Part shown: positions 1 through 64,000 of the stretch, piece after piece
Position numbering within the stretch: position 1 is the first letter of the stretch
How the letters are laid out: the number at the start of each line of letters is the position of its first letter
Assembly: GCA_002688435.1 (NCBI GenBank)
Contig: NZCW01000043.1
Span: forward strand, 23,730 to 87,729
DNA: 64,000 bases
Direction: 5' to 3'
DNA from: Dehalococcoidales bacterium
GTDB lineage: Bacteria > Chloroflexota > Dehalococcoidia > Dehalococcoidales > RBG-16-60-22
The notes under the pieces: model-generated
Seen by the model: the letters and a program-made list of their open reading frames with translations, nothing else
Told to the model about the DNA's origin: nothing
The model's database searches: none
Made by a program: the position numbers and the translations under genes

Positions 1-701
1 TCCGAAGCCAGGAAAACCGCCGCGCCGGCATAGTCACTGGGAGAGCCTACCCTCCCCCGTGGTATAACTTTGACAAACTCTTCCAGCTCATCGGGGTGCT
101 CGGCAAAGTGCTCGCAATTAATAGAGGTGATGGTCAAGCCCGGGCTGATGGCGTTGACGGAGATATTATACTTTGACCATTCCATGGCCAGCGCCCGGGT
201 CAAATGGGAAACGCCCGCCTTGGAAATGGCATAGACTGATCGTCCGGACTGCACTAACTGCGAGATAACCGAGGAGACATTAATGATTTTCCCTTTCTGC
301 TGTTTTATCATCTCCTTCCCCACCAGCTGGCAGCAGAAGAAGAGTCCGCGCAGGTTGGTATTCATCATACGGTCCCAATCTTCATCGAGAACGTCCTCCG
401 CCAACCCCCTGACAATCACCGCGGCGTTATTGACCAAGATATCTATTTTCCCGAAATCGCTGATAACCCGAGAGACCATTGCAGCTACCGATGAGATGTT
501 ACTCACATCGGTGGGGACAGCCGCAGCGCCCAGTCCCTCTTTCTGTAAAGATTCCGCCGCCTGCCGCCCTTCGGCGGCCCGGCGGTTAGCGATGACGACC
601 GTCGCCCCGGCAGCGGCCAGTCCCCGGGCGATAGCCAAGCCGATACCCTGGTTACCACCGGTAACTATGGCCACCTTTCCGGAGAGATCAAAAAACTCCA
701 T
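1..701 (-). CDS. Short-chain dehydrogenase/reductase (SDR, FabG-like). It is 3'-truncated by the window edge.
   Basis: The reverse-strand translation starts MEFFDLSGKVAIVTGGNQGIGLAIARGLAAAGA (TGxxxGIG Rossmann motif). It continues through NNAA and YxxxK-type (YAISKAG) motifs. The ATG is at 701-699, with GGAGGT about 5 nt upstream. The + strand ORF 283..717 is its antisense shadow. Confidence 0.85.
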   Translation of the reverse strand, partial: MEFFDLSGKVAIVTGGNQGIGLAIARGLAAAGATVVIANRRAAEGRQAAESLQKEGLGAAAVPTDVSNISSVAAMVSRVISDFGKIDILVNNAAVIVRGLAEDVLDEDWDRMMNTNLRGLFFCCQLVGKEMIKQQKGKIINVSSVISQLVQSGRSVYAISKAGVSHLTRALAMEWSKYNISVNAISPGLTITSINCEHFAEHPDELEEFVKVIPRGRVGSPSDYAGAAVFLAS

Positions 702-766
702 TTCTACCTCCTTTTAAAGAATTAAGACGTCTATTTTACGATTTGATATCCTCTGGTCAGTTCAAT

Positions 767-1810
767 TCAGGCCAGAGATTCTCGAAACTTCTTCAATCTG
801 GACTGAAACTCCGGCTTATCCCAACCCTCCCGGTTGACCAGAGCCTCCGGGACTTCTCCGCAGATAATATGTGAGATCTGTCCCAGATTTTCCTCCCATT
901 TGTTTCTCCATACCTCGTCTGTCCAGCCCAGGGAGTGAGGAGTGACGATAACGTTGTCCATCTTGAGCAAGGGATTGTCCGGTGGTATCGGCTCTTGCTC
1001 GAACACGTCTATACCCGCTCCTTGTATCCATCCTTCCCGCAGAGCTCTTATCAAGGCCGCCTCGTCCACGATAGGTCCCCGGGCGGTATTTACGAGAAAA
1101 GCCGTCTTTTTCATTTTCCTCAGCTCTCCGGCGCCAATTAAATGGTGAGTTTCCTCATTAAACGGACAGCTAATATTCAGAAAGTCCGACTCACTTAACA
1201 CCGTATCCACATCCACCAGCCTGATATCAGCATCGACTACCGTCTCCGGTTTGACATACGGGTCGCAGGCAATATGCTTCATATTAAAAGGCCTGGCCAG
1301 CCGGAACATTTCATGGCCAATACCACCGACGCCGATTGACCCCAATGTCCTCCCCACCAACCCGAGACCGAGGTAGCCCGTTCTTTCCGTCCATCGTCCC
1401 TGGCGAATCAGCTTATCCTTGGCCATCATCCGCAGGCTCAAGGCCAGTAGAAAAGCGATTATGGCGGTAGCCAGCGGGCGCCGAACAGATATCGGCGTAT
1501 TACACAGGATTACTCCCGCCCCGGTAAGGTCAAGAATATTGACCTCGTCGTAGCCCACCCCACTTCGGTGAACGGAGAGAAGCTGCTTATTCCCGGCCAG
1601 GCTCTGCTTCGTCCACCGGGACTTCAGAGAGATAACCATGTCGAAATCCCGTATCTGCTCCGGGGTTATTTCCGGTAAAAACTCCGGGAACATCTCCCAC
1701 TCCACATCGGACATCTCATCCAGCAGCCTGAGTCCAGGTCCTGGAGTATAAAATTTCCCTTCCCGGTCAAACATATCCCGGGTAATACCAATCCTGGCTT
1801 TCCTGCCCAT
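767..1810 (-). CDS. D-isomer-specific 2-hydroxyacid dehydrogenase family protein
   Basis: 347 aa. It has a GxGxIG NAD-binding motif (GSIGVGGIGHEM). The C-terminal catalytic region (NTARGPIVDE..., TPHSLG) is typical of the family. Confidence 0.85.
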   Translation of the reverse strand: MGRKARIGITRDMFDREGKFYTPGPGLRLLDEMSDVEWEMFPEFLPEITPEQIRDFDMVISLKSRWTKQSLAGNKQLLSVHRSGVGYDEVNILDLTGAGVILCNTPISVRRPLATAIIAFLLALSLRMMAKDKLIRQGRWTERTGYLGLGLVGRTLGSIGVGGIGHEMFRLARPFNMKHIACDPYVKPETVVDADIRLVDVDTVLSESDFLNISCPFNEETHHLIGAGELRKMKKTAFLVNTARGPIVDEAALIRALREGWIQGAGIDVFEQEPIPPDNPLLKMDNVIVTPHSLGWTDEVWRNKWEENLGQISHIICGEVPEALVNREGWDKPEFQSRLKKFRESLA

Positions 1811-1839
1811 TCTTTCTTGCTTTCTTATCTAGTTAACTA

Positions 1840-2667
1840 TCACACCTGACCAATGAGAGCTTTGGCCTCCTTGATAACAGGACGCAGATTCTCCACATTA
1901 CCATCAACGACGCTTCCGATTAAGAAGAACTGGTAGCCCTCCTTTGCCCGTCGGGCCAGTGCTTTCGGGGTTTGGCCGCCAATACCGGCTATTTTACCTG
2001 CTTTCTGGCATATCTCGGCCACTCGCTTCATTTTCTCTTCCATAACCGGCGTGGCCACCATCTCCGTCCCCACGGCTTTAGAGTCAACGCCACCGATATT
2101 AAGCGCCAGGTCATAAGGCCCCACGACAGTGCCGGTAATGCCCTCTAGGCTCAAAATGTGCGGCAGGTTCCGGATATTTTCCAGGCTTTCCGTCTGCGGG
2201 AAGATGACCGTGTTGTTATTAACGTATTCCGTCAAGGAAAGGAAGGGGACCTTAGCAAGATCCTGGCCGTCAATCACGTAGGGACTCAACCCTATCCCTG
2301 TCCCCCGGTTTCCGATGGGCGGGAAATAAGCCTTATTGACAATTTGGGCAGCCTCTTCCACGGTGTCCACCTGTGGCAGCATCAGACCATTTACCCCAGC
2401 GTCAATATAGCGCCGGAAGTAGGCAGCCTTATCTTCCACCCTGATCATGGCCGGCATATCCGTTTTCCGGGAAGTACGGATATATTCCCAAATGGTCTCT
2501 TTATTCACCAGGCTGTGCTCCAGGTCCACCATAAAAAAATCAAACCCTAAATCCCGCAAAGCCCTGACCGTTTTTTCCGGTACGTTACCGGGCCCGATAA
2601 GTGTGCCGTATACCTTCTCGCCAGCCTGCATTTTCATCTTCATGTTATAGGCCTCATTCAGCACCAT
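1840..2667 (-). CDS. HpcH/HpaI-family aldolase (2-keto-3-deoxy-acid aldolase / citrate-lyase-beta-like)
   Basis: 275 aa. The DLGFDFFMVDLEHS and MIRVE motifs are characteristic of HpcH/HpaI aldolases. Confidence 0.75.
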   Translation of the reverse strand: MVLNEAYNMKMKMQAGEKVYGTLIGPGNVPEKTVRALRDLGFDFFMVDLEHSLVNKETIWEYIRTSRKTDMPAMIRVEDKAAYFRRYIDAGVNGLMLPQVDTVEEAAQIVNKAYFPPIGNRGTGIGLSPYVIDGQDLAKVPFLSLTEYVNNNTVIFPQTESLENIRNLPHILSLEGITGTVVGPYDLALNIGGVDSKAVGTEMVATPVMEEKMKRVAEICQKAGKIAGIGGQTPKALARRAKEGYQFFLIGSVVDGNVENLRPVIKEAKALIGQV

Positions 2668-2748
2668 GATAACCTCCTAGTCTGCTTTTTACCAAGAATT
2701 ATCTTCACCTTTTCCCCGGCCCGGGAATAGTTACCTCAAGTCCCCGGT

Positions 2749-3684
2749 CTAAGTTTTCCGGGCAAACTTCTGTATGGTTCGAGAACCCTTGTCAACCCCG
2801 GCCGAAGTCAGGGATACTTCGCCGATGTAGAGGTCCCTCTGCGAGTCAACGGCAACGGCGTGGGGCGCATGGAACAGGGCTTTTTCTTTCTCATTACCTT
2901 CATTACCCCAGCGCGCCAGCAGCTGGCCGTCAACCGTCCATATGCTCACCCGCAGGGAAAACTCGGATATATACACCGTTTCATCGTCATCAACAAAGAC
3001 ATCGGTAGGCCGGATGACGTCCGTCCATTCGCTGATGAATTTACCACTGGTGTCAAAAATTTGGACCCGGCTGTTTTCCCGGTCGGCAATCCACACCCGG
3101 TCCCGTTTGTCTATCCAGATGTTGTGGGGCAGCCGGAACTGGCCCGGGGCACCGCCCGGTTCACCCCAGGAGAAAAGCAGTTTGCCGTCATGAGAAAACT
3201 TGTGTATCTGCGCGTTACCATAACCGTCGGCGACGTAGATTTCACCAGTGGAATTCAATGCCACGCCGGTGGGACGATTGAACGGCGGAGCACCCCGCGT
3301 TATTCGCCCCAAGCTCTCCCAGAAATCAAAGGTCCGGGTATAGCCGGTGTCCGTCGGCTGACCTCTGGTACCCAGCGTCATGAGTAGCTCACCCTCGGGA
3401 GTAAACTTGGCGACGATGTGGTCTCGGTCATCGGTGCAGTAGATGGAATTGTCCGGACCGATGCAGCTACCGTGGGCGCGGTTAAAAAACCCCTCGCCCC
3501 ACCCGGTGAGCAGGTTCCCTTCCCGATCGAAGACCATAATCGGGCGCTCGCTCCGGTTAAGAATGTACACCCGGTCCTGCGCATCGGTGGAGATACCGCC
3601 GACGTCTTTGAATGACCCTCCTTGGGGAAGCTTGGCCCACCCGTCAACCAGCTCGTAAGTGTGTTTGCCGGCACCGTATTGCAT
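2749..3684 (-). CDS. NHL-repeat six-bladed beta-propeller protein
   Basis: Repeated motifs of the type (D)xxxxIYVAD / RVxIFD are present. I prefer the ATG at 3684 (MQYGAGKH...), which is preceded by AAGGGGGG 7 nt upstream. The track's GTG at 3747 has no SD. Confidence 0.7.
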   Translation of the reverse strand: MQYGAGKHTYELVDGWAKLPQGGSFKDVGGISTDAQDRVYILNRSERPIMVFDREGNLLTGWGEGFFNRAHGSCIGPDNSIYCTDDRDHIVAKFTPEGELLMTLGTRGQPTDTGYTRTFDFWESLGRITRGAPPFNRPTGVALNSTGEIYVADGYGNAQIHKFSHDGKLLFSWGEPGGAPGQFRLPHNIWIDKRDRVWIADRENSRVQIFDTSGKFISEWTDVIRPTDVFVDDDETVYISEFSLRVSIWTVDGQLLARWGNEGNEKEKALFHAPHAVAVDSQRDLYIGEVSLTSAGVDKGSRTIQKFARKT

Positions 3685-3857
3685 GTTCTGAACCCCCCTT
3701 TCCGAATTAGCCGGATAGATGAGCCGGAGACTGTCTTGATCAGTCACCCTGGCACAGGCTTAAGATAAAACGAGGCAACCAGAGCTAAACTGGCGACCAC
3801 GGGCCCTCACATCATCCTGGAAAAAGCAGAGACCATCTGCTTCCTTCCAGGGGGAAC

Positions 3858-3866
3858 ATTATACCA
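3858..3866 (-). promoter_or_regulatory. Extended -10 promoter element (TGGTATAAT) upstream of the NHL-repeat gene
   Basis: The reverse complement of 3858-3866 reads TGGTATAAT. It lies about 175 nt upstream of the ATG at 3684. Confidence 0.4.
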
Positions 3867-4461
3867 TAAGCCGCCGGCAAATGATAAATACTAAGCACAA
3901 AGGCTCTGTTCGGTTGACGCTGATGGCTAATTATTAAGATTAACTTAATAGGTAAGTATCCCTTAGGGGCAAGCATAGACTAGGACGCTGACTTCGATTA
4001 CGCTCAAGGCAGCAGACGGGACGGTGAGGAACAACTAACGGTCATGACTAAACTGACCTTGATTTACCGAACACCCTAGCCAATCTAATTATATCACTAG
4101 CCGTTACTTCGCAATCCAATAGAAAGAGTAATTTTGAAGTAGGCGTATAGTGCTTGGCTGCACACGCTAGACAGAAAGTTCACGAAGAATTATAATGAAT
4201 TTATTAAGGGTAAAATTTCAAGAATATACCTGTCCTGATGAAAATATTGCTGACGGCTAATCTGAAATAATTATCAACTCCTAGTGCCAGACCTGGCAAA
4301 AGACGAACCCAGCCTGTGGCTAAGGCTCCGAAATACCCAGCAAGAGATGGCAAAATGAGCAAGACCAAGCAGCTAAGAGAGATGCAGATATTAGAGTTTG
4401 GAGCGAAACGACTTTTAATATCAATTTTGACTAAATTTACGTAAATCTCCTGTATAAAGGG

Positions 4462-4489
4462 TTGACAAACCGTTATTTTATGGTATAGT
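4462..4489 (+). promoter_or_regulatory. Sigma70-type promoter of the surface-protein gene (TTGACA, 16 nt spacer, TGgTATAGT)
   Basis: TTGACA lies at 4462-4467 and TATAGT at 4484-4489, preceded by TGg (extended -10). The implied 5' UTR to the ATG at 4667 is about 170 nt. Confidence 0.6.
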
Positions 4490-4666
4490 TAGGGCTAGAA
4501 CAAGGTGAAAAGGAGGTGATGCCGTGGTCGAGACCCGCAAGGGGAGAGAGTTTTTGAACTCAAAAATAGCAGTTAAAGTAGGTCTCCACGAGAGCGAGGA
4601 ATTCGAGGTATAGCTCTGCGATTGGGGATATAAGCATATCCTAACAAGGAGGAAAAATAAAGGTCG

Positions 4667-7633
4667 ATGAGAAAAGAAATAGCTAAAATATGGGGTGTGG
4701 GCCTGACCGTAATCCTAGTGGCCAGCCTGCTGCTCGCGGCCGTGCCGATGGCTCAACCGGCACCGGCATCTGCTGGCACGCTTGGCTGGGGCGCAGAGAC
4801 CATCCCCACCACGACAGGTAAAGTCCTAGTCCCTGGAGCCAATGTTACTGACATGGATGTCTGTACAGCCGACCCGGATATCATCTGGGCCGTTGCTGAT
4901 ATTTCCTCAGGGGCAAGTAACGGAACCTACAAGTCTACCGACGCCGGTGTCTCCTGGACAAAGATAACCAATCACACCGGGGTAGGCACTGCCGCCGGAG
5001 GAGGCGTGCAACTGGTGGCCGTTGCCCCAGACGACCCGGACATCGTGGTGGTCGTGGCTGATAACAAGGAGGTCTATGCCACCACCAACGGTGGCACCAC
5101 TTGGGGCGACCTAACCACACCGAATGAGACCAGCACAACCGTTAATGACGCGGCAACCAATATCTACGACCTAGACGTCTCCACGGACGACGCCGGCATA
5201 AACTACGTTGGCGTGGCCGGTATTGATTCTGGGGCTAATGATGCCTCTGCAGACGCGATCAACACGGGTAATGTCTGGTACTTCAATATGGGCGCCGCGG
5301 CCCCGTCTTGGGTAGAAACAAACGACAAGACAGGTTTCGGTGCGGCTAACACGAACGTGACCACAGCTATGGCAGTGGCCTTCTCGCCTAGCTTCGCCTC
5401 GGACAAGGTAATGGTGGCCGTCACGGCGAATGTGACGGGAAATGTAAGTTTCGAGATGTGGAGCATGTCAAGCAAGGGCTGGAATGAGAGCGGTGCTTCC
5501 TTCACCAGCTACCCGGTATCACTGGTAGCTAACGCTGACGCCACGATTGCCACTCCGAGAGGTCTCTATGCCGCAGACATCTCACTGTCGCCGGACTACC
5601 TAGGCAGTGATGACTCCATGCGTACCGCCTTCGTCGGCTTGACGGTGGAAGGCTCTACCGCCAAGGACGGCATCTACCGTCTGAAAGACACCAGCAAGAA
5701 AGAGATGAAGGTGGCCATTGACGTGAACAGCGTGGCCTACGACGGCACCAACCTGGTCGCCGGCGAATTCGACAGCAACGTCTCCTATTACTGCGCCGAC
5801 CCGCTGGCAAGCTCGCCCACGGTCAGCACCACCGCTTCCCTGAAGAGAGCGGGTGGTAGCTCCCGTACCATAACTCGCTGGGCCGGCGTGGATGTACTCA
5901 CCGGAACCAGCGGCACGTCCAGCTCCCTCAATGTCTCCCGAGACAACGGCAAGAGCTACAACGGCATCAGCCTGGTTGATATCAGTACAGCAGCTGGGGA
6001 CGACAGTGGCACAAACGACCTTAACGATGTCGCGGTCTCAGCGGATGGCAGCACGATTTACCTGTCTGCTGATGACGGTACCAACCTGAGCATATGGCGC
6101 GGTGTTGATGGGGTCTGGGAAAGGGTGTTGGCGAAAGCTTCGGTAGCGAACACCATTGTCCGCATCGCTCCGGAAAACCCCGAATCGATCTACGTGGGGG
6201 AGACTGGTAGTGGCAAAAAGACCATCTACTACAGCAGCGAGGGTGGCGACACCAAGTGGTTCCAGCGCAGCTCCCGGTACGACGTCAAGGATTTCGCCGT
6301 GGAGAGCGACGATGTAATCTACGTAGCCGTGAATGCCGCCGGTTCGGTCAGCAAGAGCACCAATAGCGGCTTCACTTGGGGTACGTCCAAAGACGGCCTA
6401 CTGTTTGGTGGCAACAATGTCGCAATTCATAGCTTCGGTGAGGACCAACTGCTTCACACCAGCACCACCGGTTATGTCTCCTACTCCACCGACGGCAACT
6501 CCACCTGGGTGCAGATAAAGAAGCAGGTAAACTCCACATCCGGTACCATCCATGTGACTGCCAGCGGCCTGAACGACGGAGACTTCATCTACGCCGCCAG
6601 CGAAACCGCCAACCTGAATGTACGCCGATGGGAAGTCGGTACCAGCACTAGCTGGGGAGATATCATCAGCGGTACTCTCGCAACTGATCGTAATGCCGAT
6701 GACGACACCTCCGACACAGGCGAAACATTCCTCGCTTACGGAGCTGAGCTGATTGACGGCGTACTCTATGTCGTCGGCGTGGACGACGCGGCGGCGGATA
6801 GCTCATTGTTCCGGACCCTATCGCCGTCCACCGCTGCAAGCACCTCGGGCTGGAGCAACAAGCTGAGCACGAACGCTGACGATGAAGCGCTGACGCTCGG
6901 ATTCAGCTCATCCGATAGCGACGGCAACAACAAGCTATGGGGGATTGAGCCCGGTGATGACCAGCTCTTCAGCTTCGTCGATACCCTGCATACATTAGAG
7001 CCAGAACTGATCGGTCCGGAGGACGGAACGGAAATCGCGATAAACCCAGTGAGCGGTAACCCGTACAACGTGTCCTTCAGCTGGAGTCGTCCGTCCACGG
7101 CCAACAGATACAGTCTGGAGGTTTCTCTGGACGACGGCTTCTTCGAGGACGTCACCACCGAGACAGTACCTTCGACTACCACCACCACCACATCAGCTAC
7201 GATAGGCAAGGTACTGGTTGGTACTAACTTCAACGAAGGTACCACTTACTACTGGAGGGTCAGGGTAGCTTCGAACGGTCCGCTCTACAGCCCGTACTCC
7301 GAGGTCCGCAGCTTCACCGTTAGTTCGCTTCCGGCTCCTGCGGCGGCGGTAGTGGTTAAACCAGCTCCCGCGCCGATAGTCAGACCGGAGGTAGTGGTGG
7401 AGGCGCAGCCAGCACCGGTGATAAACCTTCCGGCACCGGTGGTAGAGGTACCCACGATAAACCTTCCGGCACCAGTGGTGAATATACCAGCACCACAAGA
7501 GGTGATCATCCCACCGGCACCGGCTCCCGCTCCCGCCGTTCCTACGGTAGCCATCTATGCCATCATCATCATCGGTGCCCTACTGGTGATCGCCTTGATC
7601 ATCCTGATAATGAGGACCCGACGCCCAATCTAA
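4667..7633 (+). CDS. Large secreted surface (S-layer-like) glycoprotein candidate. Its architecture is a signal peptide, Asp-box/BNR beta-propeller region, Fn3-like domain, Pro/Ala/Val-rich stalk and a C-terminal TM anchor.
   Basis: 988 aa. The N-terminal signal is MRKEIAKIWGVGLTVILVASLLLAAVPMAQPAPASA. Asp-box-like motifs include STDAGVSWTK, TTNGGTTWGD, SRDNGKSYNG, STNSGFTWG and STDGNSTW. About 14 N-X-S/T sequons are present by my count. A YYWRVRV Fn3-like motif is followed by the PAP-rich repeat INLPAPVVEVPT/INLPAPVVNIPA. The terminal helix is VAIYAIIIIGALLVIALIILIM followed by RTRRPI. Confidence 0.8.
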   Translation: MRKEIAKIWGVGLTVILVASLLLAAVPMAQPAPASAGTLGWGAETIPTTTGKVLVPGANVTDMDVCTADPDIIWAVADISSGASNGTYKSTDAGVSWTKITNHTGVGTAAGGGVQLVAVAPDDPDIVVVVADNKEVYATTNGGTTWGDLTTPNETSTTVNDAATNIYDLDVSTDDAGINYVGVAGIDSGANDASADAINTGNVWYFNMGAAAPSWVETNDKTGFGAANTNVTTAMAVAFSPSFASDKVMVAVTANVTGNVSFEMWSMSSKGWNESGASFTSYPVSLVANADATIATPRGLYAADISLSPDYLGSDDSMRTAFVGLTVEGSTAKDGIYRLKDTSKKEMKVAIDVNSVAYDGTNLVAGEFDSNVSYYCADPLASSPTVSTTASLKRAGGSSRTITRWAGVDVLTGTSGTSSSLNVSRDNGKSYNGISLVDISTAAGDDSGTNDLNDVAVSADGSTIYLSADDGTNLSIWRGVDGVWERVLAKASVANTIVRIAPENPESIYVGETGSGKKTIYYSSEGGDTKWFQRSSRYDVKDFAVESDDVIYVAVNAAGSVSKSTNSGFTWGTSKDGLLFGGNNVAIHSFGEDQLLHTSTTGYVSYSTDGNSTWVQIKKQVNSTSGTIHVTASGLNDGDFIYAASETANLNVRRWEVGTSTSWGDIISGTLATDRNADDDTSDTGETFLAYGAELIDGVLYVVGVDDAAADSSLFRTLSPSTAASTSGWSNKLSTNADDEALTLGFSSSDSDGNNKLWGIEPGDDQLFSFVDTLHTLEPELIGPEDGTEIAINPVSGNPYNVSFSWSRPSTANRYSLEVSLDDGFFEDVTTETVPSTTTTTTSATIGKVLVGTNFNEGTTYYWRVRVASNGPLYSPYSEVRSFTVSSLPAPAAAVVVKPAPAPIVRPEVVVEAQPAPVINLPAPVVEVPTINLPAPVVNIPAPQEVIIPPAPAPAPAVPTVAIYAIIIIGALLVIALIILIMRTRRPI
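7421..7479 (+). repeat. Tandem 36-nt period repeat inside the stalk-coding region
   Basis: ATAAACCTTCCGGCACCGGTGGT (7421-7443) recurs as ATAAACCTTCCGGCACCAGTGGT (7457-7479). Both copies encode INLPAPVV. Confidence 0.85.
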
Positions 7634-7666
7634 ACCTCATTTGATGGACACACGTCCCGATACTCC

Positions 7667-7700
7667 GAGAGCCCCCCGAAACCCGGGGGGCTCTCTCTTT
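7667..7700 (+). terminator. Rho-independent terminator after the surface-protein gene
   Basis: GAGAGCCCCCC(g-aaacc-c)GGGGGGCTCTC forms an 11-12 bp GC-rich stem followed by TTTAT. It lies 34 nt after the stop codon. Confidence 0.75.
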
Positions 7701-7769
7701 ATCCCAAACCGCAAGCGATTACTGGTGTCACCGGACAGCTGCGGCAATCTCCTTTAATAACACCTTCCT

Positions 7770-8885
7770 GCATCCTACCCGTAACCGCGTCCCGTATGCC
7801 GCTTGGCGGTCTCCAGCCTGTTCTCATTGAGTTTCCAAAGCAGAGCATCATCGGCCAGCAGTGCTATAATATGCCGAGAAACTCATCGGTACCCCGGGAC
7901 ATCAGAGCGTTCTTCGTATTCCCCTGATTGACAATGAAGTCCTCGTTCCAAAGTGCCCGGTAAACGACCACCGGTATGCCGCAGGCCATAATTTCCAGCG
8001 GCGGCGAGTTCCCGCCCTCAAACCTGGAGGTGGAAATAAACACATCCGCCAACGAAAACAGCCAGGCCATGAGGTCATCACCAACTCGCTCCCGGAAATC
8101 TATCCGGAACCCGGGCCTGACTTTCCGGACCAGCCTGGTGAAAGCTTCTTCCCGACCCACCGCCAGCAGCTTTACGCCGGGATTTACCCAGCAACAATAT
8201 TCAGAATCTTCAATATATCAAGCTCATTCTTCCACTTTATCCCTCTAATTAAAGCCATGACCACCTCCTCGCCGGTATTTTTACGCACCGGACTCAGGCA
8301 GAACACTTCCAGTTTCAGACCAATACCCACCCGGACCGCCGCCTTCGCCCAGGTCATACAGGTAGACCAGCCCCTCCAGCCAAGCCGAGGTGACAATCTT
8401 CTTCAGTGAGAGGTGGTAGGTTTCCCGGGTGACAAGGATATCACGGCTATTTTGAAAGAAAGACGGTTCGTAAGGCTGGGCGCAGTAAAAAACAGTACCT
8501 TTACCACTCCGGCAAACGACGGACTCCGTGAGGCAGAACGTGACGACATTAGTGTCGCACCCGGCGACGGCTTCCATCAGAGGCGTTAGCAGGTTGATAT
8601 CATGTCTAATCCGAGCAATTTGGTAACCGTGTCAATATCCAGATACCGGACGCCACGCCTCTTAACTATCCTGACCAGCGACTCCACAACCCTCAGCCAT
8701 GACGGCGGATTAACATAGCCCGCGGACGCTTCCAGCGGAAACCAACGATGGTCACCGGCCAGAGAAGTTATCATTATCTGGTGGCCTCTCCGAGTCAGGC
8801 CATTGGCCACCTCAAAAATATGCCTAGTGCCACCGGAAAGACTGGTCGTCCAAAGAGCAGAGTTTAGCCTGAGCCTATCCGCCAC
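7770..8885 (-). pseudogene. GT4-family glycosyltransferase, disrupted by at least four frame changes
   Basis: Consecutive fragments lie in different frames. The N-terminal fragment is 8586..8885 (LSGGTRHIFEVANGLTRRGHQIMI). Middle fragments are 8281..8577 and 8184..8396. The C-terminal Rossmann fragment is about 7864..8190 (PGVKLLAVGREE...STSRFEGGNSPPLEIMACGIPVV). A tail in a further frame reads ALLADDALLWKLNENRLETAKRH (about 7790-7863). Confidence 0.75.
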
Positions 8886-8926
8886 TGACCGTCACCTTAT
8901 TATCTTAAAATCCGAAAAATGTGTGC

Positions 8927-9451
8927 TCATCCGATAATGGAATAAGTCGCTTCCAACATATCCGGAGCGATAGCCTCCGGCGCTGCCTCTCCCTCGCTCA
9001 CCGGTGGCTGCCTCCCGATGAAGACAGTCCGACAACCGGCAGCCTTACCCATAGCAATATCGCTCATCATATCTCCCATCACGAAGGAATACTTGAGGTC
9101 AATATCATAATCCTTAACCGCTTGCCGTATCATACCAGGCTTCGGTTTACGGCAGTCACAGTTATCATCGGGGTGGTGGGGGCAATAGTAAATGGCGTCC
9201 ACCCGGGCACCTTCCCTGGCCAGCTCTCTCTTCATTTTTTTATGGATGTCCGCCAAGGTCTCCTCGGTGAAATAGCCCCGGCCAACGCCCGATTGATTAG
9301 TCACCACAATCACTTTAAAACCATGCTCATTGAGCAATTCTATAGCCCTGGCCGTATTGGGCAGCAATCTAAAATCCTCGGCACGGCAGCAGTAAGAGAC
9401 GTCTTCAGCCATGGTACCATCTCTATCCAGGAAAACAGCCCGGTCAGCCAT
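8927..9451 (-). CDS. gmhB: D-glycero-D-manno-heptose 1,7-bisphosphate phosphatase (HAD-IIIA)
   Basis: 174 aa. The motifs FLDRDGT, VVTNQSGVGRGYF, YYCPHHP and CDCRKPKPGM correspond closely to E. coli GmhB motifs recalled from memory. Confidence 0.9.
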   Translation of the reverse strand: MADRAVFLDRDGTMAEDVSYCCRAEDFRLLPNTARAIELLNEHGFKVIVVTNQSGVGRGYFTEETLADIHKKMKRELAREGARVDAIYYCPHHPDDNCDCRKPKPGMIRQAVKDYDIDLKYSFVMGDMMSDIAMGKAAGCRTVFIGRQPPVSEGEAAPEAIAPDMLEATYSIIG

Positions 9452-9469
9452 CAGTTATCTCTCCTTCCG

Positions 9470-9627
9470 TTAAATAAAATCGGCCGTGGAGTTATTGAAC
9501 TTAAACTTACTGTGGGTAAATCCTGGGTCATGACCACTGCTGCATGTTTCTCCTTGTGTACATCAATCCCTATCACCAGATACCCCACCGGGACTTGCTT
9601 GAGCTTGTTTGCTGCGCTATTCTTCAT
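9470..9627 (-). mobile_element. IS110-family transposase N-terminal remnant, truncated and frameshifted
   Basis: The reverse strand encodes MKNSAANKLKQVPVGYLVIGIDVHKEKHAAVVMTQDLPTV, and then in another frame KFKFNNSTADFI*. The (V/I)GIDVHK...H and KFxFxN motifs are IS110 DEDD-transposase N-terminal signatures. Only about 55 codons remain. A GAAGGAG SD precedes the ATG at 9627. Confidence 0.65.
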
Positions 9628-9804
9628 TCGATGGCTCCTTCTACTTAAATTTAGTGCTTTTGTTCCTACACCTCTTCATTGTAGCCGGAGCCATCACTAT
9701 TTCTCTTTCTATATACTAAATAAGCTTTTGGTTGATGACCCTATTTTCTTTAGCACCCCGCGTTTCCCTCATACTATATTGAACTTCTGAAGATAGAGTA
9801 ATAT

Positions 9805-10827
9805 CTACCGCCTGGCCAATATATTGGCCAGTTTCCCGGGACTGCATTCTTTGAGGAGAGAAGCGATGTCCATTAAGGATACTGATTCCTTTTCCTCATC
9901 TATGCCATAAAGACTAAATCCATAATTTACCAGTCTATTTAGGTATTCCTCTGGCGACGAATCAAACCGCCTTATTGCCTCAGGTAGGAACTCGGTGATA
10001 ATTATCAAGTCTTTATTTTGGTTAATCATATTTTCCATTCCTTCAAGAACGGCCAGTTCGGCGCCTTCAACGTCTATCTTGACAAAGTCAATTCTACCAT
10101 TGTAATTACTGACGAAGCTGTCCAGGGTTTGTGTTTCAACCTCAATTGTGTCTCTGCCAAAGGTATATGTATCCTCGCCTTGTCTGGCTAAGGAATGGCT
10201 GCCAAGATTAGTTCTGTCTAAAAATAGCATCGCCCTCCCATTTATATTGGAGATGGCTTTTTGTATCGGGGTGACATTGTGATAGCCATTTATAGTTATA
10301 TTCTTTACTAGTAAATCAAAACTATGCGGATCAGGTTCAAAAGCGAAGACCTTTCCCTTCTCACCCGCCAGCCTGGCCATAATCAGCGTGAAATAGCCTA
10401 TGCTGGCTCCGATATCCAGACAGACCATCTCTCTGGTGATGACGCTTTCCACTACCTTGGTCATTTGTTTGTTGTAAATACCTGTGAAGACTAAATCTGG
10501 AGTAAGGTCTCCCATATCCCCGATATCAACACACATCTGGTGCTCTTGCACTGGAACTAAAATGACTCTTTCCTGCGGTATTAAAGCTTGATATAAGAAT
10601 GTATACAACTTCATAACCAGGGGAAATCGGCCCAGTCCTAGCCCTGACTCGGCAAAAAACCTGACGACCTTTACAAAATATGAATACAGCATATCATTCT
10701 TACTCTGGTTGACCACGACATACATGTACCGGTCTATCGCCGTACTCACCACCGCCCTTGCCCCAAGCCGGTAATAATCGGCTAAGTCCGTAGCGCCGCC
10801 GATAAAGCTTGCCGGAAGAGGGTGCAC
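9805..10827 (-). CDS. FkbM-family SAM-dependent methyltransferase
   Basis: 340 aa. The CLDIGASIGYFTL (SAM-binding) and FAFEPDPHSFDLL motifs, plus VKIDVEGAE, are typical of the FkbM domain. Confidence 0.8.
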   Translation of the reverse strand: MHPLPASFIGGATDLADYYRLGARAVVSTAIDRYMYVVVNQSKNDMLYSYFVKVVRFFAESGLGLGRFPLVMKLYTFLYQALIPQERVILVPVQEHQMCVDIGDMGDLTPDLVFTGIYNKQMTKVVESVITREMVCLDIGASIGYFTLIMARLAGEKGKVFAFEPDPHSFDLLVKNITINGYHNVTPIQKAISNINGRAMLFLDRTNLGSHSLARQGEDTYTFGRDTIEVETQTLDSFVSNYNGRIDFVKIDVEGAELAVLEGMENMINQNKDLIIITEFLPEAIRRFDSSPEEYLNRLVNYGFSLYGIDEEKESVSLMDIASLLKECSPGKLANILARR

Positions 10828-11052
10828 GTAATAACCATTTTACCTTCCCCACTTCATAACTTCCCGAAGGCCGGTCACCGCTCCGGAACATAGCGAGACA
10901 AACATCCCTATTTATATCACAACTAGGCACTTTGTGCCACTCCGCCACCAGTTCCCGTGACGGTAACGTGATCCACAGCCCAACCACCATTCTCCCTGCT
11001 CACCTTGCGCCGTCGAGTCCTTTAACCTATAATATAGGCGGAGGAGAACTGG

Positions 11053-11706
11053 ATGTTAGTATTGGGGCACGCCGGAATCACCCTAGGCGCGGCCGTACTG
11101 TTAAGCGGTGCGCTCTCCAGAAACAGCTACTCGATTTACGGGGCAGGGAAGAGACAGGGGCAACCCGGAGCATCGGGCGGACTTTTGCCTTCCCGGGACC
11201 GCACCGCTTTTAACAGCCCATCCTGGACCACCTTCCTGTCACGCTATATGCACCCAAGGCTTCTGCTTATCAGTTCACTTCTCCCGGACATCATTGATAA
11301 ACCGATAGGGGTTTTTTTCTTGCGTGAGACACTCAGCAATGGGCGCATATTTTGCCATACCTTTCTCTTTCTCGTCCTGCTTACCCTGACCGCGATTTAC
11401 CTCTACCGACGTTACGGCGAAACCAGGCTCTTCCCCCTCTCTTTCGGCACCTCCACTCATCTCGTCTTTGACCAGATGTGGCATACTCCCCAGACTCTCT
11501 TCTGGCCCGTTTTAGGCCTCACCTTCGATAAGCTAGAGTTTACCACCTTTACCAGCTGGATATCATATCTTGTCCACAACCTACTGGCATACCCCGATGT
11601 ATTTATTCCAGAGCTGATTGGTGCCGTAATAATCATCGGGTTTACCGGGATACTGGTGCGCAGAAGAAGTGTCCGCACCTTTATCCGCTACGGACAAATC
11701 CGGTAA
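11053..11706 (+). CDS. Membrane-bound metal-dependent hydrolase-like protein (DUF457/YdjM-like)
   Basis: 217 aa. The N-terminus is MLVLGHAGITLGAAVLL and several hydrophobic segments follow. A GGAGGAG SD and a TATAAT (11025-11030) lie upstream. Confidence 0.45.
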   Translation: MLVLGHAGITLGAAVLLSGALSRNSYSIYGAGKRQGQPGASGGLLPSRDRTAFNSPSWTTFLSRYMHPRLLLISSLLPDIIDKPIGVFFLRETLSNGRIFCHTFLFLVLLTLTAIYLYRRYGETRLFPLSFGTSTHLVFDQMWHTPQTLFWPVLGLTFDKLEFTTFTSWISYLVHNLLAYPDVFIPELIGAVIIIGFTGILVRRRSVRTFIRYGQIR

Positions 11707-11795
11707 CAGCTTCTGGTGGCCGGTAAACCCGGGACAATACCGATAGATTGTGCTATTACCCGAGCAGTGCTATACTTTATCACAGGGGCTACTCA

Positions 11796-14228
11796 ATGCG
11801 ACAAAACGCTTTGTTTTCACCGAAGCTCGTGGCTGGCATACTAGTAGCCCTGGCTTTCGGCATCGCCCTGTATTTCCGCATTGCCTTACCCTATGACCGG
11901 GTATTTGTCGACGACCTGATAAAATTCACCTCGTTTGACCCTTACTACCATATGCGCCTGGTGGACAGCCTGGTCCTCAATTTTCCCCACCGCATCCCCT
12001 TTGACCCCTATGCCCATTTCCCTGACGGCGTCCCGGTGACCTGGGCTCCTTTCCTCGACTGGTTGCTGGCCGGCATCATCCTGGTGTTAAGCCTAGGTTC
12101 ACCTACCCAGCACACAATAGATATTATCGGCGTTTATTTCCCGGCAGTTTTAGGCGCACTAACCGTCATCCCGGTCTTCTTCGTCGGTAAAGTACTGTTC
12201 AATCGCTGGGTGGGCGTAATAGCCGCTGGCCTGATTAGCATTGCCCCGGGCGAATTTATGAGCCGGTCAATACTCGGCTTCACCGACCACCATGTCGCCG
12301 AGGTGTTTTTTACCACCGTGATCATGCTGTTCCTCATTCTGGCGGTGAAGAGTGCCCGGCAGAAAAAACTGACTTTCCGCCATCTGAAGCGCCCAGACTG
12401 GACAACTATCGCCAAGCCTCTGGTGTACACCCTACTTACCGGTGTTTTCCTGGGAATCTTTATTCTCACCTGGGTCGGGGCACCACTCTTCGTTTTCATT
12501 ATTTTCGCCTGCTTTCTGGCTCAGTTCACTATTGACCAAAGGAACGGTATCTCCACCGACTACCTGGCTATCGTGGGCATTCCGTCTTTACTAATTGCCA
12601 CGGCAATCAGCCTGCCCCTTGCCACTCCGTTTTTAATCAGCTCCCTGCATTTAGCCATGCTGGCACTAGCTATCCTCGCGCCAGCGGTACTGGCTGGTAT
12701 CTCCCGGCTGCTAACCGTTAGAAGGCTAAAGCCAGTCTATTCGACACGTCTTGTCCTGGCTTACTATACCGGTGACAAAACACGCTACATCCCCACCCCG
12801 GTAAAACTTACTCCCGGGAACACATACCTCCTGACCCTGGTTGGAATCGGTCTGGTGGGACTACTAATTCTTTCCGTTGTCAGTCCCGCCTTCAACACGG
12901 TAGTGAGGGATACACTAGGCAGTATCTTCCTCCCGCACCTGCTCGGAGAAACCGTGCTTGAAATGCAGTCTATCTTTTTCCCCCATGGCAACTTCTCTTT
13001 CCAGGCCGTCTGGGGAAATTTCACCACTGGCTTCTTCCTCAGCCTTATTGCTTTAGGCATATTGATTTACCAAGTGAATAAACACGGTGAAGTTGATAAG
13101 ACACTACTGGTGGTCTGGAGCCTGATTATTCTAGCAGCTACCATAGGGCAACGCCGATTTGCTTATTACATGGCGGTTAATGTGGCCCTGCTCACCGGCT
13201 ACGTGTCATGGCTAATTCTCGAATTCGCTGGTTTCAAGAAACTGGTGGCCAAGTCGGTGGATTCAGAACCAACGGTGAAGAAAAAAGATGGCCAACCGAA
13301 AAAGACCCGGAGGGAAATCGTCCTCCCTACCAGCCCGGTATACATGGCCCTGGGATTACTAGTTGTCTTTTTCATCAGTTTCTTCCCCAATATCGGACCA
13401 GCCAAGAATATGGCCAGCCAGGCCCATTTTACTCCCAGCGATGCCTGGTACGAGTCACTCACCTGGTTAAATGAAAATACGCCGGAACCGTTTGGTGATG
13501 CCGACTTCTACTACGAACTATATGAACCACCCTCTCCGGGAGAAAACTATGACTACCCAGAAAATGCCTATGGCGTCATGGCCTGGTGGGACTATGGCCA
13601 CTGGATTACCCGCATCGGCCGCCGTCCCGTAAATGCCAGTCCGGCTACCTGGGGCAGCTGTGCCACTTTTTTCGGTGCCCGGGATGAAGCTACCGCTAAT
13701 GCAACGATATATGACATGGGGATAAAGTATGTCGTCGTCGACTATGACATAGCCTTCGGCAAATTCCACGCCATCCCCACCCTGCTCAACGAGAACAAAG
13801 ACACCTTTTACGAGTTATGCTACCAGTCTCAAGAAGGTAAGCTCAGACCCATAACCATCTTCCGCCCTAATTATTACCTCTCCCTCCCTATCAGGCTATA
13901 CAATTTCAACGGTCAAGAAGCGGTCGTCTCGGAGCAGGTGACGGTAGTTTCTTGCGAGTGGAAGACAGATCGAGAAGGTGAACTCTATAAGGAAATCACC
14001 AGCGCCCAATTTTTCCCCAGCTACGAAGAAGCGAAAGCCTACGTCGGCGGAGTCCCCACCGACCTCTTAGGACGCTATGAAATAATCGGCACCAACCCAT
14101 ATGTCAGCCCAATACCCTTGAAAGCACTGGAACACTTTAAACTCATTTATCAATCAGCCAGCCAGATAGAGGACCGGCGTATAGGAGGCTGGACTCCAGA
14201 AGTAAAAATCTTTGAGTACGTGAAATGA
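11796..14228 (+). CDS. Oligosaccharyltransferase of the STT3/AglB/PglB superfamily (AglB-like)
   Basis: A polytopic N-terminal domain is followed by a soluble C-terminal domain. The motifs are FDPYYHMR (first external loop), TDHH (12285-12293), WWDYGHW (13584-13598, the family hallmark) and a downstream DIAFGKFHAI (DK/MI-type region). I prefer the ATG at 11796 (MRQNALF...) to the track's TTG at 11748. Confidence 0.85.
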   Translation: MRQNALFSPKLVAGILVALAFGIALYFRIALPYDRVFVDDLIKFTSFDPYYHMRLVDSLVLNFPHRIPFDPYAHFPDGVPVTWAPFLDWLLAGIILVLSLGSPTQHTIDIIGVYFPAVLGALTVIPVFFVGKVLFNRWVGVIAAGLISIAPGEFMSRSILGFTDHHVAEVFFTTVIMLFLILAVKSARQKKLTFRHLKRPDWTTIAKPLVYTLLTGVFLGIFILTWVGAPLFVFIIFACFLAQFTIDQRNGISTDYLAIVGIPSLLIATAISLPLATPFLISSLHLAMLALAILAPAVLAGISRLLTVRRLKPVYSTRLVLAYYTGDKTRYIPTPVKLTPGNTYLLTLVGIGLVGLLILSVVSPAFNTVVRDTLGSIFLPHLLGETVLEMQSIFFPHGNFSFQAVWGNFTTGFFLSLIALGILIYQVNKHGEVDKTLLVVWSLIILAATIGQRRFAYYMAVNVALLTGYVSWLILEFAGFKKLVAKSVDSEPTVKKKDGQPKKTRREIVLPTSPVYMALGLLVVFFISFFPNIGPAKNMASQAHFTPSDAWYESLTWLNENTPEPFGDADFYYELYEPPSPGENYDYPENAYGVMAWWDYGHWITRIGRRPVNASPATWGSCATFFGARDEATANATIYDMGIKYVVVDYDIAFGKFHAIPTLLNENKDTFYELCYQSQEGKLRPITIFRPNYYLSLPIRLYNFNGQEAVVSEQVTVVSCEWKTDREGELYKEITSAQFFPSYEEAKAYVGGVPTDLLGRYEIIGTNPYVSPIPLKALEHFKLIYQSASQIEDRRIGGWTPEVKIFEYVK

Positions 14229-14911
14229 AATGCTTGATACTGGCCGGCGGTTTTGGCACCCGACTCTACCCTCTAACCATTCACCAAGCAAAGGCTTTGC
14301 TAGAATATAAAGGCAAGCCGTTACTGACCCATATCGTGGACAAAGTCCCTCAGGAGATAGACATTCTCATTTCCACCAACCGGAAATTTGAGACCGGTTT
14401 TCGCCGCTGGCAGGAGACGAGAGCCCGACCGGTAGAAATCTGCGTTGAAGATGTCAGGACCGAGGAGGGGAAAAAGGGGGCGGTCGGCTCGCTAAACCTC
14501 TGGATTGAGCAGAAACATATTACGGAAGACCTACTAGTTATCGCCGGTGATAACTATTTTGAATTCGACCTCTTGCAGTTTATGGCTAGTTACGATGGCA
14601 AGAATACACTGGTAGCCATTTATGACATTAGCGATAAAAGTAAAGCCGGCCAGTTTGGCGTCGTTCGGGTGGAGGAGCACCGGATAATTGAGCTGGAAGA
14701 AAAACCCGTCAGGCCCAGGTCCAGTCTCATTGCCACCGCCTGTTATATTTTCCCGCCCAGAATATTCCCCTGGCTCTCTCGTTACTGCGCCGCCGGCGAA
14801 CGGGACAACCTGGGCAACCTCATTACTTATCTTGTAGATACCGATGAAGTTCACGCTTATACTTTCACAGAACAATGGCTTGACATAGGCAGTATCAAGA
14901 ACCTAGCATAA
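14225..14911 (+). CDS. Sugar-1-phosphate nucleotidyltransferase (HddC/RmlA-like small NTP-transferase)
   Basis: 228 aa. It has the LILAGGFGTRLYPLT signature. The start overlaps the AglB stop codon (ATGA), implying translational coupling. Confidence 0.8.
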   Translation: MKCLILAGGFGTRLYPLTIHQAKALLEYKGKPLLTHIVDKVPQEIDILISTNRKFETGFRRWQETRARPVEICVEDVRTEEGKKGAVGSLNLWIEQKHITEDLLVIAGDNYFEFDLLQFMASYDGKNTLVAIYDISDKSKAGQFGVVRVEEHRIIELEEKPVRPRSSLIATACYIFPPRIFPWLSRYCAAGERDNLGNLITYLVDTDEVHAYTFTEQWLDIGSIKNLA

Positions 14912-14969
14912 ACCATAGGAGAAGCTTGGTAATTGACTTACTCATCCAGTAATTTTAAGATAGATAAAG

Positions 14970-16442
14970 ATGCGTAGTAAGGTTATACTCATTAATCCGC
15001 GCTTCACGGAAGAAGTCACTTTATTCAATCTCCCCATAGGTATACTGCACCTTGGCTCCTGGCTTATGAAGAATGGGTATGAAGTGAAGGTGATAGATGC
15101 CTTACACAGTAAGAATCAGAGCGAATTTTCGATGAAGCTATCGCAAGAGTTGGATGACGCTATCTGTGTTGGACTCAGTGTTATTAGTACCCAGATACCC
15201 AGTGCTCTCATGATTACTGGTTCAGTCAAGGCAGTCAATAGAAACATCCCGGTAATTTGGGGGGGAGCTCATCCAACGTTATATCCTGAACAGACAGCGG
15301 CCAGTGAGTTGGTTGACTTTGTTGTTGCTGGAGAAGGAGAACAGCCTCTATTGAAGATACTATCAGCTTTGGGGAGTGGCACCAAAATAGGTAAAATAGT
15401 CCAGAGTGAAGATAGTATTAAGATGGATGAGCTACCCTGGATAAGTCCCGAATTAGTGGGTGATATATCTCCAGATATGACCCTTAAAAAGATCACCGAA
15501 AAAACGATGTATGGATTCCCAATACTTACTGGAATGGGCTGCCCATATCACTGTACATTTTGTATGAATTCCGTCATCGACCAGAAGTATAAAAGAAGAA
15601 GTGCCACCAACATACTGGACAATATCCAGGCACTGGCTAAAAACTATGCTATAGAAAGGATCTGGTTTGTTGACGAAAATTTCTTTGGTGATAAGAGGCG
15701 GGCCAAGGAATTTGTCGATGGCACATTGAATAGAGAGTTAAAATTCAAATGGTTTTCTGGTGGTAGAACCACCTACTTTAGAGATAATTACTTGGGCTCC
15801 GAGGAGTTTCTCAATAAGGTAAAGGAATCAGGATGCCAGGTGATGGGGACTGGTGCGGAGTCAGGCTCTCAGAGAATATTGGACATGGTATGCAAGGGGA
15901 CAAAAGTGTGGGATACCATAAATATGGCCGAAAAGGTTAGCAAATCGGGCATGATAGCTAACTTTTCATTTATGATAGGTCTTCCCACGGAAACAAAAGC
16001 CGAATACAAAATGACCCTCAAACTAATAGACCAGATAGTAAAGATAGATCCACGATTCTACATCTTCGGCCCGCAAATATATCGACCATATCCCGGGTCC
16101 GTACTATATAACGAATGTCTCAAGTATGGCATGAAAAAGCCGGAAACACTAGAGGAATGGGCAGATAGTCCTTACATACATTTCGAATTTTCCAAGAAGA
16201 GTCATTTCAGTAAAGAGCTGTATCCTTGGGTTCTGTATGATAAGGATTTAACGGAAATCGTATTTTATGCCACTCTTATGGGAAAACAACCGGGAAACAA
16301 AATTGTTACCAGTATTTTAAGGGCCATAGGCAGATGGAGATGTCTGAATTTTAATTTTAGATTTCCAATTGAAAAGAAGGTGTATGGTCTGATAAGAGGC
16401 TCATTTATTGAAATACTGCTACGAAGATGGAAGTTTGTCTGA
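14970..16442 (+). CDS. B12-binding-domain radical SAM enzyme (class B rSAM, methyltransferase-like)
   Basis: 490 aa. An N-terminal Rossmann-like B12-binding region is followed by the radical SAM cluster motif CPYHCTFC. Confidence 0.75.
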   Translation: MRSKVILINPRFTEEVTLFNLPIGILHLGSWLMKNGYEVKVIDALHSKNQSEFSMKLSQELDDAICVGLSVISTQIPSALMITGSVKAVNRNIPVIWGGAHPTLYPEQTAASELVDFVVAGEGEQPLLKILSALGSGTKIGKIVQSEDSIKMDELPWISPELVGDISPDMTLKKITEKTMYGFPILTGMGCPYHCTFCMNSVIDQKYKRRSATNILDNIQALAKNYAIERIWFVDENFFGDKRRAKEFVDGTLNRELKFKWFSGGRTTYFRDNYLGSEEFLNKVKESGCQVMGTGAESGSQRILDMVCKGTKVWDTINMAEKVSKSGMIANFSFMIGLPTETKAEYKMTLKLIDQIVKIDPRFYIFGPQIYRPYPGSVLYNECLKYGMKKPETLEEWADSPYIHFEFSKKSHFSKELYPWVLYDKDLTEIVFYATLMGKQPGNKIVTSILRAIGRWRCLNFNFRFPIEKKVYGLIRGSFIEILLRRWKFV

Positions 16443-16540
16443 CGAACCAGAGAATGGCCAAGGAAACTTTGACTGGGTCAATATATGGTCCCAAAGGATA
16501 AATCTAACACTTTCGGATAACACTGATGGCACCAACAGAC

Positions 16541-16575
16541 ATTGACGCACACGGTAATTAAAGGCTAATATAAAC
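16541..16575 (+). promoter_or_regulatory. Candidate promoter (TTGACG, about 18 nt spacer, TAATAT) upstream of the heptose kinase/adenylyltransferase gene
   Basis: The sequence cattgacgcacacggtaattaaaggctaatataaac lies about 40 nt upstream of the ATG at 16611. Confidence 0.3.
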
Positions 16576-16610
16576 TAAAGCCCGGCAACAGACACTAAAC
16601 CAAGGCAGTT

Positions 16611-18146
16611 ATGGAGTCAAGAGGAATTTTAGATAAGATTAAGACCCTGGACGAGTTAGCAGTGGTTATCCAGGCTTTGAAAAAGAAAGGCGAGACCGTG
16701 GTCCACTGCCACGGGGTATTTGATTTGCTTCACCCCGGGCATATCCGGCACTTTGAAGCCGCCAAACGGGAAGGGGATATACTCGTTGTCACCATAACCG
16801 CGGATGAAGATGTAGACAAAGGACCGGGGCGACCAGTCTTCAATCAAAGACTCCGTATGGAGTCTATTGCCTCCCTCCAGTGCGTCGATTATGTCGCCAC
16901 CAACGAGTGGCCCACGGCGGTTAAGACGATTCAGAAGCTCAAGCCGGATATCTATGTAAAAGGAAGTGATTACGCCAATCGAGAAAATGACCTGACCGGC
17001 CAAATTTATCAGGAGGAGGCGGCCATCAAATCCGTCGGGGGAGGGATTCATTTTACAGACGAGCCGGTCTTCAGCTCCACCAAGCTCTTGAACCTCCATT
17101 TTGATGTCTACCCTGAGGAAGCCAGCCGATTCTTGGCCGAATTCCGCGGTAAATACTCGGCCGGGAATATCGTTAAACGACTAAACGACCTCAGCCAGAT
17201 GAAAGTGATGGTCATCGGAGACACCATAATTGACCAGTACTGTTACTGCCATACCTTAGGGAAATCGCTCAAGGACAATATCATTACCACCAGATATCTG
17301 CGGGAGGAAACTTTTGCCGGCGGCGTCCTGGCAGCGGCCAACCACATGGCCGGTTTCTGTCAGGAAGTCCATCTGGTCACCTGCCTAGGGACACAAAATA
17401 GCTACGAGGAATTTATCCGGGCTCACTTAAAGCCCAATATCAAGCCAAAGTTCTTCTGCCGTGACGATGCGCCCACCGTGGTGAAACGCCGCTTCGTAGA
17501 GCCGGACTTTCTTTCCAAGATGTTCGAAATCAGCTACCTTGACGACCACGAACTGGCTCAACCCCTGAACCAGGAGGTTTATGACTATTTAGGAACCAAC
17601 ATCAACGGCCATGACCTAGTCGTGGTAACTGATTTCGGGCATGGATTTATCGGACAAACGATCACCGAGCTGCTGGGTGAGAGAGCCAAATTCCTAGCCG
17701 TTTGTAGCCAGACCAATAGCGCCAATACCGGTTTTAACCTCATCACCAAGTATCCCCGAGCCGATTACGTTTGCCTCGATGAAGCCGAAATACGGCTGGC
17801 TTGTCATGATAAATTCGGCCGGCTCGAGGATTTAATAACGAGGGTAGCCAAAGAGCTTAGCTGCCACCACGTAGCTGTCACCCGCGGCCGTCATGGTTCA
17901 CTGACCTACGCCGCGGATGATGGCTTCTTTGAAATCCCTGCTCTATCAGATGAGGTGATAGACCGGGTTGGCGCCGGCGATGCCTACCTCGCGGTTACGT
18001 CTCCTTGCGTCGCCAATGGCAATCCGATGAATGTAGTTGGCTTTATCGGCAATGCCGTTGGTGCCCTGAAAGTTCGCATTGTTTGTAATCGGGATTCGGT
18101 GGAGCCGGTACCGCTTTTCAAATTTATTTCGGCACTCCTGAAATAA
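16611..18146 (+). CDS. Bifunctional heptose-phosphate nucleotidyltransferase / PfkB sugar kinase (HldE/RfaE-like, with domains in reversed order)
   Basis: 511 aa. The N-terminal roughly 150 aa match RfaE domain II (HCHGVFDLLHPGHIRHF ... KGSDY, HxGH cytidylyltransferase fold). The C-terminal roughly 330 aa are a PfkB-type kinase (DxVGAGDA motif: RVGAGDAYLA). Confidence 0.75.
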   Translation: MESRGILDKIKTLDELAVVIQALKKKGETVVHCHGVFDLLHPGHIRHFEAAKREGDILVVTITADEDVDKGPGRPVFNQRLRMESIASLQCVDYVATNEWPTAVKTIQKLKPDIYVKGSDYANRENDLTGQIYQEEAAIKSVGGGIHFTDEPVFSSTKLLNLHFDVYPEEASRFLAEFRGKYSAGNIVKRLNDLSQMKVMVIGDTIIDQYCYCHTLGKSLKDNIITTRYLREETFAGGVLAAANHMAGFCQEVHLVTCLGTQNSYEEFIRAHLKPNIKPKFFCRDDAPTVVKRRFVEPDFLSKMFEISYLDDHELAQPLNQEVYDYLGTNINGHDLVVVTDFGHGFIGQTITELLGERAKFLAVCSQTNSANTGFNLITKYPRADYVCLDEAEIRLACHDKFGRLEDLITRVAKELSCHHVAVTRGRHGSLTYAADDGFFEIPALSDEVIDRVGAGDAYLAVTSPCVANGNPMNVVGFIGNAVGALKVRIVCNRDSVEPVPLFKFISALLK

Positions 18147-18218
18147 AACAGACCAAGAGCACCTGACCGAATATGGTCCGTTGCTTCCAGAGATCCGTGA
18201 CTAATAGAGGTAACGCTT

Positions 18219-19220
18219 ATGAAAAAAACAACCACGGTATTCATTACCGGCGGCGCCGGCTATGTTGGCTCCATCCTGGTACCCAAGCTCCTGGATAAGG
18301 GATACCGGGTCAAGGTACTTGACCTCTATCTCTATGGCGAAGACGTCCTGGATACAGTCAAAGACCACCCCCACTTGGAGCAAATCAAAGGAGACATCCG
18401 AGACCGGGCTCTTCTGGAAAAAGTGATTCCCGGTACCGACGCCTTATTCCACCTCGCCTGCATCTCTAATGACCCCAGTTTTGAGCTAGACCCTCAGCTG
18501 GGCAAGTCCATCAATTATGACGCCTTTCTCACCCTGGTAGCAGTAGCCAAGCAGTGCCGGGTAAAGCGGTTCATCTACGCCTCCACTTCCAGCGTATATG
18601 GTATTAAAAAAGAGGATGATGTCACCGAAGAGCTACTCCCCGAGCCGCTGACGGACTACTCCAAATACAAGGCCTTGTGCGAAGATGTCCTACTTAAAGA
18701 GCAGTCGCCTGACTTCACCACCGTGGTTATTCGTCCAGCCACAGTCTGCGGTTACTCTCCCCGCTTAAGGCTGGACTTGACGGTAAACATCCTGACCAAT
18801 CTGGCCGTTAATACCGGCCGCATTACCGTATTCGGTGGCCAACAGAAGCGCCCTAATATCCACATCGAAGATATGACGGATTTGTACGTTCAGCTTCTGG
18901 AACTACCCGATGAGAAGATTGCCGGTAAAATATTTAACGTCGGATACGAAAATCACCCGGTTTCCGAAATTGCCGAGATAGTCAAAGGGGTGGTCGGAGA
19001 AGATGGACTGGAAATTATCACCACCCCGAGTAGTGATAACCGCTCTTACCACATTTCCTCGGAAAAAATCGGGCGGGAACTAGGTTTTAAACCAAAGCAC
19101 ACCATTGATGAGGCCGTAAAAGACCTCTGCGACGCCTTTAAAGCTGGCAAGGTTCCCCACCCGCTAGATGACATCCGGTACTACAATATAAAGACCATGT
19201 TGGCCAGGCAGCTCCAGTAA
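18219..19220 (+). CDS. NAD-dependent nucleotide-sugar epimerase/dehydratase (extended SDR)
   Basis: 333 aa. It has GGAGYVGS (GxxGxxG) and YSKYK (YxxxK). Confidence 0.8.
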   Translation: MKKTTTVFITGGAGYVGSILVPKLLDKGYRVKVLDLYLYGEDVLDTVKDHPHLEQIKGDIRDRALLEKVIPGTDALFHLACISNDPSFELDPQLGKSINYDAFLTLVAVAKQCRVKRFIYASTSSVYGIKKEDDVTEELLPEPLTDYSKYKALCEDVLLKEQSPDFTTVVIRPATVCGYSPRLRLDLTVNILTNLAVNTGRITVFGGQQKRPNIHIEDMTDLYVQLLELPDEKIAGKIFNVGYENHPVSEIAEIVKGVVGEDGLEIITTPSSDNRSYHISSEKIGRELGFKPKHTIDEAVKDLCDAFKAGKVPHPLDDIRYYNIKTMLARQLQ

Positions 19221-19240
19221 TATTAAGAGAGGAGAACAGG

Positions 19241-20398
19241 ATGAGAGTGGAATATTCGTATTTATTAAAACAGTTTGAGGTGAAAGAAGGCGAAGCGAAA
19301 GTCAAATACGTGGACCTGCCAAAGCAGGCAAATGTCGAGGCCATACTTACCGACATCAAAGAGATTCTGCTGAAGACAGGACAATTTACCCTCGGTCAGC
19401 CGGTGGCCGAGTTTGAAGCCGGGTTTGCCAAGCTATGTAAGACCAAGTATGCTGTGGGCCTTAACTCCGGGACGGACGCCCTTTTCCTTGCCTTGAAAGC
19501 CCTGAATATAGGCTCCGGAGATGAAGTTATTACCGCACCCAATAGCTTCTTCGCCACGGCTGCGGTAATCGCCATTGCCGGAGCAAAACCGGTCTTCGTT
19601 GATGTCAATAACGAATACAATATCGATGCCGAGCTGATAGAGCGGGCCATAACCCATCGGACAAAAGCGATTTTGCCGGTACATTTAACCGGCAACCCTG
19701 CCGATATGCCAAGGATAATAAATATTGCCCGACGGCATGACTTGCACATCATCGAAGACGCCGCTCAGGCGGTCAGCGCCACCATTGACGGGCAACCGAC
19801 CGGCTCCTTCGGCATTGCCGGAGGCTTCAGCTTCCACCCTCTGAAGAATCTTAACGTGTGGGGAGACGGGGGCATTACGACCACGAATTCCAGAGAACTA
19901 TCCGATAGGATCAGGTTACTGAGAAACCACGGCTTGAAAACCCGGGATGAGATTGAGGTTTTCGCCTATAACAGCCGGCTGGATACCCTGCAGGCTATCG
20001 TGGCCAATCGGTTATTAAACGCCCTGGATGCCATAACCGATGCCAGGATAAAGAACGCCAAAACGTATGATGACGGCCTGTCCGACTTAACAGACCATAT
20101 TACCCTGCCACCCAGAAAGAGTAACGTAAAGCAGGTCTACCATACCTACGTAATATTAGCCAAGGAGAGGAATAAGCTAGGTACTTATCTGGCCGAGAAG
20201 GGAATAGAAACCAAAGTCCATTACCCGATACCCCTGCACCTACAGCCGGCCAGCAAATACCTAGGACATCAGGAAGGAGATTTCCCGGTATGCGAAGCCC
20301 AGGCAAAGTCTATTTTAACGCTGCCGGTCCACCAGCACCTAGCGGATGACCAGGTAGCCTACGTGATTGATAGCATCAGGAAATTCTACCGGAAATAA
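19241..20398 (+). CDS. DegT/DnrJ/EryC1/StrS-family PLP-dependent nucleotide-sugar aminotransferase
   Basis: 385 aa. Family-typical motifs include GQFTLGQPVAEFE, HLTGNPADM and FSFHPLKNL (PLP lysine region). Confidence 0.85.
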   Translation: MRVEYSYLLKQFEVKEGEAKVKYVDLPKQANVEAILTDIKEILLKTGQFTLGQPVAEFEAGFAKLCKTKYAVGLNSGTDALFLALKALNIGSGDEVITAPNSFFATAAVIAIAGAKPVFVDVNNEYNIDAELIERAITHRTKAILPVHLTGNPADMPRIINIARRHDLHIIEDAAQAVSATIDGQPTGSFGIAGGFSFHPLKNLNVWGDGGITTTNSRELSDRIRLLRNHGLKTRDEIEVFAYNSRLDTLQAIVANRLLNALDAITDARIKNAKTYDDGLSDLTDHITLPPRKSNVKQVYHTYVILAKERNKLGTYLAEKGIETKVHYPIPLHLQPASKYLGHQEGDFPVCEAQAKSILTLPVHQHLADDQVAYVIDSIRKFYRK

Positions 20399-20447
20399 AG
20401 ACTAAAATGACAGTAGGGAAGGCTATCGGGAAATAAGTCTTAATCTC

Positions 20448-21446
20448 ATGGGTGACATGCAGAAATATGTGGTCATTGGCAGCAATTGTTTTTCCGGAAG
20501 CGCCCTGGTGGATGAACTTCTGGCCGACCCCTCCAATTTTGTCGTCGGTATCAGCCGGTCCCCGGAGAAGAGCCGACTTTATCTACCGTACAAGGCGCGT
20601 GAGACGGAGAATTTTGAGTTCCACCAGCTTAACCTGGTAAGTCAGCCTGACGAGTTAATTTCGCTGCTTGATAAAATCAAGCCCGCCTATATCATCAATT
20701 ACGCCGCTCTCAGCGAGGTCTTCATCAGTAACCAGAGTCCGCTGGACTACTTCAATATAAATACTACCGCCGTGGTCAACCTCTGTAACCAGCTCAGGAC
20801 CAGAGATTACCTCAAATATTATGTCCATATCTCTTCCGCCGAGATTTACGGGCCCTGTGACCGACCGGTTCCGGAGTCAGCGCCGCTCAATCCAACCACC
20901 GCCTATGCCGTCTCCAAAGCGGCGACGGATTTATATCTACTCACCGCCTTCAAACATTTTGGCTTCCCGGTTATCATCATCCGCTCGACCAATGTTTACG
21001 GTAAGCACCAGCAACTCTTTAAAATCATTCCCAGAACGGCTATCTATTTAACGGAAGGGAAGAAGATAGAGCTGCACGGCGGGGGCAAGGTAATAAGGGT
21101 GTTTATTCACATTCGCGATGTGTCCCAAGGTATCATCAAGGCAATACAGCAGGGCCAGCCGGGCAACATCTACCACTTTGCTACCGACAACCTACTCTCC
21201 ATCGCCGAAGTCGTTGAGAAGATGTGCCGGATAATGGGTCATGACTTCAAGGCATCCACCACCATCATTGAAGCGAGACCGGGGCAAGACTCACAATATC
21301 TACTGGACTATGCCAAGTCAAAAACTGAACTGGGCTGGTCTCCCCAGGTGTCGTTCGATGAGGGACTGAGCGAAGTTACCTCATGGGTAAGGGATAACTG
21401 GGATAAGATTTCACGTGAAACCCACACTTATACCCACAAAGTATAA
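20448..21446 (+). CDS. NDP-sugar 4,6-dehydratase/epimerase (RmlB-like extended SDR)
   Basis: 332 aa. It has GSNCFSGS (variant GxxGxxG), a YAVSKAATD catalytic YxxxK, and SSAEIYG. Confidence 0.75.
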   Translation: MGDMQKYVVIGSNCFSGSALVDELLADPSNFVVGISRSPEKSRLYLPYKARETENFEFHQLNLVSQPDELISLLDKIKPAYIINYAALSEVFISNQSPLDYFNINTTAVVNLCNQLRTRDYLKYYVHISSAEIYGPCDRPVPESAPLNPTTAYAVSKAATDLYLLTAFKHFGFPVIIIRSTNVYGKHQQLFKIIPRTAIYLTEGKKIELHGGGKVIRVFIHIRDVSQGIIKAIQQGQPGNIYHFATDNLLSIAEVVEKMCRIMGHDFKASTTIIEARPGQDSQYLLDYAKSKTELGWSPQVSFDEGLSEVTSWVRDNWDKISRETHTYTHKV

Positions 21447-21462
21447 GATAGATTCGGGTATT

Positions 21463-22848
21463 TTAAAAACCTTTTCCCTTCCAAGGAAGCAAAACAGAAA
21501 CAACTTTTCCGCGAGTCCGCCTCAGCTTCTCAAAACCGAATCTAACTAACCTTGCATAACCAGACAAGCCATTCACTCTGGCATGCAAGAAGTAGATTTC
21601 TCTAGCTATTCGGTACATCTCAGAGACGCTCATAGCACCGGTATAGTATAGGCGCTCCTGGTCAGTAAGGAAAAAGCTGTCATCAGCTAAACCCTCATCT
21701 TTTGCTTGCTGCCAGAGTACCGTACCCGGGAAAAGCGTCATATTAGTAGTATCCAAATAAGTAGGCCTGGTCTTCTTTATCAGATTTTTTGTTTCCGCAA
21801 TGGTGTCCCTAGTTTCCCCAGGCGCCCCAACTATCACGTTAAAGTGCGCCTTTATACCCACTTTCTTACACCAGGCAAAGGCATTTACTACATCTTCAAT
21901 TTTTTCTTTTTTATCGAGGTTTTTAAGAATAGTAGGTGAACCTGACTCAACTCCGAATCCTAATACTACACAGCCAGCCTCTCTCATTAGCTCCAGCATT
22001 TCAAGAGAAACGCTGTCTGCCCTGCTCGATGCCCTCCATGTAATATGCAGGCCACGGTTTAATATTCCTTGGCAAAATTCCTTGAATCGTACCTTATTTA
22101 AAGTGGGGATATCATCCACGAGACAGGCTGCCTCATACCCATACTGTGATACGAGCCATTCAATCTCGTCAAGAACATTACCAATAGAGCGATATCGCCA
22201 GTTTCCCCATACTGAGTGAGAAGAACAGAAAGTGCAGGAAAAGGGACATCCCCTAGAGGTTATAACAGAGGCCACTGACTTTCCTTTCCAGTACTCATTC
22301 ACATCTCTATACTTTTTCAAATCAAGGTCGTCATAATTAGGAAAGGGCAGGCCATCTAAATCTCTGATCGGCCCCCTTTCTTCAGTTACCACTATTTCGC
22401 CATTTTGCCGATAGACAATTCCTTTGACTTTACACAAATCAGCACCGTTGCTGAGAGCTTGAAACAGTTCCACTATCGTTGTCTCGCCCTCACCCCGGCA
22501 AATTATATCCACAGCCGGATAGTTCTCCATGATTTGCTGGTACATTATAGTGGCATGGACTCCACCTAGAATGGTTTTAACCCATGGATTAATCTCCTTG
22601 ACAATAGCTACCGCCCTCAGAGCATTAATCCGGACATCGGTAAAAGTAGTAATTCCCACGATTTCTGGAGATTCGGCGTGCATAATTTCCCTCATGCTCT
22701 CAATCTTCGAGTCACCCATATCCACAACCTTTACCTCTGTGAAACCTTCTTTGAGCAGGCAAGCTTTGAGATAACCCAGGCCAATAGGAGGCATAGTATG
22801 CGACGGCCAACCACTTGCCATCTTTGGGCTTATCAACAGGGTTTTCAT
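21463..22848 (-). CDS. B12-binding-domain radical SAM enzyme (second copy)
   Basis: It has the CPFSCTFC motif and an N-terminal B12-binding-like domain. I prefer the ATG at 22848 (MKTLLISPKM), preceded by GAGGAAG 6 nt upstream, to the track start at 22899. Confidence 0.75.
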   Translation of the reverse strand: MKTLLISPKMASGWPSHTMPPIGLGYLKACLLKEGFTEVKVVDMGDSKIESMREIMHAESPEIVGITTFTDVRINALRAVAIVKEINPWVKTILGGVHATIMYQQIMENYPAVDIICRGEGETTIVELFQALSNGADLCKVKGIVYRQNGEIVVTEERGPIRDLDGLPFPNYDDLDLKKYRDVNEYWKGKSVASVITSRGCPFSCTFCSSHSVWGNWRYRSIGNVLDEIEWLVSQYGYEAACLVDDIPTLNKVRFKEFCQGILNRGLHITWRASSRADSVSLEMLELMREAGCVVLGFGVESGSPTILKNLDKKEKIEDVVNAFAWCKKVGIKAHFNVIVGAPGETRDTIAETKNLIKKTRPTYLDTTNMTLFPGTVLWQQAKDEGLADDSFFLTDQERLYYTGAMSVSEMYRIAREIYFLHARVNGLSGYARLVRFGFEKLRRTRGKVVSVLLPWKGKGF

Positions 22849-23022
22849 TTCAATCTTCCTCTTGACCAGTATCGGGTAAACTATTTTTTTAAAATTCAAT
22901 TAATCGTGGGGATTAGCTTTGAAACGAGTTTCGCACATTCCTATTTTAGGTTTTATTTGCATCTGGTTGACACCACCTTTTAATAGCATTTAGCCCGGTG
23001 CTAATATCATGTTTTACCTCTT

Positions 23023-23784
23023 TCACATAGATTTATTGTGCGCTGTCTGTTTAACTGCGTAGTATCGGTTAAAATAACGGTCCTTGTAGAGTATTACATC
23101 ATCCCTGCCATTAAAATACTCGTCTACCGCTTTTTTACACCCTGGCAATATGTCGGTGTTATGGTAGGCATCAAGAGACACAACACCACCGGTTTGAACT
23201 TTGGGCCAGAGGCAATGTAAGGCTGTTTTATATGATTCGTACAAATCCGGGTCCAGATGTAGAAAAGCGATAGCATCGCCTCTATACGCTGGTAAAGTAT
23301 CCTCAAACCAACCTTTAACGAGCGTTATCTTTTGACTAATGAAATACTTATCAAAGCCGAATTTGGCTACTGTAACTTTAGCAGTTTCCTCTTTAATATT
23401 AATACCACCCTTTGATTTTACGGAATATAACGGGTCAGCCGTAGCCAAGTCCTCTTTCGTTATGTGCGGTAGCCCACTAAAGGAATCGAAGCCCCATATA
23501 TGCCGCAGGGTTGAGTCCTCGGTTAGCAGTAAAGCCAATTGGGCCAAACTAACCCCCCATGCTACGCCACATTCCACAATATCCCCAGGCACTTCCCTTA
23601 TTAAGTTGAATAATCTTTGAAAGTATAATGTCTGGTTTATCCAATGCCGGTTGACTGTTAGCTGGTCGGTAGTAACTACCTTCATGCCAAATACGGCTCC
23701 CAGGAATCTGTTTACCCCGTTGGACAAGCCTCGCAAAACGCTAACCTCATCGGTAAGTAGCCATGCCCAGTGTTTTTCTCTCAT
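23023..23784 (-). CDS. TylF/MycF-family (macrocin-O-methyltransferase-like) class I SAM methyltransferase
   Basis: 253 aa. The motifs GDIVECGVAWG and HLDPDLYESYKTAL...GGVVSLDAY are typical of TylF-family sugar O-methyltransferases. Confidence 0.75.
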   Translation of the reverse strand: MREKHWAWLLTDEVSVLRGLSNGVNRFLGAVFGMKVVTTDQLTVNRHWINQTLYFQRLFNLIREVPGDIVECGVAWGVSLAQLALLLTEDSTLRHIWGFDSFSGLPHITKEDLATADPLYSVKSKGGINIKEETAKVTVAKFGFDKYFISQKITLVKGWFEDTLPAYRGDAIAFLHLDPDLYESYKTALHCLWPKVQTGGVVSLDAYHNTDILPGCKKAVDEYFNGRDDVILYKDRYFNRYYAVKQTAHNKSM

Positions 23785-23999
23785 ATTTTCACCGTACTAT
23801 CTATCGAGGGGTGCCACTTGCCCGATTACACCGAGGGCAGCTCACGGGAGGGGTCAGCACCTGTGCCTAAGGTTCGGAAACCTTGTTTCTCCTGGCAGAG
23901 CCCGCCTACCTAGCACTATTTCCGGTTCCTATTTTAAAGGCCGCAATACCATCTCTACGGGGGTACTTTTACCGTTATATGTGGGTGGCTCACCCTTGG

Positions 24000-24028
24000 G
24001 AAGATAGCATTATTTTTCTGATTTGTCA
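24000..24028 (-). promoter_or_regulatory. Sigma70-type promoter (TTGACA, 17 nt spacer, TATCTT with TGc) for the TylF/rSAM transcription unit
   Basis: The reverse strand reads cTTGACAaatcagaaaaataatgcTATCTTcc. It implies a leader of about 210 nt before the ATG at 23784. Confidence 0.5.
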
Positions 24029-24073
24029 AGAGGTTTATCTCCCGGCTGGCCAGTTTTAAACATTTTTTAATGA

Positions 24074-26548
24074 CTATCTCCGTATCGGAGATACCTGCCG
24101 TTTGCCACCATTCTGGGCTTGAGCTATCTTCAGGCGGTGTTTTCTAAAGGTCAGAAAGACAATGAGATAGCACCCGGCGCCGATGAGCAGCGCTTCGGTA
24201 AAGCCAGAGCTTATGGCGATTACTATGGTGGCCACCGAGCCCAGCACGGAGCCGATGCCGTTAATGCCCCACATCCACGGTATGTATTCCTCCATCTTCA
24301 TCTCTTTGAGCATTCTTATACCCAGAGGAAAGGGGAATCCCATAAGAAAACCCAGCGGGGTTAAAGCGATAACCACGGCGAGCAGGCGGATGGCCAGAGG
24401 CAGTCCTAGGAGCTCATGGAAGATAAAGGGAAGGAGAAAAGTATAAATGGTCACCACCGCCGCAATAGATAGGGAGGCAATGGCTATCCCTCGGATTAGT
24501 CTGCCAGCCGCCAGGCGGCCACTATACAGACTGCCGGTGCCGGCACCCATCAGGATAGAAAAGAGCAGGACGGCCAAAGATAGTACCGGCTGGCCGAGAA
24601 AGAGCACGAACCTCTGGATGAGAGAAATTTCCACTAGCATGAATCCTACCCCCAGCATGGAAAATAAAACTATGGGGTGGAGTGGGCCTTGGCGAAAGTC
24701 CTTCCGGTTTCCCGAGCTCGTCTTTTCTTGGACGGGCCGCCACTTCCAGTATAAGGGCGGTCCTAGGAGCACTAGGAGCAGCATGACCAGCGACGACCAG
24801 AAGACCAGAGACACGGGCGACGGCAGACCCACATCAATTTTATAGAAGAACGGGCTGTTGTCGGTGACCGGACTGATATCAAAACCCGGCTCGTCAGCCA
24901 TCCTCTTCTCGATATCGTTGAAGGTTATCTGCCCGCGGGCTAGGGCGGTAAGCACTGGGTTGGTCATTCCCTCCGGCCCGAGGTGAGGGAAATAGGATAG
25001 AATTGGCTCATAGCCTAGCTGGCTCATTTTCTCGTGTCGTAGTAATGATTGCTCCGGCGTAAAGGGTGACTTCTTCAGCACGAACAGAGGATAGGTATCA
25101 GGAGAACTTAGGCCCAGTAGGTAAACCTGGTTCATGGCTGCGGCGTGGCTGATACCTCTTTCGCCGAGGGCGGCTAGCGAGATGGAAATCAGCTTCCATG
25201 TGGTAAAATCATCATGGCTCACCACTACCAGGCGCCCTTCGTCGGTCAGGTGCTCCAGATAGTCGTTGATGGATTCCGTGGTGAACAGAAAATTCTCGGT
25301 TAAGGAGTAACCTTCCAGGCTTCGGCTGGTCTGGGTAACTGGGAGGCTGAGCATAATAATGTCATACTTCACCTTCTGGCGTTTGAGGAAATTTCTCCCC
25401 TCGTCAACGACCACGTCAACATTCTCGAAGTCGGTATAGATGCCACCGTTAAACCAAGCATATTCCCGCACTATTTCTACCAGGTCTTTATTCACCTCGA
25501 CGGCGGTGATTTGTTTCACTCCTCCCGCCAGCGCCAGAAGGATATCCCGGCCACCTCCCGGTCCGATGACGAGGGCGTTGTTCCTTTCTTCTTTTGACAG
25601 GAAAAAGAAGGGGAAATACCCGGTGAAGTCGGCTTTCAGACTATCAATGGTAGGACTCGGCGTATTGAAGTCACCGCCGAATCGGTACATAGGGGAACCG
25701 GCGGTGCCGTCGATGTAGATTCTCATCAGGTCGGGGTAATCGCCGAACTCGACTAAATCAGTGCGGCCAAAGGCACTCCACCTCGTTTCGGTTATTTCCC
25801 CGGTGGAGGAAGCAGACCCATATAGGGCATGACGTATTTCCTTGACCGAACTGGTGGCGATAACGGGGATATCAGGTAAATAAGCTCCAACCAGATTGGC
25901 CCCCAGCAGAGCGGATACTATCAGGAGGCTGGCCGTCGGTATTATCGCCCGCTTGGTGTTTCTCCCCAGTACCTTCACTGTGAAAAGCAGTGCGGCCATG
26001 CCCGCTGCTAGGCCGAGGAATAAACTGGTGTTTATCCCGCCGATGGCATCCAGGAGGAAAATGACTCCGAGGGAGCCAATCGCAGCGCCCACTAGGTCGG
26101 CGCCATAGGCTAGGGCACTGATGGCGGGAAACATGCGGAAGACCTCGGCTAGGAGTATGCCGGTAAGGAAGAAAAGGATAAATGAAAGGAGGCAGTAGAG
26201 CAGGATATTGTCCCGGAGGCTCTCTACGTAGCCGAGCTGAATCATGAGGATTACGGAAAGAGGTATCGACAGTGAAATCAGGCCGGCCAGTAGGGCTAGG
26301 GAGCCAAACCGCTCATTCCCGGCAGGTACCCGCGGTCGGAAAAAGTGAACGAAGATGCCGCCGGCTCCCAGTCCCAGCAAGGCCAGAGAGACCACGGCGA
26401 AGACATAGTGGTAGAGGAGCATTACCGAAAGGAGTCGAGTGAGGGTTATTTCAAAGGCGAGTAGGCTGAGTGAAACGAGAAAAATACCGGCCAGCAAAAG
26501 CCACAATGTCCCTCTGGTCAGGTGATCATTTTCTTGCTCTGGGAACAT
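24074..26548 (-). CDS. Polytopic membrane protein fused to a spermidine-synthase-like (class I SAM/aminopropyl-transferase fold) domain
   Basis: 824 aa. About 8 N-terminal and 5 C-terminal hydrophobic helices flank a central domain with VIGPGGGRDILLALAGGVKQITAVEVN (spermine/spermidine synthase-type nucleotide-binding motif). Confidence 0.7.
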   Translation of the reverse strand: MFPEQENDHLTRGTLWLLLAGIFLVSLSLLAFEITLTRLLSVMLLYHYVFAVVSLALLGLGAGGIFVHFFRPRVPAGNERFGSLALLAGLISLSIPLSVILMIQLGYVESLRDNILLYCLLSFILFFLTGILLAEVFRMFPAISALAYGADLVGAAIGSLGVIFLLDAIGGINTSLFLGLAAGMAALLFTVKVLGRNTKRAIIPTASLLIVSALLGANLVGAYLPDIPVIATSSVKEIRHALYGSASSTGEITETRWSAFGRTDLVEFGDYPDLMRIYIDGTAGSPMYRFGGDFNTPSPTIDSLKADFTGYFPFFFLSKEERNNALVIGPGGGRDILLALAGGVKQITAVEVNKDLVEIVREYAWFNGGIYTDFENVDVVVDEGRNFLKRQKVKYDIIMLSLPVTQTSRSLEGYSLTENFLFTTESINDYLEHLTDEGRLVVVSHDDFTTWKLISISLAALGERGISHAAAMNQVYLLGLSSPDTYPLFVLKKSPFTPEQSLLRHEKMSQLGYEPILSYFPHLGPEGMTNPVLTALARGQITFNDIEKRMADEPGFDISPVTDNSPFFYKIDVGLPSPVSLVFWSSLVMLLLVLLGPPLYWKWRPVQEKTSSGNRKDFRQGPLHPIVLFSMLGVGFMLVEISLIQRFVLFLGQPVLSLAVLLFSILMGAGTGSLYSGRLAAGRLIRGIAIASLSIAAVVTIYTFLLPFIFHELLGLPLAIRLLAVVIALTPLGFLMGFPFPLGIRMLKEMKMEEYIPWMWGINGIGSVLGSVATIVIAISSGFTEALLIGAGCYLIVFLTFRKHRLKIAQAQNGGKRQVSPIRR

Positions 26549-26572
26549 GGCCTTCTCTTTATTCTCCGGGGT

Positions 26573-28492
26573 CTAGAGCTGGCAGGCGATGCGAAAGCCA
26601 TCAGCGATAGCATCGCGTATTGTCCGTGGTTCAGAACAATCGCCAATGAGATGGACCTCGGGTACCTTTCCCTCAAATTCTTGGTATAGCTTATTGTTGG
26701 AAGTTGACCCTGCGGCTAGGACAATGTTATCGGCGGCAATAGTCTTCTTCTCTCCTTCCTTAGTGGTGACCACTAGGCCGTCCGGGGTAACTTGCTGGTA
26801 GGTAATCCCGGGGAGTAGGGTAACACCCTCTTGCCGCAGTCTATCCAGGGAAAAAGCTCTCAGGGAAGGCTTTACCCCCAGCGCTATTTCCGGGCTCCGG
26901 CGGGTGATGGTAACCTTCTTTCCTTTTTGCGCCAAAAACTCGGCCGTCTCGCAACCGACCAGCTCTCCGCCAATGACGACCACTCGGTTCCCCACTGCTA
27001 CCCGGTTCGCCAGGACGTCCGTAGCGTGGACAGGATGGGCTTGGTTCAGTCCGGGAATCTCCGGGGTGAAGGTAGTTACGCCGGTAGCCAGAACAACGGC
27101 CTGTGGATCAATCTGCTCGACCAGCACGGTGGTGACTTCTGTCCCTAGGTTGATTTCAACGCCAAGCTTTTTTACCTGTGTTTTTAGGTATTCCGCCAGA
27201 GGTTTGATTCTGTCTTTATGCGGTGAGACGGTGGCGGTGAGTAACTGGCCGCCTAGCACAGGTTCCTTCTCGTAAAGGATTACCCGATGGCCTCTCAGAG
27301 CGGCTACACGGGTGGCTTCCATGCCCGCCGGACCACCGCCGACAACGAGGACCTTCCTCGGCCTTTTGGCCGGGGTAATTTTATATTCGGCTTCTTTGCC
27401 CAGCGCGGCGTTGGCGGAGCACCTGATGCCGGCGATTGTCGTGGAACGCAGGTCATCTCGGCAGCCCATGCAGACGATACATGGGGTAATATCTTCACGC
27501 CGGCCGGAGGCTACTTTGTCGGGAAATTCCGGGTCGGCCAAGAGCGTCTTCCCGATGGCGATAAGGTCCGCCTTGCCCTCTTTTAGAATCCTTTCTCCGG
27601 CCTCGGGAGAGATTCGGCCCACGGCGATTACCGGTACGGAGACTGCTTTTTTAATCTCGGTGGCCAGATCTTCGATGACGGCGGGTCGGAAGGCAGGAGA
27701 AGTAAGGTTAACCGGTGAGGTGGGTCCAAAGGCGGAAACGTGGACGGCATTAATACCAGCCTCCTGGGCCATTCGGGCCGTCTCCTGCGCTTCCTTCAGT
27801 GTTGTTCCTTCTTCTACCCCGTATTCCTGGCCGTTGATGCGGCACCAGACGGGATAATCTCTGCCCGCTGCTTCTTTCACCGCCTTGATTATTTCAATAA
27901 GGAACCTTACCCGGTTGGTTAGGTCACCTCCGTAAATGTCCTGCCGTCGGTTGGAGGCGCGGGACAAGAACTGGTCAATGAGGTAGCCGTGTGCTCCGTG
28001 GATTTCCACACCGTTAAATCCGGCTTTCCTAGCCCTGATGGCAGCTCGGGCGAAGTAGGTAACGATTTGGGCTATCTCCTCAATGGTGAGTTCTCGGGGT
28101 ACTTCACCGCCGGGGATGGCCAGTGGCGATGGGGCCACCGAGGGCATTCCGGTCAGCTCTGATTTGGCCGTCCGGCCGCCGTGATGTAGTTGGATGGCGG
28201 CCTTGGCGTCGTGGCGGTGGATCACTTGGACCAGTTCACCCAGGCCGGGAATAAACCCGTCATCGCTGATACCCAGCTGGTTAGGGAAAGCATGCCCGTA
28301 CGGGTGGATATAGGTGGCCTCTACGATGAGTAGGGCCGCGCCGCCGCGGGCTCGCGCTTCGTAGTAGTTCCGGGTGCGCTCGGTGACGAACCCGTTTTCG
28401 CTGCCGTACCGGGTTACCATCGGAGGCATCACTATCCGGTTTTTAAGATCCATCTGCCCCAGCCGAAACGGCTCCCAAAGGCGTCTTTTCAG
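26573..28492 (-). CDS. Old-yellow-enzyme-type NADH:flavin oxidoreductase fused to an FAD/NAD(P)-binding domain (2,4-dienoyl-CoA-reductase-like)
   Basis: An OYE TIM-barrel N-terminus (LKNRIVMPPM) is followed by a Cys cluster (CIVCMGC...C) and VVGGGPAGMEAT. The first ATG is at 28453. The conserved LWEPFRLG extends upstream to an in-frame CTG at 28492-28490, 8 nt after GGAGG. The start is therefore uncertain (28453 or 28492). Confidence 0.8.
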   Translation of the reverse strand: MKRRLWEPFRLGQMDLKNRIVMPPMVTRYGSENGFVTERTRNYYEARARGGAALLIVEATYIHPYGHAFPNQLGISDDGFIPGLGELVQVIHRHDAKAAIQLHHGGRTAKSELTGMPSVAPSPLAIPGGEVPRELTIEEIAQIVTYFARAAIRARKAGFNGVEIHGAHGYLIDQFLSRASNRRQDIYGGDLTNRVRFLIEIIKAVKEAAGRDYPVWCRINGQEYGVEEGTTLKEAQETARMAQEAGINAVHVSAFGPTSPVNLTSPAFRPAVIEDLATEIKKAVSVPVIAVGRISPEAGERILKEGKADLIAIGKTLLADPEFPDKVASGRREDITPCIVCMGCRDDLRSTTIAGIRCSANAALGKEAEYKITPAKRPRKVLVVGGGPAGMEATRVAALRGHRVILYEKEPVLGGQLLTATVSPHKDRIKPLAEYLKTQVKKLGVEINLGTEVTTVLVEQIDPQAVVLATGVTTFTPEIPGLNQAHPVHATDVLANRVAVGNRVVVIGGELVGCETAEFLAQKGKKVTITRRSPEIALGVKPSLRAFSLDRLRQEGVTLLPGITYQQVTPDGLVVTTKEGEKKTIAADNIVLAAGSTSNNKLYQEFEGKVPEVHLIGDCSEPRTIRDAIADGFRIACQL

Positions 28493-28505
28493 TACTTTTA
28501 CCTCC

Positions 28506-29669
28506 TTAGTTTATCGGTTTCGGTTGGGCTACTGGCTTGGCTGGTATTAACTGTCCTGACTTTACCGTTATGCTGGGGGCGAGCAACGTATCCGTCTCGG
28601 TGACCTGCTGCTCGGCGTCTACCAGTTCCCAGGTGCCGGATCGGAGTTCCAAGACGGAAACGTCGGCGTCCATCCCCGGTTTGAGGTTGCCTTTACTGTT
28701 ATCAATGCGAAGGGCGCGGGCGGGGTTGATGGTGGTCTTTTCTACCAGCTGTTTCATATCTAGTCCCAGCGCCAGGAATCGGGACATGGTTACCGTCAGG
28801 CCGTATACCGGACCGGTGATTGACGGCAGGCCGACATCGGTGCTCAGGGTGGTGGGGAAGATGTCCTGTGCCAAAGCCTTTCGGGCTACCTCGGAGCTGA
28901 AATTACACGCCTCGGCCACATCTAGAATCACCCCTCTCTCCATAGCCTCCCGTAGCTCGGGCATGATGGTATCGTCCGGGCGCAGAATGCTGCCCATTTG
29001 GGCGGTATAAACGTGACTTAAGATATCGCCCGGTTCCATCAGTGGGAGAAATTCCTGGGTTAGCGTCGGTGATATCTGCTTCTTGACGTCCCCGATGTGT
29101 ACCATAACGGGTAGGCCGAACTTTTTGGCGGTCTGCTTGGCCATTTTGACCACTTCAACCCCGTCGCTGGTCACGACATTGCCCACCAGGCGTAGTTTGA
29201 TACCCTTGATTAAGTCTAGGTTAGCTTCGATAGTTTCGGCGGTGGCCTCTAGGTTAATCTCTTCTCGGTCCCTCAGCTCGGGCACGACGGTAAGTCCCTG
29301 GGAGCCGAGGTGGAGGAAGCAGAAAACGGTGGTGCGGGCCGAGGGGATGACATATTTAGGTAGTCCGCCGAAGGTGGCCTCGCCGGCACTCCCGGCGTCC
29401 ACCAATGTGGTCACCCCCTGCCTGACGCCGGCGGCGTCAGGATTGACGCCTCCTTTGGTGCCGCCATGGTAAACATGGCAGTGCATATCGATAAGCCCTG
29501 GGGTGACTATCTTGTCGCTGGCATCAATTATCTGCTGGCTCTCCAGCGAAGGAATATCCCTGGCCACGGCCGAGATTTTATCGCCGCTGATGGCGATATC
29601 CCGCTTATCATCTATGTTCTGCGCTGGGTCAATCACCCTTCCGCCTTTAATCAGCAGGTCATACCTCAT
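28506..29669 (-). CDS. Metal-dependent amidohydrolase (dihydroorotase/deacetylase-like)
   Basis: 387 aa. It has GLIDMHCHVY (HxH metal site) and a C-terminal composite-domain pattern. Confidence 0.75.
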   Translation of the reverse strand: MRYDLLIKGGRVIDPAQNIDDKRDIAISGDKISAVARDIPSLESQQIIDASDKIVTPGLIDMHCHVYHGGTKGGVNPDAAGVRQGVTTLVDAGSAGEATFGGLPKYVIPSARTTVFCFLHLGSQGLTVVPELRDREEINLEATAETIEANLDLIKGIKLRLVGNVVTSDGVEVVKMAKQTAKKFGLPVMVHIGDVKKQISPTLTQEFLPLMEPGDILSHVYTAQMGSILRPDDTIMPELREAMERGVILDVAEACNFSSEVARKALAQDIFPTTLSTDVGLPSITGPVYGLTVTMSRFLALGLDMKQLVEKTTINPARALRIDNSKGNLKPGMDADVSVLELRSGTWELVDAEQQVTETDTLLAPSITVKSGQLIPAKPVAQPKPIN

Positions 29670-29727
29670 AAAGTCCCCTTTTTAAAGTTGTCTATGTCAA
29701 ACCTCTGAGGCAAACGGTAGTTCCGCT

Positions 29728-30741
29728 TCAGTCTTCTCTGACTAGGCTAACCTTCGACTTGACCGTTTTATTGACCACGTTCTTGGGCCACCGCCCGGTG
29801 AGCACCCGGGCGGCCTCCTGCCCCACACAGGTCTTCAGTCGTCTCAAAGACGCTACGTTATGACTGGCGCAATGGGGACTGACCAGGACGTTGTCCATTT
29901 TGAGCAGCGGGTTGTTCGGGTCGGTCGGTTCCTGTTCAAAGACGTCCAGCCCGGCGCCGGCAATCCACTTTTCCTGTAGGGCTTTAATCAGCGCCGGCTC
30001 GTCAACTAGGGCGCCTCGGGCGGTATTGATGAAAAAGGCGGTTGGTTTCATCTGCCGGAATTCCTTTTCCCCGATTAAGTGTCGGGTTTCCTGGTTGAGG
30101 AGAGCGTGCACCGAGACATAGTCCGACTCTTTCAGTAACTCAGGTAGGCTCACCAGGGTTATTCCGTACTTTTTGGCCAAGGATTTATCGAGATAAGGGT
30201 CGTAACCCAGTATCTTTAAGCCAAAACATTGTGCTTTTCGGACGGTCATACGCCCTATCTGGCCGCAGCCGACTAGTCCTAATGTCTGCTCGTAGGGCGC
30301 CATCGTCGTTGCCCGGGAGCGTTGCGCCTCACGCCAGCGGCCTTGCTTCGTTCCCTCATTTAGCGATAACAGGTGGCTGCTTAAGGCGAGAAGCAGGGTA
30401 ATGGCATGGTTGGAGACTTCTTCTAGGCAGAAATCGGGGATATTGACCACTAGGACGTTGTTGTCGGTGGCGGCGGTAACGTCAATGGTGTCATAACCGA
30501 TGCCGTAGCGCACGACTGCCTTCAGATTTGGCAGTGACTCCAAGACATGGCGGGTCATCGGCGCGAAGACCACCAGTATGATTTCGGCATCTTGGGCCGC
30601 GGTGATTATCTCGTCCTCGGTATTACAGATAACGTCCACTACCTCGGCATTTATCCTGGCCAGCTCGGTCACCTCTTCCGCCCTCGAGACCATGTCTCTC
30701 TCTTTCTCCACCCGTAGTACTTTAAATTGCTTTTCGGTCAA
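29728..30741 (-). CDS. D-isomer-specific 2-hydroxyacid dehydrogenase (CtBP/PGDH-like)
   Basis: It has GLVGCGQIGR (GxGxxG) and NTARGALVDE...SPHCAS. The track start (TTG at 30759) lies inside the sequence TTGAGGAGG. That GAGGAGG is better read as the SD for the TTG at 30741 (MTEKQFKVL...). Confidence 0.8.
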   Translation of the reverse strand: MTEKQFKVLRVEKERDMVSRAEEVTELARINAEVVDVICNTEDEIITAAQDAEIILVVFAPMTRHVLESLPNLKAVVRYGIGYDTIDVTAATDNNVLVVNIPDFCLEEVSNHAITLLLALSSHLLSLNEGTKQGRWREAQRSRATTMAPYEQTLGLVGCGQIGRMTVRKAQCFGLKILGYDPYLDKSLAKKYGITLVSLPELLKESDYVSVHALLNQETRHLIGEKEFRQMKPTAFFINTARGALVDEPALIKALQEKWIAGAGLDVFEQEPTDPNNPLLKMDNVLVSPHCASHNVASLRRLKTCVGQEAARVLTGRWPKNVVNKTVKSKVSLVRED

Positions 30742-30964
30742 TTTTAATACCCTCCTCAAAGTTTAATCGTGTTGCTCATTTGACGATTTTGGCTGGGCTT
30801 TCCCATTTCTGGTGGATCCGGCTGGCATAATTTCTGAGAAGCTATCGTATTATAATGTACTCGGTTTGGTCCGCAAAAGTCAAAGCGGCAGCCTTAAAAT
30901 TTGTCCTCTATAGACCGGGGGTAAAGTCTGGAAATCGGAGCGGGTATTGGGTTATAATAGATGA

Positions 30965-32167
30965 TTGGCATATCATTTCGGTAAGGAGATGAGTTTGGAC
31001 GTAGGCGAGTTGAAGGCGGAGGTGGTCGGTGAGGTAGAAAGTCGCCGTCAATCGCTCGATGGGCTGAGTCGGAAGATACACGCTAACCCGGAAACGGGCC
31101 TGAAGGAAAGTAAGGCCATGGCTTGGCTGGCTGATTACCTCAGAGAGAACGGCTTTACCGTCGAAGCGGGTATCTACGGACTGTCCACCGCTTTCCGGGC
31201 GAGCTACGGGCAGGGTGGACCGGTTATCGCCATCCTGGCGGAGTATGATGCTTTACCTAAAATCGGTCATGCCTGCGGGCATAACCTGATTGCCACCAGC
31301 GCTGTTGGCGCGGGGGTGGCGGCCAAACTGGCGGTGGACCGGTGTGGGGGTAGTGTCCTGGTGATGGGTACGCCGGGAGAGGAGATGCAGGGGGGCAAAG
31401 TGCTCATGGCCCGGCATGGCGCCTTTGATGGCGTGGACGTGGCTATGATGGTGCACCCGGGGGTACGGGACACGGCTACCGTCAATGCGCTGGCCCTGCA
31501 TTTCTTCGAAGCGGAGTTTTTCGGGAAGCCAGCGCACGCCGGATCCCGGCCGGAAGAAGGTATTAATGCCCTGGAGGCGATGCTGCAATCGTTTAACGCC
31601 ATCAACTCGCTGCGGCAGCATATCCGGGACAAGGCCCGTATCCATGGTATCATTACCGATGGTGGTGAAGCCGCCAACATTGTCCCGGCCCACAGCGCGG
31701 GGATTTTTATCGTACGCGCCGAGGATGACAGCTATCTGGACGAACTGAAAGAGAGGGTTATCAGCTGTTTCAAAGGTGCCGCCACGGCCAGCGGTGCCCG
31801 CTTGGAGTACAAGTGGTGGAAAGTACGCTACTCGGCTATGCGCAATGATCTAGCTCTGGCGCGGCTCTTCCGGCGGAATATGCAGTCTCTGGGCCGAAAG
31901 GTGGCTCTCTCCGATCCCACAAACCGCTTTGGCAGCAGTGATATGGGCAATGTGAGCCAGCTTGTGCCCAGCATTCATCCTATAGTGGCTATCGCCCCGA
32001 TCAACATATTGGGTCATTCTCCCGAGTTTGCCCAGGCGGCGGTCTCGGAGGCGGGCTCCCGCGGGCTTCTGGACGCGGCCAAAGCAATGGCCATGACGGT
32101 AGTTGACCTGCTCATCCGTCCGGAAATAGTCAGCCGGGTTAAAGAGGAGTTTAAGCGGGGAAAGTAA
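30965..32167 (+). CDS. M20-family metallohydrolase (AbgB / aminoacylase-like amidohydrolase)
   Basis: It has HANPE, GHACGHNL and GTPGEE motifs. The start is ambiguous. The TTG at 30965 lies 6 nt after a TATAAT (30953-30958). The ATG at 30989 abuts AAGGAG with no spacer. Confidence 0.75.
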   Translation: MAYHFGKEMSLDVGELKAEVVGEVESRRQSLDGLSRKIHANPETGLKESKAMAWLADYLRENGFTVEAGIYGLSTAFRASYGQGGPVIAILAEYDALPKIGHACGHNLIATSAVGAGVAAKLAVDRCGGSVLVMGTPGEEMQGGKVLMARHGAFDGVDVAMMVHPGVRDTATVNALALHFFEAEFFGKPAHAGSRPEEGINALEAMLQSFNAINSLRQHIRDKARIHGIITDGGEAANIVPAHSAGIFIVRAEDDSYLDELKERVISCFKGAATASGARLEYKWWKVRYSAMRNDLALARLFRRNMQSLGRKVALSDPTNRFGSSDMGNVSQLVPSIHPIVAIAPINILGHSPEFAQAAVSEAGSRGLLDAAKAMAMTVVDLLIRPEIVSRVKEEFKRGK

Positions 32168-32197
32168 TCTGGGTGGGAATCTTAATCGAGGAAGTAG

Positions 32198-33196
32198 ATG
32201 ATAATTGCCGTAGATGCCGCCGGTGGGGACTACGCTCCCCACGAAGTTGTTAAAGGAGCACTGAAAGCGGTCCAGGAGTACGAGGTAGAAGTTAAGCTGG
32301 TGGGTCGGAAAAACGTGCTCCATGTGCTGCTGGGCCGCCAGCTGCGGAAGTCGGGCCTCACTATCGTGAATGCCAGCCAGGTCATCGGGTCTCACGAGTC
32401 ACCGGTAAAAGCCATCCGCGGTAAGCCGAACTCTTCCATAGTCGTTGGAGTTAACCTAGTAAAGGAAGGTAAAGCTTCATCCTTTATCTCCGCGGGTAAT
32501 ACCGGAGCGGTTCTAGGGGCGGCGCTGTTCGGCCTAGGCAAGGTAGCCGGTATTGAACGCCCGGCCATCGCCTGTATCATGGATATCACGCCGTCCACTC
32601 CGGTCCTCTTGATAGATGCCGGTGCCAATGTTGACTGTCGGCCGAATCATCTGGTCCAGTTTGCTGAGATGGGCGCAGTCTACTGCCAACGTGTTCTCGG
32701 CGTAAAGTCGCCGCGCGTCGGTCTGCTCAGCGTTGGCGAAGAAGAAAACAAAGGTAACCAGCTAGTTCAGGAGACCCACCCGCTCCTGAAAAGTAATAAA
32801 AAATTGAACTTTATCGGTAATGTCGAGGGCCATGATATCTTGAAGGCGACGGCTGATGTCGTGGTTACCGACGGGTTTACCGGCAATATCGTGCTCAAGA
32901 CTATTGAGGGTATGAGTGATACTTTTTTGAGTTCCACGCGGCAGATAGGGCATCTCATCTCCAATGTCTACCATTTTCGGGGGCGTGACCTGCTTCGCGA
33001 CGTGGGGCTTGGTTCTTGGGTTAACCGCATAGACTACCAGGAGCATGGTGGGGCGTGTCTGCTGGGGGTGAACGGTAATATCATCATTGCCCACGGCCGC
33101 AGTCGGGCGAAGACGATTAAAAATGCCATTGGTATCGCCAAGCATATGGCGGAACACAATATATCACAGGTAATTAAGGAGGAAATTCATGAGTAA
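32198..33196 (+). CDS. plsX: Phosphate acyltransferase PlsX
   Basis: 332 aa. The motifs MIIAVDAAGGDYAP, SAGNTGA and VVTDGFTGNI are PlsX signatures. Confidence 0.9.
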   Translation: MIIAVDAAGGDYAPHEVVKGALKAVQEYEVEVKLVGRKNVLHVLLGRQLRKSGLTIVNASQVIGSHESPVKAIRGKPNSSIVVGVNLVKEGKASSFISAGNTGAVLGAALFGLGKVAGIERPAIACIMDITPSTPVLLIDAGANVDCRPNHLVQFAEMGAVYCQRVLGVKSPRVGLLSVGEEENKGNQLVQETHPLLKSNKKLNFIGNVEGHDILKATADVVVTDGFTGNIVLKTIEGMSDTFLSSTRQIGHLISNVYHFRGRDLLRDVGLGSWVNRIDYQEHGGACLLGVNGNIIIAHGRSRAKTIKNAIGIAKHMAEHNISQVIKEEIHE

Positions 33197-33515
33197 GCCA
33201 GTTGAAGTTAATGATGATAACTTTGACCAGATGGTACTGCAGGTCAAGACACCAGTGTTGGTTGACTTCTGGGCGGACTGGTGCGGACCGTGCCGCATGG
33301 TGGCGCCGATAGTGGAGGAACTGGCCGGGGAATATGAAGGTCGGGTAAGCTTCACCAAGTTGGACGTTGCCCAGAACCCTAAGACGGCGAGTAAATATGG
33401 CATCATGAGTATCCCCAGCTTGGTTATATTTAAAGACGGAAACCTGGTTTCCAACCTAGTCGGCTTTCGGCCCAAGGCTGACCTGAAGCGTAGCTTGGAT
33501 GACGTTCTGGGCTAG
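33189..33515 (+). CDS. trxA: Thioredoxin
   Basis: 108 aa with the WCGPC active site. It overlaps the plsX end by 8 nt. Confidence 0.92.
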   Translation: MSKPVEVNDDNFDQMVLQVKTPVLVDFWADWCGPCRMVAPIVEELAGEYEGRVSFTKLDVAQNPKTASKYGIMSIPSLVIFKDGNLVSNLVGFRPKADLKRSLDDVLG

Positions 33516-33561
33516 GCCGGATATTCCGCAGGCAATACCAAGACCACGAGGAGCGTGACCA

Positions 33562-34482
33562 ATGGGCGACCGGGAATATGATGTGATTATTATCGGCGGC
33601 GGTCCGGCAGGCCTGGCGGCCGGGCTTTACGCGGCCCGGGCTAGGCTGCGCAGTTTGCTCTTGGAGAGAGTGGCCGCCGGTGGTTGGATAGTGAACGCCG
33701 AGTTGGTGGAAAACTATCTCGGTTTTCCGCAGGGTATCAGTGGACCGGAACTGGCGGGACTGATGGACGAGCAGGCTAAAAAATACGGCCTGGAGGTGTT
33801 GCTCGCCGAGGTTATCGGCCTGAAACTTGAAGGAAAGCGAAAAGTAATCAAAACTGCCGAGGGAGACTTTACCGCCAGGACGGTGATTATTGCCAGCGGC
33901 TCCGACCGGGTCAAACTGGATGTTCCGGGAGAAGAAGAGTTTACCGGACGAGGGGTGGCTTACTGCGCTATCTGTGATGCCGCTTTCTTTCGGGATGTGC
34001 CGGTGGCGGTGGTGGGTGGCGGCAATGCCGCCATTGGTGACGCCATGTACCTCAGCAAGTTTGCCGCCCGGGTTACGGTGTTACACCGTCGTCAGCAGTT
34101 ACGAGCGACTTCCATTCTGCAGGAAAGAGCCTTCGCCGAACCAAAAATTGAATTCCGGTGGAATACCGTGGTGGCGGTTATTGAGGGTGGGGCTAAAGTG
34201 GAAAGGCTGAGACTACGTAACGTGCGGAATGGCGAAGAGTCCACTCTGGATGTCCCCGGCATCTTTATCGCCCTCGGATCCACCCCCAACACGGGCTATC
34301 TTAAAGACAGCTTACCCCTGGATACTAGAGGTGCCATCATTACCAATGAGAAGATGGAGACGGGAGTTCCGGGCATTTTCGCCGCCGGTGATATACGCGC
34401 CAACTCGATTCGCCAAGTGGTGGCGGCTACCGGTGACGGCGCAACGGCGGCGGTCTATGCCGAGAAATTCATCGCCGAATAA
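33562..34482 (+). CDS. trxB: Thioredoxin-disulfide reductase
   Basis: 306 aa. It has GGGPAGLAAG, the redox-active CAICDA, GGGNAA and GDIR motifs. Confidence 0.9.
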   Translation: MGDREYDVIIIGGGPAGLAAGLYAARARLRSLLLERVAAGGWIVNAELVENYLGFPQGISGPELAGLMDEQAKKYGLEVLLAEVIGLKLEGKRKVIKTAEGDFTARTVIIASGSDRVKLDVPGEEEFTGRGVAYCAICDAAFFRDVPVAVVGGGNAAIGDAMYLSKFAARVTVLHRRQQLRATSILQERAFAEPKIEFRWNTVVAVIEGGAKVERLRLRNVRNGEESTLDVPGIFIALGSTPNTGYLKDSLPLDTRGAIITNEKMETGVPGIFAAGDIRANSIRQVVAATGDGATAAVYAEKFIAE

Positions 34483-34576
34483 GATTTTTCCTGGGGAAAT
34501 TTTCAAGGTGTTGGCTTTCCAGACCCGTAGGTTTTTGTTTTCGGATGAAGTATAATCACTTACAAAGGAGAAAATT

Positions 34577-35275
34577 ATGAGGGTCGTTTTTATTGAGGAC
34601 GTGTCGGATATTGCGGAAACTGGTGAGATTAAAGAAGTGGCTGACGGCTATGCCCGGAACTTTCTCATTCCGAAAAAGCTGGCCATACTGGCGGACGTGC
34701 AGGCGGCGAATATCGTTGAGGCGCGGTTGAAAAAGAAGGCCCATCTTCAGGCCCAGATAGAAATGGAAATGACCGAACTGGCTAGACAGCTGGAAGGGCA
34801 GCAGATTGCTCTGAAAGCTCGGACCGGGAAGGAAGACCGGCTCTACGGCTCGGTTACCAACGCGGATATCGCCGAAGAGCTGTACCGGAGTACCGGCCTG
34901 GCGGTGGATAAAAGGAAAATAGAGCTGGACGAGCCCATCCGTGAAATAGGTAGCTATGAGATAACCATTAGGCTGACCAAAGATATCATTCCTGGGATAA
35001 AGCTTACCGTGACGGAAGAGGCGAAGAAGGGCGAGGATAAGGAGAAAAGGGAAAGCAAGAAGAAGAAAGTGAGCAAGCCTAAAGCGGAGAAGATAGGAGC
35101 GGCGGCAGAAGTAGTGGAGAAAACGGGCTTTCCGGTACCAGCAGGATCGGGGGAGAAAAAGGAAGGCAAGGAGAAGAAGAAAAGTAAGACCAAGAGAGAG
35201 AAGGTAGAGGTGGAGATAAGAGACGGAGAGGAAATAGCGGTCGAAAGGCCGGAAGAGAAAGGAGAGACGGGCTAG
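34577..35275 (+). CDS. rplI: 50S ribosomal protein L9 with a roughly 85-aa Lys/Glu-rich C-terminal extension
   Basis: The N-terminus MRVVFIEDVSDIAETGEIKEVADGYARNFLIPKKLA is canonical L9. The protein is 232 aa, versus about 150 aa for typical L9. The tail is EEAKKGEDKEKRESKKKKVSKPKAEK...KKEGKEKKKSKTKREKVEVE. Confidence 0.9.
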   Translation: MRVVFIEDVSDIAETGEIKEVADGYARNFLIPKKLAILADVQAANIVEARLKKKAHLQAQIEMEMTELARQLEGQQIALKARTGKEDRLYGSVTNADIAEELYRSTGLAVDKRKIELDEPIREIGSYEITIRLTKDIIPGIKLTVTEEAKKGEDKEKRESKKKKVSKPKAEKIGAAAEVVEKTGFPVPAGSGEKKEGKEKKKSKTKREKVEVEIRDGEEIAVERPEEKGETG

Positions 35276-35276
35276 C

Positions 35277-36653
35277 ATGAATGGCGATAAGTTACCGCCG
35301 CATGATCTTGACGCCGAGGAAGCGGTAATCGGCTCGCTGCTGATAGATGGCACGGCCATCTATCGCATCGCCACCTTTCTTCAGCCGCTGGACTTCTATC
35401 ATGAGCAAGCGAAGTGGCTATACCAGGCCTGCCTGTCGCTTTACGAGCGTAATGAAGCCATCAATCAGATAACGGTGGCGCAGGAGTTGGCGCGCCAGGG
35501 CAAGCTGGAGTCATGTGGTGGTGCCGCCTACCTGAGCCACCTGATAGCCGCCTGCCCCACTTCTCTGGATATTGAGCATTACGCCCAGATAGTCTATCGC
35601 CTCTCGGTGATGCGCGGCCTGATTGGTGCCGCCGACCAGATTGCGGCCGTTGGCTACGAATCTGGCTCGGATGTTGACGCTAGTCTCAGCCGGGCGGAAG
35701 ATATTTTATTTCGACTGCGCCACGGGCAGAGCCCGCGGGACTTTACGCATATCCGTCAAGTTCTGGACAAGTATTTTGAAGCCGTGTCTGCCTCCGAAGA
35801 GGAGGGAGCGCCTCAAGAGCCGATACCCTACGTGCTCTCTAATTTTGTCGGTCTGGACGAATTTCTGGGTGGGTTTCAGCGCTCTGACCTGATTATTGTG
35901 GCCGGCCGGCCAAGTATGGGTAAGACCAGCCTGGCGCTCGGCATCGCTCGGAACGTGGCCGTGGAGAAAAAGGCCTGCGTGGCCCTGTTCAGCCTGGAGA
36001 TGGCGCGGGAGTCATTGGTCCTGCGTCTGCTCTCCAGCGAGGCCGGGGTTAATTCCCAGAAGGTCCGTTTCGGGCAGCATAACGAGGATGAGGAGAGACG
36101 TATTATGGAAGCCACCGGCGTCCTCTCAGAATCGGCCGTCTATATTGATGACTCCCCTCAGCTCCGGGTAGCCGAACTAAGGAGTAAGGCCCGCCGTCTT
36201 CACTATGAGCACCCGGTTGACCTTATTATTGTTGACTACCTGCAGCTGATGCAAGGTGAAGGACGAGGGGAAAACCGGGTCCAGGAAATCAGCTATATCT
36301 CCCGTTCCCTCAAGGCACTAGCTCGTGACCTGAATGTGCCGGTGATGGCGGTCTCCCAGCTCAGCCGGGCGGTGGAGTGGCGCGCTTCACACGTACCGCA
36401 GCTTTCCGATCTGCGGGAAAGCGGTAGTATTGAGCAGGATGCTGATGTCGTCTTGCTTATCTACCGGGAAGAGTGGTACCACACCGAAGAGGAATGGCAA
36501 AGTCAGCACCCGGATAAAGAATACCCGCGAGAGGAAGCCGATATTATCATCGCCAAGCACCGTAACGGGCCTACCGGCCGGATAAAGCTACGTTTCCGGC
36601 ATAGCCTGGCCAGATTCTATAACTTTACCAGTGAAGAGCCGAGTTTATTATAA
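35277..36653 (+). CDS. dnaB: Replicative DNA helicase DnaB
   Basis: 458 aa. It has PPHDLDAEEAVIGSLL, Walker A GRPSMGKTS, LRESGSIEQDAD and IIAKHRNGPTG. Confidence 0.93.
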   Translation: MNGDKLPPHDLDAEEAVIGSLLIDGTAIYRIATFLQPLDFYHEQAKWLYQACLSLYERNEAINQITVAQELARQGKLESCGGAAYLSHLIAACPTSLDIEHYAQIVYRLSVMRGLIGAADQIAAVGYESGSDVDASLSRAEDILFRLRHGQSPRDFTHIRQVLDKYFEAVSASEEEGAPQEPIPYVLSNFVGLDEFLGGFQRSDLIIVAGRPSMGKTSLALGIARNVAVEKKACVALFSLEMARESLVLRLLSSEAGVNSQKVRFGQHNEDEERRIMEATGVLSESAVYIDDSPQLRVAELRSKARRLHYEHPVDLIIVDYLQLMQGEGRGENRVQEISYISRSLKALARDLNVPVMAVSQLSRAVEWRASHVPQLSDLRESGSIEQDADVVLLIYREEWYHTEEEWQSQHPDKEYPREEADIIIAKHRNGPTGRIKLRFRHSLARFYNFTSEEPSLL

Positions 36654-36719
36654 AACGTTTAATGACGCTCCAGATTTCGGGTAGTAAAATTGGGTAAAAA
36701 CAGCAAGGACTGAGTTCAC

Positions 36720-37430
36720 ATGGATGAGTTTAAAGGCTTTCCGGCCAGGATGGAGTTTACCTCTGTGCCCAACCTTTTCTTCAGCACGCTGCTACCTCGA
36801 ATAAACGATATGACCGAGTTGAAGGTAACCCTGTACCTGATGGCCGTACTTTACCGCAAGCGAGGCTACCCCCGTTTCGTTACCCTTAGCGAGCTGTTGA
36901 GGAGCGCCAACCTGATGAGCGGACTGGGCCGGGACACCCGGCCGCCGGGCGAAGTGCTGCGTAACGCCTTGGAGATGGCTGTCCGGCGAGGAACGGTCAT
37001 TCATCTGGCACTGGACCGGAGCGGGACATCCGAGGACATCTATTTACTGAATACCGAGTCTAACCGGGAGGTGGTGGCTAGGATTCAGAGCGGTGAGGTC
37101 AGGTTAAGCGGATTGAGGGCCGGGCAACCAGCCCTCGTGGCCGTTGAGGAAAGACCGGACATTTTCACGCTTTATGAGCAAAACATCGGGATGCTGACTC
37201 CGATGATTGCCGAGGAACTCTGTGAGGCGGAGAAACTGTATCCGGAAGCCTGGATTAAAGATGCTGTCAAAGAGGCGGTTTCTCTTAATAAAAGAAACAT
37301 CCGGTATATCGTCCGGATTCTGGAACGCTGGTCAGCGGAAGGTAAAGATGATGGAACACATCGGCGATATTCTAAGACAGACCCAGACAAATACATCAAA
37401 GGTAAATACGGACATATGGTCCGGCGCTGA
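36720..37430 (+). CDS. DnaD-domain replication initiation/primosome protein
   Basis: 236 aa. The C-terminal DnaD/DnaB_2-type domain reads FTLYEQNIGMLTPMIAEEL...AVSLNKRNIRYIVRILERWSAEG. The gene lies directly after dnaB. Confidence 0.7.
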   Translation: MDEFKGFPARMEFTSVPNLFFSTLLPRINDMTELKVTLYLMAVLYRKRGYPRFVTLSELLRSANLMSGLGRDTRPPGEVLRNALEMAVRRGTVIHLALDRSGTSEDIYLLNTESNREVVARIQSGEVRLSGLRAGQPALVAVEERPDIFTLYEQNIGMLTPMIAEELCEAEKLYPEAWIKDAVKEAVSLNKRNIRYIVRILERWSAEGKDDGTHRRYSKTDPDKYIKGKYGHMVRR

Positions 37431-38748
37431 AGGAGAAACTTCACCGGCCTCGGACTGCCCGGTCTGCCGAGAGGCCGGGTTTGTTCACCCGCTCCTGCCT
37501 TCGGGGAAGCCGGATTACAGCCAAGTTGTTGCCTGCTGTTGCACTCGGAAGGAGCCGGGGAGGGTACGGCAGGACCGCCTACAAAAATACAGTAACCTCG
37601 GTCCGCTTTCCCGTCTTACTTTCGCTAACCTGGTTCCCCAGGGCCGAAGCGGCGACTCGGTAAATCAGGAGAAATTCAGACGCGCTTACGAAGCGGCCAG
37701 AGCGTTTGCCGCCGCGCCCGAAGGGTGGCTCGTCCTGAGCGGACCCAGCGGCTGCGGCAAGACTCACTTGGCAGCGGCCATTGCCAACGAGCGCCTGGGC
37801 CGGGGCTATCCCATTTTCTACATGACGGTGCCCGACCTTCTGGATAACCTGCGGGCCACCTATAGTCTGGAGAGCGAGATGCCCTACGATGATTTCTTTA
37901 ATCAGATGCGTAATGCCCCATTGCTGGTCCTGGACGACCTGGGAGTCCAGACCGGTACTCCTTGGTCCAGGGAGAAGCTGGACCAGCTGTTTACTCACCG
38001 CTTTAACTGTGAACTGCCCACGGTAGTGGTGGCCATCGTGCCTCTGGAGAAGCTAGAAGAGAGGCTGCATACCCGGCTCACTGACTCCCGGCTGTGCCGC
38101 ACCTATGTGGTGGAAGAGAATTCGTCGTCCTCGCCGAGCTATACCGGCGGCCTGGGACTGGAACTGCTGAAAAGGATGACCTTTGATAACTTTGACTATA
38201 AGCGAGTGAATCTGTCGCCGGAGCAGCGCGAGAATCTGGAGCACGCTTACCGGGAAGCGATTAGCTTCGCCCAGTCCCCTGAGGGCTGGCTGGTGTTTCA
38301 GGGCGTTACCGGTTGCGGTAAGACTCACCTAGCGGCGGCCATTGCCAACTACTGCCTACAGGCGGGTAAACCCGCCCTGTTTATCATCGTGCCGGAGTTC
38401 TTGGACCACCTGCGCGCCACCTTCAATCCGGAGAGTCAGGTTTCCTATGACCAGCTCTTTGAAAGTGTTAAGAATGCGCCGCTGCTCATTCTTGATGACT
38501 TCGGTGAGCAGTCAACTACCCTCTGGGCACAGGAAAAGCTCTATCAGGTGATTAACTATCGCTACAACGCCCGGCTGGCCACCATACTTACCACTACCTG
38601 TTCCCTGGATGAAATAGAGAGTCCCATTAGCTCCCGGCTGGCCGACCCCCGTCTCAGCCTGGTGCTCAATATCATGGCACCTGACTATCGGACTGACTTG
38701 CGCTCTAATCAGAAGAGAGTGGCTCGCGGTGGTCGGAAAGGACGCTGA
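37348..38748 (+). CDS. DnaC/DnaI-like helicase loader with two tandem AAA+ modules and an N-terminal Cys-rich (zinc-binding-like) region
   Basis: Module 1 reads LTFANL...LVLSGPSGCGKTHLAAAIAN...LLVLDDLG. Module 2 reads MTFDNF...LVFQGVTGCGKTHLAAAIAN...LLILDDFG. The N-terminus has CPVC...CCC. I prefer the ATG at 37348 (GGAAGG SD 5 nt upstream). The track start at 37207 lies deep inside dnaD. Confidence 0.8.
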   Translation: MMEHIGDILRQTQTNTSKVNTDIWSGAEGETSPASDCPVCREAGFVHPLLPSGKPDYSQVVACCCTRKEPGRVRQDRLQKYSNLGPLSRLTFANLVPQGRSGDSVNQEKFRRAYEAARAFAAAPEGWLVLSGPSGCGKTHLAAAIANERLGRGYPIFYMTVPDLLDNLRATYSLESEMPYDDFFNQMRNAPLLVLDDLGVQTGTPWSREKLDQLFTHRFNCELPTVVVAIVPLEKLEERLHTRLTDSRLCRTYVVEENSSSSPSYTGGLGLELLKRMTFDNFDYKRVNLSPEQRENLEHAYREAISFAQSPEGWLVFQGVTGCGKTHLAAAIANYCLQAGKPALFIIVPEFLDHLRATFNPESQVSYDQLFESVKNAPLLILDDFGEQSTTLWAQEKLYQVINYRYNARLATILTTTCSLDEIESPISSRLADPRLSLVLNIMAPDYRTDLRSNQKRVARGGRKGR

Positions 38749-38779
38749 AGTCAGGCATTTTTAGAAAAGGAGCGTTGGT

Positions 38780-39475
38780 ATGGAAATACTGGATAATATT
38801 CCGGTCAGGATAGACTTGGAATCGATGGTAAAACGGATGCGTCTGCGCAGTAGAAATGAAGGTATTGAAGAGAACATACGGGAATTAATTGGGCTTGCCC
38901 GTGCCGTTGCTAGGCCGAAAGCGGTCTTCAAGATTTCACCGGTGGAGAAGAAAAATGGTGATTCGCTGGAGATTGACGGAGTAAGGTTTACCAGCCGTGT
39001 CCTCCGGGTCAACCTGGATGAGATAGATACCGTTTATCCCTATGTGGTCACCTGTGGTAGAGAAGTGGATGAAATAGATATCCCACCCCACGAGTTTATG
39101 AGATTTTATTTGATGGACCAGATTAAAGAGATGCTGGTACACTCGTCGCTCATCTATCTTCATGATTACCTGAGGGAAAAACACGCCTGTTGACAGATGT
39201 CAAGGATGTCTCCAGGTTCTGGAGCCGCAAATGTCTGGCCGATAACCCAGCAAAAAGTACTGTTTTCTCTCTTTGGTAATGTTGAGGAATTAATTGGGGT
39301 GAAACTGACCGACAGGTGCTTGATGATGCCGATAAAGTCGGTTTCCGGGGTATTTTTCCCCAACGAAAACAAGTTTGAAAGTTGCCAGTTATGTCCGCGG
39401 GAGGGATGTGTGGGTCGGAGAGCGCCACATGACCTGGCACTGGTGAAGAAATACTGGGGAGAAAGTGAAGAATAA
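38780..39475 (+). CDS. Methionine-synthase (MetH) activation-domain-like protein, a single frame interrupted by an in-frame TGA at 39191-39193
   Basis: ORFs 38780..39193 and 39197..39475 are in the same frame. The downstream part reads SPGSG..WPITQQKVLFSLF..IGVKLTDRCLMMPIKSVSGVFF. This matches the E. coli MetH reactivation-domain motifs APGYPACPEH...MKLTESFAMWPGASVSGWYF. The upstream part ends LHDYLREKHAC (compare MetH EYLHERVRK). Confidence 0.6.
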
Positions 39476-39490
39476 TAGGGAGGTAAGATA

Positions 39491-41587
39491 ATGCGCGTGA
39501 CCGAGATTAGCGAATACCTTAGGCGGGTCGGTCTGACCAGACTTCTGGAAATCAAGGACGCTGACATCCGTATTCTCACCTTGGAGCAGTGCCGTGAAGC
39601 GATAGATAAAACTATCCACATTGGCGGTGCTTTTTCGGCAACCATCCCGGCGGTGGCGCTCTATTACGGTGGGCTAATGGATTATGACGTGGCCAACCCG
39701 ACGAAGCAGGGGCAGGATCTGTTTGTGCTGAGTAAAGGGCATGCTGTGGCCACCATGGCCTCTATTTACGCCGATCTCGGTTATTTCGACCGCTCGGTGC
39801 TGAAGAATTCCCGGGGCGCTGGGAGCATACTCAACGGCCACCCCGGCCCGATTCTACCCGGTTTTCATATCTCCACCGGGCCTCTGGGCCAAGGTTTGAG
39901 TGTGGCCGAGGGGCTGGCCTTGGTGGGTAAAAAAATCCCCCACTACGATGTGTTCTGCCTGAACGGGGATGGAGAACTGCAGGAAGGTATTATCTGGGAA
40001 GCGGTCATGTTTTCTAGTTATAAAAAGCTGGATAACCTGTGCGTCATGGTTGATAAAAATGCCGGCCAGCTGGACGATACCAAACAGCTTGTCTTCCCGC
40101 TGCTCGACTTGGACAAGAGGTTTGCCTGCTTCGGCTGGCGGGTCTTTAATGTTGACGGCACGCAGTACAGCACCGTTCTGGAGGCGCTGCAGGCATTTAA
40201 GTATAACCCGCGTGACGGCCGGCCCACGGCTATCATCTGCCGGACACGTAAAGGGTTCGGCGGGTTCTCCAGTTTTATGACCGACCATAAAGTCACCATG
40301 CCAGACGTCATGACGGAGCAGGAACTGGCTCTGCAGACGCAGAGGCGGGTGGATAGAATGGCTGGGTTTCTTGACTTTTTTAACAGATTAGGGATCGGAG
40401 GTGAGGGTGGGGTGGTTCGGGAGGAGCTCCGGGCGTTGGCCAAGGGAATGAACCTGGACATCGTGATTGAAGAGAAGAAAGCGGTCGAGGTCAAGACGGT
40501 GGTTGTGCCGGTAAAGACAAGACCGGCGCCCCCGCGGAACAAGAAGATAGCCTATGATGCTGGTCAGCTTCCTCAGCTGGATAAGAAGAAGGAACACGCC
40601 GCCGTTGGTGTCATTACCGCCGCTATGAAGGTCTTTGCCCAAGACCCGAAGGTGGTATCCTTGGATGCAGACTTGGCTTCGACCAGTGGACTTGAAGCCG
40701 GGGTCGGCTTCGTGGATATGAACCGGGCGTTTAATGTGGGCGTTGCCGAGCCCAATATGATGGGTATCGGCGAGGCTTTTGCCGTGATGGGTTACAATAC
40801 CTGGGTGAGTACCTTCTGCCCGTTCTTTGACTGGCGGGTCCTGCGTCGAATTGCCATCGGCTACCAGGAAAGACTGGAGGCGATGGTGACCAAGGGCGGC
40901 TGGCTCAGCGAGGGACACGGCTTGGATATCACTTATATCGCTACGGCGCCGAACTTCGAGGCGAACACTAACGGCGCTACCCACATGGGTAATGACGATA
41001 ACCTTATTTTTAGCGGCATCGCCCATCTGAAAATCATCGACGTCTCCTGCCCCAACCAGTTACTCGGGATAATGAAGTGGATTATGGAGGGTAACAAGGG
41101 GCTGGTCTACGTGAGAATTATGCGCGCGCCGGCCGGCGTTATCTACGATAGCGGCTTCCAATTTGAGTTCGGCCGAGGGTATGTCCTCAAAGAGAACCCT
41201 GACGACCAGGTGGTGATTATCAGTAGCGGGCGCGGCGTGCATGAGGCACTGGCCGCCGCCGGGGAACTGGAAAAGTACGGAGTTAAGGTGGGCGTGGTGG
41301 ATATGCCGTCAATAGATGAGAAGTTACTGCTTGATCTCTACCGCTCCGGGAAATTACTGGTGGTGGCCGAACATAACAACGGCTATATCTGGGCGGAATA
41401 CCAGAAAGCTATTTTCAAGTCTAAGGAGACGATAGATACCGTCCGGCTGCTGTCCATCAATGGTCTTGATGCCAGCGGGCGACCCCAGTTCATCCACTCG
41501 GCAACCTACCAAGAGCTTTTACAGCAGTTCGGACTCTCACCCGGTCAGTTGGCTGAGACGATAAAGCAAAAACTGGATGGTAAGTAA
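39491..41587 (+). CDS. Transketolase-family thiamine-diphosphate enzyme, with N- and C-terminal halves fused through a roughly 80-aa linker
   Basis: 698 aa. It has GHPG, GDGELQEG (TPP-binding GDG motif), a Pyr-domain and a C-terminal domain. The linker is rich in charged residues and Pro (VVPVKTRPAPPRNKK). Confidence 0.75.
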   Translation: MRVTEISEYLRRVGLTRLLEIKDADIRILTLEQCREAIDKTIHIGGAFSATIPAVALYYGGLMDYDVANPTKQGQDLFVLSKGHAVATMASIYADLGYFDRSVLKNSRGAGSILNGHPGPILPGFHISTGPLGQGLSVAEGLALVGKKIPHYDVFCLNGDGELQEGIIWEAVMFSSYKKLDNLCVMVDKNAGQLDDTKQLVFPLLDLDKRFACFGWRVFNVDGTQYSTVLEALQAFKYNPRDGRPTAIICRTRKGFGGFSSFMTDHKVTMPDVMTEQELALQTQRRVDRMAGFLDFFNRLGIGGEGGVVREELRALAKGMNLDIVIEEKKAVEVKTVVVPVKTRPAPPRNKKIAYDAGQLPQLDKKKEHAAVGVITAAMKVFAQDPKVVSLDADLASTSGLEAGVGFVDMNRAFNVGVAEPNMMGIGEAFAVMGYNTWVSTFCPFFDWRVLRRIAIGYQERLEAMVTKGGWLSEGHGLDITYIATAPNFEANTNGATHMGNDDNLIFSGIAHLKIIDVSCPNQLLGIMKWIMEGNKGLVYVRIMRAPAGVIYDSGFQFEFGRGYVLKENPDDQVVIISSGRGVHEALAAAGELEKYGVKVGVVDMPSIDEKLLLDLYRSGKLLVVAEHNNGYIWAEYQKAIFKSKETIDTVRLLSINGLDASGRPQFIHSATYQELLQQFGLSPGQLAETIKQKLDGK

Positions 41588-41978
41588 TTAACATTATTTG
41601 GTACCACGTTTTATTGGGTGACCTCACTTCCTCGATCCCCTCTCCTTATGGCTTATTGTTACCTTAGCTTGTGGCCCAGTCGTGGGCGTGTTCTACCGCG
41701 CTAGGCTTTCGGCTTGAAAATAATGTGTCTGAAATATGCCGGTATGAATAACGATGAGGCCAAGGAGTATGCCGACGGCTGGGTAGGCAGAGAGATAAAA
41801 GGGTGAACCACGTTAATCCCTAAAACCTTGCTTTATTTGTCTTTCGTGTTCAAGTTATCTGTGTCAAGAGGCATCTCATTATAGTCATGGATTGCTCTTT
41901 GATATACCTTTACCTCAATAGGCTCTTCCGCAAAATATCTGTAATACACTCAAGCATATTAAGCGATCTTCCCTATAC

Positions 41979-42773
41979 CTACAACTCAGAGCCGAGTGGT
42001 TCCTCGAAGGCAATCGCTCTTACCGGTGAACCGTCGGCACCCTCAATCTTAAGAGGTAGGGCCAAGAAATTTACGTGATTTTTCGTTAGAAGGTGCTGAT
42101 TGATGATGTATTCAAATTGTATGATTCCTTCCTTAAAGAAGACGTCGTGGGTAACATTATCCTCTATCTTGGCATTGATTGTGCGGGCTGGATCAATGAC
42201 ATCGTTTCGTAAAATATAATCGCAGGGGAAATCACCACCCCAAGCCTTAATCTTACGCCCAACCAACCATTCACAGGCATCGCGTTCCATATAAGGTGCT
42301 TTACCCCAGAAGTCCTTGGTCATATAGTCGCATTTCAGTGGCCAGTCGGTACGTATAAGGGCGATATCGCCTTCTCTAATGTGCTGGCCATGTTTTTCTA
42401 ACTCCGCCGCAGTTACCCCGGTGCTTTCACCTAAGTGCGACAGGTTGACGATTGCCGCTTCGCCCATGAATTTATCCAGGGGCACCTTTTCAATAGAGTC
42501 CCCGTCTGGCAGATAGTGGAGTGGGGCATCAACCTGGGTAAAGCAATGTATCATAAGATACATGTACCACCGCAAAAAATAATTCCTATCCTTAGCAGGT
42601 ATCGCGGTAAGCTTTACCGGCCAGCGCCAGTGGTCCCGAACCGTAAAGGTAAGATCGACAACATTCCACACAAGATTTTTTCTCCTTCCTTCGATTACTT
42701 TGCTCTGATACCGCGTTCGTTTACTATTTAGGCCGATCACCTCCTTTATCATCTTCATAAAGTAGATACCCAC
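41979..42773 (-). CDS. Cyclase-family protein (kynurenine-formamidase-like, PF04199-type)
   Basis: The HCFTQVDAPLHY motif corresponds to the HxGTHxDAPxH metal site of putative cyclases. The exact start is uncertain. Confidence 0.6.
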   Translation of the reverse strand: MGIYFMKMIKEVIGLNSKRTRYQSKVIEGRRKNLVWNVVDLTFTVRDHWRWPVKLTAIPAKDRNYFLRWYMYLMIHCFTQVDAPLHYLPDGDSIEKVPLDKFMGEAAIVNLSHLGESTGVTAAELEKHGQHIREGDIALIRTDWPLKCDYMTKDFWGKAPYMERDACEWLVGRKIKAWGGDFPCDYILRNDVIDPARTINAKIEDNVTHDVFFKEGIIQFEYIINQHLLTKNHVNFLALPLKIEGADGSPVRAIAFEEPLGSEL

Positions 42774-42814
42774 GGGTAAACCCGTGGGACTCTGCCTTTC
42801 GGGTTATTAGAATA

Positions 42815-43813
42815 TCATAATCGGTGAAGCTGTTGCGCACCGTAATAGAATCGTGGCGGCCTGAGCTGAAGCCAGACCTCATCACAGACCTTAAGTTCCT
42901 CTTCAGTCAGAGTTACATCAATCGCGCTAACATTCTCTTCAAGCTGTTTAATGGAATTGGCCCCGCAGGTGACAGAAGTTATGATACTGTTTTTCAGTAT
43001 CCAAGCAAGGGAAAACTGAGCCATACTATGACCATGCTTCTCTGCAGCTTCTTTTAAGCGGGCAACCGCCTCAAAGTTGTTGGGTGACCAGTATCGGTTA
43101 GTGTAGACCTTTCCCTGGCGCTTGTTGCTGAACCTGGTGCCCTCAGTTGGAGGCCAACTTGGGTCATGCTTACCGGTAAGTAAACCGCCCGCCAGTGGAT
43201 TGTAAACACATACGCCTACCCTTTCGCTAGCGCAGAGCGGTAGTAGTTCATCCTCAATACCCCGAGTGATTAAATTGTAAGGTGGTTGATTGCAATCAAA
43301 GCGTACCAAATTTTTGATGTCGCTTACCCAAAGTGCCTTGCAAAGCTGCCAGGCGAGGTAGTTAGAGCAACCGATATAGCGCACTTTCCCCTGCCGGACC
43401 AAGTCATCTAGCGCACTCAGCGTCTCTTCAATGGGAGTGACGTCATCTGGCTTGTGGGCGTAAAAGATATCAATGTAATCCGTCCCTAGCCGGCGTAAAC
43501 TACCCTCGATTCCGTCCATGATGTGTCTCCGCGACAGTCCAATATCATTAATATCCGGCCCGGATTTCCAGGCGCCTACTTTCGTCGCCAGTACCACTGA
43601 TTGTCTCGATCCTTTGAGTGCCTTGCCGATGATTTCTTCGCTCCGACTATCAACGTACTGATCAGCGGTATCGATGAAGTTAATACCAGCGTTGATTGCC
43701 CACCTTATAAGCTTTGACGATTCTGCCTCATCTATCTGATTACCAAAGGTCATTGTTCCCAGACATATTTCGGAAACCAACAAGCCAGTTCTGCCAAGCT
43801 TCCGGTATTTCAT
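42815..43813 (-). CDS. Aldo/keto reductase
   Basis: 332 aa. It has MKYRKLGRTGLLVSEICLGTMTFG, DTADQY, and an AKR C-terminal pattern. Confidence 0.88.
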   Translation of the reverse strand: MKYRKLGRTGLLVSEICLGTMTFGNQIDEAESSKLIRWAINAGINFIDTADQYVDSRSEEIIGKALKGSRQSVVLATKVGAWKSGPDINDIGLSRRHIMDGIEGSLRRLGTDYIDIFYAHKPDDVTPIEETLSALDDLVRQGKVRYIGCSNYLAWQLCKALWVSDIKNLVRFDCNQPPYNLITRGIEDELLPLCASERVGVCVYNPLAGGLLTGKHDPSWPPTEGTRFSNKRQGKVYTNRYWSPNNFEAVARLKEAAEKHGHSMAQFSLAWILKNSIITSVTCGANSIKQLEENVSAIDVTLTEEELKVCDEVWLQLRPPRFYYGAQQLHRL

Positions 43814-44065
43814 ATTCCCCCCCTCCTATTAATTAAGACGTTCTCATAATATTACTGACCGGTGTAATAGCCTTACCTTTGATCTCGACCATTCTCGCTT
43901 TCCCAGCGCAACGGTCTTTTAAAAAGGGAGAGGGATAAAGAGGGTGGGTCCCTTGATAAATAACTAGATAAGGTTACCATTTAACTAATCCGTAGGTAGC
44001 GAGCTGTAATTTGCCGCTGAATTACCGTCCCGCAGTCTGTTCTATTATATTCTACCTATAAAAAG

Positions 44066-45043
44066 TTACAGGATGGCCTTTACCGCCTCAATCACGCGTT
44101 CCGGGCCGGGTAAAACTATCCGCTCCAAGTTACGGTTAATCGGGACTAGGACATCCGGGGCGCCGACCCGCTGGATGGGGGCATCTAGGTAGTCAAAAGC
44201 CAGTTCCTGAATCTGGGCGGCCACTTCCGCTCCGAAGCCGCTGGTTTTATTGGCTTCGTGCGCGATAACCGCTTTACTCGTTTTCTTGACCGAAGCTACG
44301 ATGGTTTCAATATCCAGAGGGCGTAGCGTGCGTGGGTCAATCACCTCTGCGTCGATGCCCTCATCGGCCAGAGTCTGCGCGGCGTTCATGACCCGAGGGG
44401 TAATACCCCCCCAGGCGACGATGGTTATATCTTTGCCTTCTCTCTTGACATCGGCTTTCCCCAGAGGTACCACGTAATCTTCCGCCGGCACCGGGCCGCT
44501 GGCGCCGTATAGGATTTGGGGCTCCATAAAGATGACCGGGTTGTGGTCTCTGATGGCCGCTTTGAGTAGACCCTTGGCATCGTAGGGGGTGGAGGGCATG
44601 ACCACCTTCAGTCCGGGTACGTGGGTAAACCAGGCTTCGAAGCTCTGGGAGTGCTGTGCGCCGAGGCCGATACCGCCTTCGGTGGCCGTCCGGATGACCA
44701 CGGCTATCTGCGGTCGACCACCGGTGAAATAGCGCATCTTGGCGGTCTGGTTCACGATTTCGTCCATGCAGATGGTCATCCAGTCGCAGCGCATGATTTC
44801 TACGATAGGCCGCATGCCGGCAATCGCTGCGCCCAAGGCAAAACCGACAATGGCCGTCTCGGAGATGGGTGTATCCATAACTCTCTCTTCACCAAACTCT
44901 TCGAGTAATCCCTTGGTGGCGCCAAAAGCGCCGCCGATGACGGCCATATCCTCTCCCATGGCGAAGGTTTTCTCGTCACGCGTCATCTCTTCCTTTATCG
45001 CCTCGGCAATGGCTTCACGGAATGCTATCTGACGTTCCGCCAT
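44066..45043 (-). CDS. 2-oxoacid (pyruvate/branched-chain) dehydrogenase E1 component, beta subunit
   Basis: 325 aa. It starts with the typical MAERQIAFREAIAEAIKEEM..., followed by DTPISE and a transketolase C-terminal domain. Confidence 0.88.
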   Translation of the reverse strand: MAERQIAFREAIAEAIKEEMTRDEKTFAMGEDMAVIGGAFGATKGLLEEFGEERVMDTPISETAIVGFALGAAIAGMRPIVEIMRCDWMTICMDEIVNQTAKMRYFTGGRPQIAVVIRTATEGGIGLGAQHSQSFEAWFTHVPGLKVVMPSTPYDAKGLLKAAIRDHNPVIFMEPQILYGASGPVPAEDYVVPLGKADVKREGKDITIVAWGGITPRVMNAAQTLADEGIDAEVIDPRTLRPLDIETIVASVKKTSKAVIAHEANKTSGFGAEVAAQIQELAFDYLDAPIQRVGAPDVLVPINRNLERIVLPGPERVIEAVKAIL

Positions 45044-45058
45044 AATATTTTCTCCTTC

Positions 45059-46036
45059 CTAAGCGTAAATCCACTCGTAAATGGACTCCGGTTTGGGTTC
45101 TGGGCTGTTCTGGGCGAATTCGACCGCTTCGCGGAACTCTTTCTGGCATTCCGACAGGATTTTGGTGGCTGACTCGTCCGTCATGTAACCCAGTTCCTTT
45201 AATTTTTGCTGGAAGATCTTTATCGGGTTCTTGCTCTCCTCCCATTCCTCTATCTCTCTCTCGGGTCGGTATGAGGAGCCACCGGGCATGCGGTCCATGC
45301 GCATGCTGTGTCCTCGCAGACGGTAGGAGATGACCTCGACCAGACTCGGGCCTTTGCCTTCCCGCGCCCTTTGCAGGGCTGCGGCGACCGCTTCGTAGAC
45401 GGCGATAACGTCCGTGCCATCTACTTGGTAGCCAGGAATGTCATAGGCGACCGCCCGGGCGGAGATGTCTTGGTTGGCGCAATTTTTACACAGAGGCAAG
45501 GTCATGGCGTACTGGTTGTTGCAGCAGAGGTAGACGGTGGGTACTTTCCATAGTGAGGCTAGGTTCAGTGCCTCATGGAATACGCCGCGGTTGCTGGCGC
45601 CATCGCCGAAGAAGCATAGGCAGGCCTGGTCGGTCTTCTGCATTTGCAGGGCCAAGCCTATCCCGCCGGCGATGTTTATCCCGCCGCCCACGATGCCGTT
45701 GGTGCCGAGAATGTACCGGTCGAAGTCGGAGAGGTGCATTGAGCCACCCTTACCCCCGGTGCAGCCGGTAGCCTTGCCGAGGACTTCAGCCAGGATGATG
45801 GGCATCTTGGCACCGCGAGCCAGCAGGTGTCCGTGGCCGCGGTGGGTGGAGACGAGGTAGTCTTTATTCCCCATGGCGGTGGTGGCGCCTACCGCCACTG
45901 CTTCCTCCCCAATGGAGACGTGACCGGTGCCCGGAATCAAGCCTTGCTCATCGAACTTCATGAGGCCTTCTTCAAAAATACGTATCCGCACCATCCTCCG
46001 ATACATATCTAGGAGGGTATCCTTGGTTAATTCCAT
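45059..46036 (-). CDS. 2-oxoacid dehydrogenase E1 component, alpha subunit (TPP-dependent)
   Basis: It has a YRxHGH-type segment (HRGHGH), GDGASNRG (TPP motif) and SYRLRGHS. I prefer the ATG at 46036, with AAAGGGGAA 6 nt upstream, to the ATG at 46066. Confidence 0.85.
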   Translation of the reverse strand: MELTKDTLLDMYRRMVRIRIFEEGLMKFDEQGLIPGTGHVSIGEEAVAVGATTAMGNKDYLVSTHRGHGHLLARGAKMPIILAEVLGKATGCTGGKGGSMHLSDFDRYILGTNGIVGGGINIAGGIGLALQMQKTDQACLCFFGDGASNRGVFHEALNLASLWKVPTVYLCCNNQYAMTLPLCKNCANQDISARAVAYDIPGYQVDGTDVIAVYEAVAAALQRAREGKGPSLVEVISYRLRGHSMRMDRMPGGSSYRPEREIEEWEESKNPIKIFQQKLKELGYMTDESATKILSECQKEFREAVEFAQNSPEPKPESIYEWIYA

Positions 46037-46204
46037 CCTGTTCCCCTTTCGTTCGTAGTTGGTCATGGTAACCGGTCCTATCGGGCTGATGAGACTGGCC
46101 GGCGTCTTGCCTATTTTCGGTGAAAGATTAACATATTTGGCTCCGCTTCGTCAAAAACAGTTTTCTCCGGTTATACGGTAACCACACATTATTTCTGCGG
46201 GCTG

Positions 46205-46213
46205 TGCTATAAT
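46205..46213 (+). promoter_or_regulatory. Extended -10 element (TGCTATAAT) positioned for a leaderless trm112-like transcript
   Basis: TATAAT lies at 46208-46213 and is preceded by TGC. The ATG at 46221 is 7 nt downstream, and there is no SD in between. Confidence 0.4.
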
Positions 46214-46220
46214 TCAAGTT

Positions 46221-46403
46221 ATGAAAAAAGAGCTTGTGGCTATTCTGGTATGCCCGGTGTGTAAGGGAGAGCTTCAGCTGAGCGTGACCGAGGAGAATAA
46301 AGACGAGGTAGTGGTCGGCTCTCTCTACTGCGCCAAGTGTGATGTGCGTTATCCCATTGCTGAGGCCATTCCCAATCTGCTGCCGCCGGAGCAGCGTCCT
46401 TAG
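46221..46403 (+). CDS. Trm112-family small zinc-ribbon protein
   Basis: 60 aa. It has CPVCKG...CAKC...YPIAEAIPNLL. Confidence 0.8.
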   Translation: MKKELVAILVCPVCKGELQLSVTEENKDEVVVGSLYCAKCDVRYPIAEAIPNLLPPEQRP

Positions 46404-46771
46404 TCCGGCCGGTAAATTATCCTAGTCTGGGGAGACTCCCATACTTCAATGGCGGAGATGGCCACTGGGGCTTCGGCTAGCTTTGACCTGAGTTCACCAT
46501 GGATAGCGGCGGCAATGTTCTCCGAAGAGGGGTTTATTTTGTCAAACGGCGGCACATCATTAAGGCAGGTATGGTCGAACCGGTCTAAAATATCATTTAA
46601 GTGCCGTTTGAGCTCATTGAAATCATAAGCTAGGCCAATGTCATCGAGTTTGGTAGCACTTACCCTGGCTACCGCCCGGAAACGATGCCCGTGCAGTGCC
46701 TCGCACTTACCACGATAACCACGCAGGAAGTGGGCGGCATCAAAATGTTTCTCTACCGATATCTGGTACAT
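46400..46771 (-). CDS. 6-carboxytetrahydropterin synthase / 6-pyruvoyl-tetrahydropterin synthase family (QueD/PTPS) protein
   Basis: 123 aa. It has FDAAHFL, CEALHGHRF (CxxxHGH) and DHTCLND. It is the last gene of the folP-folK unit. Confidence 0.8.
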   Translation of the reverse strand: MYQISVEKHFDAAHFLRGYRGKCEALHGHRFRAVARVSATKLDDIGLAYDFNELKRHLNDILDRFDHTCLNDVPPFDKINPSSENIAAAIHGELRSKLAEAPVAISAIEVWESPQTRIIYRPD

Positions 46772-46776
46772 ATTAA

Positions 46777-47262
46777 TTATTCTAGCTTGAGGACACCCTG
46801 TTTTTCTTTTATCGCGCCGGAGAGCTCTTTCATTGTCCGGCCGCTTACCGGGTGGACTAGGTCAGGCGCAACCTCTGCCAGGGGCACCAGCACAAAGGCT
46901 CTCTCGGCTATTTTGGGGTGGGGGATGATCAGCTCCGGGGTCTTAGTGACCTGCTTACCGTAGAGGAGAATATCGATGTCGATAGGGCGGGGGGTGCCGG
47001 ACTTGCCGACCCGGCCCAGTTTTTTCTCAATGCCTTTCACCAGCGCCAGCAGTCCCGCTGATTCCAGTCTGGTATGGGCTTGGCACACTAGGTTAAGAAA
47101 GCGAGGCTGGTCTGTATCGCCCAGCGCTTCCGTGTCATAAATGGAGGAAATTTTACTCACCCGTAACCTTTGGGAAAGCAGGTCTAGCGCGCTGTCCAAG
47201 TTGTCTAGGCGGTCTCCCATATTGGAACCAAGGCCGAGATATACTGTTATTGCTTCAGTCAT
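46777..47262 (-). CDS. folK: 2-amino-4-hydroxy-6-hydroxymethyldihydropteridine diphosphokinase
   Basis: 161 aa. It has YLGLGSNMGD, RPIDIDILLY and PHPKIAERAFVL. Confidence 0.9.
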   Translation of the reverse strand: MTEAITVYLGLGSNMGDRLDNLDSALDLLSQRLRVSKISSIYDTEALGDTDQPRFLNLVCQAHTRLESAGLLALVKGIEKKLGRVGKSGTPRPIDIDILLYGKQVTKTPELIIPHPKIAERAFVLVPLAEVAPDLVHPVSGRTMKELSGAIKEKQGVLKLE

Positions 47263-48115
47263 TGGTTAACCTCCTTCGTATAATGGCGTCGCTCATCTGG
47301 CAGACACGCACCATCTGTTTCACATCGTGGACACGTACCATGTCCGCGCCGTTGGTAATGCCGATAGCTACGGTGGCAGCGGTTCCCTCTAGGCGCTGGT
47401 CAGCGGGCAGGTCAAGTACTAGGCCGATTACCGATTTGCGGGAAGTCCCCAGTAAAATGGGCCGGTTTAGGGACTTAAGCTCCGTCAGGCGACTAATTAT
47501 TTCCAGGTTTTGCTTCAGGCTCTTACCGAAGCCAACGCCGGGGTCAACGATGATATCGGCTTCGGGTACTCCGGCCCTCAGGGCAACACTGATGCCCCGT
47601 TCTAGGTCAGAGATGACCGCTGGCATTATATCTTCGCTGGGGGTATCCCGTTGGTTGCTCATTAGGATGATGGGTACGCCGGCTTCGGCGGCCAGTTCGG
47701 CCAGTACCGGATCCTTCTTCAAACCCCAGATATCGTTAATCATTGACGCCCCAGCCTTTAATGCGTGATGGGCCACTCCCGATTTATAGGTGTCGATACT
47801 GATGGGTACCGGTAATTCGGCGGCAAGCCTCTCTATTGCCGGTATGACTAGCTGTAGTTCGTCATCAATATCGTTTATCGATTCCGGTGCTGTGCCTGGG
47901 CGGGCGGACTCGCCGCCGACGTCGATAATATCCACTCCCCCGGCAACCATACGTTTAGCCTGGGTTACGGTGGCTTCAATATCGCTACCCAGCCCGTCCC
48001 CGGAGAAAGAATCAGGGCTGAGGTTGCAGATACCCATAACATAGGTCCGTTCCCCCCACTGGAACTCGGTGTTGCCGCAACGGGTGGTCGCTAACGGCGA
48101 TTTAGCTGACTTCAA
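47255..48115 (-). CDS. folP: Dihydropteroate synthase
   Basis: 286 aa. It has MGICNLSPDSFSGDG, IDVGGES and SRKS motifs. It overlaps the folK start by 8 nt. Confidence 0.9.
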   Translation of the reverse strand: MKSAKSPLATTRCGNTEFQWGERTYVMGICNLSPDSFSGDGLGSDIEATVTQAKRMVAGGVDIIDVGGESARPGTAPESINDIDDELQLVIPAIERLAAELPVPISIDTYKSGVAHHALKAGASMINDIWGLKKDPVLAELAAEAGVPIILMSNQRDTPSEDIMPAVISDLERGISVALRAGVPEADIIVDPGVGFGKSLKQNLEIISRLTELKSLNRPILLGTSRKSVIGLVLDLPADQRLEGTAATVAIGITNGADMVRVHDVKQMVRVCQMSDAIIRRRLTND

Positions 48116-48356
48116 TTTTTCTCCAGTAAAAGTCTGCCGAGGTCAGGTTCTGCCCATTATTCTAGCATTTTCTGATAATTTATAAAACATCGCTTTTCTT
48201 TGGTGACCTCACCCCATAAAACTCAGAAGAGAGATGGAGATCACCTGATCATCTTAAAGAGATAAAGTCAGTAGGTCTGCCTGACTTGCCTCTAAATTAA
48301 ATAGTGTGATAAGATTACTTGTCTTTTTCGTTCAGTCACGACAGAGGCGGATGGTA

Positions 48357-49904
48357 ATGAAAAAGGATAAACTGGACAAACTGGTCAGGTTAGGAAAGCA
48401 GGCGAAAGCGGGTGGTGGGGAAAAACGGGTCAAGCAGCAGCACGACTCGGGTAAGCTCACGGCACGGGAGAGGATTGACCTCCTCTTTGACTCCGGCACT
48501 TTCCAGGAAACGGACTTATTTGTCCAGCACCACTGTACTTATTTCGACATGGATCAGATCTCTATCCCGGCCGACGGTGTGGTTACCGGCTATGGCAAAG
48601 TGAACGGACGTAGTGTATGTGTCTTCTCACAGGACTTTACCGCTCGTGGCGGTTCACTGGGTGAAATGCACGCTCGGAAGATATGCCGAGTCATGGACAT
48701 GGCTATGACCATGAAAACGCCCATGGTCGGCTTAATTGACAGCGGCGGAGCGCGTATCCAAGAAGGCATTAACGCTCTTAATGGCTACGGCAATATCTTT
48801 TTCCGTAATTCCTGTGCTTCGGGGGTAATCCCTCAGATATCTGCTATTATGGGTCCGGCGGCTGGCGGGGCGGTCTATTCTCCGGCCATGACCGACTTCG
48901 TTTTCATGGTGAAGGGTACCAGCTACATGTACATCACCGGCCCCGGCGTGGTCAGGGCGGCCACCAGTGAGGAGATAACCGATGATGAGCTAGGTGGGGC
49001 AATGACCCATAATATCAAGAGCGGCGTGGCTCAGTTTGCCAGGGACAATGATGCAGAGACTATTGCCGGAATCAGGGAACTGCTGAGTTATCTGCCGCAG
49101 AGTAATGAGGAAAAACCGCTGGATGTCAAGTCCACTGATTCTCCGGATCGGGCTGATCCGGCGCTGGATGATATTATGCCGGACGAGGCGAATAAGACCT
49201 ACGATATGAAGGGCGTTATCTCGGCTATCGTGGATGACGGCCAGTTTTTGGAGTCGTCCCATCGGTACGCCCCGAATATAATCACCTGCTTTGCTCGCTT
49301 GAATGGGCATGCCGTGGGTATTATCGCCAGCCAGCCGACTCACCTGGCTGGTTGCCTGGATATTAATGCCTCAGATAAGGCCACTCGGTTTATTCGTTTC
49401 TGCGATGCTTTTAATATTCCACTACTGACCATTACCGATGTCCCCGGCTATCTCCCCGGCAGCAACCAGGAATGGGGGGGTATCATACGGCATGGTGCCA
49501 AGCTCCTCTGGTGCTATGCTGAGGCCACTGTCCCTAAGATAACCCTGATTACCCGTAAGGCCTATGGTGGGGCTTATATCGCCATGTGCAGCCAGAGCCT
49601 GGGAGCGGACTATACCCTTGCCTGGCCGACGGCGGAAATCGCGGTCATGGGGGCGGAGGGCGCCGCCGCCATCATTCACCGCCAGGAAATCCAGAGCGCA
49701 CCCGATCCCGTGGCTAAGGAGAAAGAGAAGATTGAGGAGTACCGTGAGCTGTTTTATAACCCTTATGTTGCTGCTAGCCAGGGATATATTAATGACGTTA
49801 TTCCACCCCGGGATACCCGTCCGAAAATAATTGCCGCGCTTGAGGCATTACAGCGTAAGAAAGAGGTCCGCCCGCCAAGGAAGCACGGCAATATCCCGAT
49901 GTAG
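48357..49904 (+). CDS. Acyl-CoA carboxylase carboxyltransferase (beta) subunit (propionyl-CoA carboxylase beta / methylmalonyl-CoA carboxyltransferase 12S type)
   Basis: It has KLTARERIDLLFD, the GGARIQEG motif and a duplicated crotonase-like fold. The start is probably the ATG at 48357 (or 48351), not the track's 48306. Confidence 0.88.
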   Translation: MKKDKLDKLVRLGKQAKAGGGEKRVKQQHDSGKLTARERIDLLFDSGTFQETDLFVQHHCTYFDMDQISIPADGVVTGYGKVNGRSVCVFSQDFTARGGSLGEMHARKICRVMDMAMTMKTPMVGLIDSGGARIQEGINALNGYGNIFFRNSCASGVIPQISAIMGPAAGGAVYSPAMTDFVFMVKGTSYMYITGPGVVRAATSEEITDDELGGAMTHNIKSGVAQFARDNDAETIAGIRELLSYLPQSNEEKPLDVKSTDSPDRADPALDDIMPDEANKTYDMKGVISAIVDDGQFLESSHRYAPNIITCFARLNGHAVGIIASQPTHLAGCLDINASDKATRFIRFCDAFNIPLLTITDVPGYLPGSNQEWGGIIRHGAKLLWCYAEATVPKITLITRKAYGGAYIAMCSQSLGADYTLAWPTAEIAVMGAEGAAAIIHRQEIQSAPDPVAKEKEKIEEYRELFYNPYVAASQGYINDVIPPRDTRPKIIAALEALQRKKEVRPPRKHGNIPM

Positions 49905-50183
49905 GTGGTCAAAGAGGAAGTAGTTTTAACCTCACGCCCTTTGTCGCCCTCCTTTAAAAAGGGAAGGATTGGTTTTGCAGAGTTTTCACTCCTTCAATCT
50001 ACCCTCTTTAGCTGAAAAGGAAGAGATTTTAGAGAAAGATGAATCCCTTCTCTAACCTGCATTCCCCTTTCCCTTATCAAGGGAAGAAGGTCAAGGGGAT
50101 AGGTTACCATAGGCGGTAAAGAGAAAAAGGGGATTTCCCCAAAAGCTACAGAGTTTTAATGTTATACTGAAGAGCTGAAATTC

Positions 50184-51437
50184 ATGGGTAAAACGCTGGC
50201 TGAGAAGATATTAAGTGAGAAGTCGGGTAATGACGCCCGGGCGGGAGACTTGGTGATTGCGGAGGTGGATCTGGCTTTTGTCCAAGATACTACCGGGCCG
50301 CTGGCCGTCCGGCAATTTCAGTCCGGCGGGTTCAAGAGATTGGCCAACCCGCTAAAAACGGTGTTATTTATTGACCACGCCGTTCCCAGTCCGAATGATA
50401 GCTTGTCCAATGACCATCTGCTCCTCCGGAGCTTCGCTCGGGAGACCGGCGCCGTGATGTCCGATGTCGGCGAGGGTGTATGTCACCAGCTGGTCGGCGA
50501 GTCCCTGGCTCGTCCGGGCGATGTCATCGTTGGTTCCGATTCACATACGGTAACCGCTGGCGGACTAGGGGCTTTTACCACCGGTATGGGCTCTTCCGAT
50601 GTGGCCGTGGCCATGGCTCTGGGTAAAACTTGGTTCCGTGTTCCAGAAGGTATTCAGGTGGTGGTTACCGGCAACTTTCAAAAAGGCGTCTATGCGAAGG
50701 ACTTCATTCTGCACCTTATCGGATTGATTGGCGCGGACGGTGCCACCTATAAAGCACTGGAATTCGGTGGTGAAGCGGTAACAGCAATGTCCATGTCATC
50801 GCGCTTGACCATCGCCAATATGGCAGTGGAGGCGGGGGCTAAAGTCGGGCTTTTTCCGGCGGATGAGATTACCCGCGATTACCTGGCCGGGCAGGGACGG
50901 GGCGAGGACTACCAGCCTAGCTCCCCTGATGCTGACGCCGTCTATGAACGGACGATTAAGATAGATGTGACCGAGCTTGAGCCGACCGTGTCCCGGCCGC
51001 ATACCGTGGACAATACGGCGCCGGTTACGGAGCTCAAAGGAATTAAAGTGCAGCAGGTGTTTATCGGTACTTGTACCAACGGGCGGCTGGAAGACTTGGC
51101 GGTCGCCGTCGATATCCTGAAAGGGAAGAAAAGCCACCCTGAGACCAGGCTGATAGTTGCCCCGGCGTCTCGGCGGGTTATGCTGGAAGCAGTTAAAAAC
51201 GGCTTTGTCCAGGTCCTAGTTGAAGCAGGGGCAGCGATCCTGCCCCCAGGTTGCGGACCTTGCCTTGGTATCCACCAAGGGGTATTGGGTGATGGGGAGA
51301 TCTGTCTCTCTACCGCTAACCGTAATTTTAAGGGTCGGATGGGTAATCCGGAAGCTCTGGTCTACTTGGGCAGTCCGGCAACGGCCGCCGCGACTGCCGT
51401 TACCGGTGAAATCACCGACCCGCGGGAGGTGATGTAG
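50184..51437 (+). CDS. Aconitase-family dehydratase large subunit (LeuC / homoaconitase type)
   Basis: 417 aa. It has GSDSHT, and CTNGR and CGPCLG cluster-ligand motifs. Confidence 0.85.
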   Translation: MGKTLAEKILSEKSGNDARAGDLVIAEVDLAFVQDTTGPLAVRQFQSGGFKRLANPLKTVLFIDHAVPSPNDSLSNDHLLLRSFARETGAVMSDVGEGVCHQLVGESLARPGDVIVGSDSHTVTAGGLGAFTTGMGSSDVAVAMALGKTWFRVPEGIQVVVTGNFQKGVYAKDFILHLIGLIGADGATYKALEFGGEAVTAMSMSSRLTIANMAVEAGAKVGLFPADEITRDYLAGQGRGEDYQPSSPDADAVYERTIKIDVTELEPTVSRPHTVDNTAPVTELKGIKVQQVFIGTCTNGRLEDLAVAVDILKGKKSHPETRLIVAPASRRVMLEAVKNGFVQVLVEAGAAILPPGCGPCLGIHQGVLGDGEICLSTANRNFKGRMGNPEALVYLGSPATAAATAVTGEITDPREVM

Positions 51438-51932
51438 GTGATCAGGGGCAGGGTTTTTAAATTCGGTGACGGTATTTCCACCGACCACATCATTCCCGGG
51501 CGCTTGGCCCATCTTAGGAGTAACCTCCCGGAGTTGGCGAAGCATGTTATGGAGGATGCCGACCCGACTTTTGTTTCCAGGGTTAAAGCCGGAGATTTTA
51601 TCGTGGCCGGCAGTAACTTCGGTCTCGGCTCCAGCCGGGAGCACGCCCCGCTGGTAATCAAGATGGCCGGAATTAGCGCTATACTGGCGAAATCCGCCGC
51701 CCGAATATTCTTTAGAAATGCGATTAACCTGGGGCTGCCGGTGCTTATCTGCGATACCGACGGTATTGCTGATGGGGACGAGCTTGAGGTTGACCTGGCG
51801 GTAGGTACGGTCAGTAATGTCACCCGAGGTAAGCAGTTGGCCTTCGGTAAAATTCCCGAGGTGATGCTCCGTATTCTTGGCGAGGGTGGGCTGATTCCTT
51901 ATATTCAGAAGCACGGTGGTTTTAAGCTGTAA
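51438..51932 (+). CDS. Aconitase-family dehydratase small subunit (LeuD type)
   Basis: 164 aa. It has a GTG start immediately after the large-subunit stop and the GSSREHA motif. Confidence 0.85.
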
Positions 51933-51949
51933 TTCTAGGAGATGAATTG

Positions 51950-53026
51950 ATGGCTTATAGCGTTACCTTCATCCCGGGCGATGGTATCGGGCCCGAGGTT
52001 ACCGCTGCGGCTCGGCGGGTGCTGGAAGCCACCGGCGTGGCTTTCCGCTGGGATATCGCCGAGGCTGGGGCCGATGCTGTGGAGAAATACGGCACGCCCC
52101 TGCCCGAACCGGTAATCGAGTCGATCCGGAAAAATAAGATTGCCCTGAAGGGGCCGATTACCACCCCGGTGGGCTCGGGTTTCCGGAGTGTTAACGTCGC
52201 CCTGCGTAAGGTACTGGACCTCTATGCCTGTGTCCGTCCCTGCAAGACATACCCCGGTGTCTCTTCCCTCTATCGTGATGTGGACATCGTGGTGGTTCGA
52301 GAAAATACGGAAGATCTCTACGTCGGCGTCGAGTTTGAAAAAGGGGCACCGGAGACCGCCCGGCTTATCCGGTTGGCGGCTGAGGTAAAGAGAGGTACGG
52401 TTAAGGAAGATTCAGGCATTAGCCTGAAGGCGATTTCGGAAACGGGGAGCCGAAAAATCGTCAAGTTCGCTTTTGAGTATGCCCGTACCTACCAAAGAAA
52501 GAAAGTAACCGCTCTGCATAAAGCCAATATCCTTAAATTCTCGGACGGGCTGTTTCTGGCGGTGGCCCGGGAGGTCGCCCGTGGCTATCCGGATATTGAG
52601 TTTGAGGATAGAATTATCGATAACATGACCATGCAATTGGTAAAGAGACCGCAGCGGTTTGACGTGGTGGTGGCGCCCAATCTTTACGGAGATATTATCT
52701 CGGACCTGTGTGCCGGGTTGGTCGGCGGGCTAGGGGTGGCTCCCGGGGCCAATGTTGGCGGTGAATTCGCCGTTTTTGAGCCGACTCACGGTAGCGCCCC
52801 GAAATACGCCGGGCAGAATAAAGCCAACCCCATGGCGGTGATGCTATCCGGAGTGATAATGCTCCGCCATCTCGGCGAGGTGGGGGCGGCCGACCGGCTG
52901 GAAGAGGCTATCGCCGGCGTTATCATCGAAGGCAAGCACGTTACCTATGATATGAAACCGGATAATAGCCGGGGAGTCGGCACCTCACAGGTGGCCGATG
53001 CCGTGATTGAGAAGTTGGGGAGTTAG
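51950..53026 (+). CDS. Isocitrate/isopropylmalate dehydrogenase family protein (NAD-IDH-like)
   Basis: It has [20 protein letters not shown] and EPTHGSAP. The ATG at 51950 has AGGAG 8 nt upstream. Confidence 0.85.
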
Positions 53027-53029
53027 GTC

Positions 53030-53983
53030 ATGCGTAGTAAGATTAGCATTATCGGCGCAGGAAGCGTCGGCGCTACCTGCGCGCAGCGAATTGCCGAAAA
53101 AGGCTATGCTGACGTCGTTTTGGTTGATATCATACCGGGACTACCCCAAGGTAAAGCCTTGGATATGATGGAGTCGGCGCCGGTTTTAGGCTTTGACTCC
53201 CACATTGTCGGTACCAATGGCTATGAAGAAACGGTCGGCTCTGATGTGGTTATCGTCACCTCGGGCCTGGCCCGCAAGCCAGGTATGACTCGTGATGAGC
53301 TGCTGCTGGCTAATGCCAAAATCATCACCGAGGTTACCCGTAACGCGGTGAAATATTCACCGGATGGTATCATCTTGGTAGTGACCAACCCGGTGGATAC
53401 TATGACCTATCTTGTCCTTAATGCCAGTAGCTTTCCTCCGAGCCGAGTTTTTGGCCTGTCTGGAGTTCTGGATAGCGCTCGGCTGAGCAGTTTTATCGCT
53501 GCGGAACTTGGTGTCTCGGTGGCCGATGTCTTTACCTGCGTCATCGGGGAGCACGGTAAGAATATGATGATTATCCCCAGGCTATGTACTGTCGGCAGCA
53601 TACCGATAACTAGACTCCTGCAACCAGAGGCTATTGACCGCTTGGTGGCGCGTACGGTAAACGGCGGGGCGGAGATTGTGGACCTGCTGAAGACGGGGAG
53701 CGCTTTTTACGCCCCCTCCGCCGCCGTGGCTCAGATGGCGGAGGCGGTTGTCCTAGACAAAAAGCAAGTTCTGCCTTGTGCCGTCTATCTCCAGAGGGAA
53801 TATGGCATTAAGGATACGGTCATCAGCGTGCCGGTGAAGCTGGGTAAAGCAGGGGTTGAGGAGATAATCGAGCTGGAGCTTACCGCCGGGGAGAAAAAAC
53901 AGTTGACCGGTTCGGCCGAAGCGGTGCGGGAGCTGATTAAGACGGTGAAACCGGATTCAAAAGGTGACGGGGTCACCAGATAA
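53030..53983 (+). CDS. mdh: Malate dehydrogenase (LDH-like MDH)
   Basis: 317 aa. It has IIGAGSVGAT, TSGLARKPGMTRDEL and GEHG. Confidence 0.88.
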   Translation: MRSKISIIGAGSVGATCAQRIAEKGYADVVLVDIIPGLPQGKALDMMESAPVLGFDSHIVGTNGYEETVGSDVVIVTSGLARKPGMTRDELLLANAKIITEVTRNAVKYSPDGIILVVTNPVDTMTYLVLNASSFPPSRVFGLSGVLDSARLSSFIAAELGVSVADVFTCVIGEHGKNMMIIPRLCTVGSIPITRLLQPEAIDRLVARTVNGGAEIVDLLKTGSAFYAPSAAVAQMAEAVVLDKKQVLPCAVYLQREYGIKDTVISVPVKLGKAGVEEIIELELTAGEKKQLTGSAEAVRELIKTVKPDSKGDGVTR

Positions 53984-54004
53984 AAAACCAAGGAGGCGAA
54001 GTAG

Positions 54005-54862
54005 ATAACCTCGCAACTGAGAGAAATTAAGGCCGCTGAGATTACGGAAGCCGTTGCCCGGCTCTGCCAGCAGGTGAACTTTGAGCTTGGTGATGACGTG
54101 TTGGCTGCGCTTAAAGAGGCGCAGCGGAATGAGGCTTCGTCCCTGGGCCGGGAAATCCTGGGACAGCTTATTGAGAATGCCGGCATTGCTCAACAGGAAA
54201 GCCTGCCGCTCTGCCAGGACTGTGGCGTGGCGGTGGTCTTTCTGGAAGTAGGGCAAGACGTTCACGTAACCGGCGGTGACTTATCTGCCGCCGTAATAGA
54301 AGGAGTGAGGTGGGGTTACACTCAGGGCTATCTGCGTAAATCCATGGTTAATCAGCCGTTTTCCGCCCGGAAAAACACCGGGGATAATACTCCTCCGGTG
54401 ATTCATACCGAGATAGTGCCGGGAAACCGGCTCAAAATTTCATATATGGCTAAAGGTGCCGGTTCGGAGAACATGAGTCGGCTGGCGATGTTGAAGCCGG
54501 CAGAGGGTCGGGAAGGCCTTATTGAGTTTGTGGTAAGAACTGTTGATGAGGCGGGCGCCAACGCCTGTCCTCCCCTAGTTATCGGCCTGGGTATAGGCGC
54601 TACCGCCGAAGGGGCTATGCGGCTGGCCAAGAAGGCGTTGCTGCGCCGGATCGGTGAGCCTAATCCTGACCTGGAGACGGTCGAACTGGAGTCAGAGCTC
54701 CTCTCCCGCATCAACGGTCTGGGTATCGGGCCGCTGGGCCTGGGGGGGAGTATCACCGCGCTGGCGGTTCAGGCTGAGGTCAGGCCGACGCATATCGCCA
54801 GCCTACCGGTGGCGGTAAACATCCAGTGCCACAGTGCGCGACATGGTGAGGTGGTGTTATAG
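54005..54862 (+). CDS. Class I (Fe-S) fumarate/tartrate hydratase, alpha subunit
   Basis: It has CQDCG and conserved N-terminal sequence (REIKAAEITEAVARLCQQ) upstream of the first GTG (54074). An in-frame TAG at 54002-54004 limits the ORF. An ATA at 54005 lies 8 nt after AAGGAGG (53990-53996), and a CTG lies at 54017. The start is uncertain (54005, 54017 or 54074). Confidence 0.8.
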   Translation: MTSQLREIKAAEITEAVARLCQQVNFELGDDVLAALKEAQRNEASSLGREILGQLIENAGIAQQESLPLCQDCGVAVVFLEVGQDVHVTGGDLSAAVIEGVRWGYTQGYLRKSMVNQPFSARKNTGDNTPPVIHTEIVPGNRLKISYMAKGAGSENMSRLAMLKPAEGREGLIEFVVRTVDEAGANACPPLVIGLGIGATAEGAMRLAKKALLRRIGEPNPDLETVELESELLSRINGLGIGPLGLGGSITALAVQAEVRPTHIASLPVAVNIQCHSARHGEVVL

Positions 54863-55423
54863 ATGGAAACGCAAAGAATTAACTCACCATTTGAGACTGA
54901 GGTAATCGAAAAGCTGACCGTGGGTACCCCAGTGCTCATTTCCGGGATCATCTATACAGCGCGTGATGCCGCTCATCGGAGAATTGTCTGGAGCCTGGAC
55001 AAAGGAGAAAAACTCTCCTTTGACCTAGAGGGACAGACAATCTATTACACTGGACCGTCTCCTACGCCGCCGGGTCGGATTATCGGTTCCGTCGGGCCGA
55101 CTACCAGCATCCGTATGGACGCCTATATCCCCCGGTTCCTAGCCGTCGGTATCAGGGCTATGATTGGCAAAGGCAGCCGCTCGCCGGTGGTAAGAGAGGC
55201 TATTAAAAAGTATAAGGCGGTTTATTTTGTCTCTCTTGGCGGCGCTGGTGCCCTGCTGGCCCGGACCATTAAGAAGGTAGAGGTTATCGCCTACGAGGAC
55301 TTAGGGACGGAGGCTGTCCGGCGACTTGCCGTGGAGGACTTCCCGGCGATTGTGGCCAATGATATTTATGGCGGGGACATATTTGAGCAAAATATAGCCC
55401 GGTACCGAAGGGAGGTAAGATAG
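54863..55423 (+). CDS. Class I fumarate/tartrate hydratase, beta subunit
   Basis: 186 aa. It has TARDAAH, GPTTS.RMD and IGKG motifs. Confidence 0.85.
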   Translation: METQRINSPFETEVIEKLTVGTPVLISGIIYTARDAAHRRIVWSLDKGEKLSFDLEGQTIYYTGPSPTPPGRIIGSVGPTTSIRMDAYIPRFLAVGIRAMIGKGSRSPVVREAIKKYKAVYFVSLGGAGALLARTIKKVEVIAYEDLGTEAVRRLAVEDFPAIVANDIYGGDIFEQNIARYRREVR

Positions 55424-55764
55424 TGGACTGCGTGTTCTGTCAAATAGTGGCGGGTAAAATACCCAGTACCACACTGTATCAGGACGAAGAAGTGCTCGCC
55501 TTCTGGGATATTAATCCCATGGCGCCGACCCACATACTAATCATACCGAAGAAACATATTCCTTCTCTCGCTAATATTACCGATGACGAGTCGCCGCTTA
55601 TCGGGCGTATGGCTAAGGTAGCCAATCGGCTGGCCAAGGAGGCAGGCGTTTCGGAGAGTGGTTATCGCTTAGTGGTTAGCTCCGGTGAGGATGGGGGGCA
55701 GGTAGTGCCGCACCTCCACATGCACCTCTTGGGCGGGCGTAAGCTGTCTGCTAGGCCGTGCTAG
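55423..55764 (+). CDS. HIT-family (histidine triad) nucleotide hydrolase
   Basis: 113 aa. It has CVFCQI and HLHMHLLGG. Confidence 0.9.
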   Translation: MDCVFCQIVAGKIPSTTLYQDEEVLAFWDINPMAPTHILIIPKKHIPSLANITDDESPLIGRMAKVANRLAKEAGVSESGYRLVVSSGEDGGQVVPHLHMHLLGGRKLSARPC

Positions 55765-56303
55765 GCGGTCTTTGGCGGTTCCTTTCGGCTCGATAAGTAG
55801 GTAAGCAGCCCGGCGATACTTTTGGCGTCGCAGATGCCGCCTAGGGTAATGGTGTTGAGAATCTGGTTGGTCGGCAGGCGGACTAATCTGATTTCGGCGG
55901 TGTCTTCGGCGTGCAGCTGGCTGGAGATAAGGTCGGTCGCTAGGTAGAGATAGAGGTATTCACTGCAGTAACCCGGTGCGGAATAGAACCCCCCCAGCTT
56001 GGACACCTTTCTCGGTAGATAGCCAGTCTCCTCGCGCATTTCACGGCGTACGGCGGTCTCGGGACGCTCACCGGGATTAATGCCGCCCGCCGGTATTTCC
56101 AGTAGTTCTTTTTCCACTGGCTTACGGAACTGCCTGACTAGCAGGACATTATCCTCGTCATCAATAGCGATAATCGCCACGCAGTCGGCGTGCTCCACGA
56201 TTTCCCGTGTCGTCTGCCGTCCGCCGGGCGTCTGCACGGTGTCAATTCTCATCTTAACCACCCGCCCGTTAAAGATTAACTGGCTGGATAGTGTTTTTTC
56301 CAT
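55761..56303 (-). CDS. NUDIX hydrolase (ADP-ribose pyrophosphatase-like)
   Basis: 180 aa. The Nudix box is GGINPGERPETAVRREMREETG. Confidence 0.85.
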   Translation of the reverse strand: MEKTLSSQLIFNGRVVKMRIDTVQTPGGRQTTREIVEHADCVAIIAIDDEDNVLLVRQFRKPVEKELLEIPAGGINPGERPETAVRREMREETGYLPRKVSKLGGFYSAPGYCSEYLYLYLATDLISSQLHAEDTAEIRLVRLPTNQILNTITLGGICDAKSIAGLLTYLSSRKEPPKTA

Positions 56304-56310
56304 TGGGCTC

Positions 56311-56772
56311 TCAGACCTCCAGTGTACAGGTAAGAGCTACCTCGTCGCAATCGGGGAACTTGGGGCAGCGGTAGCACTCGGTCCAGACCTTGCGGGGCAG
56401 CTCCATCCGGTCCACCTGATAGAAGCCGAGTTTCTCAAAGAAACTTGGCTGGTAGGTCAGGCAGAAAACGGTGGCGATGCCAAGCTCCCTGGCTTCCTGG
56501 AAGCAGGCTTCGACCAACCGGGTACCGATGCCCTGTTGCTGTATATTCTTGGCTACGACCACCGACCTTATCTCGGCCAAGTCTGCCCAGCAAATGTGCA
56601 GTGCCGCGCTGGCAAGTATTTGCTCACTCTGCCGGATGACGAAATAATCCCTGATATTCTCGTATATCTCGCTCAGTGGGCGGCCCAGCATCTCACCTTT
56701 ATCGGCAAAGTGGTTAATCAGCCGATGTATCTGCGGTACGTCTTGGATTTTGGCTTTTTCTATTTCTCCCAA
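56311..56772 (-). CDS. GNAT-family N-acetyltransferase
   Basis: 153 aa. The acetyl-CoA-binding motif is QQQGIGTRLV. Confidence 0.8.
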   Translation of the reverse strand: MGEIEKAKIQDVPQIHRLINHFADKGEMLGRPLSEIYENIRDYFVIRQSEQILASAALHICWADLAEIRSVVVAKNIQQQGIGTRLVEACFQEARELGIATVFCLTYQPSFFEKLGFYQVDRMELPRKVWTECYRCPKFPDCDEVALTCTLEV

Positions 56773-56773
56773 T

Positions 56774-57655
56774 TTATTGCTTTCCTTTCAGCTTTTGTTC
56801 TAGGGAGCGGTAAAAATCAGTTTCTGGGTGGATTCTTAAAAATCGGGTCGTGTTCGGGCTGTGCTTTACCGTAACCGTGGCGCCATCCGGTAACGGCTGG
56901 CTGATATGCCCGTCAATGCTTAATGTTGCCGGGTACACCGCAGTGAGGCGCAGTTGTACTACGGCCGTGGCTGGTAGTACAATCGTATAGGCCGGGCTGA
57001 GATGGGGTGTTATCGGCACCAGTAGGAAATCGCTGGACTGAGGATAGAAGATGGGTCCGCCAGCGGCTAATGAGTAAGCGGTGCTGCCCGTGGCGGTGGC
57101 CGCGATTAGTCCATCGGCTTTATAGCTGGCCAAAGGCTGGCTGTTAACACTGGCTTCTATCTGGACCAGTCGGGCAACTGCTCCCCGCGCCACGACCACG
57201 TCGTTCAGGGCGTGAAATGTACTGGGTAATTTCGGGTCGGTAAAGGAAACCTCGACTTCAAGCATGGCCCGTTCATCTATCCAGCCCTTTCCTGCCAGTA
57301 GGGAAGGGAGTATCTCCAAGGCCTCGTCGGCGTTGATCTCAGTCATAAAGCCCAGCCGGCCTAGGTTTACCCCGGTAATCGGGGTCGTTTCGGGGAGGGC
57401 TACGTGGGTGGCCCGTAAAATGGTGCCGTCACCGCCAACGCTGATAATCAGGTCGGTGCCGACCAGCCGGGATCTGGCTTCTTCCTCTTCCCAGGCGGAG
57501 CATAGCCAAGTAGAGATACCCTGAGAAACCAGGAAGTTCCGTAGTTCAGCGGCCTTGGTGTGGGCGGCTTCAACCACGGGATGATAGAGTATGCCGATTT
57601 TCTTCAACGTTGCTACCTGCTTTATCGGTCTGATGGGACTAGTCGGTAATATCAA
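56774..57655 (-). CDS. nadK: NAD(+) kinase
   Basis: 293 aa. It has the GGDGT motif, and TGSTAYSLAAGGP. Confidence 0.88.
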   Translation of the reverse strand: MILPTSPIRPIKQVATLKKIGILYHPVVEAAHTKAAELRNFLVSQGISTWLCSAWEEEEARSRLVGTDLIISVGGDGTILRATHVALPETTPITGVNLGRLGFMTEINADEALEILPSLLAGKGWIDERAMLEVEVSFTDPKLPSTFHALNDVVVARGAVARLVQIEASVNSQPLASYKADGLIAATATGSTAYSLAAGGPIFYPQSSDFLLVPITPHLSPAYTIVLPATAVVQLRLTAVYPATLSIDGHISQPLPDGATVTVKHSPNTTRFLRIHPETDFYRSLEQKLKGKQ

Positions 57656-57759
57656 TTATTATTAGGGGATAGAGAAAGTGTAACAATTACGGTTGCGTAG
57701 TGTCAAGCTAATAAATCTAACAAGATAAGGTTAAAAAACTGCAAGCCGTCCCGGCGGCG

Positions 57760-57768
57760 TGTTATAAT
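57760..57768 (+). promoter_or_regulatory. Extended -10 element (TGTTATAAT) upstream of nusB
   Basis: TATAAT lies at 57763-57768 and is preceded by TGT. It overlaps the track's TTG start (57767), which is therefore unlikely to be a real start. Confidence 0.45.
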
Positions 57769-57793
57769 GTTAGATTGGGTTTTAGAGAAAATT

Positions 57794-58204
57794 ATGACTG
57801 GGATGCGGCGGAAAGCAAGAGCTATGGCCCTTCAGGCCCTGTATGAGGTTGATTCCGTGGGGCACGGGGTGGGAAAAGTCACCGAGCGTCTTCTGACGGA
57901 GGTGGAAATGCCAGAGGGAAATAGCGCTTTTATTCGCGAGACGGTAAGTCAGGTGTTACGGAACCAGAAAGAGATTGATGTTACCATCCAGAAATTTGCT
58001 ACCGCTTGGCCGGTGGCCCAGTTGCCAGTAATCGACCGGAATATAATCAGGCTTGCAATCTTTGAGATTTTGTTTGATAATAGAGTGTCAGTTAAGGTAG
58101 CCATAAATGAGGCGGTGGAACTGGCTAAGAAATATGGCAGTGATAATTCGCCGAAGTTTGTTAACGGAGTTCTGGGCTCGGTTAGTGCCCTAACCGATAG
58201 ATGA
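57794..58204 (+). CDS. nusB: Transcription antitermination factor NusB
   Basis: It has RRKARAMALQALYEVD and ELAKKYG..SPKFVNGVLG. The start is the ATG at 57794 or 57803. Confidence 0.88.
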   Translation: MTGMRRKARAMALQALYEVDSVGHGVGKVTERLLTEVEMPEGNSAFIRETVSQVLRNQKEIDVTIQKFATAWPVAQLPVIDRNIIRLAIFEILFDNRVSVKVAINEAVELAKKYGSDNSPKFVNGVLGSVSALTDR

Positions 58205-58228
58205 GAGACCTTGGAAAGGGGGTAGAAA

Positions 58229-58489
58229 GTGGCGACTATCTTTGAGCGAATCAAACCATTGATTGTGGAGCAGTTGGGTGTGGAAGAATCGACAGTGGTA
58301 CCCACCGCGAGTTTTGTCGAAGATTTGGGCGCTGATTCTCTGGATCTGGTAGAGCTGATTATGTCTCTGGAAGAGGAGTTTAGTAACCCGGGCCGGAAAG
58401 TTGAGATACCAGATGAAGATGCAGAGAAGATAATAACCATTCAGGATGCGATTGATTATATCAAAGACCAGAGTGTCGAAGACGAGTAG
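58229..58489 (+). CDS. acpP: Acyl carrier protein
   Basis: 86 aa. It has the [13 protein letters not shown] phosphopantetheine-attachment motif and a GTG start, with AAGGGGG 6 nt upstream. Confidence 0.9.
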
Positions 58490-58658
58490 ACAACTTTCCC
58501 TGGATGGCTGATATAGTAAAGATAACTCAACACCAAAACAATGTTAGGCTATTGTTTGTCTCGTACTTCCAGTTGACCGCCGTCAAATGGCTATAAAGCA
58601 TGTTTAATTAAACCGCCCGCTATTTAATTTAGGAACTAACCCCTGAGGAGGTGCCGGA

Positions 58659-59048
58659 ATGCCCAAATACTGGTTTGACCATGTCCACCTCATTAGCCCC
58701 GACCCCGTTAAGACCGTCGCATTTTACGAAAAGGCTTTCGGCGCTAAAGATGAAGGCACTCTGGAGCTGGCTGACGGACGTATTCTTACCTCCGTCGGAC
58801 TTGACGGGATGTCAATCAAAGCCACGTCACCGAAAGACGTACCACTGGTGCCTAATACCCTGCCCGGCGGCTGTGGTCTGGAGCATTTTGGGTTGTTGAC
58901 CGATAACTTGGAAGCCGCCGTAGCCGAGCTTAAGGTGAAGGGATTAAGGTTCGTCAAGGAGATAACCGAGATAAACCCCAAAACTAGGATAGCCTTTTTC
59001 CTCAGTCCGGAAGATATCCTGGTCGAGCTTGTGGAAAGAAGCGACTGA
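58659..59048 (+). CDS. VOC/glyoxalase-family protein
   Basis: 129 aa. It has FDHVHL, LEHFGL and VELVE motifs, with GAGGAGG upstream. Confidence 0.75.
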   Translation: MPKYWFDHVHLISPDPVKTVAFYEKAFGAKDEGTLELADGRILTSVGLDGMSIKATSPKDVPLVPNTLPGGCGLEHFGLLTDNLEAAVAELKVKGLRFVKEITEINPKTRIAFFLSPEDILVELVERSD

Positions 59049-59092
59049 TTAGCAGGTAAGGTGGCTCTTTGCTGGCTTATCTTCGAACCTTC

Positions 59093-60433
59093 TTATGAAG
59101 TAACGGATAGCCGGAACAGATCCGCCGGGTTGTCCCTCAATATTTTCCTCGCTAGGGCGGTGGCTTCATTTTCATTTAGGTAGCCTTCGGTAACCTTCTC
59201 AGAGAGGACGCGGGCCACCACCTGCCGCGCCATGCGGGCGTGTCCGTAAGCCATTTCTACGGTAATCGCGTCTCCGCCATAAGCCATTATCTTGTTGCTC
59301 GGGACGGTCTCAATCAGCTCGTGGAGGAGGCGCCGACCTATCCCTGGTGAGATAATATGTACCCAGCAAAGGTCGGCATAAACGTTGGCGAAGTTCTTGG
59401 CTAGTGTGGCCCACTCGTGGACGTAGGGGTAGCCCCCGTGAAACAGGTCGAATTTTGCCTCACGGTACTCGATGAAGAGGTTAATCAGGTGGGTGGGGTT
59501 GGCGTTGGTAATGATGTTCTCGTTCCCTTCTTGGAGGCCGGTGTGTATCTGGAGGGGTAGTCCCGTCTCGATAACCGCCCGTATTACCTGGTGCATCATA
59601 TAGTCCTGGAGTGGCTTGGCCTCAAGCCACGCGACACCATCGCCCAGGTGCCGGGCAATCCGGTTGAAGGCCACCTCGGCCTCGTTCTGGGACACTTTGT
59701 CGTATTGCAGGGTGCGGTCATAGGCTAGGCTGCTCTTGATACCCACCACCCCACTGGCCACGTATTTTCCCAGAATGGTCTGCATTGCCCTGACTAGGTC
59801 GTCCAGGGAGTGTATCGCTATTCCCGTTTCTTCCTCCAGGGAGGCGAGGTCCCGCCGAGACTGCGCGATGATGTAATGGTCCAAGCGCATTACTGGGGCA
59901 AATAATTCCCGATCCACCTCGGTGATTTGCGCGTCGAGGATGGACACAGCGATATTGGCCTTTTCCTTCATGACGTGGCGGTACCAGCCGGGCCGCCGCG
60001 AGTTGGCAATCGCCCTGGAGAGCTGAGAATAAGTATCACCGTTCAGGTCATCAATGCCGAACAGTCCCTTAATGGCCATGAGCGTCTGTTTAAGCATAGG
60101 CGGTGTTGCGTATCGCTTCCCAGAAGGGCACTATGTGGCCTGCCATCGTTCCTCTAGAGTCATGTCGGTGCGCTCTGGCTCCGGGATGACCCGGTGTAGT
60201 TTCATACGTTTGATATGGGCCAGCCGGTAGTGGTGCATCGGGAGACGGGCGGCCTCCATCAGGCGCGGCGGCATCCCCGCCGACACCAGGTCGCTGGTGT
60301 TGTAGTGGGCGAAAAGGTAACCGAAGTCTACGGCATACCGGCCCCGTTCTGCTTCGGGCATGATATGCTCGTGGGTGTCTACTAGAGGGATTTCTTCTAC
60401 CACTGATTTTATCCGTTCATTGACTTGTTCCAT
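59093..60433 (-). pseudogene. Amidohydrolase-2-type metal-dependent hydrolase interrupted by an in-frame TAG (60133-60131)
   Basis: ORFs 60131..60433 (VDTHEHI metal motif) and 59093..60097 are in the same frame and together span about 446 codons. Around the stop, an alternative frame reads HIVPFWEAIRNTAYA. This looks more protein-like than the in-frame T*CPSGKRYATPP. Confidence 0.6.
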
Positions 60434-60514
60434 GGCGGCTCCTGTCTACGGGGTGAATACTGACCTGGCGGTTAATCCGGGCGTAAAACCGTATCAATGA
60501 AAACCTGCGGTAGG

Positions 60515-60523
60515 ATTATATCA
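60515..60523 (-). promoter_or_regulatory. Extended -10 element (TGATATAAT) upstream of the interrupted amidohydrolase gene
   Basis: The reverse complement of 60515-60523 is TGATATAAT. A TTACCA lies 17 nt upstream. Confidence 0.4.
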
Positions 60524-60632
60524 CCCGAGGGTAGGCTTGGTAAACAATAGGGCTGAGAATGGTGAGTCAGATAGTTTAGAAATTGAGCTAGGTTGTTACG
60601 AAAAATGAACTAAAAATCGGATAAAAAATAAT

Positions 60633-60661
60633 TTGCATCATGAAATTCAATGTGCTATAAT
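60633..60661 (+). promoter_or_regulatory. Near-consensus sigma70 promoter (TTGCAT, 17 nt spacer, TGcTATAAT)
   Basis: TTGCAT lies at 60633-60638 and TATAAT at 60656-60661, preceded by TGC. An A/T-rich UP-like tract lies upstream (60601-60632). Confidence 0.6.
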
Positions 60662-60869
60662 AACTATGTATTCTGATACGTATTTATCGGCCCGCAGTCG
60701 GGCATTAAGTGGGGTGGATGGCGGGTGGATCTTGGTTCGCCCCGGTTTTTATTACTCCGGCCACCGCGTATGTTCTAAATCTTCTGTCTGCTGGCTTTAC
60801 GAGTAAAGTATCTGGCTTGCTTTTAGCTACGGGATATTTGCCCGTGTCTATTTTGAGAAAGGAGGTTAA

Positions 60870-61028
60870 ATGGAGGAAGAAGTAGCCAAACGAAGGTGGC
60901 ACTTCATGAGTATCCACGAGAAATTCTTCACGGTGGTGATAATGGCATCTCTGGCCGTCGGGTTCGGTCTGCTGGTTCTGGAAGCCAGTGGCTTGGTAGT
61001 ACTACCGGGAATCCTGGGGTCCCTTTAA
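60870..61028 (+). CDS. Small (52 aa) membrane peptide, absent from the supplied ORF track
   Basis: AAGGAGG at 60859-60865 is followed by the ATG at 60870. The peptide is MEEEVAKRRWHFMSIHEKFFTVVIMASLAVGFGLLVLEASGLVVLPGILGSL. It has a charged N-terminus and one or two hydrophobic segments. A canonical terminator follows. Confidence 0.5.
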   Translation: MEEEVAKRRWHFMSIHEKFFTVVIMASLAVGFGLLVLEASGLVVLPGILGSL

Positions 61029-61062
61029 CCGAGACTCAGGAAAAGGTCTTCATGAAGGTGTG

Positions 61063-61096
61063 AGCCCTGAATGTATTTAGGGCTTTTTCCTTTTTT
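61063..61096 (+). terminator. Rho-independent terminator
   Basis: AGCCCT-gaatgtattt-AGGGCT forms a stem-loop, followed by TTTTCCTTTTTT. Confidence 0.7.
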
Positions 61097-61121
61097 AAGA
61101 GCGAGGCTACGAAAGTCGTGT

Positions 61122-62456
61122 TCACTGTGCTAAGTCCCGCGGTTTGAGTTCGGACAGTACCGAATACAAGATATTAAGTCCGCGCTCGGATTCTTCTTGG
61201 GTAATGGTGCACGGAGGACTGTAGCCCAGCCGATTGCTGACCACCCGCAATAAGGCTCCTTTCTCCACACCACGTCTTTGTATTATATCGGTCAGTCCGG
61301 GGCTAGGCCTACCCTTGGTTTTCTTGTCGGTCACAATCTCCACGGCGAGCATTAAGCCTAGCCCGTCCACTGTCCCGACGTAAGGCAGAGAAAGGAATTC
61401 TTTTTCCATCCGGCTCCGGGCGAGTTGCCCCACCTGAGCTACGTGTTCCGGGATACGTTCTTTGACATATATATCTATGCACTTGCTGGCCATGGCACAG
61501 CATATCGGATTACCTGACTCGGTGGAGCCGGCCGGGAAGAATTGTCCGGACAGTGTTTCAAAAATCTCACTGGAGACAGCCAGCGCGCCGAAGGGGAGAT
61601 AGCCGGCGACTATTCCTTTGGAAAGACACATCATATCCGGTACCACATTCCAGTGCTCGACGGCGAACATTTTGCCAGTCCGGGTAAATCCGGTCATGAC
61701 CTCGTCGTCAATATACAGAACGTCATACTTGTGGCAAATTTCCCGGATCATTGGGAAGTACTCGGGAGGTGGAGCCATAAAGCCGGCGGCACCCTGTTCC
61801 GGTTCGGCGATAAAGGCCGCCACGCTGTCCTTCCCCTCATTTTCAATGGTGTATTCCAGGAATCTGGCGCACTGCAGGCCGCAGCCGGGATATTCCTTAT
61901 CAAAGGCGCAGCGATAGCAGTAATAGGCGGGTATGTGAATGTGACCGGGTATCGGCGGCATCTCCTCGATGATTCCTTGGGCCAAGTTGGTAGCTCTGGC
62001 TACACCGCGACTCGTGCCGTGGTAGCCGTTACGCAGGCTGATGATTTTATACTTCCTGGTCCCTTTCGTCTTCCAGTACAGGTTGGCTACTCGGAAGGCG
62101 CTGTCTACCGTATCGGCACCGGTCTGGGTCCATAGAAAGTGGTCCAGTCCTTCGGGCAGGATGGTAGCCAATTTTTGGGCCAGTTCGATGCTGGGCCGGT
62201 TGGCAAAGCCGCGCAGGATGAAGGAAAAAGCTAACCGGTCCATTTGTTCTTTGGCGGCCTCAAGTACGCCCCGGTGATTATGTCCCAGGTTGACGTTGAT
62301 GGCCTGGGCGCTCAGGTCCATTAAGGTTTTACCGCTGGTGTCTTTGAGTATGACGCCATCGGCACTCTCAATGACGAGGCCTTGGTTCTTCTTCACGGGC
62401 GTCAGGCCGTGAAGAAGATGTTCGTTATCATACTTTATCAGATCTTCGGTGCGCAC
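61122..62456 (-). CDS. Class III (omega-type) PLP-dependent aminotransferase
   Basis: 444 aa. It has GYHGTS, DEVMTGFTRTG and LSKG (PLP lysine). The start is GTG, with GAGAGG 5 nt upstream. Confidence 0.85.
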   Translation of the reverse strand: MRTEDLIKYDNEHLLHGLTPVKKNQGLVIESADGVILKDTSGKTLMDLSAQAINVNLGHNHRGVLEAAKEQMDRLAFSFILRGFANRPSIELAQKLATILPEGLDHFLWTQTGADTVDSAFRVANLYWKTKGTRKYKIISLRNGYHGTSRGVARATNLAQGIIEEMPPIPGHIHIPAYYCYRCAFDKEYPGCGLQCARFLEYTIENEGKDSVAAFIAEPEQGAAGFMAPPPEYFPMIREICHKYDVLYIDDEVMTGFTRTGKMFAVEHWNVVPDMMCLSKGIVAGYLPFGALAVSSEIFETLSGQFFPAGSTESGNPICCAMASKCIDIYVKERIPEHVAQVGQLARSRMEKEFLSLPYVGTVDGLGLMLAVEIVTDKKTKGRPSPGLTDIIQRRGVEKGALLRVVSNRLGYSPPCTITQEESERGLNILYSVLSELKPRDLAQ

Positions 62457-62619
62457 AATTACCTCTCTCTTACCGGATAATATCAGAGTTAAAAATGTAA
62501 CCTGATGGTCTTACTCACCATTGCACGAACATTGGGATGTCTGTGTTTTTATCGTAACATTAACCGCTGGTAATCGCCATCATTGTACGGACAGAGGGAT
62601 ATCATTTCTTATGGATTAG

Positions 62620-62648
62620 AAGATACCATGCTGAAGAAGATGTGTCAA
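62620..62648 (-). promoter_or_regulatory. Sigma70-type promoter (TTGACA, 17 nt spacer, TATCTT with TGg) for the aminotransferase gene
   Basis: The reverse strand reads TTGACAcatcttcttcagcatggTATCTT. This is the same -35/-10 hexamer pair as the promoter at 24000-24028. Confidence 0.5.
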
Positions 62649-62783
62649 TTATAGTGATATAACCGGCTGCTTATTCGTACTCCTGCAAAGTATCATCGAG
62701 AATAAGTACTAGATTTCTCTAAATATTCCTCGGCGTTGTTCAATGGTGGCAGCATTTGCCCCCGTAGGGAACTGGCGCTCATG

Positions 62784-62813
62784 CTGCTTCAGTAGGTCCG
62801 CCTACTGAAGCAG
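62784..62813. repeat. Perfect 13-bp inverted repeat with a 4-nt loop
   Basis: CTGCTTCAGTAGG-tccg-CCTACTGAAGCAG. There is no flanking U-tract on either strand. Confidence 0.9.
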
Positions 62814-63015
62814 AAAAGCAGCCTCTTAAAAGCAATGCTGGGGAGTATCGGCTGAAGAAATTATCGGTCGTGCCCGCTTGCAGCAATAGCTGACATGTTA
62901 CCTAACGAAGGTTTCAAGGTTAGAATAAAAAATACGGACAGTATAGAATGCGTCACCGTATTTTTCAAGAATTGCTTGAATTTGAGGATGTTTGCAGTAT
63001 ACTGGATGCGGTCAC

Positions 63016-64000
63016 TCACTCATCGGAGAGGTCAGGAGGGAGTGTCTCCAGTCTTTGCTTTACCCTTTGTAAAAAGTTTACCGCCGTAGCTCCATCAATT
63101 ACCCTGTGATCATATGAGAGGGAAACGTACATCATGGAACGGATGGTAATCTGCTCCTCTATCACTACTGGGCTTTTCATCACCTTACCCATTCCCAGAA
63201 TGGCGCTCTCCGGGTAATTAATTAACGGCGTAAAAAAGAGGGAGCCAAAGACGCCTGAATTGGTGACCGTGAACGTCCCGGCTGATGCTTCAGACAGGGA
63301 GAGTTTCCCTATTCTCGCCTTCTCGGCTAATTCCTTTAGCTTCTGAGCTATTTCCCTGACGGTTTTTGCTTCAACGTTGTGAATCACAGGGACTACCAGC
63401 CCGCGTTCCGTAGTGGTAGCCACCCCAAGATTGACGTATTTCTTAACGACTATATTATTGCCAATCAGGCTTGAATTTATCAGGGGAAATTCTTGAAGGG
63501 CGACGATGGCCGCCTTGGCTACAAATGGCGTAAGCGGTATCTTCATCCGCTGGTGCATAGCTAATAGGCTGGTGACATCAACCTCGGCAAACGTGGTTGT
63601 CTGGGCTGCTATACTGTGACTCATAGTAACCCTATCAAACATGGCCTTCTTTATGCCCTCTAAGGGTACTATTTCCTCTTCTCTGTATTCAGGCCGGCGT
63701 TGGTCTATCTCTGGGGATTGGCTTTCCATGAATTTGGCTACATCTTTGGTGGTTACCAGGCCGTCCGGACCCGTCCCGGTTATATTGCTTATATTAATAT
63801 TTAACTCCGCCACCTTTCGGCGTGCCGCTGGAGAAACCGGCTTACGGTCAGTTAAACCCGGGCTAACCTGGTCTGCTGCCTCTACCCTCTCGGTTGACGA
63901 AACTACCGGTGATGAGGTAAAAACTTGGGCCTTTGACTCAGTTAGGCTGGCTTTCTCCTCAGGTTTACCAACAACGGCTAGCAAACCACCCACTTTCACT
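63016..64000 (-). CDS. 2-oxoacid dehydrogenase E2 component (dihydrolipoamide acyltransferase). The N-terminus lies beyond the window edge.
   Basis: It has an E3/E1-binding domain (PAARRKVAELNINISNITGTGPDGLV) and a catalytic domain with the SYDHRVIDG motif. The ORF remains open at position 64000. Confidence 0.88.
   Translation of the reverse strand, partial: VKVGGLLAVVGKPEEKASLTESKAQVFTSSPVVSSTERVEAADQVSPGLTDRKPVSPAARRKVAELNINISNITGTGPDGLVTTKDVAKFMESQSPEIDQRRPEYREEEIVPLEGIKKAMFDRVTMSHSIAAQTTTFAEVDVTSLLAMHQRMKIPLTPFVAKAAIVALQEFPLINSSLIGNNIVVKKYVNLGVATTTERGLVVPVIHNVEAKTVREIAQKLKELAEKARIGKLSLSEASAGTFTVTNSGVFGSLFFTPLINYPESAILGMGKVMKSPVVIEEQITIRSMMYVSLSYDHRVIDGATAVNFLQRVKQRLETLPPDLSDE

Follow-up and report, generated by a model that had tools for sequence, protein, structure and literature searches.

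A 64,000-nucleotide stretch of DNA from an uncultured marine Dehalococcoidales lineage (hereafter the window) carries a real open reading frame for a 988-residue protein (4667–7633, forward strand), which a sequence-only reading had compared with the S-layer glycoproteins of haloarchaea, and, 4 kb downstream of it, an intact gene for an archaeal-type oligosaccharyltransferase, AglB. This configuration raises the question of whether the protein forms the surface layer of a bacterium and how far any archaeal resemblance extends into its anchoring and glycosylation. The closest homologues of both proteins are annotated as coming from "Dehalococcoidales bacterium", and the bacterial core genes plsX and dnaB lie within the window. 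We consider it likely that the gene encodes an S-layer protein of this marine lineage, belonging to the family of DET1407/Q3Z6N3 from Dehalococcoides mccartyi and furnished with a high-expression cassette.

A full-length homologue of the putative Dehalococcoides S-layer protein DET1407

The proposal of an S-layer-type envelope protein is borne out by an end-to-end relationship with DET1407, the putative S-layer protein of D. mccartyi. In an hhalign comparison, the profile of the window protein's family aligned end to end, over 833 columns, with the DET1407 ORF (probability 100%, E 1.8e-41); the window protein itself shares only ~27% sequence identity with DET1407. This 1001-residue ORF is encoded on a metagenome contig (L081), and its identity was checked by its length and by three published tryptic peptides, namely the MRM peptides YFGNQWNQTALCK, AGIIPAPTTASDAYK and VAYGTTTGTETTATTLK of the strain-195 S-layer protein, all three of which are present in it. 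A BLASTP comparison with a related Dehalococcoides protein (locus L082) recovered 25–29% identity in three collinear segments. The window protein and DET1407 display the same order of elements (a signal peptide, tandem Asp-box propellers, an Ig/Fn3-like domain, a Pro-rich linker and a TM helix), share a ...GAVL.IAVIVLIVRTRR anchor, and are encoded by genes with common leader elements and a common terminator hairpin. They differ in that DET1407 possesses an extra Fn3 domain and is encoded downstream of pyrG, a transaldolase gene and rho, whereas the gene of the marine lineage is found near an AglB-containing glycan cluster.

The DET1407-like family is restricted to Dehalococcoidia, where clustering at 50% identity resolves it into about 2,450 groups (2,457 representatives at E ≤ 1e-30); all of the 80 genome loci recovered are from Dehalococcoidia or Chloroflexota. 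Judged from its sequence, the window gene belongs to this DET1407/Q3Z6N3-like S-layer family by homology, architecture and host alike; its product is an unexceptional member of a family that is large and already known, and has the familiar Dehalococcoides type of architecture. At other loci and genomes of the family, a second tandem paralogue with a different anchor is frequent; none is found in the 64,000-nt window.

DET1407 ranks among the most abundant proteins of Dehalococcoides, at about sixth place in strain 195 (PMC6646388 supplement), and has been treated as an S-layer protein (PMC5102406). Q3Z6N3 has been modelled as a beta-propeller protein of a p6 S-layer, with symmetry-constrained models giving a p6 lattice that agrees with electron microscopy (bioRxiv 10.1101/2024.05.28.596244, Table S2). 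The S-layer role of DET1407 is a putative one, founded on abundance, electron microscopy of cells and modelling.

Domain architecture and membrane anchor

The N-terminal hydrophobic segment (residues 5–32) is followed by ASA/GT at residues 34–38 and features neither a lipobox cysteine nor a twin-arginine motif; hydropathy agrees with the signal peptide that had been predicted, and signal peptidase I would probably cleave after A-S-A. In a 26-sequence alignment P33, A36 and W41 are invariant, and the AlphaFold2 model places a helix of low pLDDT at residues 2–24. The ensuing region is modelled as ~14 four-stranded blades, which in this model (mean pLDDT 79.8, pTM 0.76, most blocks 85–95) read as two tandem 7-bladed Asp-box propellers, in line with the anticipated fold. 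The Asp-box pattern [ST]x[DN]xGxx[WFY] matches six times, at residues 90, 139, 173, 424, 564 and 681, a number reached by none of 5000 composition shuffles (0.18 ± 0.42 expected) and at the upper end of the five or six motifs originally noticed; two variants, SSEGGDTKW at 523 and STDGNSTW at 607, occur besides. The region matches Pfam Sortilin-Vps10 (44 bits versus a cutoff of 33, E 1.8e-11), and the best structural matches are the tandem 7-bladed Asp-box propellers of GH74 xyloglucanases (PDB 7KN8, 4LGN, 2CN2), at 12–14% identity, with low TM-scores of 0.25–0.35 and no family-level sequence match. Including the Ig-like domain, the mature ectodomain (residues 37–887) is acidic, with 105 D+E versus 47 K+R.

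The propellers give way to a predicted Ig/Fn3-like domain: residues 788–885 form a seven-stranded beta-sandwich in the model and match Pfam PF25788 and PF16656 at E about 1e-4, below the cutoffs of both, and W806, Y861, W863 and R866 are invariant across the 26 aligned sequences, all of which is consistent with the Fn3-like module proposed from the YYWRVRV motif (residues 861–867). A run of threonines is indeed present (residues 837–842), but rather than separating this domain from the stalk, as had been thought, it is situated within the Ig-like domain, N-terminal to YYWRVRV. The stalk contains 20 P, 15 A and 15 V among its 71 residues and is predicted to be disordered (pLDDT < 50 at residues 903–952). 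The 12-residue unit reported for it exists, but only as two imperfect copies, INLPAPVVEVPT (residue 919) and INLPAPVVNIPA (residue 931), and not as a tandem array; the DNA displays direct repeats at 7420–7488 with a 36-nt spacing and 85% identity, and Tandem Repeats Finder detected no DNA array behind them.

Apart from the signal peptide, the sole hydrophobic segment spans residues 953–986 and is followed by RTRRPI, and the model has a C-terminal helix at 960–984, in accord with the single terminal TM helix and basic tail of the first description. The family anchor motif, ...IIIIGAxLVIAxIxLIxRTRR, is found in 108 of 115 full-length relatives and also in DET1407, itself located independently via its tryptic peptides; 12 positions of helix and tail are 97–100% identical in 104 relatives selected by homology, as compared with a mean of 39% for the whole protein. 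Such near-invariance would imply specific contacts, most likely those of helix–helix packing at the symmetry axes of a lattice or those made with a partner or processing enzyme that recognises the helix. In an NCBIfam scan of the C-terminus, none of the known sorting-domain models for this end of a protein reached its cutoff: PGF-CTERM gave no match even at E ≤ 10, generic TM-anchor models stayed sub-threshold (e.g., GG_III-CTERM, 14.7 bits versus a cutoff of 22), and the LPXTG anchor model scored 12.4 versus a cutoff of 15.9 bits on the family-consensus tail. Pfam and NCBIfam scans of the window protein likewise recovered no SLH, LPXTG or other cell-wall-binding domain above cutoff, which distinguishes it from classical bacterial S-layer proteins anchored by such domains.

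The S-layer glycoprotein of Haloferax volcanii (csg) bears a PGF-CTERM signal, is processed by archaeosortase A and is N-glycosylated by AglB. The window protein parallels it in having a signal peptide, an acidic beta-rich ectodomain, a Thr/Pro-rich membrane-proximal stalk, one C-terminal hydrophobic helix and a basic tail, with an AglB of the "archaeosortase A-associated" subfamily encoded nearby. Yet, it matches no haloarchaeal S-layer family in Pfam and NCBIfam scans, in which its ectodomain yields propeller and Ig-like matches only, its ectodomain consists of propellers where that of csg consists of Ig-like domains, and no archaeosortase or exosortase was found among the ~38 window ORFs scanned. 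The analogy with archaeal S-layers is confined to architecture: the stalk and C-terminal TM layout devoid of SLH or cell-wall domains stands, whereas neither homology nor a PGF-CTERM signal accompanies it, nor does an archaeosortase among the window ORFs scanned.

Table 1. Features of the S-layer gene, its flanking signals and the nearby AglB gene
Feature	Position in window	Strand	Basis
Sigma-70-type promoter: -35 TTGACA (4462-4467), 16-nt spacer, extended -10 TG (4481-4482), -10 TATAGT (4484-4489)	4462..4489	+	Promoter scan, family conservation
Conserved structured 5' leader, ~171 nt (transcription start inferred)	4496..4666	+	Signature, covariation
Leader: Shine-Dalgarno-like element AAAGGAGGTGAT, 12 nt, then start codon (GTG here)	4509-4520	+	
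Leader: GNRA hairpin CCCGCAAGGG	4534-4543	+	
Leader: hairpin GAGTT/AACTC	4548-4561	+	
Leader: long-range helix GTCTCC x GGGGAT	4582-4587 x 4624-4629	+	Covariation
Leader: hairpin GGATAT-AAGC-ATATCC	4626-4641	+	
Leader: ribosome-binding site of the gene, AAGGAGG	4646-4652	+	
Sec-type signal peptide, residues 1-36	4667..4774	+	Hydropathy analysis
Ectodomain, two tandem 7-bladed Asp-box beta-propellers (modelled), residues ~40-783	4784..7015	+	AlphaFold2, Pfam
Ig/Fn3-like beta-sandwich (predicted), residues 788-885	7028..7321	+	Sub-cutoff Pfam, AlphaFold2 model
Pro/Ala/Val stalk, residues 888-958	7328..7540	+	Composition, pLDDT
TM helix (residues ~960-982), tail RTRRPI (983-988), stop	7544..7633	+	Model, conservation
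Intrinsic terminator: GAGAGCCCCCCGAAACCCGGGGGGCTCTC then TCTCTTTATC	7667..7705	+	Terminator scan
Archaeal-type oligosaccharyltransferase AglB/STT3, 810 aa (context)	11796..14228	+	TIGR04154, Pfam, PDB

A conserved expression cassette

The gene had been taken to be monocistronic and equipped with strong expression signals, and a promoter, a long leader and a terminator are indeed kept across distant family members. The promoter fits 11 of 12 consensus positions, as befits the strong promoter initially inferred; in most type-A loci of the family, TTGACA-N16/17-TATAGT recurs at the same place, 178–235 nt upstream of the ATG, and it is kept in a relative of 90% identity (L083). As had been estimated for the 5' UTR, the start codon lies ~170 nt past the promoter, counted from a transcription start that is itself inferred. 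Of 86 sequences, 50 contain the leader signature, a single time per locus and 145–187 nt upstream of the ATG of the RTRR-anchored gene; the DET1407 locus is among them. In its long-range helix 95.6% of cells pair and seven of nine pairs display compensatory changes, a covariation that none of 500 shuffles reached; the second hairpin varies in sequence and is retained as a hairpin in nearly all loci. Folded as a single sequence, the leader is no more stable than shuffles (z = -0.18), and an Rfam search with it matched no family.

Long leaders are reported for other S-layer genes. The 5'-proximal element of the window leader (AAAGGAGGTGAT) is likely complementary to the 3' end of 16S rRNA, a molecule for which the window contains no gene, and a precedent is offered by STAB-SD, the 5' mRNA stabiliser of the very highly expressed cry3A gene of Bacillus thuringiensis (PMC4113751), which likewise combines a long leader with a Shine-Dalgarno-like sequence near the 5' end, far upstream of the real ribosome-binding site. 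The window element differs from it in being a 12-nt sequence followed by a start codon within a conserved, covarying multi-helix structure, in belonging to another phylum and in having a putative function. By analogy, this element and its start codon would probably hold a ribosome and shield the mRNA from 5' decay.

At the other end of the gene, the terminator hairpin (7667–7695) is built on a stem of 12 bp, 10 of them GC pairs, and near-identical hairpins lie 3' of type-A genes in many loci whose proteins share only ~30% identity, as well as 3' of DET1407. The description of this terminator as strong holds for its GC-rich, family-conserved stem but not for its T tract (TCTCTTTAT), which is weak.

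AglB and the prospect of N-glycosylation

AglB, counted from M17 of an ORF starting at 11748, is embedded in a cluster of sugar-nucleotide and glycan genes (8927–23784). It scores 592 bits against TIGR04154 (cutoff 450), and contains both the Pfam STT3 and AglB_core domains. Its best solved structure is AglB-L of A. fulgidus (3WAJ, E 2e-55), in an alignment covering the DPYYH, DHH, WWDYG and DK-motif residues; PglB was not matched in this structure search. Its relatives form more than 120 clusters at at least 50% identity, and all named ones are from Dehalococcoidia or Chloroflexota. AglB is widespread in the class and generally not linked to the S-layer gene: adjacency to homologues of the latter was seen only in this lineage and at one other locus (L002).

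This neighborhood bears on the first reading of the locus, in which the protein is an archaeal-style S-layer glycoprotein whose sequons are N-glycosylated by the nearby AglB, with the glycan being essential for lattice function. This proposal refines the S-layer explanation rather than excluding it, and we entertain it as a tentative possibility. An enzyme above the TIGR04154 cutoff, with catalytic motifs aligning to those of A. fulgidus AglB-L and set within a glycan-synthesis cluster, is what such a system would call for, and the synteny of the S-layer and AglB genes is shared by 90%-identical marine relatives; yet, the ~857 kb flanking 80 family loci are free of AglB, except at L002, where the homologue has part of an AglB gene upstream of it. 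In Dehalococcoidia at large, AglB is found in a bacterial chromosomal context beside flippase and sugar genes. The literature searched yielded no glycoprotein evidence for Dehalococcoidia S-layers.

An S-layer protein would dominate the exported protein, and this one offers exactly 14 N-X-S/T sequons, matching the initial count of about 14. The resulting density of 14.2 per 1000 aa is 4.8-fold that of the other window proteins (3.0), an excess that is due to composition, since the protein is rich in N (5.6%) and S+T (20.9%) relative to the others (3.5% and 11.1%). Indeed, composition-preserving shuffles give 10.9 ± 2.9 sequons (P=0.18), the 115 family members contain 900 versus 837 expected (ratio 1.075), and DET1407 has 10 versus 10.5 expected. 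Nor are sequon positions conserved across the family: the only common one, N611, lies inside an Asp-box and is found in 18 of 26 sequences, and the invariant N273 falls within a sequon in no more than 9 of the 26. Thus, the sequon richness advanced as evidence for N-glycosylation is not above what composition provides, the very comparison on which that argument had been staked, and the sequence does not support the glycoprotein reading. A more comprehensive archaeal-style envelope appears unlikely to us; in it, the Dehalococcoidia's own propeller S-layer protein would be N-glycosylated by a horizontally acquired archaeal AglB, the anchor helix would act as a PGF-CTERM-like sorting or processing signal and the leader would represent a new class of S-layer mRNA stabiliser or regulator.

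Alternative functions

It is rather improbable that the protein is an abundant, membrane-anchored surface protein that does not build the lattice itself, be it a Vps10/sortilin-type receptor or adhesin, or a scaffold for respiratory complexes facing the periplasm. Sortilin-Vps10 is its best Pfam match, but that match spans the Asp-box repeats only. The near-invariant TM helix would suit a specific membrane partner, a tight linkage is described between the DET1407 transcript and those of the major reductive dehalogenases (PMC5102406), and a further, differently anchored paralogue is present in many genomes, so that a lattice need not be the work of one protein; against this, S-layer proteins typically show such a size, acidity, stalk-plus-anchor layout and abundance, and the published symmetry-constrained models of Q3Z6N3 reproduce the p6 lattice seen by electron microscopy.

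It is highly improbable that the protein is a BNR/Asp-box glycoside hydrolase anchored at the surface, be it of the type of GH74 xyloglucanases or of sialidases: Asp-box repeats do occur in a beta-propeller, as in GH33 and GH74, and GH74 enzymes are the top PDB matches by sequence and fold, but the sequence matches cover only ~100 residues of Asp-box repeats, out of register and with no in-register alignment to the GH74 Asp pair, the fold matches (TM-score ≤ 0.35) are level with those to unrelated tandem propellers (Utp, PorZ), the weak NCBIfam match to the F510_1955 glycosylhydrolase family (38.6 bits) falls far under its cutoff of 175, Pfam and NCBIfam provide no GH33 or GH74 family match above cutoff, the FRIP/RIP sialidase motif is absent, the protein differs from the GH74 enzymes in being membrane-anchored via a stalk, and its homologue DET1407 is a structural protein of top abundance.

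Implications for the envelope of Dehalococcoidia

As an S-layer protein, which we favor, the product would be expressed at very high levels from a self-contained cassette of near-consensus promoter, structured leader, strong ribosome-binding site and very stable terminator. The conservation of these strong signals speaks indirectly for high abundance, which is known as such for D. mccartyi (PMC6646388 supplement). After removal of the Sec signal peptide behind ASA, the ectodomain, acidic and composed of two propellers and an Ig-like domain, would constitute a surface canopy, which in Dehalococcoides takes the form of a p6 lattice, while the proline-rich stalk of ~70 residues would bridge the gap to the cytoplasmic membrane, where the C-terminal helix and RTRR tail would serve as the anchor. 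Anchoring of this kind would suit a lineage of the Dehalococcoidia, bacteria whose envelope is reported to be free of peptidoglycan.

In bioremediation, the S-layer protein of Dehalococcoides serves as a field biomarker; the window protein extends the family of this biomarker, for which a model of a beta-propeller lattice already exists. In the leader, the family offers a candidate new cis-regulatory RNA that is absent from Rfam; together with the anchor helix and the terminator, all of them far more conserved than the ectodomain, it provides testable handles on how the envelope is built and expressed. Finally, with archaeal-type AglB widespread in Dehalococcoidia and encoded beside the S-layer gene in this lineage, glycoproteomics could put AglB-type N-glycosylation in a bacterium to a direct test.

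An Asp-box propeller protein of the DET1407 family

The S-layer-type ORF encodes a protein whose anatomy is largely that described by the sequence-only reading. Its N-terminus is a hydrophobic signal segment ending ASA/GT, and the second and last hydrophobic segment (residues 953-986) is followed by RTRRPI. Between these lie six Asp-box motifs, against 0.18 expected by composition (none of 5000 shuffles reaches six), and the protein matches the Pfam Sortilin-Vps10 model of the BNR-propeller family above cutoff. In an AlphaFold2 model built with 26 relatives (mean pLDDT 79.8, pTM 0.76), residues 58-783 form about 14 blades of four strands each and residues 788-885 a beta-sandwich of seven strands; the Pro/Ala/Val stalk is disordered, and a helix spans 960-984. 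Two details of the earlier description need correction: the T-run (residues 837-842), placed there after YYWRVRV, falls within the Ig-like domain ahead of that motif, and the “12-aa tandem repeats” of the stalk are merely two imperfect copies, with no DNA tandem repeat detected in the stalk by Tandem Repeats Finder.

Features of the S-layer locus and its surroundings (positions in the window)
Feature	Position	Strand	Remarks
Promoter	4462-4489	+	11/12 consensus positions, extended -10
Conserved structured 5' leader	4496-4666	+	Upstream of the S-layer gene; likewise upstream of the type-A (RTRR-anchored) genes of the homologous loci L001-L085, including L081, the DET1407 locus
S-layer-type ORF, 988 aa	4667-7633	+	
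TM anchor and RTRR tail	7544-7630 (residues 960-988)		97-100% identity at 12 positions
Terminator hairpin	7667-7695 (with downstream tract to 7705)	+	12-bp stem, 10 GC pairs
Glycan cluster enclosing AglB	8927-23784		
Archaeal-type AglB/STT3, intact	11796-14228 (ORF 11748-14228)		TIGR04154

The nearest proteins are “hypothetical” proteins from Dehalococcoidales MAGs, sharing at most 90% identity; hundreds of others share 40-50%. GTDB contigs (one genome per species) yielded 80 loci, every one of them from Dehalococcoidia or Chloroflexota, and an exhaustive profile search returned 2,457 cluster representatives (50% identity) at E <= 1e-30. The family includes the “BNR/Asp-box repeat” protein DET1407 (Q3Z6N3) of Dehalococcoides mccartyi strain 195, a putative S-layer protein. 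DET1407 is so described in two studies (PMC5102406, PMC6646388) and is roughly the sixth most abundant protein of strain 195 (PMC6646388 supplement); in a 2024 preprint (10.1101/2024.05.28.596244), Q3Z6N3 and a homologue from Dehalogenimonas already appear among the beta-propeller S-layer proteins, both with p6 lattices.

The DET1407 gene was located by scanning metagenome contigs with the back-translated tryptic peptide YFGNQWNQTA; an earlier scan of metagenome contigs with the back-translated FL2 peptide TWYSADGLTFTK gave no match, possibly through I/L ambiguity. The ORF concerned (L081:2274-5279, minus strand, 1001 aa) contains all three published strain-195 peptides and has the length given for Q3Z6N3. 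Aligned by hhalign, the family profile matches it end to end (probability 100%, E 1.8e-41, 833 columns, 27% identity). This full-length homology supports the S-layer reading and, as the preprint already lists Q3Z6N3, adds the window protein to a known family as a new member. Since DET1407 is itself only a putative S-layer protein, the window protein may instead, with lower probability, be a non-lattice surface receptor or scaffold. That the window protein is a glycoside hydrolase is unlikely: its top PDB fold matches by Foldseek are GH74-type tandem 7-bladed propellers (12-14% identity, TM-score 0.25-0.35), but matches are confined to the repeats, no family model is reached, the FRIP motif is absent and the homologue DET1407 is a top-abundance structural protein.

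A conserved anchor helix and a second paralogue

The C-terminal helix is conserved far above the remainder of the protein: in the motif ...IIIIGAxLVIAxIxLIxRTRR, 12 positions show 97-100% identity among 104 relatives selected by homology, compared with a mean column identity of 39% overall, and DET1407, located through unrelated peptides, terminates in ...AYIWLIVAVGAVLTIAVIVLIVRTRRVV. The motif reaches none of the known C-terminal sorting-domain models searched (PGF-CTERM, PEP-CTERM, LPXTG and others), and no exosortase or archaeosortase was found within the window. A sorting signal common to several proteins was considered and rejected: in a survey of neighboring genes at the 80 loci, ORFs with a TM helix and a basic tail are all family paralogues, bar an unrelated 520-aa ORF in one locus (L074), and only one ORF of the window carries an RTRR tail. 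We infer that the anchor helix makes specific contacts, either by bundling at lattice axes or by binding a partner.

In many other genomes, the type-A gene is followed at a distance of about 1.5 kb by a second, divergent paralogue (type B) of about 1060 aa and about 26% identity, with its own conserved and distinct anchor, ...PGWIIYLIGGLL...VLKI[KR]RF. It is found at L019, L020, L023, L027, L029, L032, L040, L046, L047, L049, L050 and other loci, and many Dehalococcoidales carry it; in L020 an opposite-strand reading frame separates the two genes. No type B paralogue is present within the window. Its occurrence suggests a two-component envelope in the lineages that carry it. Extra paralogues occur in some genomes, at L014 (from the MAG that also contains L006) and at L033/L041 (both from one MAG); that of L014, a 1299-aa reading frame, has an end that lacks a TM anchor and looks dockerin-like by eye.

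An archaeal-type oligosaccharyltransferase and the question of N-glycosylation

The AglB ORF scores 592 bits against TIGR04154 (cutoff 450), and its best solved structure is Archaeoglobus fulgidus AglB-L (3WAJ, E 2e-55), to which its catalytic DPYYH, DHH, WWDYG and DK-motif residues align; the solved-structure comparison gave no PglB match. The enclosing glycan cluster codes for gmhB and an hldE-like gene of the heptose pathway, a nucleotidyltransferase, a DegT aminotransferase, epimerases/dehydratases, two B12-radical-SAM enzymes, and TylF and FkbM methyltransferases. At its edge, an 824-aa ORF (24074-26548, minus strand) has only a weak spermine/spermidine-synthase-like match (E 5.8e-5). AglB homologues are widespread in Dehalococcoidia, where they occupy an ordinary bacterial chromosomal context adjoining flippase and sugar genes. 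We found no literature on these homologues, and nothing relevant on AglB, STT3 or N-glycosylation in Dehalococcoidia or Chloroflexi.

The sequence-only reading took the protein to be a sequon-rich glycoprotein resembling those of haloarchaea. The sequon count was indeed exactly 14, or 14.2 per 1000 aa against 3.0 across 38 other window ORFs; however, composition-preserving shuffles give 10.9 +/- 2.9 (P=0.18), and the excess is thus an effect of composition. The 115 full-length relatives together have 900 sequons where 837 would be expected, and DET1407 has 10 against 10.5. N611, within an Asp-box, is the sole site to be a sequon in the majority of sequences (18/26), the invariant N273 belonging to one in just 9/26. 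By the refuting test that the sequence-only reading had set for itself, a sequon frequency no higher than background, its sequon argument thus fails. The haloarchaeal likeness is one of architecture, with no support from sequence. A conserved linkage to aglB does not hold up either, being seen only in the window lineage and in L002, where a partial AglB gene lies upstream of the homologue; elsewhere, the flanks of the 80 family loci, about 857 kb in all, contain no aglB. Given an intact AglB nearby, yet sequons at the level of composition and a rare linkage, N-glycosylation of the window protein is plausible but unsupported, and on balance we consider it somewhat doubtful.

Immediately after the S-layer gene come three successive ORFs, each about 98 aa long (7864-8885, minus strand), that resemble pieces of one GT1/GT4 glycosyltransferase. 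Similar fragmentation is seen in the 90%-identical L083-L085 (called genes of 101, 98 and 62 aa), and the fragments are probably a shared pseudogene.

Transcription signals and a conserved structured leader

The promoter, UTR and terminator noted by the sequence-only reading are real and conserved across the family loci, and these signals support its prediction of high expression. In most type-A loci TTGACA-N16/17-TATAGT sits 178-235 nt before the ATG, and the start-of-translation context AAGGAGGAAAAATAAAGGTCGATG hardly varies. Type-A genes with only about 30% protein identity are followed by a near-verbatim copy of the terminator hairpin GAGAGCCCCCCGAAAnnCGGGGGGCTCTC (about 50 loci), and so is DET1407; sequence conservation to such a degree is unusual among terminators. 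The window also has a further promoter-like site, TAGACA-N17-TATAAT (4168-4196), in the 920-bp intergenic region (3748-4666) that separates the S-layer gene from a divergent NHL-repeat gene. Relative to the about 90%-identical marine relative L083, this region has a 200-bp insertion (about 3920-4118), and L083 has its own 100-bp insertion.

The leader, with transcription predicted to start near 4496, is marked by a signature comprising, in order, AAAGGAGGTGAT, a start codon and a CCCG-NRA-GGG (GNRA) hairpin, which 50/86 sequences carry, once per locus. Its distance to the ATG of the RTRR-anchored gene is 145-187 nt throughout, also at DET1407. MAFFT/RNAalifold over the whole leader recovered only two helices and misaligned a second hairpin, which was hence checked per sequence: it is retained despite changing sequence (GAGUU/AACUC, CAGAGC/GCUCUG, GGAGC/GCUCC). 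A long-range helix is 95.6% paired with compensatory changes in 7/9 pairs, a covariation reached by 0/500 shuffles, and slid controls pair at 35-64%. Folded as a single sequence, the leader is unremarkable (z = -0.18). The short ORF following the Shine-Dalgarno-like element varies in frame and length between loci, as read by eye, and a leader peptide was rejected; conservation at the RNA level is the simpler account.

The 12-nt Shine-Dalgarno-like element AAAGGAGGTGAT is expected to pair with the conserved 3' terminus of bacterial 16S rRNA. It may act as a ribosome-bound 5' stabilizer, by analogy to STAB-SD, the Shine-Dalgarno-like mRNA stabilizer of Bacillus thuringiensis cry3A (PMC4113751). 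A regulatory switch is also conceivable, since a hairpin immediately before the true ribosome-binding site shares nucleotides, in the window's leader, with the 3' strand of the long-range helix. A “riboswitch” upstream of DET1407 is mentioned in PMC5102406; since neither the window, the leader nor four other loci matched any Rfam 15 family, it cannot be assigned to a known class. Thus absent from Rfam 15, the leader is a candidate for a new cis-regulatory or stabilizer RNA of Dehalococcoidia S-layer genes.

Follow-up and report, generated by a model that had tools for sequence, protein, structure and literature searches.

To our knowledge, textbook accounts confine oligosaccharyltransferase-dependent bacterial N-glycosylation to PglB of Campylobacterota and some Desulfobacterota. 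The PglB proteins of Campylobacter lari and C. jejuni are single-subunit enzymes of the bacterial cytoplasmic membrane, with a GT-C fold, a WWDYG motif and an MI-type motif, and belong to pgl clusters that comprise PglC, A, J, H, I, K and bacillosamine genes. The AglB subfamily TIGR04154, designated ‘archaeosortase A system-associated’ and reportedly defined by Haft in 2012, occurs in Methanomicrobia, Halobacteria, and Archaeoglobi, and archaeal AglB has been solved as AfAglB-L (PDB 3waj, 3wak, 5gmy, 7e9s). Archaellum gene clusters of Chloroflexota were acquired from Methanotecta archaea, and the sole bacterial archaellin solved carries O-linked rather than N-linked densities (PMC12488501).

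The gene described here, aglB, lies in a 64,000-nucleotide stretch of a Dehalococcoidales genome (contig NZCW01000043.1), the whole of which is termed the window. Its product shares with PglB the fold, the reaction type, the single subunit, the bacterial cytoplasmic membrane and WWDYG, but the host phylum differs, the motif is DK-type instead of MI-type, and aglB is not part of a pgl-type cluster, with no PglC/PglK-type gene in the window and with heptose/amino-sugar nucleotide, radical SAM enzyme, and methyltransferase genes as neighbors. Unlike the hosts of AfAglB-L and TIGR04154, the host is a bacterium, presumably using a bacterial polyprenol instead of dolichol. The archaellum clusters and aglB have the same inferred donor (Methanotecta) and recipient (Dehalococcoidia), and both are archaeal cell-surface machinery fixed in a monoderm bacterial lineage, although the archaellum is a different machinery and AglB is not mentioned in that paper (PMC12488501).

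An AglB-type oligosaccharyltransferase with intact catalytic motifs

The aglB reading frame (11748..14228, + strand) encodes 826 aa from a TTG at 11748 or 810 aa from an ATG at 11796, the latter being the start chosen by gene callers:

11796..14228, + strand: aglB, encoding an archaeal AglB-type oligosaccharyltransferase of one subunit and 810 aa (TIGR04154, Pfam STT3 and AglB_core, PDB 3waj, fold match)

The product scored 592.1 bits (E = 2e-177) against the NCBIfam model TIGR04154 of the archaeal AglB subfamily (trusted cutoff 450), 121.6 bits against Pfam STT3 (PF02516, N-terminal membrane domain; cutoff 24.5), and 63.6 bits against the AglB_core-like Pfam model (cutoff 27). In phmmer searches of the PDB, AfAglB-L (3waj) aligned with residues 16–661 (E = 2e-55), and PglB was absent from the matches at E ≤ 0.01. 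An earlier note on this DNA, made from the letters alone, had proposed an STT3/AglB-type enzyme and an HMM search that could overturn it if no significant STT3-family hit appeared; the cutoffs of the STT3 and AglB models were both exceeded, and the assignment is borne out by these models, by PDB 3waj and by the predicted fold. Within the STT3/AglB/PglB oligosaccharyltransferases (GT-C, CAZy GT66), the product is thus of the AglB and not of the PglB type.

The predicted fold comprises a GT-C core of 13 transmembrane (TM) helices and a C-terminal mixed alpha/beta domain, the same predicted architecture as that of AfAglB-L. The K/R-rich loops at residues 185–201, 309–344, and 478–514 are cytoplasmic, a positive-inside pattern that fits an N-in/C-out topology. 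WWDYG follows the last TM helix (515–541) and is thus predicted to be extracytoplasmic, whereas a cytoplasmic position would, according to the earlier note, have spoken against the enzyme. The structure comparison that the note proposed relied on an AlphaFold model of moderate quality only (mean pLDDT 68, catalytic loops below 50), for which the best Foldseek matches were the AfAglB-L structures (E = 4e-23, TM 0.57), followed by eukaryotic STT3A and STT3B and yeast Stt3. PglB (3rce) was much more distant (rank 18, E = 8e-7, TM 0.40), and the GT-C enzymes ArnT and DPY19 were among the weaker matches. The aglB product and AfAglB-L are collinear over residues 16–661, but only about 22% identical in the Foldseek alignment, and the C-terminal peripheral domains beyond residue 661 are unlike those of AfAglB-L.

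The motifs FDPYYHM (residues 47–53, nt 11934–11954), TDHH (163–166, nt 12282–12293), and WWDYGHW (597–603, nt 13584–13604) lie in the translated reading frame where the earlier note had placed them. The external loop 1 Asp, DxH, TIXE, WWDYG, and the DK motif with an insertion (..GK) are all shared with AfAglB-L, and conservation was assessed among 45 homologs with 53–71% identity to the aglB product:

11937..11939, + strand: codon of D48 in FDPYY of external loop 1, the first of the catalytic Asp residues; aligns with AfAglB-L GNDPWYY; invariant
12285..12293, + strand: D164-H165-H166, predicted second metal-binding motif (DxH), aligned with AfAglB-L NDHH; D164 and H166 invariant
12951..12962, + strand: T386-V-L-E389, TIXE motif in external loop 5, aligned with AfAglB-L TIAE; E389 invariant, T386 in at least 90%
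13584..13598, + strand: W597-W-D-Y-G601, pocket predicted to accommodate the Ser/Thr at the +2 position of a sequon; W597, W598, D599, and G601 invariant
13740..13763, + strand: D649...G655-K656, DK-type motif with insertion (D649-YDIAFG-K656), aligned with AfAglB-L DIEMETGK; D649 and K656 in at least 90%

Residues 649–660 read DYDIAFGKFHAI, and R454 is also invariant across the 45 homologs. From these features we infer catalytic activity, and the makeup of the glycan, its lipid carrier and the acceptor proteins proposed below are inferences as well.

Bacterial host, distribution and phylogeny

The chromosome that carries the gene is genuinely that of a marine Chloroflexota bacterium (Dehalococcoidales). 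All five bacterial markers that the earlier note had named in the window were recovered on the contig that carries aglB:

32198–33196: plsX
34577–35275: rplI
35277–36653: dnaB (TIGR00665, 512 bits)
57767–58201: nusB
58229–58486: acpP

Rfam and tRNA scans for taxonomic markers returned nothing within the window. The earlier note had raised a chimeric archaeal/bacterial assembly as a possible undoing of its claim, and the fusion of an archaeal fragment to a bacterial contig during assembly or binning might seem to account for the nearest relatives outside Chloroflexota being archaeal and for a GC content of the sugar-gene island below that of its flanks. However, no fewer than 15 contigs, assembled independently from different samples by different assemblers and in different projects (Tara/ENA, NCBI MAG GCA_030744715.1, JGI, and Logan), carry the identical AglB protein, with a gene order common to the six compared, and since the same locus was assembled independently this often it is not a chimera. 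Related copies are flanked by bacterial markers on both sides, as exemplified by a homolog adjoining tuf-secE-nusG-rplKAJ on a 166-kb contig, and dozens of Dehalococcoidia species carry aglB on contigs of up to 1.2 Mb. The GC content of the aglB region (0.51) equals that of the host, which indicates that the gene has ameliorated. An artefact or contamination is therefore effectively refuted.

The gene is no isolated case: its clade numbers more than 1,700 proteins, mostly in Dehalococcoidia MAGs, and some Dehalococcoidia genomes have more than one AglB paralog. Many relatives are labeled by NCBI or JGI as ‘oligosaccharyl transferase, archaeosortase A system-associated’ or ‘STT3 domain-containing’. 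Dehalococcoidia AglB is thus already auto-annotated in databases, and full-text searches of the open-access literature found no paper that discusses this enzyme in these bacteria. Among the best ~240 of these relatives for two Dehalococcoidia AglB queries, there was no named isolate.

The nearest methanogen AglBs are 33–39% identical to the aglB product in the best tblastn segment. The phylogeny that the earlier note had called for was built by neighbor-joining and rooted solely on AfAglB-L; the bacterial AglBs are monophyletic (bootstrap 87/100) and nest among the Methanotecta AglBs of Methanocellales, Methanosarcinales, and ANME-1 (71% for the nesting, 50% for the exact sister group). This nesting suggests one old transfer of aglB from archaea to bacteria.

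Gene neighborhood of aglB

Through translational coupling, aglB forms part of a series of seven genes that point the same way and lie within a larger heptose/amino-sugar gene island, and the ATGA overlap with the downstream nucleotidyltransferase gene that the earlier note had reported is present in the sequence. The genes around aglB are:

7864..8885, − strand: fragmented GT1/GT4 glycosyltransferase, pseudogene (split ORFs; Pfam Glycos_transf_1 on the C-terminal piece)
8927..9451, − strand: GmhB, D-glycero-D-manno-heptose 1,7-bisphosphate phosphatase (NF006506, 187 bits, cutoff 178)
9805..10827, − strand: FkbM-family methyltransferase
11053..11706, + strand: YdjM-family membrane protein, directly upstream of and co-directional with aglB
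14225..14911, + strand: sugar-1-phosphate nucleotidyltransferase, ATGA overlap with aglB (Pfam NTP_transferase, 118 bits)
14970..16442, + strand: B12-binding radical SAM enzyme, probable sugar C-methyltransferase (Pfam B12-binding and Radical_SAM)
16611..18146, + strand: HldE-like bifunctional heptose kinase/nucleotidyltransferase with reversed domain order (CTP_transf_like, PfkB; rfaE domains I and II)
18219..19220, + strand: NAD-dependent sugar epimerase/dehydratase
19241..20398, + strand: DegT/PseC-type sugar aminotransferase (PseC 262 bits, under its cutoff)
20448..21446, + strand: NDP-sugar 4,6-dehydratase-like enzyme
21463..22899, − strand: second B12-binding radical SAM enzyme
23023..23784, − strand: TylF-type O-methyltransferase

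The nucleotidyltransferase gene also lies downstream of aglB in seven other Dehalococcoidia loci (56–74% identity), and the GT1/GT4 pseudogene is similarly broken in all five independent assemblies covering that region. A promoter scan of the operon gave a count at chance level, and terminators were only about 1.9 SD above shuffles.

The window harbors no intact glycosyltransferase, initiating enzyme or flippase, the sole glycosyltransferase being the pseudogene; the assembly of a lipid-linked glycan must be encoded outside the window, or may be missing. Of the 263 ORFs lying no more than 5 kb from aglB in 38 Dehalococcoidia loci, the families met most often were the sugar epimerase/dehydratases with 11 members, NTP-transferases with 10, Wzx-type flippases with 9, and GT2 with at least 5. 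One Dehalococcoidia locus has an agl-like cluster with a flippase, GT1, a UDP-sugar dehydrogenase and GT2, and the glycan islands around aglB differ between lineages. Genomes with TIGR04154 members would be expected to encode archaeosortase A and PGF-CTERM substrates as well; here, no archaeosortase gene was identified among the annotated ORFs of the window, and exosortase/archaeosortase families were not within the 25 commonest neighbor families of the 38 loci.

Proposed N-glycosylation and candidate acceptors

Taken together, the best explanation of the whole, to which we assign a probability of about 0.78, is that a catalytically competent N-oligosaccharyltransferase of the AglB lineage is at work in this Dehalococcoidales bacterium. 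The steps are modeled by homology with AfAglB-L. The 13 TM helices would hold the C-terminal globular domain and two acidic loops at the outside of the cytoplasmic membrane, where D48, D164, H166, and E389 would hold a divalent metal that activates the amide of the acceptor Asn, and W597, W598, D599, and K656 would bind the +2 Ser/Thr of the N-X-S/T sequon. R454 would contact the phosphate of a polyprenyl-phosphate-linked glycan, and proteins exported by Sec would receive this glycan as a single block. Among the co-directional genes, those for the nucleotidyltransferase, HldE-like enzyme, epimerase/dehydratases, aminotransferase and B12-radical-SAM enzyme, together with the nearby GmhB and methyltransferase genes, may supply a methylated, aminated heptose or deoxyhexose to this glycan. 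The gene itself appears to have passed long ago from a Methanocellales/Methanosarcinales-like archaeon to an ancestor of the Dehalococcoidia and would have been under purifying selection since. Such a set of steps would amount to a complete version of the archaeal-style surface N-glycosylation system that the earlier note had raised.

That note had also pointed to a large surface protein as the probable substrate, and such a protein is indeed encoded in the window:

4667..7633, + strand: surface protein of 988 aa, secreted, BNR/Sortilin-like and held by a conserved anchor at the C-terminus; putative acceptor for AglB

The family has a shared leader (MKKKI.KIWGVGL...AAPVSA|GT, signal peptide, with the bar before GT) and a conserved C-terminal TM segment with an RTRRPV tail. 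The description ‘sequon-rich’ holds in that the 14 N-X-S/T sequons (1.42 per 100 aa) are the highest in count and density of the 41 window ORFs analyzed, but not in relation to the Ser/Thr/Asn-rich composition of the protein, as shuffling gave 10.8 (z = 1.1). The protein and its 115 homologs have 7.8 sequons against 7.3 after shuffling (reversed motif, 11.4). The sole conserved sequon column, N611-S-T, lies within an Asp-box, and position by position the reversed motifs are conserved just as well, so that sequon conservation is uninformative in this family. The tail did not match the PGF-CTERM model; the only match to known sorting signals was sub-threshold (GG_III-CTERM, E = 0.035), and in about 1 Mb of loci this type of tail was found only on copies of the same gene. 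A PDB sequence search with the protein gave no matches, and no tandem repeats were found in it.

Whether these proteins belong together bears on a further reading, in which AglB is a functional N-oligosaccharyltransferase that acts mainly on exported proteins whose genes lie elsewhere (for example archaellins, pilins, solute-binding proteins, or reductive-dehalogenase-associated proteins) and the adjacency to the 988-aa protein is incidental. We place this at somewhat under an even chance. No homolog of the 988-aa protein was found near aglB in any of 80 related loci. On three long contigs the surface-protein gene adjoins hisS or ribosomal protein genes, and no aglB was found in the 10 kb around it. 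The family shows no sequon enrichment either, and the claim of a gene next to its probable substrate is weak in view of these comparisons. Moreover, Dehalococcoidia have archaella of Methanotecta origin, and in archaea AglB typically has archaellins among its substrates (PMC12488501), although the O-linked densities of the sole solved bacterial archaellum structure count against archaellins as N-glycosylated targets. On the side of the 988-aa protein, it is secreted and membrane-anchored and has the most sequons in the window, and oligosaccharyltransferases are promiscuous, so that any protein that is exported and carries a sequon could serve as acceptor. A density of about 0.8 sequons per 100 aa is also similar to that of the Haloferax S-layer glycoprotein. 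The 988-aa protein may be regarded as a weak candidate for an AglB substrate.

A departure from protein N-glycosylation altogether appears improbable. AglB could have been repurposed for a non-protein acceptor (lipid, polysaccharide, or cell-wall polymer), for another residue or for hydrolysis releasing free oligosaccharide, as ArnT and DPY19 use other acceptors with the same fold, and as the pocket has changed to WVDYG or WGDYG in a Dehalococcoidaceae subclade, where acceptor recognition seems to be evolving within the clade. However, the window copy retains the metal ligands and the full Ser/Thr pocket (WWD and K656), all with little or no variation among the 45 homologs, and scores above the trusted cutoff of the AglB subfamily model. 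Still less probable, and hardly to be expected, is an inactive relic of the old transfer: the neighboring glycosyltransferase has decayed, but the 810-aa reading frame of aglB is intact, its catalytic residues are kept at 53–71% homolog identity, it is coupled in translation to a conserved downstream gene, and paralogs are retained in some genomes.

An AglB of the methanogen/haloarchaeal subfamily has been stably kept throughout a bacterial class that is both large and abundant in the environment. Should it be active, bacterial N-glycosylation would have a wider phylogenetic range, and aglB would represent a third transfer of envelope machinery from Methanotecta to Chloroflexota, after the archaellum and other archaeal genes. 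Active homologs would also offer new single-subunit oligosaccharyltransferases for glycoengineering, including the natural WVDYG/WGDYG variants. A more far-reaching view, which we consider rather unlikely, is that Dehalococcoidia adopted the cell-surface building of Methanotecta, with AglB N-glycosylation, polyprenyl-monophosphate-linked heptose-containing glycans on S-layer-type proteins that bear an unrecognized conserved C-terminal sorting signal, and, in archaellated members, such glycans on archaellins as well. If true, it would constitute a second, independent bacterial N-glycosylation system, far more widespread than PglB, with a possible link to peptidoglycan loss in parts of the Dehalococcoidia. 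AglB makes it testable how these monoderm, S-layer-bearing and partly peptidoglycan-free bacteria construct their envelopes. By analogy only, the 988-aa protein may be an S-layer or other abundant envelope protein, as it resembles the BNR/Asp-box S-layer marker of D. mccartyi (PMC6646388): both are large, secreted Dehalococcoidia proteins with BNR/Sortilin-type repeats.

Family identity and catalytic residues of the window AglB

The aglB gene described in the earlier note is present as an ORF at 11748..14228 (+), listed with 826 aa from a TTG start or 810 aa from the ATG at 11796, and public assemblies call the 810-aa ATG form. Its product is deposited at NCBI (MAG15370.1 / MDP6577047.1, "Dehalococcoidales bacterium") and is labelled dolichyl-diphosphooligosaccharide--protein glycosyltransferase by JGI. 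In the profile searches that the note had proposed, the protein scored above cutoff against Pfam STT3 (121.6 bits; cutoff 24.5) and AglB_core-like (63.6 bits; cutoff 27), and against one NCBIfam family, TIGR04154 ([quoted passage not shown]; 592 bits, trusted cutoff 450). Among all PDB sequences, the top match was Archaeoglobus fulgidus AglB-L (AfAglB-L; 3waj, E = 2e-55), with a collinear alignment across residues 16-661, while eukaryotic STT3A/B aligned to the N-terminal membrane region only and the Campylobacter-type bacterial enzyme PglB was absent at E <= 0.01. An AlphaFold2 model built from 45 homologs was moderate (pLDDT 68, pTM 0.68, catalytic loops <50), and its Foldseek matches point the same way as the sequence: AfAglB-L structures lead (E = 4e-23, TM 0.57), STT3 of human and yeast comes next, and PglB of C. 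lari is only 18th (E = 8e-7, TM 0.40). Because the profile, PDB sequence, and Foldseek results all favour AglB over PglB, the window protein is, by every testable criterion, a member of the AglB family, specifically of TIGR04154, and not a PglB.

The motifs reported earlier lie where they had been placed, and the catalytic residues align with those of AfAglB-L.

Motifs of the window AglB (810-aa numbering) and their AfAglB-L equivalents by alignment
FDPYYHM, residues 47-53: D48 = D of GNDPWYY
TDHH, residues 163-166 (nt 12282-12293): D164-H-H166 = NDHH
T386-V-L-E389 = TIAE, the TIXE motif of EL5
GQRRFAYY, containing R454 = GQNRFAYY
WWDYGHW, residues 597-603 (nt 13584-13604): WWDYG = WWDYG
DYDIAFGKFHAI, residues 649-660: D649...G-K656 = DIEMETGK, the DK motif with insertion

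In an alignment of 45 Dehalococcoidia homologs, each 53-71% identical to the window AglB, residues D48, D164, H166, E389, R454, W597, W598, D599, and G601 are invariant, and T386, D649, and K656 are conserved at 90% or more. A hydropathy scan and the model helices predict a 13-TM, N-in/C-out layout, with K/R-rich loops (185-201, 309-344, and 478-514) on the cytoplasmic side, and acidic loops and the 534-810 domain carrying WWDYG on the outer side. A cytoplasmic WWDYG, which the earlier note would have taken as evidence against its assignment, was rejected since this domain is predicted outside. We consider it probable (nearly 0.8) that the window AglB is a working N-oligosaccharyltransferase (N-OST).

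In one Dehalococcoidia AglB subclade, the second Trp of WWDYG is replaced by Val (homologs L022:9842-12580, L025, L027, and L040) or Gly (L003), with three of the five copies coming from MAGs labelled Dehalococcoidaceae. TIXE is kept in all five and DHH clearly in four, and the two copies examined at full length (L022 and L040) share an extra hydrophobic insertion that is missing from the window AglB. These copies represent natural variation in the sequon +2 pocket.

Bacterial host and origin of aglB

The bacterial setting claimed in the earlier note was borne out by the following genes, and the window also encodes a DnaD-domain gene, a DnaC-like gene, and a bacterial-type malate dehydrogenase.

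32198-33196, plsX
34577-35275, rplI
35277-36653, dnaB, directly after rplI (TIGR00665, 512 bits)
57767-58201, nusB
58229-58486, acpP

An identical AglB is encoded on at least 15 contigs from independent assemblies, whose sources include Tara Oceans, the NCBI MAG GCA_030744715.1, JGI 3300035205, and Logan ERR868468, and the six of these contigs that were compared have one gene order around aglB. The GC content at aglB (0.51) is like that of the surrounding chromosome. The archaeal/bacterial chimeric assembly that had been raised as an alternative is excluded by these independent contigs, the bacterial genes in the window, and the host-like GC content.

The two genes directly after rplI-dnaB, at 36720-38748 (+), encode a DnaD-domain protein and then a 513-aa product in which two DnaC/IstB-like AAA+ modules stand in tandem; such a duplicated helicase loader is unusual. 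As listed, the 513-aa ORF begins at a TTG and overlaps the DnaD gene; its true start probably lies further downstream.

More than 1,700 relatives of the window AglB were found in the protein database at E <= 1e-10. The best 120 share 50-100% identity, those with names come from Dehalococcoidia, Dehalococcoidales, or Chloroflexota MAGs, and many already carry the archaeosortase A system-associated name of TIGR04154. Of the 537 stretches with a relative in the species-representative genome collection, the ~52 best lie almost all in MAGs of Dehalococcoidia or other Chloroflexota, on contigs of up to 1.2 Mb such as JBAZEO010000001, and the next relatives are those of Methanosarcinales, Methanocellales, and Methanophagales at 31-39% identity. 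One homolog, on a 166-kb contig, directly adjoins tuf-secE-nusG-rplK-rplA-rplJ. The phylogenetic placement suggested in the earlier note was obtained from a neighbour-joining tree (71 sequences, 770 columns), in which the bacterial AglBs form one clade nested among methanogen and ANME-1 AglBs; bootstrap values were 87/100 for bacterial monophyly, 71/100 for the nesting, and 50/100 for a Methanocellales-group sister, in a distance tree rooted on a single outgroup, AfAglB-L, that itself belongs to Methanotecta. The bacterial clade (median identity 48%, minimum 32%) has diverged as deeply as the archaeal set. Together, the distribution, the nesting, and this deep divergence suggest one old archaea-to-bacteria transfer followed by long residence. 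The clade also includes sequences from a Nitrospirota bin (L031), a Verrucomicrobiota bin (L061), and a "bacterium" (L051) on contigs of 3-4 kb, for which mis-binning of Dehalococcoidia fragments, and not additional transfer, is the most likely explanation.

Three MAGs each carry a pair of AglB paralogs, located on separate contigs: JAGGZD01 (L008 and L015), DUEX01 (L004 and L026), and CAYVES01 (L034 and L035). A. fulgidus and some methanogens also carry AglB paralogs.

Archaellum clusters of Dehalococcoidia and Anaerolineae were recently inferred to come from the donor group inferred here for aglB, Methanotecta, in a paper in which AglB goes unmentioned (PMC12488501). No paper on AglB of Dehalococcoidia or Chloroflexota was found in the open-access full-text literature, and no cultured isolate is named among the ~240 best relatives. 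Automated database pipelines have already named these proteins. The unusual aspect is the host, and the upkeep of aglB by a whole bacterial class.

Gene neighbourhood of aglB

The window aglB stands second in a run of eight genes on one strand, with gaps of 89, -4, 58, 168, 72, 20, and 49 nt, and the ATGA overlap noted earlier is real, with the aglB stop overlapping the ATG of the next gene at 14225-14228.

gene 1, ydjM-like
gene 2, aglB, 11796-14228 (+)
gene 3, sugar-1-P nucleotidyltransferase
gene 4, B12-radical SAM
gene 5, HldE-like kinase/nucleotidyltransferase, 16611-18146 (+)
gene 6, epimerase
gene 7, DegT/PseC-type aminotransferase
gene 8, 4,6-dehydratase-like

The opposite-strand flanks encode GmhB (above the NCBIfam cutoff), an FkbM methyltransferase, a second B12-radical SAM protein, and a TylF O-methyltransferase, and taken together the genes of the region suggest synthesis of a nucleotide-linked heptose or deoxy-sugar that is methylated and aminated. 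The HldE-like enzyme has a cytidylyltransferase-like N-terminus and a PfkB kinase C-terminus, a domain order reversed relative to E. coli HldE. Across the sugar-biosynthesis genes (14000-24000), the GC content is 0.45-0.51 (mostly <0.48) compared to 0.53-0.57 in the flanks, and the region looks like a variable glycan island beside a resident aglB of host-like GC.

The sole glycosyltransferase of the window (GT1/GT4, 7864-8885 (-)) is reduced to three or four short ORFs. The gene is a genuine pseudogene within the glycan island and not a sequencing error because it is similarly broken in all five independent assemblies covering the region (L081-L083, L085, and L086); L082 shows slight differences in its ORF calls. 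Neither a flippase nor an initiating transferase is present in the window. The 824-aa product of 24074-26548 (-) begins with a membrane region. Its only matches, all weak, are spermidine-synthase-like, and it resembles membrane-bound proteins of the polyamine aminopropyltransferase-like kind.

For 263 ORFs lying no more than 5 kb from aglB at 38 Dehalococcoidia loci, the most frequent families were NDP-sugar epimerase/dehydratases (11), NTP-transferases (10), Wzx-type flippases (9), Rhomboid proteases (7), and GT2 (at least 5). Each of these families is limited to roughly one locus in four, and many aglB copies lie amid housekeeping genes. One locus has a compact agl-like cluster (aglB, flippase, DUF2206, FkbM, GT1, UDP-sugar dehydrogenase, epimerase, and GT2), and the nucleotidyltransferase downstream of aglB is kept in seven other loci at 56-74% identity. 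The Rhomboid count (7/263) may include one syntenic block of related genomes; in Haloferax, S-layer N-glycosylation is affected by a rhomboid protease.

The 988-aa surface protein as proposed acceptor

The secreted 988-aa protein at 4667-7633 (+), accession MAG15364.1, belongs to a Chloroflexota-specific family (249 matches, mostly full-length at 900-1100 aa) whose members share a signal peptide and are labelled "hypothetical" or "BNR-like" in databases. D. mccartyi has an S-layer marker that also carries a BNR/Asp-box annotation (PMC6646388), which makes a surface-layer role plausible by analogy. The most conserved part of the family is the C-terminal tail, ...PAPAPAVP[ST]WAIYAIIIIGAVLVIALIVLIMRTRRPV. 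This P[ST]WAIYAIIIIGAVLVIALIVLIMRTRRPV tail follows a Pro/Ala-rich linker in the window copy (7451-7633) and in homologs P0121-P0240, and the rest of the family is 40-50% identical. It matched no known sorting-signal model in NCBIfam, PGF-CTERM included, and its best score (GG_III-CTERM, E = 0.035) was below cutoff; the tail may serve in sorting or anchoring as a signal of a kind not yet recognised.

The earlier note placed aglB next to its probable substrate, and this pairing is weak. The window copy has 14 sequons compared to 10.8 expected from composition, and the family mean is 7.8 compared to 7.3 expected, with 11.4 for a reversed control motif. One sequon is well conserved, N611-S-T (76/112 sequences), within the Asp-box STDGNSTW. 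No homolog of the surface protein was found near aglB at any of 80 loci, and aglB is not within 10 kb of the surface gene on any of three long contigs carrying that gene. Adjacency of the two genes carries little weight as evidence for a substrate. OSTs are promiscuous, the protein is exported, and sequons are present, so it is still a reasonable acceptor, although we hold it to be the preferred substrate with much lower confidence than we hold AglB to be active. The archaeal-type OST in a bacterial chromosome is supported (TIGR04154 and the bacterial genes); the adjacent substrate and complete glycosylation system are unproven.

In another Dehalococcoidia genome (L090:10001-15899), two tandem surface-family paralogs of 914 and 1010 aa lie downstream of hisS. 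The gap upstream of the surface gene is 275 nt in this genome compared to 920 nt in the window, and the tandem paralogs and upstream gaps are consistent with strongly expressed envelope genes.

Follow-up and report, generated by a model that had tools for sequence, protein, structure and literature searches.

Two DnaC/DnaI-type AAA+ modules in one chain: a probable tandem helicase loader encoded beside dnaB in Chloroflexota

How many ATPase sites and helicase contacts a loader must have in order to crack a DnaB ring open and let it go is an open question in the field, and the structural work that we found in the literature concerns single-module DnaC or DnaI, in 6:6 complexes throughout. In one such system, the Geobacillus DnaB hexamer (BstDnaB6) binds three dimers of the B. 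subtilis loader (BsuDnaI), and the two protomers of each dimer contact DnaB differently (PMC3791466). B. subtilis DnaI is described as carrying an N-terminal zinc-binding module for interaction with the helicase (PMC1636449, PMC2673437). The dna[CI] and dciA genes are mutually exclusive, and dna[CI] domestication has been recorded in Chloroflexi, without a tandem form (Brezellec 2016, PMC5109545). The loader considered here carries two AAA+ modules in a single chain. Our searches, which covered the literature outside subscription journals, returned no published description of a tandem loader, and the form is apparently undescribed.

The window is a stretch of 64,000 nucleotides from a Dehalococcoidales genome, and the genes of interest in it are as follows.

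34577..35275, plus strand: rplI, ribosomal protein L9 (Pfam Ribosomal_L9_N and Ribosomal_L9_C)
35277..36653, plus strand: dnaB, replicative helicase, 458 aa (DnaB_C, 335.8 bits; DnaB N-terminal domain, 103.5 bits)
36720..37430, plus strand: DnaD-domain protein, 236 aa (Pfam DnaB_2, PF07261, 37.1 bits; NCBIfam DnaD_dom, 41.4 bits)
37348..38748, plus strand: tandem-AAA+ helicase loader, 466 aa plus stop (profile matches, BLASTP self-comparison and homologues)

The rplI-dnaB-dnaD-loader context described in a sequence-only reading of this DNA is borne out by the Pfam matches and the gene order, and the loader presumably acts on the DnaB encoded here. Its neighbors also include a Met_synt_B12-like ORF and a transketolase gene; selenocysteine at an in-frame TGA of a downstream ORF was considered and ruled out, as homologues have Gly there. 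The product of rplI, which opens the conserved block, has a Lys/Glu-rich C-terminal extension. At nearly all of 52 loci compared across the phylum, the loader follows dnaB directly or by way of dnaD, for tandem and single-module forms alike, and rplI was found upstream wherever the retrieved sequence extends that far. In most Chloroflexota loci examined, dnaD separates dnaB from the loader gene; a few lack it (e.g., L019, L021, L024-L026, L031 and L034).

The loader gene lies within an open frame at 37207..38748 (plus strand). An ATG ATG with GGAAGG 5 nt upstream stands at 37348 and gives the 466-aa protein (P0001); since orthologues open with "MEHIG...", the start is 37348 or 37351. The loader gene and the 3' end of dnaD share 83 nt, read in different frames, and the DnaD-like protein and the loader are probably translationally coupled through this overlap. 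In the protein, a Cys4 cluster (C37, C40, C63 and C65) is followed by two AAA+ modules of the DnaC/DnaI/IstB type, with LTFANL, GPSGCGKTHLAAAIAN and LLVLDDLG in module 1 and MTFDNF, GVTGCGKTHLAAAIAN and LLILDDFG in module 2. All of the module motifs quoted in the sequence-only reading are present, and its central claim, an internal tandem duplication in a single polypeptide, is confirmed by BLASTP between the modules and by two separate Pfam stretches. The Cys-rich region that it wrote as CPVC...CCC is real as a cluster, with a narrower conserved core: C64 is variable and only C63 and C65 of the CCC are kept, so the pattern becomes CxxC...CxC. The parts of the protein, all on the plus strand, can be delimited as follows.

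37348..37449, plus strand: residues 1-34, N-terminal segment, predicted disordered (AlphaFold2 pLDDT below 50), with the conserved "MEHIG" start
37450..37605, plus strand: residues 35-86, Cys4 module (C37-x2-C40 ... C63-x-C65) and a helix, from the conserved Cys
37606..38112, plus strand: residues 87-255, AAA+ module 1, from motif mapping (AlphaFold2 pLDDT 80-95)
38113..38163, plus strand: residues 256-272, inter-module linker, predicted disordered, from conservation and pLDDT
38164..38694, plus strand: residues 273-449, AAA+ module 2, from motif mapping and conservation
38695..38748, plus strand: residues 450-466 and stop, a basic tail of low conservation at the C-terminus (RSNQKRVARGGRKGR; pLDDT below 50)

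None of the four Cys varies among 78 Dehalococcoidia and 52 Anaerolineae proteins. By analogy with the zinc module of B. subtilis DnaI-N, the Cys4 head is a putative zinc-binding, helicase-binding module; the N-terminal 102 residues that contain it gave no match in Pfam even at E 10, DnaI_N included, and Pfam likewise matched nothing in the extended N-termini carried by some single-module relatives. Mean pairwise identity is 34% for the linker, 63% for module 1 and 70% for module 2. The linker, with pLDDT below 50 at residues 259-269, carries a remnant of the module 1 sensor II motif ("SPSYT", T266). An internal translation start at M277 was considered and set aside, since the purine-rich stretch there directly touches the ATG with zero spacing.

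By profile, the loader belongs to the DnaC/DnaI/IstB branch of the initiator-clade AAA+ ATPases. Pfam IstB_IS21 (PF01695) matches it in two stretches and scores 108.4 bits, with a cut-off of 24.1; when the genome was searched, either module exceeded that cut-off separately (58.3 and 51.7 bits). Three equivalog models score below their cut-offs: the E. coli-type DnaC (NF005931, 135.1 bits against 357), the B. subtilis-type DnaI (NF006505, 116.4 against 228) and the IS21 IstB helper (NF038214, 130.8 against 200). The whole protein reaches 216.3 bits for PRK08116, above the cut-off of 189, because the scores of the two modules sum; the halves alone give 101.4 and 119.1 bits. Database labels for such proteins vary, from "ATP-binding protein" through "DnaC" and "DnaI" to, in some cases, "DnaA."

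The two modules are plainly related to each other. The self-comparison called for by the sequence-only reading aligns residues 87-249 with 274-436 at 45% identity over 163 residues without a gap (BLASTP E 3e-51). The internal duplication is old, since the two copies are only 55% identical in DNA and their third codon positions are saturated (36% identity); the longest identical run is 15 nt. These figures bear directly on the notion that the duplication is an artefact of assembly or gene calling, an expanded repeat or a frameshift fusion. The source genome is indeed a fragmented MAG of 43 contigs, but modules this divergent, with no shared run above 15 nt, do not look like an expanded repeat, and the same single ORF occurs in hundreds of independent assemblies, including closed genomes of 1.4-1.9 Mb and RefSeq D. 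mccartyi proteins. From the low inter-module identity and the recurrence at this locus, we take the duplication to be real and give an artefact a negligible chance. Nearly as hard to sustain is the proposal that the gene serves IS21 transposition as an IstB-type helper, or that a phage or plasmid replication module has settled beside dnaB. IstB_IS21 is its best Pfam model, and dna[CI] genes are thought to be phage derived (PMC5109545), but the IstB equivalog score of 131 bits falls short of 200, no IstA transposase or phage gene was found nearby, the position after dnaB is conserved at nearly all loci examined across the phylum, and the gene is single copy and mutually exclusive with DciA; we regard this origin as very improbable.

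The exclusivity with DciA is seen on the scale of the phylum. Among 201 Chloroflexota genomes, 49 encode DciA, all of them with weak loader matches only (E 1e-11 or worse). DciA is absent from every loader-positive genome, in agreement with the dna[CI]/dciA exclusivity of PMC5109545; the loader replaces DciA in the lineages that carry it. In the present genome, a search for DciA found none, and in the same roughly 81% complete, 43-contig MAG no other DnaC-like gene was found, with DnaA as the only other initiator-clade AAA+ protein; at that completeness, a second loader may have escaped the search. The gene is vertically conserved on the chromosome, in linkage with replication genes, and is unaccompanied by dciA, the traits of a resident ("domesticated") loader according to Brezellec et al. 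2016. Conserved gene order, the lack of another DnaC-like gene and DciA exclusivity together support the earlier view that this is a genuine loader and not an IS21 IstB.

Nor is the tandem form peculiar to this genome. Database homologues number more than 8000, and the best 120, at 66-91% identity, are 424-671 aa long, with 118 falling within 424-475 aa. Across the 201 Chloroflexota genomes, the tandem form was found in every Dehalococcoidia family sampled and in at least 10 other families, Anaerolineae proteins share it, and its named cultured carriers are Dehalococcoides mccartyi, closed genomes included, and Dehalogenimonas. It is the normal form in two large Chloroflexota classes; a single module, which the sequence-only reading had considered might prove universal among orthologues, is not universal. 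One Dehalococcoidia family (f8) holds both a tandem protein (G186) and a protein without module 1 (G087), and the remaining module of the latter nests inside the Dehalococcoidia module 2 clade (support 100/86), and this lineage has secondarily lost module 1. In the free tree, Dehalococcoidia-type module 1 (99/93) stands apart from the module 2 copies (where a very long-branch L034 copy is the exception), the single-module proteins and module 1 of Anaerolineae, a separation suggestive of two duplication events; a tree constrained to separate all module 1 from all module 2 copies was not worse (lnL +6.7, AU p 0.63).

Motif residues were mapped onto those of E. coli DnaC as defined in PMC8213410. 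Module 1 keeps Walker A K138, Walker B D196/D197, the Arg coupler R239 and the Arg finger R243, with R169/Y172/T204/W206 as its ssDNA tetrad, and it has lost both sensors, with I230 at the sensor I position and no Arg at sensor II ("SPSYT"). Module 2 keeps Walker A K325, Walker B D383/D384, the Arg finger R430 and the putative sensor II R448 ("APDYR"), with R356/F359/T391/W393 as its tetrad; its sensor I is T417, and its Arg-coupler position is P426. The "DSYR" near the C-terminus of E. coli DnaC (sensor II R237) we take to be the counterpart of the "APDYR" motif. The earlier description of two complete homologous modules therefore stands as to homology and fails as to completeness, given the missing sensor I Asn and sensor II Arg of module 1. 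The Arg fingers R243 and R430, counterparts of E. coli DnaC R220 and DnaA R285, are called from the [DE]R-x3-R motif and its spacing to beta-5 and sensor II, and an ungapped HMMER alignment sets them opposite E. coli R216, four residues off R220. On that call, Walker A/B and Arg fingers, which the sequence-only reading had wanted checked, are intact in both modules here, with R243 replaced in 9 of 78 orthologues.

The same comparison across orthologues brings out an asymmetry. GxxGxGK[ST] and hhhhD[DE] occur in both modules and are invariant across 78 Dehalococcoidia and 52 Anaerolineae orthologues. In Dehalococcoidia, the motif-based Arg finger is kept at R243 in 69 of 78 and at R430 in all 78; R169 and W206 of the module 1 tetrad are found in 78/78 and T204 in 75/78. 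Thus, as judged by these residues, both modules retain the nucleotide-binding residues, the Arg finger and counterparts of the E. coli DnaC ssDNA-binding residues. The sensors behave differently. The sensor I Asn (E. coli DnaC N203) is present in only 1 of 78 Dehalococcoidia in module 1 and 4 of 78 in module 2, where R, C, S or T replaces it, as against 16 of 17 single-module relatives and all 52 Anaerolineae in module 1. The sensor II Arg corresponding to R448 is kept in module 2 of 75 of 78 Dehalococcoidia; none of the orthologues in a 57-sequence set has it in module 1. On residue conservation, then, only one module per chain has the fuller hydrolysis set: in Dehalococcoidia it is module 2, in Anaerolineae module 1, and the polarity is reversed between the classes. 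Since the N203A substitution abolishes the ATPase of E. coli DnaC (PMC8213410) and module 2 also lacks this Asn, neither site may hydrolyze ATP efficiently.

AlphaFold2 monomer models, run with 57 and then 130 aligned sequences, show each module with confidence and the linker disordered (pTM 0.45 and 0.50); the packing of the modules is predicted with low confidence, so a head-to-tail AAA+ interface inside the chain would be conjecture. The module fold is that of DnaC: the best real Foldseek superposition is with Aquifex DnaC (3ECC; TM 0.78, rmsd 2.7 Å). The top Foldseek matches in the PDB are p97, NSF and Rix7 chains, at TM 0.22-0.26 and rmsd 18-24 Å. With such values, these matches reflect two-domain order only and do not speak for a stacked D1/D2 geometry of the type II AAA+ kind.

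The reading that we prefer, and hold to be likely, is that the gene encodes the resident replicative-helicase loader and that its product is a covalent asymmetric dimer working as three chains per DnaB hexamer. Each chain would be a hard-wired asymmetric loader dimer in which one site is competent for hydrolysis, or more tuned to it, and the other binds ATP and DNA with slow turnover. The single head of each chain would dock onto the C-terminal tier of DnaB, and three chains, a number suggested by analogy with DnaI, would provide six AAA+ modules for ATP- and ssDNA-dependent spiral opening and loading of DnaB. Such a DnaB6:loader3 complex would reproduce, with covalently joined pairs, the trimer of DnaI dimers on Geobacillus DnaB, and the DnaD-like protein would recruit it to the origin, as in Firmicutes.

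The main competitor keeps six chains on each DnaB hexamer: one module of each chain would sit in the spiral, and the other would contact DnaA or DnaD, act as an inhibitor or timer or form a second tier. The studied DnaC and DnaI each use one helicase-binding head per DnaB subunit (PMC8213410, PMC3791466), the linker is flexible with no fixed module packing in the AlphaFold2 models, one module is catalytically degenerate, and the lineage without module 1 retains the head and module 2 at the equivalent locus, all of which would suit six chains. Against this, the tetrad, Walker A/B and Arg finger are near invariant in both modules, as expected if both lie in a DNA-bound spiral; 12 AAA+ modules beneath one hexamer would presumably crowd; and the DnaI trimer of dimers (PMC3791466) is a precedent for dimeric loader units, with the pair as the unit. 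On balance, we consider six chains rather unlikely. Some of the same observations could be turned to a different account, in which module 1 of Dehalococcoidia is a dead pseudo-ATPase serving as a spacer or scaffold, and the loader is functionally a single ATPase with extra mass. Module 1 lacks sensors I and II, its Arg finger is replaced in 9/78 orthologues, it evolves faster than module 2 (63% versus 70% identity) and G087 does without it, but its Walker A Lys and its Walker B Asp-Asp show no variation in 78/78 Dehalococcoidia and its tetrad is conserved as well, which together point to selection for the binding of nucleotide and DNA, and the fully canonical module of Anaerolineae is module 1. 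A dead module 1 therefore seems improbable, more so than six chains.

For the covalent dimer with three chains per hexamer, a more specific arrangement can be proposed, in which catalytic sites and merely nucleotide- or DNA-binding sites alternate round the DnaB6:loader3 spiral, with opposite polarity fixed in each class. We offer this tentatively, as a possibility short of an expectation. If it were true, the loader would be a bacterial homo-oligomeric counterpart of the heteromeric loaders ORC-Cdc6 and RFC, and roughly half of the loader's ATP sites, with half of its helicase-binding heads, would be enough for loading. In any case, a natural two-module, one-head loader with one degenerate site per chain is a ready-made test system, bearing on the counting of sites, on the trimer-of-dimers idea and on how AAA+ homo-oligomers evolve a heteromer-like division of labor. 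There is also a practical side for annotation, given the mixed database labels and a PRK08116 cut-off that is passed only through summed modules.

Among known systems, E. coli DnaC (6QEL/6QEM; PRK07952) comes out as the top PDB match by sequence for each module (E 8e-16 and 4e-15). It shares with the loader the initiator-clade AAA+ fold, Walker A/B and the [DE]R-x3-R coupler/finger motif, its tetrad K143/F146/S177/Y179 has equivalents in the loader, its "D(S/Y)YR" sensor II motif has a probable counterpart in module 2, and it is a dedicated DnaB partner, as proposed for the loader. However, E. coli DnaC has a single AAA+ module, its domain for helicase binding is helical and free of Cys, its sensor I Asn is absent from both loader modules, and E. 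coli lacks a DnaD partner, whereas the loader locus includes a DnaD-domain gene. IS21 IstB (5BQ5, 8Q3W; NF038214) shares PF01695 and the AAA+ clade, but the loader differs from it in its two modules, the lack of an IstA neighbor, the conserved dnaB synteny and the sub-cut-off score. The p97/Cdc48, NSF and Rix7 proteins likewise carry two AAA+ modules per chain, often with one ring active and the other degenerate; their AAA+ clade is a different one, and the likeness is only an analogy of design. PRK08116, PRK06835 and PRK06921 are uncharacterized single-module DnaC-like proteins of the Firmicutes type; PRK08116 is the best-scoring curated family for the loader, and the alignments of the other two reach into its Cys-rich head (residues 25-36 onward). 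The DnaI of B. subtilis and Geobacillus (4M4W, 2W58; PRK08939) is an AAA+ protein with an N-terminal zinc module and a DnaD-family partner, much as proposed for the loader here. Its head is Cys3His, whereas that of the loader is Cys4 (CxxC...CxC) and unmatched by DnaI_N, and a DnaI chain pairs one AAA+ module with one head where the loader chain has two modules to a single head.

The tandem loader gene sits in an open frame spanning 37207-38748 (+) of the window, and its neighbourhood reads as follows.

34577-35275 (+), rplI, upstream of the loader
35277-36653, dnaB, upstream of the loader
36720-37430, DnaD-domain gene, upstream of the loader
38780-39475 (+), two same-frame ORFs of 137 and 92 aa with a single TGA between them at 39191-39193

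An ATG ATG at 37348 has GGAAGG in front, and since the orthologues begin "MEHIG...", the loader start is 37348 or 37351, the former giving the 466-aa protein P0001. The last 83 nt of the DnaD-domain gene lie within the loader gene, read in a different frame. Two database homologues, P0003 (638 aa) and P0067 (671 aa, also matching PF07261), are apparent DnaD-loader fusions on short contigs; they may be true fusions or may stem from frameshift errors within this overlap. Ribosomal protein L9 has 232 aa, its L9 domains stopping at residue 146 and followed by a strongly Lys/Glu-rich extension of about 85 aa (KKGEDKEKRESKKKK...). Read through, the two ORFs downstream of the loader encode about 230 aa; the joined protein is conserved and matches Met_synt_B12 (activation-domain-like). 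Of the 120 full-length homologues that cross the TGA site, 111 carry Gly at that position, which points most probably to a nonsense change from GGA to TGA or to an error in sequencing. Selenocysteine is rejected on the same count, despite a tRNA-SeC in the genome (contig C40); the small hairpin after the TGA is not significant (z -0.87).

The sequence-only reading had placed two homologous modules in one polypeptide, and every motif it quoted for them is present in P0001. The Pfam family IstB_IS21 matches in two stretches, which score separately at 58.3 and 51.7 bits in a genome-wide scan (family cut-off 24.1), and residues 87-249 align without gaps to 274-436 at 45% identity (E 3e-51). The module DNAs are 55% identical, with 36% identity at third codon positions and no identical run longer than 15 nt; the duplication is therefore old and not an assembler's repeat. 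An assembly artefact is rejected both on this divergence and on the spread of the tandem form in other genomes. P0001 has more than 8000 relatives in the protein database, the best 120 of which are 424-671 aa long (118 of them 424-475 aa), 66-91% identical over 91-100% of the query, labelled "ATP-binding protein" or "DnaC", and derived from Dehalococcoidales, Dehalococcoidia or Chloroflexota. Species-representative genomes hold at least 562 loci encoding relatives, the best 80 all in Dehalococcoidia MAGs, and exact look-ups extend the tandem form to cultured bacteria, namely Dehalococcoides mccartyi (e.g., AAW40180.1 of strain 195, "ATP-binding protein, DnaC family") and Dehalogenimonas. Among 201 evenly drawn Chloroflexota genomes, full-length tandem matches occur in all families of the window's class and in at least 10 others; by the suggested survey of orthologues, the tandem form is no singleton. 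A tandem protein from another family, used as query, returned thousands of Anaerolineae/Anaerolineales proteins of 420-480 aa.

The best solved-structure matches of both modules are E. coli DnaC (6QEL), Aquifex DnaC (3ECC) and Bacillus/Geobacillus DnaI (4M4W, 2W58), and the AF2 model of one module superposes on 3ECC with a TM score of 0.78 at 2.7 Å. P0001 reaches none of the curated equivalog cut-offs (DnaC, 135 versus 357 bits; DnaI, 116 versus 228; IstB, 131 versus 200), and exceeds the PRK08116 subfamily cut-off of 189 bits only because the scores of its two modules sum, the halves alone giving 101 and 119 bits. The Cys4 head matches no family in a Pfam search. Its C37, C40, C63 and C65 show no variation among 130 proteins drawn from two classes; of the "CCC" noted from the sequence, C63 and C65 thus hold, and C64 is not conserved. 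Single-module loaders of other Chloroflexota families place 300-420 aa of Pro/Ala/Gln/Arg-rich low-complexity sequence before the head, as in the following loci (also L040, L042, L052 and L054); a Pfam scan of two of these extensions (L041, L053) gave no match.

L041, 3996-5684, loader with long N-terminal extension
L053, 1971-3941 (-), the same
L055, 1983-3611 (-), the same

Taken together, homology and motifs show a loader of the DnaC/DnaI kind, each chain with one head and two predicted nucleotide- and DNA-binding modules. The modules had been called complete, which stands for Walker A/B and the ssDNA tetrad and fails for module 1 at sensor I Asn and sensor II Arg. The E. coli DnaC reference residues of Puri et al. 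are Walker A K112, Walker B E170, sensor I N203, Arg coupler R216, Arg finger R220, sensor II R237 and the ssDNA tetrad K143/F146/S177/Y179 (PMC8213410). Module 1 of P0001 keeps K138, D196/D197, R239, R243 and a tetrad of R169/Y172/T204/W206, with I230 at sensor I and a decayed sensor II motif (SPSYT). Module 2 keeps K325, D383/D384, R430, probable sensor II R448 (APDYR) and R356/F359/T391/W393, with T417 at sensor I and P426 at the coupler position. The Arg finger was assigned by a [DE]R-x3-R motif and by its distance from strand beta-5 and from sensor II, a motif resembling DnaA box VII and visible in the genome's own DnaA; because the ungapped HMMER pairwise alignment places the finger four residues away, R243 and R430 are graded as inferred Arg fingers. 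Neither module varies at Walker A or B across 78 Dehalococcoidia orthologues, and the tetrad varies little (R and W fixed, T in 74-75, the aromatic F or Y). The Arg finger is present in 78/78 for module 2 and 69/78 for module 1, sensor II Arg in 75/78 for module 2 and in no module 1 of a 57-sequence set, and sensor I Asn in 1/78 and 4/78 for modules 1 and 2; module 2 is the slower evolving (mean identity 70% versus 63%). In 52 Anaerolineae orthologues the polarity is opposite: module 1 is fully canonical (sensor I Asn in 52/52, APDYR in most), and module 2 has Ser, Ala or Val at sensor I and His at sensor II in 43/52. Same-locus single-module relatives retain the canonical set. By residue content the two modules are not equivalent, and one per chain is predicted to be catalytically reduced.

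Such a chain would be a covalent, asymmetric loader dimer. The DnaC/DnaI spiral under DnaB comprises six AAA+ modules, a number that three chains would already supply; the complex would then be DnaB6:loader3 and carry three heads. In the crystal structure of Geobacillus DnaB with B. subtilis DnaI, the loader forms three dimers, and the two protomers of each touch DnaB in different ways (PMC3791466), a pairing that the tandem chain would fix. The main rival has six chains per ring, one module of each in the spiral and the other serving regulation or partner contacts. AF2 models favour neither stoichiometry, with confident modules, a disordered linker (259-269) and pTM of 0.45-0.50. Foldseek matches to p97-type double-AAA+ proteins were rejected as evidence for a stacked arrangement, being geometrically poor.

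Maximum-likelihood analysis of 89 modules sets apart the module 1 copies from Dehalococcoidia and from six other families (99/93*). Opposite them fall the module 2 copies (all but a very long-branch one, locus L034), every single-module protein and module 1 of the Anaerolineae type. Forcing every module 1 apart from every module 2 makes the tree no worse (lnL +6.7, AU p 0.63), and thus a single ancient duplication and two distinct events are both possible. Family f8 is mixed, genome G186 being tandem and G087 single. The G087 gene (L051 = G087:C16, ORF 4686-5582) occupies the same dnaB-dnaD position and is a 299-aa frame with the head and a single module. That module nests in the Dehalococcoidia module 2 clade beside its family-mate's module 2 (100/86*), which clearly indicates that module 1 was lost secondarily and cleanly. 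Elsewhere, L043 (G030:C86) carries adjacent, closely related single-module DnaC-like genes (1962-2720 (-) and 2817-3830 (-); frames of 253 and 338 aa), distant from any dnaB or dnaD and possibly on a mobile element, which shows a loader duplication in unfused form.

The tandem protein is very probably the resident loader of its genome, as first proposed, and not an IS21 IstB. At nearly all of 52 related loci, two-module and one-module alike, dnaB is followed by the loader directly or via a DnaD-domain gene; rplI lies upstream at about half. In the window itself, no IstA or phage genes lie near the loader. In the window's genome (1.2 Mb, about 81% complete), dnaA is the only further initiator-clade AAA+ gene, and DciA was not found. 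DciA is present in 49 of the 201 phylum genomes, all with loader similarity at background only (E 1e-11 or worse), and none of the 201 combines it with a strong loader match. In family f19 (e.g., G009, G022, G034, G046, G058) there is no DnaC-type match and, bar one weak exception (G142), no DciA match, leaving its helicase loader unaccounted for. In the Chloroflexota loci L018, L028, L047, L053 and L055, the dnaB ORFs are 882-1104 aa, about twice the usual length; their DnaB match falls in two pieces, one N-terminal and the other short and C-terminal, which would be expected of an intein-type insertion.

Tandem loader sequences have been public under generic names since the first D. mccartyi genome. 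A full-text literature search gave no description of the Chloroflexota form, which is absence of evidence only, as most subscription journals lie outside its coverage. The mechanism is not strange; with this protein, nature has conserved an experiment on how many loaders are needed and how their ATP sites are used. Brezellec et al. recorded one dna[CI] domestication in Chloroflexi, with no mention of duplication, and used dciA exclusivity to define domesticated dna[CI] loaders (PMC5109545); the tandem loader of Chloroflexota shows the same DciA exclusivity.
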